From NCBI GenBank assembly GCA_030704615.1, contig CM060731.1, forward strand, positions 31,868,001 through 31,932,000: a stretch of 64,000 nucleotides of DNA, in the 5' to 3' direction. A program made the position numbers and the translations under genes. The first letter of the stretch is position 1; each line of letters begins with the position of its first letter. The DNA is from Takakia lepidozioides (taxonomy: Eukaryota > Plantae > Bryophyta). Of this stretch, positions 1-64,000 are shown one piece after another. The notes under the pieces were generated by a model. That model was not told the DNA's origin. It saw nothing but the letters and a program-made list of their open reading frames with translations, and did not search any database.

Positions 1-93
1 AACACTGCAGAGTCCATGATCCAGCACTGGTCTTGAAGATTTCAAAGATTATATACTGAGATCTATCTCTGACATGAGGGATTGCAAACCCAC

Positions 94-346
94 CTATTAG
101 GTCCAGAACTGTGAAGCCGTTGCAGAACCTTCCAGTTGGTACTTCACCCGGATAATCGATGCCATTGGGAGGGAAGTTTGACTTGGCAAGAGTGAGGATG
201 TAGTTGTTGTTACCAGGATCAACGAGTGAGTCACCAAGAACAAATACAGCCGGCATAGTCTGTCCCTCCGCTACGTTGCTGCTAATCAAAAGCACCAATA
301 GTACCGTGGCGCAAACCACAAAGTGGTGCTCTCGTTGCATCAGCAT
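94..346 (-). CDS. GDSL esterase/lipase, first exon (gene continues off the window to the left)
   Basis: Reverse strand reads MLMQREHHFVVCATVLLVLLISSNVAEGQTMPAVFVLGDSLVDPGNNNYILTLAKSNFPPNGIDYPGEVPTGRFCNGFTVLDLI. This has a signal peptide, GDSL block I and the PTGRFxNG motif, followed by a GT donor at 93. Confidence 0.93.
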
Positions 347-2291
347 TTTTGCAGACGTCTCTTCAGGAGCTGAAGTCTGGGCTGAAAATGTTTAGATCAC
401 TGCGCACTGAATCAAAGGACCGACAAGCATTTCTACATGTCAGTCGCGTCTGCCGTGACCGACTGTAGGTCTTTTGACAATTCATACATGTGAAGAAGTG
501 CGCACAGCTACAAAGTCCTTCTGGACAGGCACAGTTATCTTCTGGGAATGTAACAAGGTTGTGTGAACTCATCACAGAGGTCAGAGACAATCTCGCGAAC
601 ATATAATTTGGAAGCATGACATGACCGCAGACGGGCTCAAGACCAATGTCAAATTCAATTTAAGCCCATCATGGAACGTTTCTTAGAAGTAGAAATTTGG
701 AACCAAACACCTCTGAGGCCACAATCCACAATAGAGATTGAGAGAGAGAGAGAACACCCACCTCACCCACATTGTAGGCGAAAGGTTCTGTGGCCTTCAG
801 TCTGCACGGTGTGCTCCACGTCCAAGGAGGCTCCGGCGAAGGAATAGTACTCTTGACACCAGCACAAGGCGTGTAACGTTTATCTGTGGGCGCTGCTTTA
901 AAGCACTGCACAAGCCTGGTCAGCTCGACAGAAGCACCCGTGCTATCGCATTAATAACTAAGTACTGATGAGTGCAATGTGCGACAAGAGCTGCAATGCT
1001 CACCATACATGCTCAAGTGCTTTAATGTTAAAAGACAACCACAGTATGCTCCATGAAGCTATCCCAACTACTCTTCTATCAGCACACATCTCTAGTATCT
1101 CCGTGCAGTCAGATCTGATTGAAGGATATGAACGGTCCCAAATGTAAAGAATCATTACAATGTTGTGGTGTGGTGACCCCAAATTTGAATTTACTCCACC
1201 CGTTCTACGACATACGGATACCTTGTTGAATCTTGACAGACAGCTTCCGAGAATGCAGTAAATCGTCTCACATGCAGTGGCTTAGAAAACTCGGAGACAG
1301 GGAATGAAGTTTTGGCTTTGTTCACCGGCCCTTAAAGAGCTTTAGTGCATGATGCCTACCCCGCATAATGCACAACCTACTCACAATGCCTGCCATCCCT
1401 GACATTTGGAGAACGGTCGCACAGGCTGGCTTACATATTACTCTACATACTTGCACGATTGGGCCTTCCCTCAGCCCTGTCACTCAACTTGGTCTCACAT
1501 GTGCCTAGTTATAGCGATCTGATGTGGTCCTGAGTCCTGAGATTGCCTCCACCCATTTGCCAGCAATTGCGTGCTTCCTTGGGGTACCTATTCTCCCTGT
1601 CGTTGTTGCAGACTACATCAAAGATTGTCCAAGTCCCAGGCCTGCCAGCCGCTCCTGCTACCTCTTTAATGCTTGTTTTATCCTAATTGGGTCCACAATC
1701 CAGGGACAGTTTCAGACTCCAGAGAGTAAAGATGCTTTGAGAATCCTTCTCATATTTATAGCTCCAGCAACAACCCCATGATTCAAGGAGTTTGATGTTT
1801 GATCATCCTCCGTTCCCTTTCTGCTTATTAAAGAGAAATCTGTACTGTTTTGTTTGGAACCGAGGAAGCTACAGGGCTTTGAGGAGGAAGATTAATAATG
1901 ATGGCCCAAACTATTGGGAGCCTAAGTTCTAACTGCATGTGGGGCGCCGTCTTACTGGCTCGTTACTAAAGTTCAAAACCCTAAATTTCTGTTTTGATGT
2001 TATGATGCTCTGTTAGTGGGTAGTTGACTGTGACTGATTGGTACATACATGGTTGGCACCATGCCATTGATGGCGAAAGTTAAGAAGGACATATTTGTGG
2101 AGAGGTTTGTCAGTGGGTTACAATCATTTGGATCAACTCCCTGTGGCTCAATACCGATCACTTCCTTCTAAACAGTCAGTCATGCACTCATGAATGTTGG
2201 TTTGACCTGTAGCCCCTAACATGGCCTGCCAGAAAATACAAGGTGTTCCTCCAATGAATGCTCTCAAACCTCACAGACTATACGGGATTTG

Positions 2292-4081
2292 GGCAAGTAA
2301 TAGAAGACGCCCGGGAGTTGAATGCGCCCGGGCCCGGTAAGCGTACGTGGCCCGCCACCCACCCGCAGCCGCGCCCCCCTAGTCTGGCGCCTCAGATCCG
2401 CGCGGTCACCGCGACGATGCCCATGTCGTGGTAGCCCCACGCAGTCTAGAGTCCCTTTTTCTGTATAACTAACATTAAATTCGAAATTGTGGGAGTGTAG
2501 AAGCACGCAGCCCAGTGGTGCGACCATTCTTACCTGACAGCGGAGGTTGCAGGGTCGAAATTGAACAAATCTCTGCATCCTGAGGCTTTTGACGCTGCTA
2601 ATTCAAAAAAATTCCAAGTCCTGAGTCGATGCCCATCTTCACGCATAGTCACACATGTATGGAAATACATGATAAATATAGGGTTGTGGGCCCGGTCTGA
2701 GGTTGACATACTTTCAAATCTCATTACTATGCAAATACATGAGAAATATATGGACATGCATGTTCCCGATAAGCTACCAATCTTTGTAATTTTGCTATTT
2801 CAAAAAATTTGTAAGTCCCTGCAAATGTAGTTACATGGTGACTATACTTGGATGGCCATCTTCGAAAATAGTCATACAGGAGAAAATGTATGGTCAGGCA
2901 TGAATACATGAGCTGTCTTCATGCACAAGTCTTGAATGGTATATATTATAATTATGTATGACAGGTATATCATACTTCAAACCATGTATTTCCATGCAGT
3001 ATCAATACTTTATCTCTATGCATAAAAATCGTGAACTCACGGGTTCAATTTACAATGGATGAGATGGTGACTATGAATCTTCATATCTATACTAATATCA
3101 TTCTTTTTATTTTCAATCGTTGCAAAGTCATACATGATTTGAATGCATTGTCATATCTATTAGCATAGTCGTACATATATGATGTCATGTCTCATTCATG
3201 CACATTTCTTGTGGCATATGCAATGCACCAAACTTGTCATGTATTTCCATGCATTATTAAAACTCTATTTCTATGCATACAAGTCATGAGGTCGTGGGTT
3301 CATATAACAATGAATGAGATGATGAGTATGAATCTTAATATCTCTACTAATAGAATTCTTTTATTCTTATTACTTGAATAAAATTGCATGAGTCCTACAT
3401 GGAATACATGACATCTGGTATTATTTTCATGCACAGTCACACATAAGAAATCAGTTGCATTGTCATACATACAGACAGACATACGATGTGATGTGTGTCC
3501 ATGCAAGACTTCTGTCGGAAGACAACTGATGTATTTCCATGCATGACTATTTATTTCTCATGTACGACTATGGAAGATGAGCATTTAAACTTGGAACTTT
3601 TTTGAAGTTGCAAAATCAAACAAAAACTCTAGTATTATCTGACATCATACACTAATTGGTACCCGAACCTGAGACCCCACATGCATGACCATGTATTTCT
3701 CATGTATTTCCATACATGTATGACTATGCGTGAAGATGGGCATCGACTCAGGACTTAGAATTTTTTTTTTGAAGTAGCATCGCAAAAAGCCTCATTTGCA
3801 GAACCGCTCAAAATTTGACCCTGAAACTTCCGCTTTCAGGTCAGATCGATCGCACCACAGGGCTGCGTGCTTCTACATTAAAAAAAGCTTGAATTTAATT
3901 TTAGTTATACAGAAAAAGGGACTCTAGACTGCGTGGGGCCTACCACGACATGGGCGTCGTCGCGGTGACCGCGCGGATCTGAGGCGCCAGACTAGGGGGG
4001 CGCGGCTGCGGGTGGGTGGCGGGCCACGTACGCTTACCGGGCCGGGCGCATTCAACTCCCGGGCCTCTTCTATTACTTGCC
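2292..4081. mobile_element. Non-autonomous foldback/Mutator-like DNA transposon with ~380-bp terminal inverted repeats
   Basis: 2292-~2672 (GGCAAGTAATAGAAGA.GCCCGGGAGTTGAATGCGCCCGG...) is the near-perfect reverse complement of ~3700-4081. The interior is AT-rich with degenerate AGTCATACATG/CATGTATTTC motifs and no transposase. GGGATTTG occurs on both flanks (2284-2291, 4089-4096). Confidence 0.85.
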
Positions 4082-7000
4082 ATTGCGAGGGATTTGCGGC
4101 CATCAAAGGTCTCCATATACTCCTCGTGTTGAGGGATTTACAGCATTGTGGGTTAGTGGGAGAGAGACAACCCGAACCAAAAATGCTTCCTATGGCTTGA
4201 CATACTATGGCCCGATGAACCCTTCTCCAAAGCGCTGCTGCTCTCATAGATCCAGCTCAAGCAGGAGCTTCTTTTAGTCTGAGCAATCTGTCCATGAATC
4301 TAGTGGTTCCTGGCAGAAGTAGGACACTGCTATTCAGTTAGGACCACGGAAATCCCAATTGGGCTTTATCCGGGCGGGTGAGCGTCCTGTCCGTGTCCAC
4401 TCCAAGTTATTAGAGCCCAACAATCCTGATTCCTGTCCTATGCTCTCTTTAAGAACTGGCACGTAAATGTCATGCAAGCACGTCATTCTAGTCAGAAGAG
4501 GATGACATATTTATGGCATCTCGTGCAATGATATGAGACCTGCTGACTGTAGACCATAAGTATGTCTGCAGCCTCATCTTTTGTTTCTGTTCTTTAATAT
4601 TTATCATTTCCTTCTAAGTATGCGCTGTTGGTGGCCCGCCGCACAGCGATGAAGGCAACGGCTTTGGGGTGATAATTTGCCAGACATTTACCTTCGTCGA
4701 GTTGCAAACCGTATGTGCAATGTAGAATCGATGTCTGCAGACTTGTCTAACCAACATCAAACTACAGCGAGACTACTGTAGTCGCAGTACTACCTTCCAA
4801 AGTCGCCAGCGATTTCCTTCCAACTGACTCTTTCCGAAGTCGTAAGGGCGGTTCATGCTTGCCTTCATGAAGCCTAAAAAGGGGAAACGCTGCCCACCAT
4901 GTAATACATATGCTTTGCTGAGAACTCCCCCAGCCACAGCAGGGCCTCCACAGGTTGTGTTTCCTCAGTGTCCACCGCGTGTTACAAGTGCTTGTGTAGC
5001 TCCGGGTCTGGAGTCTGGACAAGTATGTGGAGATGAAGTCTGGGCAAGGAGTTTTGGGTGATTGATCGAAGAAAGATTCTCCTCTTGTTGATGAGCTTTC
5101 TCTATGTCATTATAGGTACTTTTGTGGAACATCAACAGACACAGTAACTCAAGGCCGCTAGTGACTCCAGCCAGCATTGTGCCTGCAGACCAACTCCTGA
5201 AAGTTGAAGTCCCAAAGGATTACATCCCTGAGTCTGACAAGCAGATCCAAGTCGAGAGGCCTCGTTCAGCAAAGAGAGAAAGAAAGAAGAGGCAAACTCC
5301 AAATCTGGAGGAGATCACTGCAAGTTTTGGTGAGATTAAACATTAAAAGGGTCTGAGACAGACTGAGCACACACATGTAGCCTGGTTACATCTGGTGTTC
5401 CTGATTTATGTTATATGCAAGTGAGTACAAGGGCTCAAATTCTTCACTGACCCTTTTGTCAATTCTTTCTTGGATGTATGTGGAGAGAGAAGACTGGCTG
5501 AAGTAACTAAGAGCCACTCCACCCTTCTGCTACTGCCCCTTGCGGAGGTGGGCAATATAAATGTATGCAGTCTCTTGGAATGAGTCCTCAAGACATGTTA
5601 AATTGGCCACAGGATTGAAAGCTCTGTTTGTGACTTGCCTACTTCGATTGCCAACGGCCTATGATCAGATTTCTCAGGGACTTGCCACAGACCAAAATGC
5701 ACTGCCGCAGCACAGAGTGTAGAATTAATTCCACTAAATAAGCAGTCCAAACATCTGCAAAATGAGAAGATCAGCAGCTGGAAAACAAACTCATGAGCTC
5801 TTTGCAGGTTAATTGTCGTTCCTATAGAATTCACACATGGAGGCCCTCACAAGAAAGACTTCATGTTCCCAAAGTGAGAGAGAGAGGTGCAGGATTAGAC
5901 CATGCCCATTTGACCGTGAGAGAATGGAACTACCTTCAATTCCACAAAATGCGATGCACAAGGTTCAAAACAGACTCAGGAATTCAGAAACAGATTCAAC
6001 AGATGCAGGAAGGGTGATCTCATCGTCCACCTTTCTACAGGGAGGAGATCAAGAACCACAATGTGAGTGTCATAGAAACAAACAATCTCTATGAGCTGAA
6101 ATTACAAAAATACACATTTTGTTGGCAATTTTTAGGATTCAACTGATGTGGTCGGTCAACTGGTATATCAAAGCCAGGGTGTATCACAAGACTTCCATGT
6201 TGGGGATTCAACGGTTTTGCCAGCTTCTCTCTCCCTCTCACACACACACACAGTTGTTCCACCCAGGGCCTATGGTCTCAAGGCATTCTCTCTCTCATAC
6301 CATGCTCACACAAGAAACTTTCTCAACCATTCAGTCCATGTGGCAAATCGACTCTAACTATTTTCCGCATTCTGTTGAGTCATTGTCTTCCCACATTGAG
6401 TATTGCAGTGCTCAAGATTTGGGTTTCAAGTACTCAAGTGAGCCTGCAGAACTGAAATGTGCACAGCTTGCAGTCTCATATCTTACTAGAAGCAGAATGC
6501 AAGTTTAAACTGCACGCATGAAATGAGCGAGGATAAGAGGAGCTCTCGTGGGTTCAAGCCATCACAATCTTCTCAATAGAAGGGCACGTTTTCACCTAAG
6601 GCAACCGTCTTTCACCTAGTATTCGAATGCTCACCTACCACTGATGATATTGCGTGCTTTGACGCATTTCAATGAAAAGATTGAAAAACAAAACACCATT
6701 TGTGATGCACACTGCATAAATAGGTGGGAAGCAGGGATGGAAGCTGCAAGCATCCACATCTCCATGAGGTATGATCCATATCGACAGCTCATCACAAAAG
6801 TGACCTAAACCCCTCTGGCCCTCTGAATCACCTGGCCTTCAACTAGTTCAACAGTTAATTAGATACACACTGAAAGAGGCATCTCCTGCTCTTCCAGAGT
6901 AGGATGAAAGCGTATCCAGAAAGCAAGCTGATGCCAACTTTACCACAAAACTGCTCTTAAATGGTGGTTCTGAGCCTTTCGTCCCTTGAGCGGTTATTAC

Positions 7001-7272
7001 GGTAATCAAGATGGGAAACACAATCTTCAGTTCCTTAGCTTGAACCCATCAAACTACTCCAGACAGTTTTCATTGACACCATGCCAGTTAGTACAGGAGC
7101 AGAACGTCTCCTTAGCCACCACAGAGCACACAACAGAAACGTACATTTTCGGGATACAGCAAAGTGTCATACTGTTTTTCCCCAAAAATGCGATTTGTGT
7201 TCCTCTGTCCTGCCCTCCACACCATGCAGAGGAGAACCCATTGCTTCTTTCTGTTCCATCACGCACGAACTA

Positions 7273-7557
7273 TTATTTGCGGTCCATCTCCTTCAACTTA
7301 TCGTCGACGGACACTGGACCCTCTGCCTTCCGCGCCTTCCTGTCTGCCGATGCCATCAACACCCCTGCACACAGAGCATTTGCACCATTGCAAATCTGTC
7401 ACATGTAAAAGTGCGTGTCTATGTCCCACAATATGTCCTCTTGCTTAAAAATTGCAGGCACCACAGCATTTCAGCACATGCGAAGGGGTCTGAGCATACC
7501 CACGAGAGTACCGATAGCGCACACCATGAGCAATCGCATGGTCCTCTTCTCCGACAT
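7273..7557 (-). CDS. Putative 49-aa single-pass membrane microprotein, 2 exons (7557-7500, 7364-7273)
   Basis: Start has GCCATG context. A GT..GTGCAG 135-nt intron joins the exons in frame to give MSEKRTMRLLMVCAIGTLVGVLMASADRKARKAEGPVSVDDKLKEMDRK*. Telo-boxes lie just upstream. Confidence 0.6.
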
Positions 7558-7599
7558 GGCTGCGGTCACGAAGCCGATCGTCTCTACTGCAGCACCAGA

Positions 7600-7830
7600 G
7601 CTTACGTTGACTTGAGCTACATTCAGTTTAGGGTTTTACTGGGTGTTTTAGGGTTTAGTTGGGTCCTCCCAACCCACTTTGTTTCTGAGCTTTCATCTGT
7701 GCACAGCTAAGTCCGTGATGAAAGTTCACGTGAAATCTTGCTGCTCGAGCTGTCTCTCTCGCCCTAGCACCGATTCATGTATGAGCGGCAGCAGATTGGG
7801 AAAGTGTTGAATGTTGAAAGAACGTAAGCA
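7600..7830. promoter_or_regulatory. Bidirectional promoter region with two telo-boxes (TAGGGTTT at ~7629 and ~7650)
   Basis: Only 276 bp separate the divergent ATGs at 7557 and 7834. Telo-boxes (AAACCCTA) are known from plant ribosome-biogenesis and translation gene promoters. Confidence 0.5.
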
Positions 7831-7833
7831 GCC

Positions 7834-10800
7834 ATGCCGCGCACCAGTCACGTGGAGCTTCCAGGATGTCCTCAGTTCCGTGCTCTCTGCTGCGACAATC
7901 TTGGCTTGATCAAAGGTACCCTTGCTCTCGTTCCTGGGGGAAGTACATGTTGAGGATGCTTTTCAACCCATACTGAAATGTTCTCCCCTCACCTTCTTTC
8001 CCATAAAGTGGTAAGTACTCGCCCTGAAAATTATTCAAATATGCTTTCATTGTTTGGGAATATTTGGGTCTGAGCCTGGAGCTTTTGCAAGCAATGATAC
8101 AGTGCCGGCCATGTGATGGCACTCGAAAAGTGCATGTTGTGTCGAGTCCTGAGAGGATAATGCCATTAATTTCAGCACATGGGTTCCATCTTTCCCAAGT
8201 CGATTCAGAATAGAGAGAATTGCAGTGGCAGACTGACTGGTTCCCTATCTTACACAACTACGCATACTACTGGGTTGAAATAGTTACCTGCAGATTTGCA
8301 ACCCATGGGGTGGAGTATCCTTACGCTATTTGTTTTGTTTGGTGTTGCAGTGGTTGAAGTTCCAACTGACAAGGGAGCGCCACAAGTGGTTAATCGTTGG
8401 GGACCGCCAGATCCACAGCGAGCAACACTCTGCACATCGTTTTCTCATGACATTTCTCCAGTGAGCTAATTAGTGTTTGAAGTTTTTCTTGTCTTGTTGT
8501 ATCTGAATATACCCAATATGTTGCTAGGGAGCATATGGCAAGGGCCTCATTGTGCCAATATTGGAATGGGATTGGAACAAAGGGGCAGGAACAGGTGGTT
8601 GAGAGTTTGATGTGTTCAATTTCTATTGCATGAGCTTGTAAATCTTGGCTGCAAGATTATTATGAATTGCAGTTGATTCTAGTTGTATGCATTATTGGTA
8701 GTTGGGGAAGGATGCCGAGTGTACAGTGATTGGCTTATTTAACGCAAAGGAAGGGGGTTTTAAGTCAGTCAACCAAGGTTTATCCACCTCATAGCCCATG
8801 CTTGAAAATGGATCAGCCTGTAGCCTATTTATTTACTACTGGATTATCAGTATCAACTGCTAAGAGGTTAATCTATTTCTGTGGGCACTCATAAATAGAT
8901 TGTGTGGGACCATTGCACAATCTAATCACTGTTCTTGGCGGTAATATGTGCAGGGCTTTGCTGTTGCAAGGAAGAATGGCAAGGTAAGTGTTTGTTTGCT
9001 GCTTTTATACTTAGGTGTCAAGCCCATGTCAAATGGTGCTATTCATTTACTTGCTGTATTAATTCTGTAGCTGCAATCTGACATAATCCTGTGGCTGACA
9101 GGGATGTGAGACCTGGCTATGACTACCAAATTTCTGGAGACTTCCACATATTGACCAATCAACTATGTGGTTATGTTCTGTCAGGTGGAGGTGCTTGATC
9201 CTGGGTCAGGAGCCCTCCAGTTAGAGTTAGGGGTGCCAACCATTGCCGATACTTCCAGTGAGGCAAGCAAAGGAGAGAGAGAAGATGCAAGCAACTCTGT
9301 CTGTGGGATGCATTTGTTCAAGGAGACTAGCCCTTGGTAAGCTTGCTTTGCAGAACATTACTACCTTGTGATTATTTCCATTTGTTATTGAATGTAATGA
9401 CTCTTGTCCCACTGCATTTCTCCTTTCCAGCACATGTGGCAAAGAATTCACTTCTTGTCTTGATTGTTGTCTCATGCAAAGTGCCAAGACAATGAGGACT
9501 GTGTATCTGACGTAGTAATCTTCTGCTTTACACTTTGCATCTCTTTAACCAACTCATTTCTCAACTCGTAAATTAGTTTCTGACCCTTGTTCAACAATTT
9601 GTCATTTGGTCAGGGCAAAGTCATTGCTGACATGCACAGAAAAGGGGGTTGCAGCCATACAAAGGGTTTCAATTTCCAATGGACAAGATGGGGTTTCAGC
9701 AGCTTGCAAAGCTGATGCTGACCCTGTGGTCGCAAAATGGAACGTGAGTGAGTCAGGGTGTGTTTTGTGTCTACAGGTTGATGGCAGCGAACGTCACACT
9801 GCTTTTGGAGGGTAAATTCCCCTATCTTGGTGCTCAAAATTACTCTGTACCCACTGTAAGGTTAGGACTGAGAATCGAGCCCAGGTAGTCAAGCCATGGT
9901 TGGATTATGAATCTTCTTTTCTGCCATGGGGAAGAATATTCAGGCTATATGGATGCATTTAATTTGCGTCCACAATACAGCCCTTAGAACCACTTGCTAG
10001 TTAGACCCACCAGGGCAAAAGAGGGAGGGTATCTACAGAACTAGCACTGTATTGCACATCTTTATCCCTCTATGCCTAACTTACCTATTTGTGTGACACC
10101 CTTTCAGGAAAGGTGTGGAGGTGAATCTTTGGGATATGGAAAAGGGCTCCAAGCTGTGGACCGCCAAAAGTGTAAGAACCTTTCTGTGGTGATTGCATGC
10201 TGTGTCCTTAACTTTGAACGACTTTGAAATTCAATTTGCATCCTGAGAATGGCGTATCAGAGCAATTTTGGGTTAGGCTTATTGCTGCAACACTTACACT
10301 GTGTTAATTTTGTGATTTGCTGGAGCAGCCAAGACGTGACAACCTGGGATTAATTGCCCCCCCATATGTTACTGCGTTGACCTTTCTTTCAAATCAAGAT
10401 AGTCACAAGTTGGTTGTGGGAACTGGCCATCACCAGGTAAAAATTGCCCGAAGCGTCTGGCCTCAGGTTTCTGTACTCCTGCTTGGGGAAGGAAAGAGAT
10501 GATTTTTATGCTTTCCTGGCCTTGTTTCTGTTGACCTAACACCTTGGTCTGGACAGAGCAAGAATATGGTCAATGCAGCCAAGGAGAGCAGAGTTGTGGT
10601 CACTATTTCCACTGATGTTGTTCTCCAGCATAGGTACCTACATCTGTAAATACATTGGTGTTGGTGGTCTAGATTTTTCGCACAAAACTCCATGATAACT
10701 TAGGGATACAGAGCAGATTGTTTGCACGTGGTTTTCACAGATATCTTTGTAGCATCTAAACCTGTTTATTCTTGCAGGTGCGGCTGTATGATGTAGGTGC

Positions 10801-12464
10801 ACAGCGGAGGCCAATTATGGTGTTTGATTATGGAGAATCACCAATCAAGACCCTTGCAGCAGATGCAAATGGCTACACAGTGTATGTTGGTACCGGACAT
10901 GGGGACCTGGCATGCTTTGACGTGCGCACAGGTGAGCATCCTTATATGTCATGGTACCAAAGGGCCCTAAGAATCAGAAGAGAAATTGCCGAGTAGCATG
11001 TTTCTTGAAGTCATGGCAGTTAACTAGGAGGCATTGAGACCCTTTGACTTCTTGATTTTGACATCTATGTAGTATCCCAGCTATTTTGATATCAGCAGCA
11101 GTGGTATTGTCTAGGTTGCCTTTTGCAGGTGCCTTTTGATTTTAGACAGCAACGTGGCCTGTGTGTATCATGCAGGTCAAAACTTGGGGGGTTTCAAGGG
11201 CAAGGTGGCTGGGAGTATTCGATCTATTGTCCGGCATCCAGACTTGCCAATTATTGCTTCCTGTGGTTCGTTTTCTCGCACGCCAGCATCCTTTTAGTCC
11301 TTCAATGAAATATCTTGTTTGCTGATCTGGTCTTCTTGTGCGTAAGTGGAAGTGGTTTGAAAGCAAAAATCTGTGCAAGAATGCTATGACAAGTAAATAA
11401 CTCTCTCTTTCTGATGTTGAAGTGATAATTGAGGTTGCAGGCCTGATGACTATTTCTGCTGGTATGCAGGGTTGGATAGGTATTTGAGGATCCACCATTC
11501 CCAGACAAGGCAGCTTCTTGCATCGGTTAGTCGCTTTCCCTTAGTTAGGGAGGATTAAGGTCACTGTAGCTGTTCTTCATTGCTATAGGCTGCTTTGAAC
11601 AAATTGAGAAAAGTGTTGTGAATGCAATTTTGAATCATGGGGCATATTCCTCTTCGTTAAGCATCCCCAACAGACCTTCTCTAGCACTACTATGAAGAAT
11701 CTCTAATGTACACTTGTTTGAAGGAACAAAGAGTGGACTGAAGGAAACATTCATCTGCTGCGTGGCAGGTATTCTTGAAGCAGCAGTTGGTAAGCGTGGT
11801 GTTTGATACAAGCACCGTACCTCAAGCACCCAAGACAGGTTTGTGGCAGCATCTGTTTCAGGGGAACATTTCCATTCGAAGTGCTTGGCTGTACTAATAA
11901 AGTTTCAGTCGTAGGGGACAAACTGAGATATTCCTTGCTGCATTAATTGATATAGTGATAGTCATGCAATTGATTCAGTCTTGAAACCAGCATGAGGTGG
12001 TCAAAGGTGAAGGTTCCCCTTGGAGGCCTGGATAATTGGATGTATTGCTTCTATCAGTTTGCACACACAGCCTTGTTCGGTAATATGCTAAATCAGTCAT
12101 ATTATAATAGGATCTATCTATGTCATTAGGTGGCACTGTTGGCTAGGATTCTTAGGACATTGTATCCCTCTGACTTCCCATCACTTCTAGGTTCACTCTG
12201 GCTACTTGTTTCACCAGTTCAATTCTAGTATGAAAGAAGGTGCTCATTCATCATGTCAATGCTGCAGAGACCACACCATCCACAGTTGCACCTGACAAAC
12301 TGCAGCAAGGAGTCATGGATGAACCAGATGATTCAGGAGGGATCAGACACAAAGGCATAGAGAAGGGAGCAGAGAGCAAGTCCCATAAATCCAAAGTGAA
12401 GAAGACAGACACTGAAGGGTCCTCATCTAAAAAGGCACGGCATTCTAGGAGTAATGGACCATAG
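7834..12464 (+). CDS. WDR74: WD40-repeat ribosome biogenesis factor WDR74/NSA1 homolog, ~12 exons
   Basis: GT-AG exons read MPRTSHVELPGCPQFRALCCDNLGLIK (7834-7915), VVEVPTDKGAPQVVNRWG (8351-8460), GFAVARKNGK, VEVLDPGSG, KSLLTCTEKG..AFGG, KGVEVNLWDMEKGSKLWTAKS, PRRDNLGLIAPPYVT, VRLYDVGAQRRP, GSIRSIVRHP, GLDRYLRIH, VFLKQQL and a K-rich tail ending at 12464. These are NSA1/WDR74 signature motifs. Confidence 0.9.
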
Positions 12465-14527
12465 ATCGTGGACCGTCTCATGTCCATCAGTCTAGACTTC
12501 AACCTTTTGAGTTGGAATAGTGCTTCAGTTTGTATTATGAGGAAGTCATTCATGATACTGTGGATGATGATTGGTAGTTCATGGTTCTAAGTAACCATCT
12601 CAGCAGTGACTCTGATCTGGCCCTGACTGTCGCTGCATTTGCACTTTTGGCCCTCCTTTCAATGAGGAGCAGGACGAAGGCCACTGCGAGCAGAGTTGAA
12701 GAGGTATGTCTTCAGGGCTGGATACCACACAAATTTAGGTAGATGTTAAACGAAGAAAAAGAGGTTCCAATCTTTTGGAGCTCAGCAATCCTGAACAAAA
12801 ATCGTGCATGCAAATCATTTGGAGGTGACATGCTTGGTCCACTCAACTGGGGCATTTGCTTCGCCAATCTGCAGCTGTCTTTCAGCTTAGATAACCCAGC
12901 GATGCAGATCGACATTGCCATGGTCACATCTACTTCTGGGAAGTTCCCACCTTGCAACAGGAGGAAGGTACAGAGAGTGAGAATAGCGTCCAGGATGGTA
13001 AGAAGCTAATTTGCTTGTCCCCAACCTGATTCTGTTGCAATTTCGACCTCTGGCAGAGTGACTCCTGATGTCTTTTGTAGATTGGTCAAGCATAGTTGTG
13101 AATGTAGCACATTGTATCAACTCAGAAGAAACTGAAGAAACTGAGGAAACTCAACCTGCACTAGGGTGACTTCACCAATTCAACCCAGAAATGGTATGTG
13201 GGCTGTGGCACCCAGCACCTAATTTTTTTGTCCCACTGGTTCGGCCAAATGTGGTGAATGGATTTGGCAGGCAAGAGTGGTTCAATGTTTGTTTTATAGA
13301 CAACTTTTATGTCCAATGTGTGCATGCGTGGGATTAAGGACATAAAATTAATCGGTGGATGAAAAAAGCAGTTTTTCATCTGCTGTTTGACAAATGTGCG
13401 TAGAGAACCCTTCTTTGATTGTTGGTGTCAATTCACTGTAGGGGATGTTAAATTTTCCCATAGGAGTGGTGGTCCAAACGATTTAGAGTTGGCGGATTTC
13501 ACTTTCGGGCTGTTGAGGAACTCAAAGTGTAGTCATCACCATTCTCCTCATAGTAGATCCCAAAGTAGTAAACAATATATGTTAAGTTTCAAAATATGTC
13601 ATTGATGGAATCTTTTCAATACTACTACTTCATGAACGCAGAAAATTAATTGCCATGAAGTAACTCTCTACATATGGCGGACTGGATGAAACTGAGAACA
13701 CTAGGAATAATGTAAGAACTTAATGCACAAGTTCGATCTTTGACAGGACCGCACGCGAGTTTTAGGCTTGTCAAATGTTCCCCACCCTCTCTCGAGAGTG
13801 AGATGGAACTGAAGGGAGTGTAACTCCAGTCGGGGTGACACTGGGCTACATGGGAGGGAGTGTAAACTGCACTAGGTGTAACGCACACTTGGTCTCGAAA
13901 TCTTCTTGTTTGTGCGCTGATGCACAGACCAAATTTCAAAGCCAGTTCTTGATGTCTAGGAGGGGATACACCATGATCGGTAGTTGCAATGGGTGGCCTA
14001 GATGCTCAGTCTTTACACAAAGGTTGGGCTCAAGAAGGAGCTCAGTTCGTAGTATAGGGTGAGCCATCATCAGTCTGTATCTCCACACTACTCTCTCCCT
14101 CATATATGGGGCTGCCTGCGTCAATGTATCAATGTATCAAACTTTATTGTTGGCTCCTCTTTATTCTAAAGAGGAGACTACCGATCAGTGTCAAAAATCA
14201 CTAAGCCCCTGTTCGCGGGTGTCACCTCATCTCCTTTGTTGAAAACTATTTCATGAAGGGCCTCTAGGTAACACCTCCCTGAGGTAACCTCTCCTTGATT
14301 GAACAATTTATGAAGAATAAGTGGATGAACTTTCAAGTTTACTATGGATGAAAGTGGCTTTTGCTATTCACAAAGAAGAGCTAGCCTATATGCAACTAGC
14401 CGTTTGTATCTAATATCTTGTCAACTAATCCAGTCCTGCGAGAGGTTTCTGGTTGCGGCCATTGGAGGACACTAACCCAATTCAACGAGACAAAAGAAAA
14501 CCACAATTTAAGCTTGCTGTGACAGTA

Positions 14528-14886
14528 GGGTAAAACACCCTATGACCGTTATAGTACCTATGACCGATCACCTCATAACTGCCTGGGTCAGGCCACATAA
14601 GCTACCATTGCTGGCCCAATTTTGCCACTTGGCAACCAGTTGTTTGATAGAACCCCCCTAAAAAATGTGATTGGTCATAGGGCTCAAGGTTCACACAAGC
14701 ATTTGGATTGGTTCAACTTTGAAACCCCACAACTTTGTATGGACTTCAAGAAATCATGCACTTCCAATTGTGTTGGGATGCTCCCCATGTGGGGCATCTT
14801 TCCATTTTATCCGGGGTAAAAACGACAAAAATTCACCGTTAGATCTTCTGCCATCGTTAGATGAACGGTCATAGGCCTGTCTACCC
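14528..14886. mobile_element. MITE with TA target-site duplication (Tc1/mariner-like)
   Basis: TA|GGGTAAAACACCCTATGACCGTT ... AACGGTCATAGGCCTGTCTACCC|TA gives imperfect ~23-bp TIRs. CCTATGACC motifs recur internally. Length 359 bp. Confidence 0.7.
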
Positions 14887-15781
14887 TAGTCTACATTTGG
14901 TATTGTTACTCCGCTTTCAAGCCTTTTTTTATCTAGTGGTCTTATTATTCAAAATGTTACCAAATCTTGGGGAATTGAATGCCAAATAGGTGAGTGCATT
15001 GGAGTTCCCCACAACACAGAATACCAAGAACCGAAAGAGACTTGAGTGATTTGTCACAGCATTCATTGTCGCTGTCCTGTCAAATCCTCCCCACCGCCTC
15101 TTACCTTGGATTCACTATTAAATACTTCAGAATGCTGAAGGTTGCCAAGCAGCGGTGAGTAGCCTTATATGGCGAGTACTCCTACTAGTGTAATCCCAAG
15201 TCTGTGTAACCCTGGGTAGTGTCACCCTGTGTGTTGTGTAACTCCTGTTAACACATTATACTTAACCAGATTTGGACTTACTGTATTTATCCCGTCTACC
15301 CAGTATCATTACCCATGTACTTGCCTTCAGAGAAAGGGACTCAAACCTGCTCTACACAAGTTTCAGATCAAACCTCTTTCCTGTTAAGGACCATTACTGA
15401 AAACCTCCCATGCAGATCAGACTGTGGGGGTACAAGGATATAGCAAGTATGACATGATCAGTAGCTCTCTATCTCTCTCCATCTTACATCCACAAATTCC
15501 GAAATGGTCCTAGATTACTGTATTGATGTCTTTCCTTCCTTTCAGTTTCTCTTCTTTCGCTCCACAACTGCCATAGTAACTGCTCTAAAGAGGTGATGAA
15601 GAATTGCGTAGTGTATGGCCCTAGCAGAAGGCGGGTGTACTTTGCCTTGCAGGAGTTGTGGGAAGAGAATCCCACTACAGCCCTAGCAGCAATGCTCTAA
15701 TACCTCATACTTCCTACAACAGCAGCTTGACAATTTAATATGAAAATAACACCAGCAAGCAAACAGTGATGGGGGTAAGCA

Positions 15782-18672
15782 TCACTCAGCTATGGATCCA
15801 AAATCACTCGAGAAGAGGATGTTCCCTGTCATGAATGATTCTGAGTCTGCCAACCATGCACCCACCACCCTATTGAAGGTTAAGGCCTATATCAATTTCA
15901 GTGCAATAAACATGTCTGCTGTAAACTAGACAATGATATTTTTTTCAATAGTGCCCACCCTGGACATCATACTCCTTAAAAACATGCAAGGAACTCACTC
16001 AACTCACCATACTTCACATATCAAAGTCACCCATAGATTTAAACAGCTTTTGAAATTGTCTCAAGTTAAAATTCATGTCAAAGCAAGCGTGCATAACTTC
16101 AGGAAAAAAATTGAACTGTGCGAATACCACATGTTAGCCTGGAAATGCAATGTGAACCACTACGTGATACAACAGCCTCAATTGAATTGAATAGTTATGC
16201 TATTTGCAACCTCCCAACCATGAGAATAGGAGGGACACTTAAGAGACAACACATACTCAAGCATGCAAAGTTGGCGTTTATCCAAACGTACCAGTCAATG
16301 AAAGGCAGCCTATCTCCCTCCGTACATATCTGGCCAATGCCTGTACCCAAGTGCATCCCTACCATCAGTCCTGGCCTTGAGATGAATAACTCTCCTTCAC
16401 GAGTCGTGGTAGGTGAATGTGCATTACAAAGGAGGACCTTGCAGTGACCAGGGCCAGACGATTGATCCAAGGGCTCCATTGACATCACATTAGAAGGCAA
16501 ATAAAAGAGAGTGTCAGACGAGAAACCAGGGTCCAGCAAGTACATGTATGGGTGCGGCACTTGGCCCTGTAGGCATGATAGAATCGTCCTCTGCAATAAC
16601 ATTCCTGCACACCACCCATCCAAACTATATCTCAACCTTTGCACATTTCTGAAAACGAGTAACATGAACTCAAGCCCACTATCAGGTCACTCAGGCATGC
16701 ATGTAGCAGAGGTCTCTGTTCAAATTGAAGTGACAAGGTTGACAGGCTAAGTTGCACTCTCACAGAAGCCTAGCTAAAGTTTGTTTTCAGACCATAGCTG
16801 CTAGTGATACTGTGCATACAAGTGCTAAAGAAGAAGCAGTGTGTAAGCTATTTGCTGCTAAAATCAGGCAGACAAGATTCAAACGTGCCCATCTTCCCAC
16901 CAGCACATGCCCAGATGCGTCCAAACTGCTAATCCATTGAAAAGTTGGCAGCAAATAGTAGGCAGTTGACTGCTAAGAAAGAGAACTGAGCTCAATGCTG
17001 TCCAATACAGCCTATGGTTCTTGCTGGATTAACAAAACATCAACTTGAGGTATACCACAAATATAACGCACCGGGACTAATGCATTCAGTACCAGCAAGT
17101 GGAAAGAAGAATGCAGGTACCTCCAGAGTGCACGGGCAAGCTCATCCTGAGCAGCATCCGGTCGCATTGCCGCATCATACGCTGTTACGGCACCATAGAA
17201 ATTCTTCTCCAGCTCTTTCATCCACTTTGATATCATTGCCTTCACCTGTGTGCCCACCTTTCCATGCCTTAGCTCTTGTACTGAACTAATGATTTGTTAA
17301 TGATACAAATCATTAACATCAAATCTAAATGACAGTTGTAGGAAGTTAGTCCACCACCTCTCTATAGAACACATGCATCGGTCCAGCTTTTGTTTGATTT
17401 CACCATTACTGATGCATGCGAGTACAATGAGAGGAGCATACCCCAGTTGCAACAATCCGGCGCTCAAGGTCATGGTTTAACATATCATACATGGACTGAC
17501 CCACGGCTGCACCATCCTTGCCCTCTGCCCTCAAGCGACCAAGGCACAGCCACATGTACACAACCAGCATTGCATGTGTTGTCCTGAAGTTCTGTTCCAA
17601 TGCAAAGCCTGCCCCCCCCCCCGCAGGGCAACCCTCTGGTCGTCAATGGGCACATTCACTAACACAAACCCTCTATTGCACTTCCCAAACTACAAGCATT
17701 TATCAACATACATATACGCCTACATGGGTAAAAAGAAAAGAACAATATCTACCATTCCTTGGGCTCTTACTGCATACCCTGAGTAACTCTATGCACCGTG
17801 TGGCCTGAGACATCATGGATTGCAGGTCCTCCTACTCACCAAAACTACCTTCTATACATACATAGCAAATTGTTATGTGCGAGCTCCTTAGATGAGGCAG
17901 AAGAGCCCACATACAGATTTCCATCCCTGACAGGAAATTCTATATCTGAGCTTTCAAATTTCTCCAATTGATCTTGAGCAGGGTAACTCACTTGCAAAGA
18001 GCTCAGGCTTCTCGACCTGGGAGCTGATCCTGGAGTAAAGAGTGTTAGCACCGCGAATGAGTCTACTCTGCTTGCTGTAGTAACCTAGCAGCTTGAGCAT
18101 GGCACCCTGAAGTCCCTGTGGAGTTGGGTCGACCAATCGGAACCGAGAGGTTTGCTCCAAGCTCAGTGACCGTGGCTTCACAACCCTTGAAGGCTCTCTC
18201 TCACTTGGCTGCAACCCCAACGAATTACTTGGTTACCGTCCAAAATGTGCTCTCTCTCTCTCTCTCTCTCTAAGGGCTTTCTAGAGGAAGTCAGGAAAGC
18301 CCGGACCACTGGTTTATACCAATGTAAGTCCCTCTACTGGAGTGAGCCCCTCACAAATGTAGTGTCTGTTCCCTCTTGTTCCGCCCAAACTGAACGTCTT
18401 ATGAGTACATTCTTTTTGGCATACACTGACTGGCACTGAGAGAACCGCCACAGGGCCAGAAATGCATGGTGAGATTCATCTACGATTATGTCATCACGGG
18501 TTCACATATCGTATGCTTTGTTTGTAGAGAGAGCTACCTTTTCCACAGGAGGTGCCTCGAGGAGCTCCTCGGCAGCAAGTGCAAACGATCGAAACAGCTG
18601 CGGTGGTCTAGTGAGCCTCTCCAGGCGAGGGCCATGCTCCCGCACTACGGCCCTTGCCACACGCGCCAGCAT
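15782..18672 (-). CDS. CBP3: Ubiquinol-cytochrome c reductase chaperone CBP3/UQCC1 (mitochondrial), 7 exons, ~272 aa
   Basis: Exons 18672-18538, 18208-17992, 17608-17442, 17245-17121, 16604-16544, 16340-16292 and 15846-15782 splice in frame. The protein has an Arg-rich presequence (MLARVARAVVR) and the motifs LEQNFRTTHAMLVVYMWLCLGRLRAEG, KWMKELEKNFYGAVTAYD, LARALWRNV and ALARYVRRE. Confidence 0.9.
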
Positions 18673-19684
18673 TCTGCCTCTGCCACTTCAATTTCTGCCT
18701 CACCGCCGCTGCGATTTGAAGCCAACCACGGACGAAAATCGAGTTCAAGAAACTCGATACATCAAGCAGAGAAGAGGTGGGAACTGGGGAGGGACACTCT
18801 CGGTGCTCAGATGGACACTACCGCAATGCAATACAGTAAACTCGAGCGCCCTGCAGAAAGACCCAATTACGAAGGAAGTAAACCTAACTGTCTGTCGGGA
18901 CAAATTGTGAGCGACACTCTAAGCATCGCAGTATCATGTGTTGCTGAGATGGTATGTGCCAGTTGACCAGTGTGAAGAAACTGGATCTTGCTACGTTTGC
19001 TTAACAACAAATGGTATTGCCCCCAGATGGTCCCACTCGAAAACTAGTGATCGTGAATGTGAAGCTCATGCATGAACTTGGAATCTTGAGCCCTGATGGT
19101 TTAGAGGTGATGTAATGCTCTGTGCATCAGTGACTAAATGCAAATATTAGATGCAGACTGTGTTACGCATAACACTGTTGGAAAGTAGGAAACCCTCTTG
19201 CGCATGGTCAGAAACAGGCCACATGAACCTGTTTATTGCATTTGACACGTATGGATGGACTCTCGAGTTTCTACTCTAGCCGCTAGCCGGTTCCAAGACT
19301 CCGTGTTGGTGTTGTCGATAGATTGTTGCCACCTTTCCCAGGGACATAGGACTTGGCGCCCATGCATCATTGAATGCAGACAGAGAGAGGGAGAGAGTTA
19401 GTTAAATCTTTTGCCTCCGTCTACGGTGAAATCGGTTTGTGATTGGAAAGAGAAGTGTTTGGGGGAGACATGGAGTTGGGTTGTCTTGTTACAAGTTGAG
19501 ATTCAACTGCTTGAATGACAGTTTCGGAGGTGGGTGGGTTGCAAGGGAGATCAGAAGATATGAGGTACTTGTCTTTGAGGTCAAGATTTTGAGGGCGACA
19601 TATTCCATTCCGAAAAGGAAAAACAGCAATGTTCACGGGAGGCTCCAACAACCCAAGTGACACATAACAGAGAGTGACGTGTAA

Positions 19685-22625
19685 ATGGAGGAATCAAACC
19701 AGCTGTCGACCCACCCTGGTTTCCAAGGCAGCCCAACTCCTCTTGGTCGTGAGCCTCTCCACGTGCCTTCTTCTCCAGTTGTGCAGCCTGCATTGCCGAC
19801 CCCATCACTCTTACCCCAACAGCAGGCGCCTCTCCCATCAGACCGTACCCCATGCCCAGCTTGCGGTCGTCTTTTTGCGCGCATCAGAGGGCTTGCGCGA
19901 CACCAGCACACGTGTGCGGCTCTTCCTCAGTCCCACACAAATGGTACTTCTCCATTTCAGCCCAGTGTCTTGCACGCGCCACCTCCTGCCTCTGCTTGGC
20001 ATTGGCTTTCAGCGCTAGATGTTCTGGGCGCATTTCAGCTAGGATTACCAAGGCCTCGTCTTTATACAAGAATTCTGATGGCACTACGTCATGAGGTCCA
20101 ACTAGCACTCCGTCTACCCTTAGACAGGCTGGCTCGTGATCCTGATGATATACTAGCATGGTATTTTTTTTTGTTATTTCCTCAGTGGTGTTTGGTTTTG
20201 CCCCCTCGTGGCGGTCAGTCAGGGCACAGAGAGACGCACATTTGTCTTCGTCGTTTTTATCTGGAGATTGGGAGAGTCTGCAAGATGAGCATCAATTACG
20301 GGCACTAGCCCTTGCGGCACGCGCCCCTCCCGCTTCCTCCACGCAGCCACCCTCATCGGCCCACAGGCGATTTCGTCATAATCTCATGTTAGGCCGCGTT
20401 GGCGAGTACTCACGCGCGGCCAAGGCTTTAGCATCTTCCTCACCAGCGCCTCCATCACCGGATACTGTCACTGCCCTCGAAGCCCTTCACCCATCAGCTC
20501 AGGATATTTTGCCGTTTTTTGTTGAGGACTTCGAGCCAGACCAGGATCTCAAACTAGATCGGGAGGTCTTCACTCAAGCCTTCACGCGCAGTCCCTATCT
20601 TGCAGCGGCAGGTCCTTCCGGTCTCTTGTATGAGCACTTACGCAACTTTTTTTTCCACAAGACTCTACTAATGGCTTCTCTCAGCTATTTCAGATTTGCT
20701 CTTTTATTGCTGCTCGCCGTATCCCTGCCCTAGTGGCCCGTCTCCTTGGGGCCTCCAGATTGTTGGCTATGAGCAAACCCTCAGGTATTGGCATCTGCCC
20801 TATCGCAGTTGGAGAGGTTCTTTACTGCCTTGTCAGCCGCTCACTTTGTCTTCAGTTTCGAGATGCATTCTCCAGACACCTCTTTCCGCACCAGTTCGGG
20901 GTCGTCACTCCAGGCGGTTGCGAGGCGGTGGTTCAGGGGATTCGTGCAGCTCTTGATCTTCATCCGGATTGGGTGGTTCTCCAGGTCGACGTCATCAACG
21001 CTTTCAACACTGTGTCACGAGCGGCTATCTTTCAGGAGCTCCGTTCAGCTGGATGAGATTTCCACCAGCTCATTCTGTTTGTTCGATTATTCTATGCATC
21101 CACCACTCCCCTATACTACAGTCATCATTCTCGCCTAGGTGAGTGTTCCATCATTCAGTCCGAGATTGGGACTCGCCAAGGCGACCCTTTAGGATGACCT
21201 TTATTTGTCATGGCTCATGTCCGCGCCCTCACGGCTTCTGCACAAGTTCACTCATCTTGTCTTTTTCCGTCGGTGGCAGACGACACGCACATTGTAGGCC
21301 CTGCCTCACAGGTACTTTCAGCTTACTATCATTTTGTCACCCAACTCTCTGCCGTGGGCCTTTCAGTGCAACCTCGCAAATGTGCGGTGTGGTCTCCGTC
21401 CGGTCTCCCTGCAGATTTTGTCCTCCTGCTCACTTCATTGCTCCACCCAATGGCATCAGAATCCTGGGAGTCCCTTTTGGCACCACCCAGTTCACCGTTC
21501 TTGGAAGATGCACTCCACCAGGATGTCACCCACGCCGATCTCCTTCCTAGGCTCGGAAATGTATAGGTAGCATATGGAATCTTGACCAAATGTTTCTTTC
21601 AGCATCCCTCATATCTCTTGCGCACTGTTCCACCCAGCCCAGATTTCTACACCTCTTATTTGGGTTTGATACTACCATGATGACTATCTTCGGGAGATTG
21701 TTAGGACCAGGAACTCTGGAGGGTGCTCAGGAACTTTTGCCACAATAGCAAGCCACCTTGCCCGTCTCTTCCGGTAGTGTGGTTCTTTTGTCCACTGTCA
21801 CTACCGCCCCGTCAGCTTTCCTCGGCAGTTGGGCATTGGTGGCGCCAACCCTCGCTTCACAATTTCTTTGTGACCATCGTCCCATCCTTATGGACGCCGT
21901 TGCACATGTCGACAGTGGCATTTTACCCTTCCAGCAGCATCTCCGCTCTACACGAGATCTTCTTCCGGCACCGGCACGAGCATGTCTACCATCATTTGAG
22001 CAGTTGGTTGCTCAAGGCCTCGACCATCTTCAGAAGTCCATTTCCGAGCGCGTGCACCGTCGTTCCTTTTCCGACATGCTCTCAAGTGCTTCTTCTGAGT
22101 TGCATCGAGCCCGACTTCTATCATGCGTAAGACCCGGAGCAGGGGCATGGTTGACAGCACGACCCACTATCGCACATTTTCGCCTCTTATCCCCTATTTT
22201 CACTACTGCGCTCCGCCTTCGACTCGGTTTCTCTCATCCTTCGGCATTGGGCCTTCAGCACTGCGTCTGTCTTCAGCCCATCGATGACCTTGTCATCCAT
22301 CTCCTCTGTTGTCCATGTGGTGGTGAGCGCACTGCGTCTCATGATATGATTCGCGATGTTGTGGCATCTATTGTTCGGGAGACAGGGTATCATGTACTGC
22401 GTGAGCAACCACATCTACGACCCATACTCACGTCCCACTCTACACGTCGCCGTGTTGACATCGTCCTATCTAGAGATGGTTTGCGTACCTTAGCAGATGT
22501 CGTTCTCGCCGATCCCACTCGAGCACATCTGCTATCTCGCGCAGCTACCACACCAGACACGGCAGCCACTGAAGCAACCAAGGCCAAGGAGCGCGACTAC
22601 AGGGATCGTCACCCCACCAACACAT
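19685..22625 (+). mobile_element. Degenerate single-ORF non-LTR retrotransposon with restriction-like endonuclease (CRE-clade-like)
   Basis: N-terminal zinc finger CPACGRLFARIRGLARHQHTC. RT motifs AAGPSG, PIAVGE, HQFGV..GGCEA, DVINAFN, GTRQGDPLG, ADD, GIRILGVPFG. C-terminal GAWL, LRLRLG, CxC..H..C knuckle, SHDMIRD, RRVDIVL..LADVVLADP, KAKERDY. Several frameshifts and stops; 3'-truncated. Confidence 0.85.
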
Positions 22626-23579
22626 CGTCGTCATTGTTGTTTTAAGCTGCCCATATTGCCCAAAGAGAAAACCACAAAAATTAGAAACTTCCTGAACGGG
22701 CGTACCTGCCCTGCCGGCGTGTGTGTTTATGTTGTCGCAGAGTCGACAGCATGATCCGATCAATCCGTAGAGTTTCCAAATCAACCAACATCGTGATTTC
22801 GCGGATGTTCTCAACTCAGTTCTAATTTTCTGCCAGTGATGGAGATGTGTAGCTGAATACTACAGTGCGTGGGAAGCCATTGCAGTGTTCAGACCCATTG
22901 TCAATGGCTGCATCCTCTCACTTCCTCAGTTTCACACCAATTCTTTTCAAATTGTCTTGATGCAGGGGAGGCAATGCAGCATGTGGGATGTGGAGGCTAC
23001 TGGAGTCGTTGTCATCGGCCTTGTGGCTCGCCTATGAATCGGAGCGCTGGCAGCCCCCTGGGTGCCACCCCCAATGCACCGCGCCTCTGTATTAGGGGAG
23101 GGTAGCAGTAAGCGCGTGGTGGAGAAGTTAAATGGCTACTTCAGTCTGGGAAAGAATTGTGCGTGCAGATGAGTGGGGTCTTTCGTCATGCTCTCCTCTA
23201 CAATAAAATTGCAGATCGAATTTTCGCTGAAGGCATTTCCTCGACAGGACATGTGGAATCCAGAAGGTAATTTTCTCTCTCGCTCGTCATTTAGCGGGCA
23301 TAATTGAAGGACAGCGACGTTGTTGGAATGCAGTGGGCATTCTAACTCAATTAACCTAAAACTGAGGAACTTTCTAGGATTGGAAGAGGACCTTACTCTC
23401 CTTATGTTTAAGCTGTAGGGCGCAATCGGGCTCCAACTTTTTGCTATAATAAGGAGCTTTCTGGACGAATCTGGAAAATCTCAATCAAAAGTTGTTCTTC
23501 AAAAGCATAGGCAGCAATTAGCTTGCTTATATCGAAGATTGATTCTGCAACGAATTAAATTCTAGGGTGCATGTTGACA

Positions 23580-25175
23580 TGAAGTTGTAATCAATATGTA
23601 TGCGGGAGCCTTGAGGATGCAAAAAGAGTGCTTGACAAGATGGCTGAACGTGATGTGGTCTCCTGGAGTGCGATGATTGCAGGATATACCCAGCATGGGT
23701 GTGGGTTGGAGGCTTTGGAGACCTATGTGCAAACGATCCAAGAGGGGGTGAAGCCCGACCAGGTCACTTTCATTTTGTGTTCTCAAGGCATGTGCCAGCC
23801 TGGCAGCCCTGGAAAAGGGCAGAGAGGTCCATGCTGCCATTGAAAACTGGAATCGTGCCAATTATCATTCTGGACACTACTCTGGTGGACATGTATGCCA
23901 AGTGTGGGAGCATGAAGGATGCAAAGGCAGTGTTCAACAGTATGGCTGATCGAAATTTAGTCTCTTGGAATGTGATGATCGCAGGGTTTGCCTAGCATGG
24001 ATGTGGGATGGAGGCATTGGAGACAATAAGCAAATGAGCGGGAAGGGGTCAAGCCCAACCAGATCACGTTCGTCTGCATTTGCAATGCCTGTGCCAGCCT
24101 TGCAGCCCTGGAAAAGGGCAAAGAGGTCCATGCTGACATCCTGAAAGCTGGAATTGTATCAAATATCTTTCTGGACAATGCCCTTGTGGACATGTATGCC
24201 AAATGTGGGAGCATCGATGATGCAAAGGAAGTGTTCGAGAGTATGGCTGAACAAAATGTAGTGTCATGGAGTGTCGTAGGATATGCCCAGCATGGTTGTT
24301 GTAGAGAGGCCTTGCAACTGTTTGAAGGTATGAAAAAAAGGCTTGAAAACAGTATCACCTTTATGTGTTCTTTCCGCTTGTAGCCACGCGGGCGTAGTCG
24401 ATGAAGGCATACACTACTTTGACTCCCTGAGTCAAGATCATGGTGTCACTCCTACAATGGAGCACTTTGGCTGCATGTTGGACCTTCTTGGGCGTGCGGG
24501 GTGATTGGATGAGGCAGAGGACTTCATTATAAACAGGATGCCAATCAAACCGGATGCTGTGGTGTGGAAAGCCTTGCTTTTGGTGCCTGCAGAATTCATA
24601 GCAATGTGGAGGTGGTAGAACATGCGGCAAAATCTATCTTCAGGTGGGATCAACAGGACGCTGCAACTTATGTTTTGCTATCAAACATCTATGCCACAGT
24701 GGGCAGGTGGGACGATGCTCCAAAGGTGAGAACAATGATGACGCTCCAAGGTGTCAGAAAGGAGCCAGGTCGTTCTTGCATTGAGGTTGGCAACCGGGTG
24801 CACACATTTGTGGTAAATGACAAATTGCATGATCCACAAATTGAGGAAACCCATGCTGAGCTGAGAAGATTGTCTGGGCAGATGAAGGAGGCAGGTCACG
24901 CACCTGACACCCGCTTTGTATTGCATGATGTGGAGGAGGAGCAAAAGGAATTTTCTCTTTGCCACCACAGTGAGAAGCTGGCAATTGCTTTTGGGCTGGT
25001 CAGCACTGCTCCTGGGACACCACTCCGTGTTGTCAAGAACCTTCGGGTGTGTGGTGACTGCCACACGGCCACCAAGTTCATCTCAAAGATTGTTGGGCGA
25101 GCAATTGTTGTACGGGATGCAAACCTCTTTCATCACTTCGAAGATGGGATTTGTTCTTGTTGAGAGTACTGGTGA
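23580..25175 (+). pseudogene. PLS-class PPR protein with E/E+/DYW deaminase domain (organelle RNA-editing factor), pseudogene
   Basis: Repeated DVVSWSAMIAGY/LVDMYAKCGS motifs, an E domain (AATYVLLSNIYA), a PG box (KEPGRSCIEV), HSEKLA, CGDCH and the end CSC*EYW*. Internal stops at 23993, 24502 and 25161 plus frameshifts. The 5' end is missing. Confidence 0.92.
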
Positions 25176-25705
25176 AATGATGTTTTTCTGTAAGGTGTGA
25201 TTGTCTTGCCTCCTCCACTGAATTTATCGGTTCTTTCACCATTCCCTGAGAATGTTGGCGATGACATACTGTTGACAGCATTCCCACTGTGACATATTGG
25301 CTCTTCAAGAGCCAATTGTGGGGTCTACCCACCAGGAGGTGGAAACTCTGAAACTGTGATATGCTCCAGCAGAGAGAGTTTTCTTATATAGTGCGAGCGT
25401 TCTGCGCAGGGTAATGCATCTCTTCATTATGCCTTTTTGTGTGTGACACTGCAGCGAGGTTGTGACACGGTGGAAGGTCCTTTGACCACATGTTCTCCGT
25501 TGATTTTAATATGATGCCAAGACTCTTTCTACAAGACAATAAATGTTCATCTTTTCATAAAACTTGAATATAGCCCATCTGTCTGGATGTTGTTCTCAGA
25601 AGTCGTAGCTAGTAGTGTGGAGCAACGCTAAGCCCTAGTTTTTTTTTCAAAGAAAATTATGGAAAGCTGAACTAACCTACTACCGTACCTACAATCAACC
25701 ACCAA

Positions 25706-25960
25706 TAGTCAGTAGCTCAGTTGGTAAGTGCATGGAGTGCCACCCAGATGATTCTGGGGTCAAATCCTGCTACTTGATGGGTGTGGTATGCTCTTCTCCC
25801 CCTTCCCTGGTGTCACATCTGAAAGCCTTCACGGTGAGGTTACAGTGAAAGAGGTTATTTTCTCCTCTCACTATCAAGGGGCCTGATTTGTGAGCTGTCG
25901 CGCCCAGGTGTTTCCCTTATTTTTAAAAAGAAAATCATCCATTTTTTTTAAAAACAAAAA
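25706..25960 (+). mobile_element. tRNA-derived SINE (or tRNA pseudogene) with A/T-rich tail
   Basis: Pol III A box TAGCTCAGTTGG at 25713-25724 and B box GGGTCAAATCC at ~25757-25767, with tRNA-like spacing but a poor acceptor stem. Followed by a ~150-bp body and an A/T tail. Confidence 0.6.
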
Positions 25961-25979
25961 GGGGATGGAGGCCCCCTAT

Positions 25980-26406
25980 ATTGTGGTATTTAGGGTATTC
26001 CTGGGTATTAATATTGGGATCAACCTGGTATTCCAGAACCTACCATGCGGATACATGTCGGCCGCAAAACCTAGGGTAGACCAGTAGTATCCTATGACAT
26101 CCCCCTTTGCTACGAGGCTCATATTCATACACTTCCAGAAGCCATAGCTCGATACCGGTACTCTAGACACCGATAGTTCAGGTAAAGAAACTTCAAGGCT
26201 GTCATCTTTTTTCAAAACACGACAATACCCTGATATTCATACCTTCTGGAGGTTTTTTGAAAAAAGCAATACCTGTATTTATACTCATACCTTCCCCTGG
26301 ACATTGACCTTACATACCTAGGACCATACCAGCCTCAAGAAAGAAGGGGCTTCTAAAGACCAGTACCAGGCTGGTATATTATAATTCCAATACCAACACA
26401 ACACTG
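25980..26406. repeat. ATACC/GGTAT-motif-rich transposon end or MITE (hAT-like)
   Basis: More than 10 GGTAT/ATACC motifs, with GGTAT clustered to the left and ATACC to the right. Ends in AACACTG, the reverse complement of a CAGTGTT hAT-type terminus. Confidence 0.4.
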
Positions 26407-26689
26407 ACACATACCTCAAAAAATTGTGGCCGGCCATTTTAGATATGTTCGCATATGTGAAGTCTTTAAATGTTCAATTTTCAAAGCTCGAAACATTCAC
26501 CAATATTGCAGAATGTCTAGTACATAAATAGAATAACCACATTGCGATCCCTTTTGCATCATTGATTGCATGATCTATAAAGCAGGTATTTTTATTCAGT
26601 AGTCTAAGTGATAGACAAAATTGTTGGCTATAGATATCAGAGTTTGTTGTACAATTTATAAATTGTCTCAATGGGCTCATATCCTAACA

Positions 26690-27560
26690 TGTAGTGAGCT
26701 TTTTGCAATACAGCGATCGAGAGTTGGGTTTGTTATGAGAGAAGTAGTGATGGCCATCAACAAAGTCTTCAAGAAATTATTCACCTAGCTAGTGGGAGAG
26801 AAAATGTATGTAGTCATGTTGGAATTTAAGAATTGGTGTGGTATGCCCAGTGTACAAAGAGCCATAGACGGTACACATATTTTTGTTGTCAAACCTAAAG
26901 GCCACTTTTCATAAGACTACTTCTACCACAAAATCGAAGGCTACAGTATACATAGTTGCTCAAGCGGTTGTAGATAATAGGAAAATGTTCACAGATCTAT
27001 ATGTAGGACTATCAGACAGTGTCAATGATTCGAGGGTGCTTCGCAAATCTGGTTTGTACCGGAGAGCTCTCTATGAGGGTCTTTTATATAGTACTACATC
27101 AGGATCACAAGATGGTATAGGTCCGTATTTGTTGGGTGATAAAGGCTATCATTTGCTCCCTTGGTTGATGACGGCACACAAAGATGATGGAGGAGCACAC
27201 ATTGTTCTAGAGATTTTATACAATTGCAGACATAGAAAAGGGCAATCTGTCATTAAGAATGCATTCGAGATAATGAAACAGCCATTTAGATTAAAGTTAG
27301 GAAAGACAGAGCTTCACGCTTCACTTTTGTACCTGAGGTGTTTACTACTTGTTGCTTGCTACACAATTTGATGCGTGTCATTCAACTTGAAGCAGCTCAA
27401 GGGCTTCAAACAAACAGAAGAAATATGCACATAATGGCAGATGTTTATGAAAATGTGGGCACCCAAGGTCAAGAGCTTTCAAGGAAGCAGAATCGACACA
27501 TTTCGGAGTCTTATGTTGGTCACAACGCCATTATTTTGGCATGAGTAAAAGAAAATTGAC
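26690..27560 (+). mobile_element. PIF/Harbinger DDE transposase (HARBI1-like) remnant
   Basis: Motifs AIDGTHI, AQAVVD..KMFTDLYVG..SVNDSRVLRKS, LLGDKGY.LLPWLMT, SVIKNAF and CCLLHN, broken by frameshifts. Confidence 0.85.
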
Positions 27561-27599
27561 GGGTTCAGAAAAAGGTACTCGTTGTAGCTCAATTGTGCT

Positions 27600-28850
27600 T
27601 TGCATACTGTCAATGCAAGGGGAATCTTTCTTATGCATCATCTTGGTTCTGAACTTGTTGACTGATATGTGTCTAAAAGCTGCAGGATGTCCATTCGCAG
27701 TCTTGGTTCACCACGTGGTGGTGGCATATTGTTCCCAGCTTGGATATTTCTATTGATAGCTAGTCCTTGACCTGGGTGTGTCCTGCATTGCATTTTTCCG
27801 TTGCCTCAACAAGACTCTTCTGAGCTGATGATGACTTTCTTTTTACCCCTGTGCTTCCAATAGTTTGTTGCTTAGACTGTCCACCATTAGAATATTTGTC
27901 TCATTCAATTGACTCTGTGGGGTTCAGAGCTTTGTTAAGAGTGGTCATGCTTGGGACAAATTCCATACGATCTAAATATAGGGTTCCGTCCTAGACTAGA
28001 CTGCGAAGCATTACCAGTGCCACGTTGTGGAGTTGGACTTTGATGATTTGCACGCTGAATATACTGATGGGCTTCAAAATGGAGCCTTCTGCATTGCTGG
28101 TCGACTTTTCTCTACAATTGGCGGAGCATGAAATTTGTGGGTCCATTGCATGCTAAACCAAGAGTGTGCAGATTTGCCAATAACTCTGGATAGTAGATAT
28201 TTGGCTCTGTGAAGGAGGGCTCCTCTCTTTCTAGGTCTAATTCCCTGTGTTCGTCATTCAAATTGATGAAAGGCTCATCAATATTTGGTTCACGATGAGG
28301 AAGCACATGATATATATCATCGTCTAGCTTCATGAAGTCTCTCGAATGCGGGGGCTAGACATGGTCATGTACTCATACAGAATTCAATTATGTCGAAGTG
28401 AACTCTATTGAAGCTTCTTGGCAAGCTGAGCTCCTTCTTATCTACAAGACTCCATGACGGGAACTCCTCATTGTGTCCTGTACCACTCTCGTAGTCATGT
28501 ATTTTTTTGTAATCACCATACAAAGAGCCATACTTGTCTTTACGGACTGTTGCATTTCTTACATACTTCTGCCATGACAGCCGTTGAAATTTTCTTCCAT
28601 TTAATGGCTACAGTTTCCATGCTACCCACGTGAGAATCAACGATGTCCAAGCTAACTTTGTACCCAGCTCTTTTAATTGCATTGATGAATGAAAGAATCT
28701 TGATAATCGATTCCCAATTGGGTTGTATGGGTTTGTTGCCAAGTCTGAGGATGTCATGAGTGGAATCTGAATCTGCGACTGTCTGCTTGCGTTTTCCTTT
28801 GTTTCTCCCACATGTTGGAGCACATGATCTTCCATTGTCATCACTGAGGT
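27600..28850 (-). mobile_element. Myb/SANT-like DNA-binding ORF of the same Harbinger element (decayed, convergent with the transposase)
   Basis: Reverse strand at ~28560-28380 reads RNATVRKDKYGSLYGDYKKIHDYESGTGHNEEF..KKELSLPRSFNR, a trihelix/Myb-like segment typical of Harbinger ORF1. Confidence 0.6.
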
Positions 28851-28899
28851 CGACTACATCTTTGGAACTTCATCACCTCTAAACCTTCTTTCCCACAAG

Positions 28900-29620
28900 G
28901 AGAGATATTTGAGTTTATCATACAAGGATTTAGGACTTAACATAATTGCCTAATATGTGCGGTGCTATAGATGTAGGCTCTCACATTAGGTTGGCTCAAA
29001 AGCCGGATCTAGTTTACGTACCAGTAGACTATTGGAACGTGACCACCACAGTGTCCTCTTATAGGGTATATGTGACCACAACTATACATTTTCGGATGCT
29101 AATAGGGCCCAACCCCAAAAGAGGGCAGTAGTCGTGAGGCAAAGTGACTCTTCGTTATGTCGGCCTCGGCCGGAGTCTTCTCTCTCTCTTTCAGATGCTT
29201 GTGTGATGGCAGCGACTCACGTTCGAACATCATCACTATATAGAACACTGATGGATAGAGAAGTGCTCCAAATCCCTGCGTAGAACATTTCTGGAGTGAA
29301 GATCCGCCTTTGTATGGTGGAGATTTGGCCTACCCTCTAATCGAGTTTGCTTTTGGACAGCTGAAGAATACGTGGAGAGTTTTAAAGTGTTTAATTTTTT
29401 CAATTCCATATGCAGCTTAGGTCATACTAGCATGTTTTGCTCTAAACAATTTTTGCAAGATGAATGGAGAGCAACCTGTAGACGGTCCCTTAGAAGATGG
29501 AAATGTTTATCCAAATCAGAATGATACCTATTTTCATTCTAGAACCCTAGGTGAATCTAGTAGGAGAGAAAAAATAATTTAGACCACTCTTTTGCAATAC
29601 TCGATAGAGCGGGTTTGTAA
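28900..29620 (+). mobile_element. Second, more decayed Harbinger transposase remnant
   Basis: Motifs LPNMCGAID, GDLAYPL, FAFGQLKNTWRVL and ACFALNNF in scattered frames. Confidence 0.7.
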
Positions 29621-32600
29621 GCTTTCCTAGTGTAGAAGGAAGAGTGAACAAAAAATGGAAGAGACAAACAAGTCTAACACCTGGACACCGGATTGTTGAT
29701 TCACTAAACAAGTTTGTGGAGATTTATCATGCTTTGGAGGAAACCAAACTGCAATTGACACGATCATATATGGCACTTGGACAACAAATGCACTTAGAGC
29801 GTCAAGACCTCAAAGTTTGGCTTCATCATGAAGCAAAACAGGCTTAGGTACAAAAGGAATTGGTTATACAAGAGCGCCACAATGTTCGATCGGAGGACTT
29901 GAAATTGCAAAGTCTTCGCATGAAGTTGGAATTTGGAGCTTTTAATTAGCAGTAATTGGGCAATCTTTGGCATGGTAGTGAGGTGTGGTTTGTAAAGTTG
30001 CAGTAACACATTGAAAACATTGTAAATGTCCATTTTCAAACATGCATTCCATAATATATTTCGTGGGAAAGAAATACAATAAAGACTTCAAATCTTTCCT
30101 AATTGTCTTTTCTATGTTTTTGGGGATATGGTAGATACTTGCGGAGGGGTGAATTCTACAACCCCCACCTTTGGTATTGACCCCTGGTTGTGAGGACTAG
30201 TAGGGGGAGATAGAATGTTGCACTCTATGTCCAAATCAAACTGCTCATAATCGTCCAAATCAACAACACGACCAGTGTGTGGTATTTTCTCAGCTTCGTC
30301 ATTAACCCATGGTATTCCAGCTGCTTTGGGTGTGCAACCCCCACAGCTTGTCACATTTGTCGTAGAAGAGCCACACAGATAGCATTCCTCCAAAGGTCTT
30401 CACGACATCCTCTTGTTAATCTTTTTGGAACGTTTCTTCATGTTGGAACATGTTTGGAGCGCACTTGGTCCGGGATGCAATCTTGCCGGTCCGTTGATTG
30501 AACTCATTCACAAAATCCTGCCTTGAATTACTCTGTCTCAAATTCCCTCATTAACAACACTTTCTGGGTGTTTCTTTGTTAAATTGCAAAATGACATCGT
30601 GGATAGACGTCATGTCACCTAACCCTTCGTCATCCCCATCCACTATTCCATCATATAGTTGCTATCGCAAGAAAGAAGATGCAAGGAATCAGGCATAGAT
30701 ATGGAGTGCGCGAATGTTGATCATAATAACCAATCTAACAAGATAATTGAAAGCTTCCAACAATACTTAATAGCCCTCGATCTACCTTGATGCGGGTCGC
30801 GATACGCAGCTCAGCAACAAATTTCCATGTCGAGGTGCGCTTAAAGCTTTCAATCGTAAGGTGGCTAGAGCAACTATGACACATGCATGATAAAGAAGTA
30901 GAGACAAAATTACCTGTACAGCTGCTCCCGACATTTGGATGAATATGTTGAACCCTAACCATAAGATGGATGACCAGGTGAAAATCCCTTAACACTACCC
31001 GAACCTAGTTATTTCAAGGTATAGCCCTAGCTAATACTCGCCTATTCAGGGCTTTGGGATGGGCATTGAAATGCAATACCCACCTATGCAGGGCTTTTGC
31101 TGGATATCGTGATTTTAAAGCCCGTTGGGCAAGTCCTTTAATACCCGGGTTGATGCCCGCCTCCCACCCATATATCCGCCCAACACTGGTTTGTACATTA
31201 TATGTGTCTAGTTTATTGATGTTAATCAGACAAATCAAAAAAAAAACTTTGGATGGGATGATTTGAAAGTTGCACCTCCAGTACATGTAGTTCAATTGCA
31301 AAGCCCTTTGAGGAAATGTTTGCATACTTTTATTGATAATAATGGCTATTGTTTGAAAAGCATCAACAAACTTGGTTTCAAATTTGTGCCCCGCAATGTC
31401 AGTTATGAACAGATGCAGCATGGACTTGATGAATACATCAAGTATGGTGCTTCATCCATCAAAACTGAGTATATCTCATAATTCAGAATTTATTGGAGCG
31501 CGCACAAATGTGGTCAAAACAAAATGCGAAGACAATTTGATACCGACCTACCGCCCAAATGTTCTCTTCAGTATATCAATATTTTGGGTGGTTCCGTTTA
31601 AGAATAGTGGCATAGATTTCAACATAGTTTAATCAATCTGGAATATAATGACAGAACCGCATGTTTATAGAAATGGTGGATGTAGTACAAATTTTCTTGG
31701 AATGTATTACAACTTATTCTCGTTTACGGAAACAGTACTCTACTGAACTTACAGACAAGGCTGCTCTTGTATCAGACTTGTCTGAATTTAAGGGTTCAGT
31801 ACACAGTGTTTCTACTCCAAAGCATACCAACAGGTTTTATATATCTCAATATCTCCCAGAACACGTTGTAATATTGGGCATGCATTTTAAATCGGTCTAT
31901 TTCTCTTCTTCTGTCTTTTTAAACTTTTGAAATTTTTTATAAAATATTTGTATGGTTATACTTGTAAATAAAAGTTTGTCACGAACTATCAAGTATTAAA
32001 TGAAACGCCAAAATGGACGGGGTGACTAGACAATGAAATTGATTGTATAAAATAATATTTTACATGGTCCCCAGTTTTTTTTAGCCTTTGGGATGCACAT
32101 ATGGGAATCTAACACTTGGGATGCAGACCAATCCTATGCTAGCCACCTGAGTGCACTGAAGGGATATTTTTAATTAGGAGGGTTTACAGGTTTGATGTTC
32201 ATTCCAAAAAATCATTTTTTATTTTTTTGTTGCATTAGTTAAAGGCACTTTACATGTTCTTTCTACAGTAAATTCCGCTGTTTCGTGCCATCTCAAGTCA
32301 CCGTTCCACAGTTGCCCCAACTGGTTTATAATAATATAAAAATACTTGAATACACGTAGAAGGGTATTATTAATTGTAATGGTACTAATTATATAGTTAT
32401 TTTAAACAATTTTATAATTGAAAAATATACGTATACATGTGAAAAAGTTTTAAAAAAAACCCATAAACAATTTTTATTGGATGATGAACGCACGTTAGAT
32501 GTTAATTTATGAGCACTGCACCCCCCAGGATCCAACACTAGTTTCATATCCTCTTGGTGAATAGAAGAATCTACTTTTTTGTTTTTTTTTTAATTTTTTT

Positions 32601-34247
32601 AGAATCTACTTCTATCCACGATGAACATGAAAATTCATGTTTTTTTTCATAAATTGTTCAATAACAAAGATGTCCCTTGAGGTAGGTATTACTTGGAGAA
32701 TCAGGTGTAGTAGTTTTCAGCAAAGGAGATCAGAAATAGGTGGCCGAAAACTGGCTATGAAGAAACGCCAAGGTAGCATTTCAGGCACCATAGCCCAATG
32801 GAGGATGGGGCACGGTGGCGACAGCCTGCCCCTCCAACCCGCCAAACTGTGGCGATCGGACGGCCCTCAGAAGTGCAATTGGCAAGATCGTGGAGGTTTC
32901 TGGTGCGATGGGGCGCCGACCATTGGATTCAGGGTGCAAGGGAACTCACTTCCCAGGCGCAAAGGGCTGGTTCCCATGGTGCTTTCGGCACCACCTAGCC
33001 GGAACTCACACTTTCTGGCTTTTTCATTTTTCAGGCCCCTGTTTTTTACAAAGGGGTGTCGCAGCCCCCTTTTTTTTTTGGTGCTTTTACTCTGAATATC
33101 GCCTTATAAAGAGGTAGGGCTGGACTGGACAGTCCTGTACTGCATGTCTCCGCAAAGTCTCTCTCTACAAGATCGGAGCCAACAAATCACTTGCTATATT
33201 GGTCAAACATGAGTCCATCGTGGCAAGCTATCGTATGCTTATTCTTATTTAACTATTAATTTAAGGAACTGTGCAATGCAGGAATCAGTAGTCAAACTTG
33301 CAAAAGGGAGGGCCACTTTTTAGACACAGTCCATGAAACCAGCGGTCAAAACTATAAGAGGCCCTCCTTTTAGGCTCTCCATGACCATGGACTTGGACTT
33401 CTAAAGAGAGTTTGGTTCTTCTCAATAGCACATTGAAGAAAAGATGGTGTTTAGGACTGGGTTTACCACAATCCTGATCTCTGAATTGATACGCGCTCGG
33501 GGCACCTCGGCTGCAGTCCAAGTATCTTAAGTTACATGTTGTTTCCTTTCAAAGAGAATCCTCTCAGTGGATCAAGGAAGATCACCATAAACGCCCACCA
33601 CGCCCCGGCTTTGGGTGTAGAAAATTCTGAATAACTTTTTACATTCTCCATGGAATTGTGTGAAAAAAAATATAGTGTTCTTGGGCACCTGGCACACCAA
33701 GATTCATTGCCGGATTGCCTCGGATCTGCCAAGTTGCAAAGAGGTCTCATCACGCAAGCACGGGTGTCGCGATTTGATAAAGGTAATTCTTGTTGTTTCA
33801 TTCTTCACACCGGTGTGAGAGAGAGAGAGAAACATGGGATTTTCCTAGGTTGGCAACATCACATGCATTGGCCAAATTGGATACTTTTTGGCTTGTTGGA
33901 TGAGGGATCTCAAGGGGATGGAACCCTGCCAATTTCGCCTCAATCCCATTTGATCCCTTCACTCAAATCTTTTAAAAACTACCAAAAATGGATATGTTTC
34001 TTAAAAGGGCCCAATAACGGGGCCACATTCAACGGTGGTATTTTGTGGATCTGGGGCTGATTGGCCTCAAATTTGGCAGGTGGATGCAGGAGGAAGGTGC
34101 GCACCTAATGTGCGAAAAGTTAATTTTCTGAAAGTTACACCAATTTTTCACTGAAGGGGTCATGTTTTTTAAAAAAGTCAAACTATGGCATTGGGCATTT
34201 AAGGGTTAAATTCCTGAAACAAGTACGTTAAAAGCAGTTGAGGCTTA

Positions 34248-34679
34248 GAGCGGGGTTCCATGGGCACTCCCAAACGCCTCCCAAGCAAGCGCCCCCAGGA
34301 GGGAAATGCACCTTCAAAATGAGAGGAGGTGGTTCCATGGACACCTTTCCATTCACCACTCTAGAAATCTTTGGCACCAATTGCTATGGGCCCACGACAT
34401 AATATTTGATAATTAATATAAATTTTGGAAGAAAATGTAGAAAATCATTCATTCTCCTAAAATCTAACTTACTTTGGACGGAAATCAATACTATTCTGTA
34501 AGTCTGCGGCCCCGCTATACGAAAAGACAGGTGTCGGTTAGGGGCACCGTGAAACAAAGGGACGACTTTTTTGCGCCCCGTAGCAAGGGTGAATCCGTGG
34601 GGGCGCCCTTAAGGAATATCCTATTTCGACCACTCGCGCCTCGTTAATCCTAGGGGCGACTGCCCATGGAACCCGGCTC
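34248..34679. mobile_element. Tourist/PIF-Harbinger MITE with TTA target-site duplication
   Basis: TTA|GAGCGGGGTTCCATGGGCA ... TGCCCATGGAACCCGGCTC|TTA gives 19-bp TIRs with one mismatch. Length 432 bp. Confidence 0.85.
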
Positions 34680-35584
34680 TTATTCTGCGTGATTTAGGGG
34701 TCGATTATATAGCTAAGATTCGGCCTGCTGTGTCGGCAAGCCTCAACTGCTTTTAACGCCAGGGTACGGCTGCTGCCCGTTCCCTAGTACGCAATATTCT
34801 TCTGGACCCATTATTAGAATGCCGGTCTTGTCGATTCCAAATATGGCTGCAGGCTCTCTGGTTCGGCAATCAACGTCTTGAACAGTTGCACAGTCAGTAG
34901 ATAGTCTGTATACAGGTCAGCGGCTGATTCTTGTTTGACGTACTTAGACCTCTCTTTCTCCACTGTGATGTCTGTTGCAGTGTCGTGGTAGCTGTGACGA
35001 GATACTTTAATCTTCAGATTGCGAGGGTACTGGCTCCGGGGTTGCTCCCTCCAGTACTAAGATTCAGAAGTCGTCGCACGTTTACAGGACTCTGCAAATG
35101 AGGCTGCAAAATTAAATTTCCAAGATCAGCTCAAGATCAGCTCAAGATCAGCTTTGCAAAGAGCTTTTTTGGTCTTGGCTCGGTCTTGGTCTTGGTCCCA
35201 AGGTCTTTACAGTCACCAGTTTCGGTCCACACGATCTTAATATTTTAATGTGTTGTTTCGAGAGAAAGCTTTTGGAGCATGGAACAAAAACTGCGAAGCT
35301 CTTCTTGAACCTAAATGTGCATATGCTAGGTGCACATAGATTCTATCGCAATTTTTGAAAGGTGACGTATGTCTCCCCCCAGCAAGATTCAAATGGGTAT
35401 TTAACTTTCTAACAGAATCCACTATCAAAACATCACATTCCGTGTGTTTTGCCCCCACCATTGAGGCACGAGTTCTCACTCCGCAGTTGCCCCAACTTGT
35501 TCAGTGCGCATCCATCACCATTCGCCGGGTCCAAACCAAGTAAACGTCTTGCAGAGGCGAAGCGAAAGCTCGTAGCTGGGAGGG

Positions 35585-37225
35585 ATGGCGGACCAACCTT
35601 TAACAGAGCCTCTTATAGGCAACCGGCCAACGGACCCCGCCTCCACGCAGTCCACAAAAAGAGAGTCAGTTGTGGTTTCGTTTGGAAAAGGGCTATCAGA
35701 GAGTCCTAGTGAGAAGGACAAAAAGGAGTTGATTGCATGCCCATCCGATTCGGCGTGGGCAGAAATGAAAATGAATTTATCGTTGGCCGGACCCATGATC
35801 TGCGTGAGCTTGCTTCAGAATTTATTGAGCTTCGTGTCGGTCCTGTTTGTGGGACACTTAGGAGAGCTCGAACTTGCCAGTGCTGCCCTAGCGAATTCCT
35901 TTGCCGCTGTTACAGGCATCAGCGTCCTACTGGGAATGGCCTGCGCACTGGAACCGTTGTGTGGGCAGGCCTTCGGGGCTAAGCAGTACCACATGTTGGG
36001 TATTTACTTGCAACGCGCCATACTGGTCTTGTCCATTACTAGCATACCTCTTGCAGTTGTTTGGTACAATATCGATGCTATTCTTCGGGCTGTGGGGCAG
36101 GACGCTGAAATTTCAGCTATGGCAGGGGAGTTTGCACGGTGGTTAATCCCATCCTTGTTTGCATATTCTGCACTTCAACCCATGGTTCGGTTTTTGCAAG
36201 CACAGAGTGTGGTTGTTGCGATGGTACTTCTCTCAGTGGCCACGTTATGCTTGCACGTTCCCCTCTGTTGGCTCATTATCTACAAGTGGGGCTTCGGCTT
36301 TCGTGGGGCAGCATTTGCCAGCAGCATTTCCAATTGGTTGAATGTTCTGCTTTTGGCGATGTATATAAGTTTCTCACCGAGGTGTAGGAAAACATGGACG
36401 TCCTTTTCAAGAGAGGCTTTCCATGACCTCAAGGCTTTCGTCATACTGGCCGCCCCCGCGGCAGTCATGATGACCCTGGAGTACGGTTCGTTTGAAGTGC
36501 TTGTGCTTGTGTCAGGGCTGCTACCGAATCCCAGGTTGGAGACTTCCACCCTCTCTATCTGCTTAAACATGACGGCGTTAATGTACATGATTCCCTTTGG
36601 CATGGGTGCTGCAGTCAGCACTCGAGTCTCCAATGAACTTGGGGCCGGTCATCCCCAAGCCGCCAAGTTATCAGTGAGAGTGGCAATGGCGCTGGGCATT
36701 TTACAAGGCGTGTTGATGGCCATCCTGCTTGTTTCAATGCGGAATGTGTGGGGCTGGGCATTCACTAATGAAGCTGAGGTGGCCAACTACGTCAGCCGTG
36801 TGATCCCCTTCCTTGCAACACTGACGATTCTCAATGGCATTCAAGCCACACTGATAGGGGTAGCGAGAGGATCCGGATGGCTAGCTTTTGGAGCACTTGC
36901 CAATCTTGGCGCTTACTACCTTGTCGGGCTGCCCCTTGCCATTGGACTGGCCTTTTTTGGCCACTTAAATGGCACGGGGCTATGGAATGGGTTGCTATGT
37001 GGGGTAACGACACAAGTGGCGATCCTTCTCATTGCGACTCTCTGCACCAACTGGGACAAACAGGCCAAAATTGTAGCGGACAGTCTATACTCATCGGCAA
37101 CCGCAACCCTGCCGATAACATTATACTGTCAAAAGGAGGATTCAGCCACAGAAAGGATTTGTTCAAGACCCAGTTCACCTATCTCTGACGCAGCTACCAA
37201 GCAAGCTTCCGTAAGAGAGTGTTGA
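35585..37225 (+). CDS. MATE/DTX family multidrug and toxic compound extrusion transporter, intronless, 546 aa
   Basis: Uninterrupted ORF with FVGHLGELELAS, LCGQAFGAKQYHMLG, STRVSNELGAGHP, GVARGSGW and AYYLVGLP motifs, and about 12 hydrophobic segments. Confidence 0.95.
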   Translation: MADQPLTEPLIGNRPTDPASTQSTKRESVVVSFGKGLSESPSEKDKKELIACPSDSAWAEMKMNLSLAGPMICVSLLQNLLSFVSVLFVGHLGELELASAALANSFAAVTGISVLLGMACALEPLCGQAFGAKQYHMLGIYLQRAILVLSITSIPLAVVWYNIDAILRAVGQDAEISAMAGEFARWLIPSLFAYSALQPMVRFLQAQSVVVAMVLLSVATLCLHVPLCWLIIYKWGFGFRGAAFASSISNWLNVLLLAMYISFSPRCRKTWTSFSREAFHDLKAFVILAAPAAVMMTLEYGSFEVLVLVSGLLPNPRLETSTLSICLNMTALMYMIPFGMGAAVSTRVSNELGAGHPQAAKLSVRVAMALGILQGVLMAILLVSMRNVWGWAFTNEAEVANYVSRVIPFLATLTILNGIQATLIGVARGSGWLAFGALANLGAYYLVGLPLAIGLAFFGHLNGTGLWNGLLCGVTTQVAILLIATLCTNWDKQAKIVADSLYSSATATLPITLYCQKEDSATERICSRPSSPISDAATKQASVREC

Positions 37226-38417
37226 TGATCTATAATCCCTCGTCTATTTACACCGTCAGGTCACATCTCGTTACAAATAACTCTTGGGCGATTTCTGAGA
37301 AGAACAAAGGAGGCGCTCTTTTTACATTTCTGCAGTCTGTCACCCCAACGATCTGGACCTGCAGAAAGCTGCTCAAGAATTCTATACTTGCGAGAAGCTG
37401 TATTTTGGTTACTTGTCGCGACTCCTAATAACTGTATCTTAAGTCGTTCCGAAAATTGAACTGTAGCTCCCATCTTGCTGTTCAACTATATTCGCCGCCC
37501 CTCAAACTCGTAGGTTAGGACGAGAAATCACAATTCCTGAAATCCTGAGAAAAGCTAATAGTTAGATTACAGAGCCTACTGCTCGAGGGTCCAATGGACT
37601 GTTGAAGGCACATTCAACCCAGGATCACCCTGGTTATGCACACCGGGCAAACACCCAACCACTGGGCTGCCTGCTCAAGTGCGTGAGAAAGTAAGGTAAA
37701 GTGATGTAAAGTTTGTTTCACGTCGGCAGATGTACAGAGCCTATAAGAGTTCATGCAAAATATAGAAATGTGCTTGACAATTGCAACACAGCCTTTGAGG
37801 AATATCGCCTTCTCTGCGTTGGCACTAATCCCATAGCTGATCGAAAATCTCACTTGCGAGCCAAGTTTGCTCTAGCTAGTTTCCACCACAAAGGTGCACT
37901 AAGGGGCAATTTATGATTGCAATTTTCAAGGCATTCAATGTCATACCAAGTGTTGTGATACTGAGGACCCTCAACTACTGGCGGCCTTGTAAACTTTGTC
38001 CTCCACAGAGTCCCGAGAGAGAGGCAGAGTCATCACTTCTTTTCTTTACGTACGTCACTAGGAACGTGGGTCCCGAATGTGTCATTGATTCTATCGTGAT
38101 CTAGAGGTTACTTTTGCATATAATCATATTGAAGCTCATCTTCAAAGCTGTGTGGGTCTTTTGAACTGCGGGGTCGAACGTCAATGCTTGGTCACCTCCT
38201 GTTGCATCTCGACCGCCTTCAGCTGTTCTGAGCTCTGCAGTCAACCACTCTGGAGTCCCTGCATGGCATTAAACCTCCATCTAAGTTGGGAGAATGCGTA
38301 CCAAGTAACATAGCTAGCTGATACCAGCACAAGTCTTGAATGGCCAGTCTCTACCCCTTTGATTGTAGTCTGCATCACAGTTTCAGTTAACAAATTACAA
38401 TCGTCCCAAATATGCGT

Positions 38418-38750
38418 GTTTTTTTTTTTAGGTAACACGGGACAGAGGCCCTGGTAATTATATTAGACGGAGTGGAAAAAATAACCACCCAGCGGCCGTG
38501 AAGGCTTACAGTGGGGATACTACCACGTGACCAGAGCAATCCGATGAACCGAAGAGTATTTTGCAAAGAGAGTTATCTGCAGAGTGAGGGGATCTGCCTA
38601 GCAATTTAGAAGAAGATAGTGTTTGATTGAGTGTCAAAGAAGAGGTAGCAAGATGAGGATGCCAGATAAAACTACTACTAACAGGGGAGTGGGGAGCAAG
38701 AGAAGTCTGTTGTGAGAGCCTGGAACAACAAGCTGTCAACTGCCATCCTA
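38418..38750 (-). mobile_element. 3' end of a retroposon (SINE/LINE) with poly(A) tail
   Basis: Minus strand reads ..AAGCCTTCACGG..GGTTATTT..GGGCCT..GTGTTACCTAAAAAAAAA. These blocks occur in the same order in the SINE body at 25820-25920. Confidence 0.4.
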
Positions 38751-39064
38751 CACTACCAGTCTGATAGCCAGGATTCTAAAAATGAAGCTGTGTCTTAGCT
38801 TGTGTCGCCAATTGTAGTCCACGTCTTCGCCTTCAGCCGGGCTTTTCCCATGAAGACTTTCCAGCATACTGTGGAGTCGGATATAAAACAAAACAAAACA
38901 TAAAACAAGAACAGAGCAAGAGCAGAGTAACTTATTGGGATGAAACATGGATGCAAAATTGATGAAGTAGCTTGAGGCCACGCGTGTGGGCGCCAAACCG
39001 CAGCCAGTGAAACTTTTAGTGGCGAACGGCCAAGAAAACGGAGGGAGGGTGAGAAGGGGCCGCG

Positions 39065-41463
39065 ATGTCATGGTGTACAATCGAGTCGGATCCCGGTACT
39101 CTCCTCACCATAATTCCTTGCTGCTGCTCTCTATTTGTAAGGGCCTCTGTACTCAAATTAACTATAGAGCCAATTTATGGCGTCTTATGGGGTTTAACTG
39201 AATCCGGATCGTGCCTGGGGCCACACAGTTGCTTTGAAGCTGTTGCAGTTCCATATGTATGGCCATCGTGGAAACAAAGAGAGGGCAGGGTTTGTGGAAG
39301 AAATATGTAATGGACATGTTTCAGATAGAATAAACACTTGTAGACTGCATAGTTTTGGGTTAGGGTTAGCTGTAGAGTGGGGGCAGGAACCAAACCAGTT
39401 TAACCCTCCCAGATTTTGTATGACAATTTCCACTTGATGCATACTGATTTGTAGCAGTTCCAATCGAGATTTGCACCTCTGAAGATTGATTTTCTCCCAG
39501 GTGGGATCTCATTGTCCAGTAACAATTTGTGGGAAACTTAGTCTGATGATGACTACATGTTGGCATCCTTCACAGGGGTGTTCACAGAACTTATCCAGCA
39601 AATGCAAGTCAAAGGAGTTCAGGTATGACTCTTGAGCTGTGTAATGTGGAACAGTCAGCTGTTATATGATAAGTATCTCTAGTTTCTTGAAAGTCTTGAT
39701 TATCTCAATCACACCCTGTACGGTTCAAGTACTTTTTTTGCATGTCATCATCTCTCTCATCTTCTGACCTATCTTCTGGATCAGGGCAACTATAGGCCCT
39801 TCATGGGAGATTGCGTGTTTGGTGCAGGTAGAAGAGCTCTACAGTTTAGACCTTGAATCTCTGGGGTTTCTGAGGTGAGGCCTCTCTCTCTCTCTATCTC
39901 TCTCTCCCTCACATACAGAGAGAGAGAGAGAGAGCAATAATTGACATCTCCTGCTACCTCATCAGAGTTTTATCCAGGAGTGCTCTCTCTCTTTTCAAGT
40001 TCCTTTCCAGCTTGAAAGATTTTTTTCATCTAGGATTGTGGTTGTTAACCCTGTCTGGGATGGGGTGAAGTAGATTACTAGTGCCAGTCACCCCTTTTGT
40101 CTAGTCTGTACTGTGACTGGTGGGTCATCAATGTGAGTACGGAATCTCAATGGGTTCAAGCTGTGTTGCAACCTTCATCAAGTCATCAGGAGGTCAGGAT
40201 CTCTATATGGAGATGCCTCAAATGGACCAAGCTGAAAATAAGTTTTTTCATGTGGAAATTTGCCGGGGTGCTCTTGAGCCTATGGTATTGCCTTGTTGTC
40301 CTCGCAGGCCTGTGTATGGCTTGATATTTCTCTTCAAGTGGTGGCCTGGTGAGAAGGATACACGGCCTGTGTTGAGGGAAGCCAACCCCAATTTGTTTTT
40401 TGCTAGCCAGGTTTGCAACCTCCCCATGAATACTCATATTGGATACATGTCAATCATCTGTCAAACCATTTCAGAAGTACAGCTTTTACCATATCTGTAG
40501 CCTTGCTGGCCATTTACCATCTGTGATAGAAGCTGTGGGTTGATTGGCTTTGTGGTGCTGGAACTGCAATAGCTTTCTCGTAGTCAATGACTTGCCATTT
40601 GGAAGATTGAGAGCTTCATTTCTGAAAATTGATGGTGGTTGTATTGGCAGGTCATCAACAATGCATGTGCCACACAGGCGATTCTCTCCATCCTTATGAA
40701 CCGGCCAGAAATTGAGGTCGGCCCAGAGCTCACAATGCTAAAGGAGTTCAGCAAGGGGTTTCCTCCTGAGCTGAAAGGGCTAGCAATCAACAACAGCGAA
40801 GCAATTCGCACAGCTCATAACAGCTTTGCTAGGCCTGAGCCTTTTGTGGCTGAGGAGCAGAAAGTGGCAGACAAGGACGATGACGTCTACCATTTTATCA
40901 GCTATCTCCCAGTGGATGGAGTACTTTATGAGCTTGATGGGCTCAAGGAAGGACCGATCAGCTTGGGTGAATGTGGGGCTGGTGGGCCTGATTCCATGGA
41001 GTGGCTTCAGCTGGTGCAACCAGTAATCCAAGAGAGAATAGAGAAGTATTCAAAGAGTGAGATCAGGTTCAATCTCATGGCAGTTATTAAGAATAGGAAG
41101 GATATCTACAATGTGGAGATGGCAGAACTGGAGAGCAGAAGGACCCAGATATGGGATCAGTTGGAGGCTGCACAGGCCAAGGGTGAGGATGGCATGGATA
41201 TTGATTCAGCAGGTGGGAAAGAGGAGGGTGAGCCTCCGCCAACGTCCATCCAGACGCTACGAAATAATCTAGCTGATGTGGAGTCAGAGATTGCAAAAGT
41301 GGGTGACAAGATTGCAATGGAGGAGGAGAAGTTCAGGAAGTGGAAAACTGAGAACATCCGACGGAAGCATAACTATATCCCCTTTCTGTTCAATTTTCTG
41401 AAAATCCTTGCTGAGAAGAAACAGCTGAAGCCCCTTATTGAAAAAGCACGTCAGAAGACTTGA
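39065..41463 (+). CDS. UCH2: Ubiquitin C-terminal hydrolase, UCH37/UCHL5 type (plant UCH1/2), 5 exons, ~346 aa
   Basis: Exons 39065-39095, 39576-39622, 39828-39874, 40308-40410 and 40651-41463. Motifs [28 protein letters not shown] (Cys), YHF (His), ELDG (Asp) and a C-terminal [12 protein letters not shown]. Confidence 0.95.
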
Positions 41464-42984
41464 GATGTGGACTCCAGAGCCTCTGAATAGAAACTTGCTT
41501 TTGTTCATGAGTGTATCCTGCTGTCTCCCCCCCTTTTGCTTTCTCCCTATCTGAGGGTACTCATCCGAAATTGTGGTAGGGCTTCTGGAAAGAAAGACAA
41601 GATTCTAGTTCAGAGAATTGGGTGTTGTTGAGTACTTGCTTTGAGAGGATACTAGAGTACACGACCCACACCAAGAAAATGACCTCACAAATTGTATGCT
41701 CGGAACCTCCAATGACACACAATGGATTTGAAGCCAGTCAAAGTAGGAAGGGTAAAGGTTGATGTTTTCATGGAGCAGGAGCAGAAGAATATCTCTTGCA
41801 ACAAAAGCAGACAAGGGGAAAGACAGGTTCAAACATGTACTTTCACTAAGAAATCGGGGTGCACACTGGTCTGCCTGCATGGAGTGGGAATGACACCTGT
41901 TAGTTATAGGAGGTAATGGTAAGTCAGGATACTCTTCATTTATATTCCTCTCCTGATTTCATGGCAATAGAGGATGATGAAGAAATCTGGGTCAAAGCAC
42001 TAACCCCGTGGAGAAACCTGGTATGCAGTCTTTTAACTACCAATCCTGACATGAAAAAGGTGGGATTTGTTCAATGGACTAGCAATATGATGGGGCTGGA
42101 ACCGAAAGTCCAGAGCATCAAAGAGGACTGTAAAGAGTGATAACGCATACATTGGTGATTGCCTTCTAGATTGACCCGAGATATTCCATAGTAACAATCT
42201 CACTTACTGCCAGAAAAATAAAAGCAAAGCAATACAGCAGTGGCTTGTGAAAGTGTGAACGTGTGAAGAGAATTGTCGTCTTCGCAAACACAAAACTGCA
42301 GATAGAGCAAAGGAGAGCGTTTGTCTCAGGTTCTGTCCACTACGCACCAAAGAGCTGACTACAATACTGGATATTATGGCCCTGATACCAAGGATGCCCA
42401 CATGAACTCATTCTCCTAATCCAACTGATTGACATGGTGACTCTCTCTGCAGTCTCTGCCATTTGTGGATGACACATTTTGGCCAAAAATCTGTATCAAA
42501 CAACTTCAGGAATTTCAACATCCACAGAAAGAATTGCTTGTTGGCATGAATGTTGACAATTTTCAACACGTTCCTCATGTGGAGGCCATAAAACTAAGCA
42601 AGATCACCTGAGGTGAGAGCTAAAAGGATGTTTTCTTGAAGGATGAAAATCACATCCAAAGAGGGCCACAAGGACCCATGGGGGAAGAGAAGCAGACATT
42701 TGACATCTTGCTCAGAGAAGGATGGTGCAGAAACAGCAGACACTGCTACATGTGTGGGTAGGGTATTGACCCCACTCAGGTTTCTCCAAAGCAGAAAGGG
42801 GGGTGAAGGGGAAGGGGAGGAGAGTAGCCTGGAGGTACACCGGCAAATTTGTGCTTGCACTGCGTGCAGGCCGCGCGCGGGAAGATTCAATTCCATGGCA
42901 CGCCACGTGGTCAGAGTAGCAAAATACAAAAGGGCAAAAATTTAGAAATAGAACATCCAATATTGGATTGAAAATGTTTTTGAA

Positions 42985-44010
42985 AGATAGGCTACTACTA
43001 GTATCTGTGAGGCTAGTAGAACTTGAGGCTACTTGTGAGGCTAAATCTGTGAGGCTACTTGTGAGGCTAGTAGAACTTTCAACCCATGAAAAAATGTCTT
43101 GAAGAATATTAACCCTGAAAGGATGAGGTAAGTTTTAGCACTTTTGGGTCAAAACAGTACGTACCCTGACGTGCCTACCTAGCCTACCTACATCCTCCTA
43201 CCGCCGTCCACCCACATAGATCCACATAGATGAACCATAGAAACTCATCCCTAGTGACGACATGAACCCATGAACCCTCTCACCATTTTAATTGAAATCC
43301 AAGACCAAGTGCAATTTTCCTATGTATCCAAGTGCGTCTCCTATGTTGAGGCCCAAGTGCAATCTCCTATGTATCCAAGAGCTTCTCCCATGTAGAGGTG
43401 CGACCTCCATTGTCATTCTAATATTTTTTTTAATTTAGTTGAATTTTCAGCGACCAAAATTGTTCATATTTCTATAATTCTCGGCCCATAGGTCCAAATT
43501 TTGTGAAACCAAGTCTGTGCACCCCTACTTGTTGAGGGCTTTCCAACGGTACCAAAATCGTGGCCTCTACCTAAGCCCAAGTGCAACCTCCAGTGTCATT
43601 CCAACACTCGATTTTGTAATTTAGTGAATTTCCAACGACAAAACTATTCATAATTCCATAACTCTCGGTCGATAGGTCCAAATTTTATGAAACCAAGTAG
43701 GTGCACCCCTACTCATCGAGGGCTTTCCAACGGTACCAAAATCCTGGCCGCGGTTAGGGAGATCTCGATTAGGCTACAAACAAGATTGTGAACGCCAATA
43801 TTTTTTTTTTAAAACCCAATTTACATTTACGTCCACGTGCACAAATGAAGGGCCAATCGTTGTTCTAGGAAAGCCCACTTTGCTATTTCTCACGAATTTT
43901 CGGTGACCAAAGTACTTGAAATTCCATATCTCCAACACTGTACCCCTCCTCATGAGGGGCTTTCCAATGGTACCAAGCACCAGGGCTGGGCTCACGGTTT
44001 GGGAGATTTT
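42985..44010. repeat. TE-like repeat block: short GTGAGGCTA tandem plus three copies of a unit containing CCCCT..GAGGGCTTTCCAA(C/T)GGTACCAA
   Basis: GAGGCTA repeats about 6 times at 42988-43070. The GAGGGCTTTCCAAYGGTACCAA-like motif recurs at ~43534, ~43718 and ~43955. CCAAGTGC..CTCC also repeats. Ends are not defined. Confidence 0.55.
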
Positions 44011-44599
44011 AACGCTACGAAACAACACACAACAAACAGACAAACTATCTTGCTTCATATAACAAAAAGCAATGACACAATTTGGAACCCAATGAAAATT
44101 GCATCACCAAAATTTCGTTTGACCAAGGAAATTCCACAAGCTGCAAATATTTCCTGGATGATTGGCCTCGACATTCACAATTAAGGGCACATAGCAAGGA
44201 TTCTCTCAAAATTTCAGAGTGAAAGATCAAAATTTGGGTGAGGCTGCTTTGTATGTGAATCTAGAGGGGTAAATTATCCAAATTTTGCTCTACTAAGATC
44301 AACACTCCTAAAATGTCCAGCATTTATGCTTTGCAAACATCTAAACTACACGGCAAATGGTTTTAGAATTAGAGCAAAATGCTAGGTTGGATGATAATTT
44401 GTAAGTTTCTTGACCATTGGCAAGTTAAGCAAGTGGCAAGCGCCTGCACTTCCTCGTGGAAGGTCAACTTGCGGGGACACCCTGCGCCACCAAAATTCTG
44501 GACCTCGTGACGCTTCAAAAATTCTAGCGTACAGGGTTTATTTTTTTCTTACGAGCTGTTTATTGGATCTGTACACTGTAGAGGAGATGGGGGCACACC

Positions 44600-45330
44600 T
44601 TTTTCATTCAGATGTCACCTTCGTCAGAGTTCATCCATGAAAGACACGACATGGATGAAAAATGATGCGACCGGTCATTTAGGGGTTAAGAATAGGGGAA
44701 GTAACCCATGGGGCCTACCTGCAGCAGTGTGAGGGGAGTCACTAGTCCGAGGACATAGCCAAGGGCACGTAAAGCACCGTTCAGATTTTTCCTTTGTTAT
44801 TTGACGCCCCTCCCCATGCAGAATATAGGCTCCAGCATTACGAATCACGTAAGATCCTCCCAGCTTGGTCGGATGCATCTTACGCTTTGTAAGATGCGTC
44901 CTGCCAGGAAAAATCTGAACTGTGCTTCACAAAAGGGAAGGCCCCAGCCCGCGGGCGTTCCGCGAATTTTCGGACTACAAGCCTGGGGTAACACCCTTGG
45001 CAACCAACCCTCAAATCGCGGAACGCCCTCGGGCTGGGGCCTTCCCTATCACTAAAGACCCGAATACCAAAAAAGGCCCAAGGTGGGGGGATTCTGTGTA
45101 GTTATACGGTTAGTATTTTCTAGGGTGGACGGCTAAGATTCCTGAGATCCCTAGAACTAAAATAAAAGAAATGCAATTAGTAAAGAAAAGATGACAGTGC
45201 GCAAGTTCCCACACAACCTTATGCATTAACATCCCCCGCCCTAGGGATCTTACCCTGCTCGAGGGACCTTACGCGGAAGGTTGTTGACGCGAGGTAAGTT
45301 CACCGAAAATACAAAGGACAAAAACCCGTA
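44600..45330 (+). mobile_element. Possible LTR-retrotransposon 3' fragment (polypurine tract followed by LTR start)
   Basis: AAAAGGCCCAAGGTGGGGGG at ~45071-45090 is followed by TGTGTAGTT at 45095. No coding domains are recognisable. Confidence 0.35.
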
Positions 45331-46465
45331 GGTTTGTTGAAAATAATTTGTTCATTATGCTTAGTTTGAACTAGTAGTAATAATTTGCAATAATCAGTTC
45401 ATGTAGGTGAACTGATGAATTTGATAGTAGTTTAGTGGTTTGATGTAATTGCAATAAATTGATTGTTACGCTTAGTTTGAATTCCAAATACATCAGTTCA
45501 TGTCATACTTTACCACAAGTACTACATCACACAGTTAATGAGATCATGTTTAGCTGATAGATCTAGTACCAGAATACATGGGCTTGGCAAATCACCCCAT
45601 TCCATGTAAAAAACCCTTTGCGGTAGTCGAATTCACCATGCTTCCCAAATGGTGTTTTCACATGTTATGCTTGAAACAAAGTTATGGCATGCATATGCTT
45701 CCTTGCGAAATTCAAAGAGCTAGAAGCGATTCAAGGACATTGTGACATGACATGACCCACCCGTGCTGCAAGACTCATTGTTCCAAGGAGCTTCTAGTGA
45801 GTGGATGAGCTGTGGGTGAGTGAGGAGGCCCAAGCAAGTATTGGGACACAACAACGATGGCAGCAAACATAGAACAGTGATGCATTGCAAAAACACTATC
45901 TCAAAATCATGCAAATCTGGTAGCGCCGCGCGAAGACTTGCGTAGACCCGGTACAAGACTTTCAACTTTCAGAGCTGTAGAAGCAACTAAACTATAGAAA
46001 GAAACTGCAGAAGTTCATGGGCAAATTATGAAGGTACACAGTACAACACTTTCAACTTTAGTGCTGTAGAGGTCAAGCAATTAAATTATAGAAATTGCAG
46101 AAGTTCATGGGCAAAGTCTAAAATAGCAATATTTCAGCAAATGTGATTGCCAGCCAGTAGTGTGCCCCGAACTTTCCCCAGTAAACTGCCTATGAAACGA
46201 AACGCAAATGCGATAACATTTCACCATTTGGTAATAGGATACCTCAAGAAAGCCATGCTAGATAAAGCCCTAGAGGCACAAGTTGGTGAAGATGTAAATG
46301 CTTCGAGCTCACCACCGTGTCTCCAGATGCATTCACGGGAGAAACATTTCGAACAACAGTTTGTGGACAACAAGCGCTTGAGGGGAGCAAACGAACGTTG
46401 GGAATTGAAAACACAGACATGCATCCATATTTGTCGAAGTTTCTCCCAAACGGACCTCAAATCGT

Positions 46466-47971
46466 TGTTAACCCCCGTTTTGGGCTATCGCCTCCGGTTA
46501 AGCTTGTCGAACAGGCCCCGACAGGGTCCCTACTCTGTCGTAACCACTCGGCTATGTGTGGCCCCAATTAAGCGAAATCTGGCGGTTCGTAGACCAATTT
46601 TGCTCCTTAACCCCCCAGATGAGGCCTAGCCCTTAGTCTATTGGGAACTGCCAGAAGAAAAACGAACAGAGGTTTGGGTATTATAGACCCTCAGTCGTAA
46701 ATCGTCGCCTTACTGGCTAAGTGGATCCCAAGGGTCTTTACTCATCTCTTAGTACCCTGGAGTCTGCAGGTTAGACACAATCTTACCTATGTTACCCCGC
46801 ACTCAAGCCAGCTCTGGTCTGCCTCGCTTCGCTGGATCATTCAAGGAGGAAAATCCTAAGGTAGGCTCGAAGGCCTGGGAGACCATCTGGCATGCATGGT
46901 GTAAAGTCCACCCATATCTCTCGCAAATCCAATCCTTCCTCTTTTGAAGAGGTCATCCGTCAGCCCCTTTTTGGGAACTACAACCCTGCCGACGAGGTGT
47001 TGGTGCGATGTTCGGAATGTTGGGCCTTTTGGGAAGCAGTAGGTATCGACTCTAACCAATGTCACCGGGTGGTTGGTCAACACATCTTGGGACCAAATCT
47101 GGCGGCTGACTTGCTGAGGCTGCTGATCAACTCTTCTCCTTCACCGTGCTCTCCATCCTTGCTCCCGTTCCTACTCTCCCCTGATCTCCTCTCGTGAATG
47201 ACCAAGCAGTGCTCTCCGTGAAGTGTGCTCCATGTCGCTGCTCTGTTTAATTTATCTGCAAGTTGTTCTAACCGCCTAACTAACTAACTGTCACCCAAGA
47301 AGTAAGCACGTTCCATCTGCAGATGTTGTTCCCACATAGTCGTTCCCTGCCAATGATAACCGTTCCCTATGTACGCTATGACGGGTTGTGCCAAACTATG
47401 TCGGGCTATGACTGTGCCGAGCTGTGGCTGGCTGTGTCGGACTGTGTCGGACTGTGACTGGCTGTGCGAAGCTGTGTCGAGTTGTGTCGTGTTGTGTCGG
47501 GCTGTGACTGGCTGTGCGAAGCTGTGTCGAGCTGTGATAGACTGTGACTAACTGTGACAGACTGTGTCGGGCTGTGTAAGACTGTGTATGGTTGTGACTG
47601 ACTGTGCAACCTTGTGTACCACTCCCTAAGCCTGTGTTGGTCTAAGTCTACCATCGTAAGTCTGCGCAAAAATTAAGGGTACCCCACAGAACCCGTAAAA
47701 CTGTCTAAGTCCCAGATAGCCCTCTAACATTACCCCTCCCCCTCTCAAAAAGCCGTGTCCTCACGGTTTACTGTTTAGGATCAGCAAACCTTTGTGAGCG
47801 AGCACCCTTCTGTCAGTGAGAGTCCTTTGGAGGGCTCTGTGTGCGAGCCCGAGCCCTGTCACTGGCTGATGGAGATAAATGGCGACTAGCTGGAACTGCC
47901 AACCCTGCGTTAGTTTGAGAAAGAGGTAAATGTTGTGGTATAGGAGATCCCCGTCGTCTTTTGTCTGCCAT
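46466..47971 (-). mobile_element. Ty3/gypsy-like retrotransposon 3' end: LTR (46466-47729), PPT and a short internal stretch, interrupted by CACTA
   Basis: LTR bounded by TGTTA (46466) and TAACA (47729). Just inside it the minus strand reads CGTGAGGACACGGCTTTTTGAGAGGGGGAGGGGTA, a gypsy-type PPT context. The internal sequence is cut at the CACTA TIR at 47972. Confidence 0.7.
47381..47620. repeat. 10-bp-period minisatellite (NCTGTGNNNN)n inside the LTR
   Basis: About 24 units such as GCTGTGTCGG, ACTGTGACTG and GCTGTGCGAA. Confidence 0.9.
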
Positions 47972-50900
47972 CACTACTAGAGAAACCGGTTTTTCCAACA
48001 CCACCCATAGTTCATACCTGGCACTTTGAACGGCTCCTCTTACACCCATGTGAGAGGAGGCAAGGTGTGATCTGGACCATTGTAGGAAAAGCCACATGGT
48101 GTTACAAATTTCACACTCAAATGACACCCATATGGTCAACGGATGTTGACCAAGAAAATTCATATGGGGCATTTGACATGAGTGTGAAATGAGTCATGGA
48201 GTGTGAGATGTCCTACAGGAATTTGGGGCAACTATATGGCGTGGCACATTGACCATCCAGGAGGAAGATGGATGGATGAAATGACTTCCACCTCTATTCA
48301 ACATGCCTTGGACGACATAACACATAGACTTTTGTTTAGAGAATTAAAAAGTTCAAAAATGTTATTAGGGTTATGGGGTATGCATGTAGAGGGTTGTGGG
48401 ACTTGTAGTTTTTCTTTGCCAGCTCGTTTAGAATCTGAATGCCCACCAGTGCAGGCCATCCCTTTAAGTTGATGCCAAAATGCATTTTCATCCAAACATC
48501 AAAGCTCTCAAAATAGACAACCTCAAGTAAAATGGGAAGGAGATCAGCAGAACCGAAAGGGCATAGAATTCTCTTCAATATTGAACACTGCCTACAACTA
48601 TTGGCTATAACTTGCCCTCTGTCCTGTCACATATAATTCCTCCGGGAACCAGCAATCCAAAAAGATGCACTGCTCATGCAGTTGACGACAATATCGTTAT
48701 GAGAATGTCACACTATAATCAACAATATACAACAATTGCTTTGAGAAGCTATAGATAAAACTACCACATGTCGCCTCAGAGATTTGTGAGCCCGGCAATG
48801 TCAATCCAATTTCTGTCTAGTCAACCATGACCCCTCACAATGAGACAGTCTAAAGTTGAGCTGAGCACGGATTTCAATCTCTACTAGTCCAACCGTACTA
48901 GAGAAATATCCAGTGATCCTCAGACAAGGTTTTCTTCGCCACCTTACAAAAATTGTTCCCAATGACTCCCTCCATGTCCACATTGTTGCTAGATGTCGAG
49001 AAGCTTGGACAAAGTGCCTTGCTCTTTGTGACTAGCTCCCTTTTTGAGACAGCAGGGTTTTTTTTTTTACGGATGTACTTCACTCACAACCGTCTTTTTT
49101 ACACTGCGTCCGGGATATCAATGATCACCCCAGCCTGAATTTTTCCCCACCCTATCGCTTGCCAGTGTTTTTTAACTAGTGCTTTTCAACTCGTCTGCTG
49201 AGGGCCTCACTTTCTCCCCTTCGCTGGTACATGTCAAAATCACTCCAAGAGCCATAGTGTTGGAAAACTGCCTTCGCATCCTTGATGCTCCCACATTTGG
49301 CATACATGTCCACGAGGGCATTGTTCAGAATCACATCAAGTACAATTTCAGCTTTGACAATGAAGCCATGGACCTCTTCCCATTTTCCAGAACTGCCAGG
49401 CTTGCCCTTGATGCTCCCACATTTGGCATACATGTCCACGAGGGCATTGTACAATTCCAGCTTTGACAATGAAACCATGGCCCTCTTCCCATTTTCCAGA
49501 GCTGCCAGGCTTGCCCTTCATGCTCCCACATTTGGCATACATGTCCATGAGGGCATTGTTCAGAATCACATCAGGTACAATTCCAGCTTTGACAATGAAG
49601 CCATGGCCCTCTTCCCATTTTCCAGAGCTGCTAGGCTTGCCCTTCATGCTCCCACATTTGGCATACATGTCCACGAGGGCATTGTTCAAAATCACATCAG
49701 GTACAATTCCAGCTTTGACAATGAAACCATGGACCTCTTCCCTTTTTCCAGAGGTGCCAGGCTTGCCCTTGATGCTCCCACATTTGGCATACATGTCCAC
49801 GAGGGCATTGTTCAGAATCACATCAGGTACAATTCCAGCTTTGACAATGAAGCCATGGCCCTCTTCCCATTTTCCAGAGCTGCCAGGCTTGCCCTTGATG
49901 CTCCCACATTTGGCATACATGTCCACGAGGGCATTGTTCAGAATCACATCAGGTACAATTCCAGCTTTGACAATGAAACCATGGACCTCTTCCCATTTTC
50001 CAGAGCTGCCAGGCTTGCCCTTGATGCTCCCACATTTGGCATACATGTCCACGAGGGCATTGTTCAAAATCACATCAGGTACAATTCCAGCTTTGACAAT
50101 GAAACCATGGACCTGATCTTCCATTTTCACAGGCAATGTTGTGCTTGAAATGTGGCCGTCTTGGATGAATCTGGACCCACACTCTATCCCTGCTCCTTCA
50201 GCTATCCATGCCTCTGCACAAATCATGCATACATCCTTGCCTTGCTGGTAGCAGCTGACAATAACAGCCTACATTTGTTCTTGGAAACACCCAACTCAAC
50301 TTCTCACACTAGTTCCTATGCTCAATTGCATCCGCTACTCTCTGTAATCCAACAGGCATTCATCTTTTTGCCACAATTGGGCCACCATTGACTAGGGTCA
50401 GAAAAGTATTCATGCCACAGCTTCATGACTGTTTAGGGTTCACTGTCACAAATGAAAGTGTGTTTGTCAGAATTCTGCCCACCCCAACAGCTCAGTCACT
50501 CCCACCCATGCAAGGTACCATGCTGTATCAAGTCTAAACCCTGGAAAAATACATGCAATAGCAGAAACCAACTCTAGACCATAGCACAACTGGCCTAGTA
50601 CCTCCCATGTGGAGCTTGCCTCCGCCTTCTACCATTTCCCCTTTGCCTTGTAGGTGCATTCAAGTTGGCAATGCCCAATTCATCTGCCTCACTCAAAAGA
50701 ACACAAACAGCAGGCTCAGTCATGATGTTATGAGGAATTTCAGGAGGCACCATGCCTACATAAGTGTCTCCCTCACCCAGTGCCACTTTTGTAATATCGT
50801 GAACCACTCGTCGGGATCGAGGGTCCTTGTGAAGGACCACCTTCCAGTTCCCTCGTGAACTTTTTTCATCCGAGAAAAAAACTTGCTCCACCTGACTAGG

Positions 50901-52905
50901 GAATGTCCAGGGCTGCTCCATCCGAGGTAACATGCGACTGAAGTCAACCAAGAGAAAGCCATAATCATCTCGTTTCATGGTGGCATTCCGGCCCACCATG
51001 TGTGACCTCACCCATCTACACAAGAACAGAATTGGGCGAAGAATTCCGTAATCCAGTTGAATTGTTTCTCTTACAACACCCACATATTCCAATTGGGATA
51101 ACACTCGTCTGGACATACCTCCACTGTTTTCGCTTTCCTGATGGAATACTTGAGCAACTCCAGAATCAAATGTCACCGTGTCTGTGGCGCCAGTCCCATC
51201 ACGTATTGCTCGAAAGTGATTGCCGTAAGCATACGTGGACTTGAGGCCCAAGGACTGTACTGCTGGTGGTATACATAAATGGCATATGTCCAAATCATAG
51301 GACTCGCCTGAACTCACCTTGCGTTGGACAACACCTTCAATCCATTCATGGAATGGAGCCAGTAAGCGCATATCTGTTGGGTATGGAATTTCTCCATTGT
51401 GGTGGTCCTGGTCTTGTCCACAAAGGAATGTTGTTCTGAACTCAGTGCGGGATGCTTCTATGAGTGCCATCTCCTCTTCATAGGCCCTGTCCAAATGAGA
51501 ATTGCAAATTAGGATTACAGCTTATACCATTGGCAGAAATGAAACACACAGGATATGATAAGCAACATACTCAAGGAATGGTTTCATGCAATCTGTGTTG
51601 TGCAAAATATAATCGTGTGCACTGTCTCATTCTTGAATGGTGAGGACTCGTACACTTCCCAATCCTTGAACCACCTCCCCACTAACTGAGTCTTCTTCAT
51701 TGGAGTCCCACACCCTTCGGCTTGTAGCATGAAATTCAGCCATATACTCAGTTAGAAACCCTAGGGCCTCATCCAAAGCATACCCTTCCGCCATGCTCCC
51801 TTCAGGTCGGCTCATATTCCTTACATAGCCTTTTAATGTCTTCATATACCGTTCCATAGGATACATCCAACGGCTAGACACAGGACCACACACCTCCAAT
51901 TCGTCCACAAGGTGTACAAGCAAGTGAGTCATGACATCAAAAAATGACGGAGGGAATTCTTTCTCCAGCAGACACATAGTGATTGTAACATCTTCTTTTA
52001 AGGCCGGTAGCTCAGCTTGATTAATGGTCTTCGCACACATTTTTCGGAAGACTCGAGAAATCCTCATAATTGCCATCGGTGGACCCTTTCCCAATACCCC
52101 TCGAATGCAAAGAGGTAAAATCTGCTGCATCATTACATGATAGTCATGGGTTTTCATCATAGACAGTTTATTGTCAGCCACATGTTTCTGGAATGTGGCA
52201 GCATAACCTGTGGGGGCCTTTACTGCAGCCAACGTTTCCAAAAACAGCACCTTCTCATCTTCAGTAAGAACATATGGGGCCAAAGGCTTCACCAACTTGT
52301 TCGGTTGAGAGGGATGGGGTCTCAACCACAAGTGTTCACGAATGACAATTAGTTTCATATCCTTCCTAGATGTGGCTGTGTCCTTCTCCCCAAGAATGGT
52401 TCTCAGCACATTCTCACACAAAAAAAAATCACAATGCATTACATCCAGTGTGTATCGGATGAGTACGTCTTTCCAGTATGGCAATTGGTTCAAAACAGTG
52501 ACCCGTTTCATGCCATGTTCCTTTGAAGGGTCCTCTTCTCCCCCCTCAGCCCCTCCCATTGCGAGATACAACTCTCTGGTTGTAGCCCGGTCAAATTGCT
52601 CACTTGCAGTGACCACCATAGGAGCTTCTCTATGTTCCACATGTCCATTAAAGTGGGATGAGTTATTCCTGTAGGGATGAACAGCAGGCAAGTATCTCCT
52701 ATGACCAAGATACAAAACCTTTTTGCATGCCTTGGAGTACCTGGAATCAACATTAGGGCCGCAAGCTGGGCAGGCCTTGTATCCCCCGTGTGCGCATCCT
52801 GCTAGCAACCCATAAGCTGGAAAGTCGTGGATTGACCACATCAAGATGGCCCTCATGCGAAATGACTGCTGCCCCACTGGTATGCTTCCATCCAATGCCT
52901 CCACA
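47972..52905 (-). mobile_element. CACTA (En/Spm) transposon copy 1, interrupted within its transposase
   Basis: TIR CACTACTAGAGAAACCGG at 47972. Transposase 3' half lies at 52904-50595 (Tnp2/Transposase_21 C-terminus with DUF4218- and DUF4216-like parts; LDVMHC, RWMYPMERYMKTLK), with a premature stop at 51627. Carries a PPR-derived array. Confidence 0.9.
49281..50128 (-). repeat. PPR-derived tandem array 1: seven 126-bp units (one of 109 bp, last partial)
   Basis: The ATGCTCCCACATTTGG anchor occurs at 49285, 49411, 49520, 49646, 49772, 49898 and 50024. The unit translates VHGFIVKAGIVPDVILNNALVDMYAKCGSIKGKPGSSGKWEE. Confidence 0.95.
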
Positions 52906-54284
52906 CACTACTACAGAAACCGGTTTTTCCAACTCCACCCATAGTTCACACCTGGCACTTTGAACAGCTCCTCTTACACCCATTTGAGAGGAGGCAAGGT
53001 GTGATCTGGACCATTGTAGGAAAAGCCACATGGTGTTACAAATTTCACACTCGAATGACACCCATACGGTCAATGGGTGTTGACCAAGATAATGCATATG
53101 GGGCATTTGACATGAGTGTGAAATGAGTCATGGAGTGTGAGGTTAGTGTGAGATGTCCTATAGGAATTTGGGGCAACTATATGGCATGGCACATTGACCA
53201 TCCAGGTGGAAGATAGATGGATGAAATGACTTCCACCTCTATTCAACATGCCTTGGACGACATAACACATAGACTTTTGTTTAGAGAATTAAAAAGTTCA
53301 AAAAGGTTATTAGGGTTATGGGGTCTGCATGTAGAGGGCTGTGGAACTTGTAGTTTTTCTTTGCCAGCTCATTTAGAATGTGAATGCCCACCAGTGCAGG
53401 CCATCCATTTAAGTTGATGCCAAAATGCATTTTCATCCAAACATCAAAGCTCTCAAAATAGACAACCTCAAGTAAAATGAGAAGGAGATCGGCAGAACCG
53501 AAAGGGCATAGAATTCTCTTCAATATTGAACACTGCCTGCAACTATTGGCTATAACTTGCCCTCTGTCCTGTCACATATAATTCCTTCGGGAACCAGCAA
53601 TCCAAAAAGATGCACTGCTCATGCAGTTGACGACAATATCGTTATGAGAATGTCACACTATAATCAACAATGTACAACAATTGCTTTGAGAAGCTATAGA
53701 TAAAACTACCACATGTCGTCTCAAAGATTTGTGAGCGCCAAAAATGTCAATCCCATTTCTGTCCAGTCAACCTTGACACGCAATTCAGGACACGCAGCGG
53801 AGAGGGCGTAGGCGCATGTGCACATCAACCCTAGGCCCCTCACAATGAGACAGTCTAAAGCTGAGCTGAGCACGAATTTCAATCTCTACTAGTCCAACCG
53901 TACTAGAGAAATATCCAGTGATCCTTAGACAAGGCTTTCTTCGCCACCTTACAAAAATTGTTCCCAATGACTCCCTCCCTGTCCACATTGTTGCTTGATG
54001 TCGAGAAGCTTGGACAAAGTGCCTTGCTCTTTGTGACTGGCTCCCTTTTTGAGACAGCAGGGTTTTTTTTTTACGGGTGTACTTCACTCACAACCGTCTT
54101 TTTTACACTGCGTCCGGGATATCAATGATCGCCCCAGCCTGAATTTTGCCCCACCCTATCGCTTGCCAGTGTTTTTTAACTAGTGCTTTTCAACTCGTCT
54201 GCTGAGGGCCCCACTTTCTCCCCTCTACTGGTACATGTCAAAATCACTCCAAGAGCCATAGTGTTGGAAAACTGCCTTCGCATC

Positions 54285-56775
54285 CTTGATGCTCCCACAT
54301 TTGGCATACATGTCCACGAGGGCATTGTTCAGAATCACAATCAGGTACAATTCCAGCTTTGACAATGAAACCATGGACCTGATCTTCCCTTTTCCAGAGC
54401 TGGCAAGCTTGCCCTTGATGCTCCCATATTTGGCATACATGTCCACGAGGGCATTGTTCAGAATCACCTCAGGTACAATTCCAGCTTTGACAATGAAACC
54501 ATGGACCCCTTCCCTTTTCCAGAGCTGCCAGGCTTGCCCTTCATGCTGACACATTTGGCATACATGTCCACGAGGGCATTGTCCATAATCACATCAGGTA
54601 TAAATCCAGCTTTGACAATGAAACCATGGACCTCTTCCCTTTTCCAGAGCTACCAGGCTTGCCCTTGATGCTCCCACATTTGGCATACATGTCCACGAGG
54701 GCATTGTCCAGAATCACAATCAGGTACAATTCCAGCTTTGACAATGAAACCATGGACCTGATCTTCCCTTTTCCAGAGCTGGTAGGCTTGCCATTGATGC
54801 TCCCACGTTTGGCATACATGTCCACGAGGGCATTGTCCAGAATCACAATCAGGTACAATGCAAGCTTTGACAATGAAACCATAGACCTGATCTTCCATTT
54901 TCCAGAGCTGGCAGGCTTGCCCTTGATGCTCCCACATTTGGCGTACATGTCCACGAGGGCATTGTTCAGAATCACATCAGGTACAATTCCAGCTTTGACA
55001 ATGAAACCATGGACCTCTTCCCTTTTCCAGAGCTGCCAGGCTTGCCCTTCATGTTGACACATTTGGCATACATGTCCACGAGGGCATTGTCCAGAATCAC
55101 ATCAGGTATAATTCCAGCTTTGACAATGAAACCATGGACCTCTTCCCTTTTCCAGAGCTACCAGGCTTGCCCTTGATGCTCCCACAATTGGCATACGTGT
55201 CCACGAGGGCATTGTCCATAATCACAATCAGGCACAACTCCAGCTTTGACAATGAAACCATGGACCTGATCGGAACCTTTTCCAGAGCTGGCAGGCTTGC
55301 CATGGATGCTCCCACGTTTGGCATACATGTCCACGAGGGCATTGTCCAGAATCACAATCAGGTACAATTCCAGCTTTGACAATGAAACCATAGAGCTGAT
55401 CTTCCCTTTTCCAGAGCTGCCAGGCTTGCCCTTGATGCTCCCACATTTGGCGTACATGTCCACGAGGGCTTTGTTTAGAATCACATCAAGTACAATTCCA
55501 GCTTTGACAATGAAACCATGGACCCCTTCCCTTTTCCAGAGCTGCCAGGCTTGCCCTTCATGTTGACACATTTGGCATACATGTCCACGAGGGCATTGTC
55601 CAGAATCACATCAGGTATAATTCCAGCTTTGACAATGAAACCATGGACCTCTTCCTTTTTCCAGAGCTGGCAAGCTTGCCCTTGATGCTCCCACATTTGG
55701 CATACATGTCCACGAGGGCATTGTCCAGAATCACAATCAGGTACAATTCCAGCTTTGACAATGAAACCATGGACCTGATCGGAATCTTTTCCAGAGCTGG
55801 CAGGCTTGCCATTGATGCTCCCACGTTTGGCATACATGTCCACAAGGGCATTGTCCAGAATCACAATCATGTACAATGTAAGCTTTGACAATGAAACCAT
55901 AGAGCTGATCTTCCCTTTTCCAGAGCTGGCAGGCTTGCCCTTCATGCTCCCACATTTGGCATACATGTCCACGAGGGCATTGTCCAGAATCACAATCAGG
56001 TACAATTCCAGCTTAGACAATGAAACCACGGACCTGATCTTCCCTTTTCCAGAGCTGGCAGGCTTGCCCTTGATGCTCCCACATTTGGTATCCCTAAAGC
56101 ATGGACCTAATCTTCCCTTTTCCAGAGCTGCCAGGCTTGCCCTTCATGCTAACACATTTGTCATACATGTCCACGAGGGCATTGTCCAGAATCACATCAG
56201 GTACAATTCCAGCTTTGACAATGAAACCATGGACCCGATCTTCCCTTTTCCAAAGCTGCCAGGCTTGCCCTTCATGCTGAAACATTTGGCATAAATGTCC
56301 ACGAGGGCATTGTCTCGAATCACATCAGGTATAATTCTAGCTTTGACAATGAAACCATGGACCTCTTCCCTTTTCCAAAGCTGCCAGGCTTGCCCTTGAT
56401 GCTCCCACATTTGGCATACTTGACCATGAGGGCATTGTCCACAATCACAATCAGGTACAATTCCAGCTTTGACAATGAAACCATGGACCTGATCTTCCCT
56501 TTTCCAGAGTTGGCAGGCTTGCCCTTGATGCTCCCACATTTGGCATACATATCCACAAGGGCATTGTTCAGAATCACATCAGGTACAATTTCAGCTTAGA
56601 CAATGAAACCATGGACCTGATCTTCCCTTTTCCAGAGCTGCCAGGCTTGCCCTTGATGCTCCCACGTTTGGCATACATGTCCACGAGGGCATTGTTCAGA
56701 ATCACGTCAAATACAATTCCAGCTTTGACAATGAAACCATGGACCTCTTCCCTTTTCCAGAGCTGCCAGGCTTGC
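54285..56775 (-). repeat. PPR-derived tandem array 2: ~20 units of 125-130 bp with higher-order structure
   Basis: Anchors at 54289, 54418, 54543, 54668, 54797, 54926, 55051, 55176, 55306, 55435, 55560, 55685, 55815, 55944, 56073, 56146, 56274, 56399, 56528 and 56656. Confidence 0.95.
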
Positions 56776-57490
56776 ACACGCGCTGCAAACGCACACAAAT
56801 GTGTTGTGGTCGGGCTTCATCCCTTCCCCCATCATTTGGTCATGATAGGTCTCCAAAGGCTCCATCCCACTTCACTGCTGTGCACATCCTGCAAGCATCG
56901 CGCTCCACGACACCACATCTTGTTCAGCCATAGTGTTGAACACTCCCTCCGCATCCTCAATGCTCTCACATATATTTGGCATACATGTCCACGAGGGCAT
57001 TGTTCAGAATCGCATCTGTTACAATTCCAGCTTTGGTGATGCAACCATGCACCACTTTGCCCTTTTGCAGGGCTGCCAGACTTGCACGCGCACTACAAAC
57101 GCACAATCTTGTTCAGCCATAGTGTTGAACACTCCTTTCGCATCCTCAATGCTCCCACATTTGGCATACATGTGTCCACCAGAGCAGTCATGTTCAGGAT
57201 GACATCTGGTACAATTGCAAATTGCCACGATGGATCTCTTTGCCCTTTTCCAGGGCTGCCAGGCTCCCACACTCACTGCCAACACACACAAATGTTATGT
57301 GGTCGGGCTTCACCCTTCCCCCATCATTTGCTCATAGGTCTCCAAAGCCTCCATCCCATGCCCCTCCAAGCATCGCACTCCACGACACCACATCTCGTTT
57401 AGCCATAGTGTTGAACACTCCCTTGGCATCCTCGATGCACCCACATTTGGCATATATTACCACCAGGGCAGTGTTCAAAATGACATCTGA
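56776..57490 (-). pseudogene. Unamplified captured PLS-PPR gene fragment inside CACTA copy 2
   Basis: Reverse strand reads DVILNTALVVIYAKCG.IEDAKGVFNTMAKRDVVSWSAM, EGVKPDHITFVCV..SLAALEKGKEIH and EGMKPDHNTFVCVCSACASLAALEKG, running directly into array 2. Frameshifted. Confidence 0.9.
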
Positions 57491-58292
57491 TAATCTGCCA
57501 GGCATTCACCTTTTTGCCTCGGTTGTCCCACCATTGACTGGATCAGAAAAGTATTCATTCCACACCTTCTCCTCATCTCTTGTACCTGTTTTTGGATACT
57601 TTCCTGTTGTCACATTGGCAGTATCATGTCAAAGTCACTCCAATCTATCAAAGATTCACTCAACCAGCTACCTTGCAATTCAACATGGAAATTTAGGGCT
57701 GATTCTGATAAGGGGAAAAACAGGCTGAAATGTGTTGAAGAAGGTGCCATCATCGCCTGATTTTACCAATTGTGCCGCTGCTGCTGCGGCTTCAAGTTGA
57801 CCATCTACCCATGCAGGTTTCTTGTAGCTATCCTTCCACAAGGAATCATACGCAATGTTGTGCTTGAAATGTGGCCCTCTTGGATGAATCTGGACCCACT
57901 CTCTATCCCTGCTCCTTCAACTATCCATGCCTCTGCACAAATCATGCATACATCTTTGCCTTGCTGGTAGCAACTGACAATAACAGCCTACATTTGTTCT
58001 AGGAAACACCCAACTCAACTTCTCACACTAGTTCCTATGCTCAATTGCATTTGCTACTCTCTATAATCCAACATGCATTCACCTTTTTGCCACAATTGGG
58101 CCACCATTGACTAGGGTCAGAAAAGTATGCAGGCCACAACTCCATGACTATTTAGGGTTCACTGTCACAAATGAAAGTGTGTTTGTCAGAATTCTGCCCA
58201 CCCCAACAGCTCAGTCACTCCCACCCATGCAAGGTACCATGCTGTATCAAGTCTAAACCCTGGAAAAATACATGCAATAGCAAAAACCAACT

Positions 58293-61200
58293 CTAGACCA
58301 TAGCACAACTGGCCTGGTACCTCCCATGTGGAGCTTGCCTCCGCCTTCTACCATTTCGCCTCCGCCTTGCAAGTGCATTCAAGTTGGCAATGGCCAATTC
58401 ATCTGCCTCACTCAAAAGAACACAAACAGCAAGCTCAGTCATGATGTTATGAGGAATTTCAGGAGGCACCATGCCTACATAAGTGTCTCCCTCACCCAGT
58501 GCCACTTCTGTAATATCGTGAACCACTCGTCGGGATCGAGGGTCCTTGTGAAGGACCACCTTCCAGTTCCCTCGTGAACTTTTTTCATCCGAGAAAAAAA
58601 CTTGCTCCACCTGACTAGGGAATGTCCAGGGCTGCTCCATCCGAGGTAACATGCGACTGAAGTCAACCAAGAGAAAGCCATAATCATCTCGTTTCATGGT
58701 GGCATTCCGGCCCACCATGTGTGACCTCACCCATCTACACAAGAACAGAATTGGGCGAAGAATTCCATAATCCAGTTGAATTATTTCTCTTACAACACCC
58801 ACATATTCCAATTGGGATAACACTCGTTTGGACATACCTGCTCTATTTTTGCTTTCCTGATAGAATACTTGAGCAACTCCAGAATCAAATGTCACCGTGT
58901 CGATGGCACCAGTCCCATCACGTATTGCTCGAAAGTGATTGCCGTAAGCATACATGGACTTGAAGCCCAAGGACTGTACTGTTGGTGGTATACATAAATG
59001 GCATATGTCCAAATCATAGGACTCACCTGAACTCACCTTGCGTTGGACAGCACCTTCAATCCATTCATGGAATGGAGCCAGTAAGCGCATATCTGTTGGG
59101 TATGGAATTTCTCCATTGTGGTGGTCTTGGTCTTGTCCACAAAGGAATGTTGTTCTGAACTCAGTGCGGGATGCTTCTATGAGTGCCATCTCCTCTTCAT
59201 AGGCCCTGTCCAAATGAGAATTGCAAATTAGGATTACAGCTTATACCATTGGCAGAAATGAAACACACAGGATATGATAAGCAACATACTCAAGGAATGG
59301 TTTCATGCGATTTGTGTTGTGCAAAATATACTCGTGTGCACTGTCTCGTTCTTGAATGGTGAGGACTCGTACACTTCCCAATCCTTGAACCACCTCCCCA
59401 CTAACTGAGTCTTCTTCATTGGAGTCCCACACCCTTCGGCTTGTAGCATGAAATTCAGCCATATACTCAGTTAGAAACCCTAGGGCCTCATCCAAAGCAT
59501 ACCCTTCCGCCATGCTCCCTTCCTTACATAGCCTTTTAATGTCTTCATATACCGTTCCATAGGATACATCCAACGGCTAGACACGGGACCACACACCTCC
59601 AATTCGTCCACAAGGTGTACAAGCAAGTGAGTCATGATATCAAAAAATGACGGAGGGAATTCTTTCTCCACCAGACACATAGTGATTGTAACATCTTCTT
59701 TTAAGGCCGGTAGCTCAGCTGGATTAATGATCTTTGCATACACTTTTCGGAAGACTCGAGAAAGCCTCATAATTGCCATCGGTGGACCCTTTCCCAATAC
59801 CCCTCGAATGCAAAGAGGTAAAATCTGCTGCATCATTACATGGTAGTCATGGGTTTTCATTGTAGACAGTTTATTGTCAGCCACATGTTTCTGGAATGTG
59901 GCAGCATAACCTGTGGGGGCCTTTACTGCAGCCAACGTTTCCAAAAACAGCACCTTCTCATCTTTAGTAAGAACATATGGGGCCAAAGGCTTCACCAAAT
60001 TGTTCGGGTGAGAGGGATGGGGTCTCAACCACAAGTGTTCACGAATGACATTTAGTTCCATATCCTTCCTAGATGTGGCTGTGTCCTTCTCCCCAAGAAT
60101 GGTTCTCAGCACATTCTTACACAAATGTTTTTCACAATGCATCACATCCAGTGTGTATCGGATGAGTACGTCTTTCCAGTATGGCAATTGGTTCAAAACA
60201 GTGACCCGTTTCATGCCATGTTCCTTTGAAGGGTCATGTTTTCCCCCCTCAGCCCCTCCCATTGCGAGATACAACTCTCTGGTTGTAGCCCGGTCAAATT
60301 GCTCACTTGCAGTGACCACCATAGGAGCTGCTCTATGTTCCACATGTCCATTAAAGTGGGACGAGTTATTCCTATAGGGATGAACAGCAGGCAAGTATCT
60401 CCTATGACCAAGATACAAAACCTTTTTGCATGCCTTGGAGTACCTGGAATCAACATTAGGGCCGCAAGCTGGGCAGGCCTTGTATCCCCGTGTGCGCATC
60501 CTGCTAGCAACCCATAAGCTGGAAAGTCGTGGATTGACCACATCAAGATGGCCCTCATGCGAAATGCATGTTGCCCCACTAGGCTACTTCCATCCAATGC
60601 CTCCACACCAATTTCCCACAACAATTTCAGCTCATCCACAAGGGGCTGCAGATAAACATCTGCATTGTCATTTCCCACAGATTGTGGTCCAGGAATCAAT
60701 AAAGCCAACATCGTGAAAAATGGCTTAGTACACAGCCGATTATAGTTTACCAACATGACAGGCCAAGTTGACCATTTGTTTGATTTATCACTGTGAGGAT
60801 TGACACCATCCCATGCGAGACCCAATCGCAGATTTCTGGGGTCCGCTGCAAACTCAGGCCATTTTTGGTCAATGTGGGCCCAAGCCTTGTTGTCTGCTGG
60901 GTGCCTAACCAAGCCATCCTGACTTCGATTCTTAAAGTGCCATGACATTAACTCTGAGATGGATTTGGCTTTATACATTCGAAGCAGCCTTGGAATGATA
61001 GGGAAATGTCGAAGGACCTTACGAGGTACTGGTGTCTTCGTACCCACCACATAACGACGTGCCTGACATTTTGGACAAACCTCCAAATTCTGAAGCTCCC
61101 TTTTGAACAACACACAACCTTTCGGACATGCATGTATACTCTCGTAATGAAGCCCGAGTTCCATTATGAGTTGTTTTGCCTCATAGTGGGACTTTGGCAG

Positions 61201-62072
61201 GCAATTGTCTGCTGGCAACAGTTGTCTTCCTAACAATGTAAGGAGTTCATCGACAAAGGTGTTTGACACACCATGGGTTTGACAAGCATTTAACAGCAGT
61301 AAGGTAGCAGACAATCGAGAGGAAGAACTCCCTACATATAAAGCCCTGGATGCCTTGTGCTCAAAATGTAAGGCACTCGCTGCACCACGATCACCATCGC
61401 TCTTCAGTCCACCATCAGTTTGCTCTGGCACTCCATCTATGTCCCATTGGCCCTGTGTTCCATCTCCCGGTTCCTCATGTGCATCACCAGTTTGCACCCC
61501 ATTATCTATAGTTGCGAATGTCTCCCAGAGCATTCTAAGCATGTCAAGATTACGATCCAAGGTATCAGAACCACCTGCAGGGCTGGTTTCCGTTCTAAAC
61601 CCCTCATGTTCGTCTCCAGAGTTTTCCTGCTTAGTACATATCAGACGCCACGTGTCAATCCACTATAAGATGGGGAGTTTTTTCATTTGCAATAGTGGCT
61701 GTGGAACGTGCCATTATACAGCCACGTGGCAATAGGAAAACGGGCATGTACAATATTCTACACCTTACAACAATACCACTACAGGAATTTGAACTGTTTC
61801 TTATAATTTCAAAGTATGCATGTGCAAAGGGAAGAGAATCCAGAGATATGCACCGGGAGTTCTTGTAAGTTAGGATCTCGCAAGTTCAAAAGCACATGAC
61901 GCTTAGCCCGGCCAATGGTTTGCCAGTTCCCACCATGACAGGCATTGCATGGACATAGAATTTTCCGAAGACCCAGTCTTCTTGCTCGCGCTTCCTCTAG
62001 TTTCCACAGTCTGTCATCGTCATGTTCTGCTTGTGTCCGCCATTGCAATCGACAGGCAGTAGGAGGGATCAT
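58293..62072 (-). pseudogene. CACTA TnpD-like transposase of copy 2 (full-length, spliced, disrupted)
   Basis: Exon 62072-~61855 carries a transposase-associated CPCxxC..H domain. The large exon has IHACPKGC, LRHFPIIPRL, DPRNLRLGLAWDGVNP, DFPAYG and LDVMHCEK. A 1-nt deletion at ~60487 and a 16-nt deletion at ~59520 relative to copy 1 shift the frame. Last exon ~59205-58293. Confidence 0.92.
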
Positions 62073-62101
62073 CTTGGCGAGTGAGCGAGACTTGTCAGAA
62101 A

Positions 62102-62694
62102 ATGGAGACCCAAATAGAGTGTCCAGAAGTTACACCAGGGCGCAAGCCTACAGCGAGGGAGGTAGAACGAGCAAAGCGTCAAGCGGAGAACAAGACATTC
62201 TTTGCATGGCTCAAGATCTACGACATTGCAAAGAGGTCCGAACTTCCGTTTTTTTCATATCCCCTACCTAGCCCTAGCCATGAAACGGCATTAAAAGCTC
62301 CAAACCTGCAGAGAGGATATGATAGGGTTTTGCAGCTGTTGACTTTGTCTTTCTTCTTCTTTGCAGCGTCGAAGAGAGCTTGAGTCGCCCTAAGCCCCTC
62401 GTTGAGGAAATCCTCAAACACACAGGTCCTCCTCACCGAAGTCACAGAGTTCAACTCCTGCACTCTGAAATGTCACAACGGGAGAAAGAGGTAGAGCAAG
62501 AGGAGGAAGCGCAGGTTCAAGCGGAGTCAGACACAGAGGAGGCACGAGAGCAAGAATTGCAGCGAGACCAAGATTATGCCGCACATGAAGACTTGAATGA
62601 GACCAGCTCGGAGTCAGAGATGGAAACGATGAAAGAAGCCCCAACAAAGACAAAGCGCGCAAAGCACCCTGCAAACTCCCCAACCCATCAGCAG
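62102..62694 (+). CDS. Divergent spliced second ORF of the CACTA element (acidic/coiled-coil, function unknown; partial)
   Basis: Exon 62102-62235 (METQIECPEV..FFAWLKIYDIAK), a GT..TTTGCAG intron, then exon 62367-62694 in frame (SVEESLSRPKPLVEEILK..EQEEEAQ..). Downstream exons are unclear. Confidence 0.5.
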
Positions 62695-64000
62695 GTTTGC
62701 GATCTGCACCAAAGTTCTGTCTCCATGTGCATATGAAAAGGCAGTGAGGGTAAGAAACAATTACAACAAGGTTGTTGGGCATGAGTCTTGTATATGAATT
62801 TGGGTGGGAAAAGGCTCACTGGAATGTCAACTCTAGTTGCCTGCTTTCTGGCTTGGTCTGGATTGTAATGAGGCCAACAGTTGTGGGGGTCATACTTCTT
62901 CTTCAATAAAGCCAAATAGACAGTGCAGCACTAGAGGCACTTGAAGTCCTTACCCCTAAACCCTCCAACATCTCTTTGCCAATTCAACTTGTGGACCATG
63001 TGCCTTTGTTTTCAGCAATGTGAGTGTTGGTACTCTTATGGTATGCTTGACTCTCCTTCATGATGGTATATAAATGTTGCCTCTTTTTCCTTTTTCATCT
63101 TGAACCCATAAACTGAGAATAGTGGTTTTGACTTGGTGATTGTCTCTCACCAATCCATGGACCAAGAAGAAGAACAACATGAACGGTAGTGACAAGCCAC
63201 TTTGTCAGCTCCCAAAAGTACGGGACATCTGTCACGTTGTTGGCTATCGCTTAAACAAAGAGAGGGGATAAGAATGAAGAAGAAAAAGAAGAGACAAGAC
63301 AGAGAAGAGAAGGAGGAAGAGATAAAGGGGTAAGTGAAGTCCCTGGGCTTGCACAAGCTCCCCACTTGATCTCACGTATATAAGAGTCAATGTATAGTTA
63401 TATGTACTCTTACTCTTTATCTTCTTTTCTGTCCCCTCTTTTTTGCATTCTCTCTTCCTTCACTATCACAGACACTTGCTCTGGGAAAATGGTAAACCTT
63501 CCGCAGCAATACAGTCATAGTGTGGAGGAGGGGCTTGCCAATGTCCATTTGTTCCCTTCATGTGTCTCCGATCTTGAGGCAAAGAAACCCAGATACATAG
63601 GCGCAGGCACCACTCTATACAGTCTGCATAATGAGTAGCCAGTCAGTGGTTTCTAAAAACAGACACATATACTCAGTGACCGTTCCCTCTGTGAACAATG
63701 GGTGGAATTCAGTCAATACTGGTTACCAGAATCTATAATAGCAGAGGAGGGTGAAGAATACAAAAAAGAATAATTATGTCAACAGGACTGAAGACAGGAA
63801 GATAGACAGAAAGGAAGAAACTTAAAAACATCCACAGGGGCCCAGAGGGCGCATGTAGAAAAGAGAACAACAAGAAACCTTGGAGAGAGAGATTATACTC
63901 ATAAGACATTGTTTGCCATAGCCTTGTGGCCATTGACCCCGCGCCCAATTTGAGTGGGAACAAAAGGGACAGAACCTACCTCTGTCAGGGGCTGACGTTG

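Follow-up and report, generated by a model that had tools for sequence, protein, structure and literature searches.

How does part of a host gene become a tandem repeat inside a DNA transposon? PLS-class PPR proteins are the specificity factors for RNA editing in organelles, and hornworts, Takakia, and lycophytes have thousands of PLS-PPR genes. For a locus in Takakia lepidozioides, the original prediction was that a family of CACTA transposons had captured a fragment of a PPR editing factor and had amplified one segment of it into tandem arrays. We analyzed the window, which is the entire stretch of 64,000 nucleotides of contig CM060731.1 that includes this locus. For the MATE gene, the best named matches over the full length came from mosses (56-57%) and from Diphasiastrum (60%), as for a land plant with no close relative in the database. 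The window contains two adjacent disabled CACTA copies, each with a decayed piece of a PPR gene that has been amplified into a tandem array (Table 1).

Table 1. Features of the two CACTA copies (positions within the window)
Feature	Position	Strand	Remarks
CACTA copy 1, partial	47972..52905	-	3' terminus to mid-transposase, cut off there by copy 2
Terminal inverted-repeat sequence, copy 1: CACTACTAGAGAAACCGG	47972..47989	+	From terminus pattern search
Array 1	49263..50132	-	7 PPR-derived units: mostly 126 bp, one of 109 bp, deletion-junction unit of 131 bp
Transposase remnant, copy 1	50595..52905	-	DUF4218, DUF4216, part of Transposase_21
Terminal inverted-repeat sequence, copy 2: CACTACTACAGAAACCGG	52906..52923	+	Directly adjoins copy 1 transposase
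Terminus-proximal non-coding region, copy 2	52924..54266	-	No Pfam domain, no subterminal repeats
19-bp direct repeat TTGGAGTGAYTTTGACATG, downstream copy	54234..54252	-	Orthologous site in copy 1 is 49230-49248
Array 2	54267..56775	-	19 units of 125-130 bp and one 73-bp partial unit
Higher-order repeat in array 2	54396..55921	-	Three copies of a 4-unit block of ~509 bp, units B2-B13
Unamplified parent fragment	56776..57499	-	~2.5 decayed PLS-PPR triplets; stops, frameshifts, one internal deletion
19-bp direct repeat TTGGAGTGAYTTTGACATG, upstream copy	57625..57643	-	Brackets PPR insert of copy 2
Transposase gene, copy 2	58293..62072	-	Transpos_assoc, Transposase_21, DUF4218, DUF4216
Region upstream of copy 2 transposase gene	62073..64000	-	No second terminus

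Two disabled CACTA copies

When we compared the window to itself, the two copies appeared as two pairs of homology blocks (47972-49280 with 52906-54284, and 50127-52906 with 57846-60608). Both copies start with the terminus CACTACTA(G/C)AGAAACCGG, at 47972 and 52906, and each terminus is the exact start of a homology block. These are CACTA(C/G)-type ends, one in each copy (CACTACTAGAGAAACCGG in copy 1). They were the only matches in the window with up to 3 mismatches, and just 0.01 matches would be expected by chance.

The minus-strand open reading frames include the Pfam domains of the tnp2-type transposases of the CACTA / En-Spm superfamily. For example, Transposase_21 scored 170.6 bits (the cutoff is 28.6) and DUF4218 scored 126.6 bits (the cutoff is 27). 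A CACTA-type protein from Riccia aligned to the transposase at 42% identity. Both transposase genes are broken: the gene in copy 2 has frameshifts near 60487 and near 59550, and the remnant in copy 1 has a premature stop at 51627-51629.

We did not find a second (partner) terminus within the window, even in a search that went down to 12-mers with 2 mismatches, so the other end of the copy 2 element is beyond the window. (We rejected a lone CACTAC near 63191 as the second terminus: a 6-mer like this is expected by chance, and copy 1 does not resume in its flank.) For a 3-bp target-site duplication, the candidate triplets are CAT (copy 1) and ACA or CAC (copy 2), with the right ends beyond the window. 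The terminus-proximal region of copy 2 is 96.2% identical to 47972-49262. The subterminal repeats that help to define CACTA elements are missing, as there was no repeated motif in the 1.3 kb beside the terminus. (A 10-bp repeat block is present at 47409-47606, outside the element.) Open reading frames near the terminus, like those upstream of the transposase, had no match in Pfam, and we found no further cargo there.

The prediction referred to a family of elements, but we see only these two adjacent copies in the window, and searches of public data found no others. Protein searches with open reading frames from the arrays found ordinary PPR proteins only, with at most 30% identity in one search and at most 53% identity, over short stretches, in the other. 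The closest relative of the transposase's C-terminus in a protein search was 51% identical. Exact-pattern scans of metagenomes gave 0 matches for the array junction or for the terminus.

PPR-derived arrays and their parent fragment

In both copies, the tandem array was said to lie just downstream of the transposase's stop, in the orientation of the transposase, and this is what we found: the array is between the CACTA terminus and the 3' end of the transposase, and the transposase gene and the PPR sequence are on the same (minus) strand in each copy. A Pack-CACTA has a fragment of a host gene between its termini; here, the PPR fragment and its arrays occupy the stretch from the terminus to the transposase. 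The 19-bp direct repeat that brackets the PPR insert of copy 2 has 3 matches in the window, while 0 of 100 shuffles gave 3.

Copy 2 was also said to keep the unamplified parent of the array, and it does. In tblastn searches, PLS-PPR proteins from Sphagnum and Diphasiastrum covered 57499-56746 in three frames, with E values down to 1e-42, so the parent fragment is real and frameshifted. (It reaches slightly past 57490, the limit given originally.) The S-motif anchors within the fragment are 308, 185, and 286 bp apart. Spacings of 286-308 bp, together with the alignment to PLS-PPR proteins, match P-L-S triplets of about 101 amino acids. Pfam matches on short pieces of the fragment were below the cutoff. 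With an open reading frame from an array as the query, phmmer matched only PLS-PPR proteins (E values of 1e-30 to 1e-54). The PLS-PPR part of the predicted capture therefore stands, but an E or DYW part is absent from the fragment (no match in 49000-57900), so it can be called an editing factor only by its class. Nor is it an intact gene, as it has stops and is spread across three frames. Another PPR sequence in the window, a PPR-DYW pseudogene at 23560-25163, is 75.8% identical to the parent fragment at the DNA level, which is in keeping with a PPR origin but too low for a donor, and we rejected it as such.

On the minus strand, the repeat unit reads ...ASLAALEKG / EVHGFIVKAGIVPDVILNNALVDMYAKCGSIK, which is the end of an L motif and the start of an S motif. 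This content was described correctly, but the L part and the S part are in different reading frames. The native continuation SIKDAKAVF closes both arrays, as had been noticed (unit A1 at 49263 and unit B1 at 54267). We counted units from in-register anchors. Array 1 has 7 S-motif units by this count, while array 2 has 19 plus a partial unit, in agreement with the reported 7 and ~20. Tandem Repeats Finder reported 49449-50114 in array 1 (period 126, 5.3 copies, 96% matches, and a score of 1241) and both 54284-56088 and 56096-56775 in array 2 (periods 125/128, with scores of 2892 and 1025).

Because the unit's L and S parts do not share a frame, the arrays do not encode any PPR protein. Also, the unit lengths of 125-130 bp disrupt every reading frame in array 2. 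Array 1 is open in all frames, but only because it repeats a stop-free 126-bp unit, and we rejected the idea of a coding array.

Relation of the two copies

The two copies are not independent loci. The terminus of copy 2 exactly adjoins the truncated transposase of copy 1 (the junction is 52905/52906), and copy 2 looks, most simply, to be nested in copy 1, which in turn is a deletion derivative and has lost the parent fragment. The copies have diverged by about 3-4% (K2P of 0.032-0.039), plus several indels.

Units A1 and B1, at the ends of the arrays, are orthologous: each is the other's best match (93%), so the array is older than the split of the copies. Similarly, A7, a unit of the 129 type, most resembles B4, which implies that both types of units are older than the split. 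The array was predicted to be dynamic, and judging from the units themselves, the two arrays changed independently after the split: array 1 has its own variant of the unit and array 2 has a higher-order repeat. Specifically, units A3-A6 are 95-98% alike, and their common variant is found only in array 1. In array 2, units fall into four higher-order classes (B2/6/10, B3/7/11, B4/8/12, and B5/9/13), and Tandem Repeats Finder reported higher-order periods of 379 and 455. Copies of the higher-order block differ by ~5.5%, which is more than the difference between the two element copies, so the order of events is not secure.

Might the second copy have arisen by a local event, without insertion? 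There could have been a tandem duplication, either mediated by the transposon's end or recombinational (for instance, aberrant or sister-chromatid transposition). If so, the array-bearing element never moved to another site, and there is no mobile family with PPR cargo. The copies lie side by side and share one orientation, neither the second terminus nor a target-site duplication is within the window, and public protein and metagenome data gave no further copy, all of which is consistent with a local event. On the other hand, the junction coincides with the CACTA terminus's first base, as insertion predicts. We consider a local event to be unlikely.

Overall, it seems likely that a CACTA acquired a PLS-PPR fragment, that a unit within it was amplified, that a second copy of the element arose, and that the arrays then changed separately. 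A CACTA (En/Spm-type) element would have acquired a fragment of a PLS-class PPR gene with at least about 2.5 P-L-S triplets (the boundaries are putative). The fragment would have been placed in the non-coding region that separates the transposase's stop from the 3' terminus, with the orientation of the transposase. Within the fragment, a segment of ~126 bp, which spans the end of an L motif and the beginning of the S motif that follows, would have multiplied head-to-tail, perhaps by replication slippage or unequal exchange. The founding unit probably had the frameshift already, in which case the array would have lacked PPR coding from the outset. The array-bearing element would then have given rise to a second copy, with its terminus inside the transposase gene of copy 1; nested insertion would be the simplest route. 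After that, the array in copy 2 may have acquired the three copies of its 4-unit block, while copy 1 may have lost the parent fragment and part of its array by deletion, and its remaining units may have been homogenized to the 126-bp variant. The arrays themselves are most likely neutral cargo of the transposon.

Alternatively, the arrays might be functional: read-through transcripts could yield putative small RNAs with matches in trans to PLS-PPR genes, or PPR modules could be shuffled into genes. Stretches of up to 35 nt are identical between the array and the S motif of the unrelated PPR-DYW pseudogene 25 kb away, so sequence matching by 21-24-nt RNAs would be possible. However, the arrays are direct repeats only, with no inverted arrangement for double-stranded RNA; the unit has a frameshift, and with lengths of 125-130 bp no frame stays open through array 2; and both transposase genes are dead. 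We find a functional role highly improbable. It also seems improbable that CACTAs in this PPR-rich non-seed plant repeatedly pick up PLS-PPR sequence, with arrays that act in trans as a putative source of small RNAs (via the conserved S motif) or as vehicles for PPR modules. Finally, it is hardly credible that the arrays or the junction between the copies are mis-assembled repeats, as the units differ by 2-20% and are in an ordered higher-order pattern, the copies differ by 3-4% and by several indels, and the junction is exactly at a transposon terminus.

Comparison with known systems

The locus combines two known habits of transposons, gene-fragment capture and 3' satellite arrays in CACTAs, and both have been published. 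Specifically, there are CACTAs that carry captured gene fragments as well as satDNA arrays in their 3' region (PMC8978399), and Pack-CACTAs capture host sequence (PMC6379663). The spread of PLS-PPR genes is currently ascribed to dispersed duplication and retroposition (PMC13386178). A PPR-carrying family of CACTAs would imply that, in such a genome, PPR-derived DNA is moved by DNA transposons as well. If arrays did act in trans or move modules, this would add a DNA-transposon route to an expansion of the PPR family that has been ascribed to retroposition (PMC13386178). The locus we describe is decayed and non-coding, and it documents a mechanism for the birth of repeats, not a new function.

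Like PLS-class PPR genes, the parent fragment has the motif order S-P-L, a period of ~300 bp, and alignment to PLS-PPR proteins. Unlike them, it lacks an open reading frame and any E or DYW part, and the parts of the unit do not share a frame, which makes it a gene fragment, not a gene. Pack-CACTA and other Pack-TYPE elements (PMC6379663, PMC8903248) resemble this locus in that CACTA termini surround captured host coding DNA and in that direct copies are closely spaced. But Pack elements are non-autonomous, with no transposase gene of their own, while here there is a full but broken transposase gene, and the cargo is a non-coding amplified fragment.

The CACTA-like Jozin of Chenopodium (PMC8978399, PMC7320549) is also a tnp2-type CACTA with captured fragments of host genes and with satDNA arrays in the 3' region. 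In Jozin, the gene fragments are in the element's 5' region, unlike here, and the host here is a non-seed land plant. Also, the source of the satellite monomers of Jozin was either a fragment of tnp2 or an unrelated satellite, while the monomer here is a piece of a captured host PPR gene. The Takakia locus is a clean example of a captured coding fragment that gave rise to a tandem array and of a parent that is still next to it.

Arrays, their unit and their setting

Across the whole window, Tandem Repeats Finder identified two arrays that are built from one common unit. We delimited their full extents by anchoring on the conserved S-motif stretch (see the table), and the unit counts agree well with the 7 and about 20 of the original prediction. 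The sense strand of the PPR sequence is the minus strand. When translated on that strand, the unit reads ...ASLAALEKG / EVHGFIVKAGIVPDVILNNALVDMYAKCGSIK, which joins the last part of an L motif to the start of an S motif, and the native continuation SIKDAKAVF closes both arrays. Both the content of the unit and this shared ending had been predicted from the sequence, and the translation and the S-motif anchors confirm them. Within the unit, the loss of about two bases in the GKEVH region puts the L and S parts out of frame with each other. The long ORFs that span array 1 in several frames are no more than a product of repeating a 126-bp unit that lacks stops. Both arrays are direct repeats without an inverted partner.

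Features of the window
Feature	Position	Strand	Details
Inverted repeat	2292-2684 / 3688-4081		arms ~393 bp, 89% identity, ~1 kb apart
PPR-DYW pseudogene	23560-25163	+	5'-truncated; ~3 PLS triplets plus E and DYW domains
MATE (DETOXIFICATION) gene	35585-37225	+	host gene; intronless 546-aa ORF
UCH-type ubiquitin hydrolase exon	40639-41463	+	host gene
Short tandem duplications	43305-43749 and 45951-46115		periods 47, 184 and 90 bp; ~2 copies each
10-bp repeat block	47409-47606		~20 tandem copies
Copy 1, partial CACTA	47972-52905	-	
Copy 2, CACTA	52906 to past window end		
Homology block one	47972-49280 = 52906-54284		96.2% identity, K2P 0.039
Homology block two	50127-52906 = 57846-60608		96.9% identity, K2P 0.032
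Array 1, Tandem Repeats Finder call	49449-50114		period 126, 96% matches
Array 1, full extent	49263-50132	-	7 units (A1-A7)
Array 2, Tandem Repeats Finder call	54284-56775		periods 125/128; higher-order periods 379 and 455
Array 2, full extent	54267-56775	-	19 units (B1 onwards) plus one 73-bp partial unit
Unamplified PPR parent	56776-57499	-	adjoins array 2
19-mer, copy 2	54234-54252 and 57625-57643		
19-mer, copy 1 orthologous site	49230-49248		

The exact first bases of both copies are CACTACTA(G/C)AGAAACCGG, and even with 3 mismatches allowed, the window contains no further match to this terminal 18-mer (0.01 expected by chance). Across each array from the terminus, on the PPR-sense strand, are ORFs with Transpos_assoc, Transposase_21, DUF4218 and DUF4216 domains. 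(These ORFs align at 42% identity with a Riccia protein that has DUF4218 and DUF4216 domains.) Self-comparison of the window gave two homology blocks between the copies. With termini on one side and a same-strand transposase on the other, both arrays are internal to CACTA elements, in the interval that separates the transposase stop from the 3' terminus; the terminus, the domains and the homology blocks all uphold this part of the original prediction. In the window, we did not find a second CACTA terminus, or subterminal repeats beside the known one. The 10-bp repeat block (unit CTGTGTCGRG / CTGTGACTGG) lies 370-560 bp outside the terminus of copy 1; copy 1 may have inserted here into another transposon's subterminal region.

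As predicted, copy 2 also holds an unamplified parent fragment. In tblastn, it aligns in three frames with PLS-PPR proteins of Sphagnum and Diphasiastrum, with E-values down to 1e-42. Its S-motif anchors are spaced by 308, 185 and 286 bp. It contains about 2.5 P-L-S triplets, one of them internally deleted, and has stops and frameshifts. The PPR fragment and its array are bracketed by a 19-mer (TTGGAGTGAYTTTGACATG) that occurs nowhere else in the window except at the orthologous site in copy 1; none of 100 shuffles had three matches, and the likeness around the sites is confined to the 19 bases. This repeat is likely a trace of the PPR fragment's entry.

History of the copies and their arrays

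The transposase of copy 1 runs straight into the terminus of copy 2. In copy 2, the equivalent of this break is position 60608, across which its own sequence continues undisturbed. Most simply, copy 2 would be nested in copy 1, because an insertion would place the break exactly at the start of a terminus. Alternatively, a local duplication mediated by the transposon end may have produced the two copies. Copy 1 has no counterpart of the stretch from 57845 down into the array. Minus-strand homology ends at ...caacattgc in both copies and copy 1 resumes in the middle of a unit, which argues that copy 1 is a deletion derivative and that the older structure is the one preserved in copy 2. Neither copy has an intact transposase gene. 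Besides being severed by copy 2, the gene of copy 1 contains a stop at 51627-51629, a point at which the frame of copy 2 stays open. Compared with copy 1, the frame of copy 2 is shifted near 60487 and again near 59550.

At the array ends, units A1 and B1 match each other best in both directions (93%), and A7, a 129-type unit, is nearest to B4. These matches indicate that the array already had several units, of both types, before the copies separated. In array 2, B2-B13 are three copies of a 4-unit block (about 509 bp each). In array 1, A3-A6 are 95-98% alike and have an extra base (GGAAAATGGG) that is absent from every 125-type unit of array 2; among array 2 units, only B5, which is a 129-type unit, reads GGAAAATGG. 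The blocks and the unit variant show that the two arrays have changed independently. Any ordering of these events is tentative, since the copies of the higher-order block differ by about 5.5%, which exceeds the divergence between the two elements.

Potential function and neighboring features

The array sequence codes for no PPR protein, and the elements that carry it are dead. The PPR arrays are most likely neutral, and we consider it very improbable that they have a function. Exact matches of up to 35 nt connect the array to the S motif of an unrelated PPR-DYW pseudogene (the 35-nt identity is at 24169-24203). This identity suggests nucleotide-level conservation of the S motif throughout the PPR family of this genome. 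Since such stretches are shared, small RNAs from the array, if they are made, could match PPR genes.

The PPR motifs of this pseudogene are spread across three frames, its terminal ...CSC*EYW tail contains a stop, and Pfam clearly recognizes its E motif and DYW deaminase domains. Just upstream (~21170), we noticed by eye an RT-like motif, GTRQGDPLG, which Pfam did not confirm. Elsewhere in the window, the inverted repeat could be a foldback element or transposon ends, and the best full-length named matches of the MATE ORF are from mosses (56-57%) and Diphasiastrum (60%).

Comparison with known elements

In public data, protein searches with the array ORF matched only ordinary PPR proteins and no other copy, and no protein exceeded 51% identity to the CACTA transposase. 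Metagenome contigs contained no exact match to the array junction or to the terminus. In the open-access literature, we found no description of CACTAs that had captured PPR sequence. The host of these arrays is a non-seed land plant rich in PPR genes; for plants of this kind, growth of the PPR family was ascribed to retroposition, in a study that does not mention CACTA (PMC13386178). Capture of genic DNA is known from Pack-CACTAs, which insert as direct copies at close spacing (PMC6379663). CACTAs of Chenopodium combine captured gene fragments with satellite arrays in their 3' region (PMC8978399). In Chenopodium, a tnp2 fragment of the CACTA-like element Jozin seeded a major satellite (PMC7320549), whereas here, the monomer is a piece of a captured host gene, a PLS-PPR. 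This origin of the monomer, with the parent preserved alongside, is what is new.
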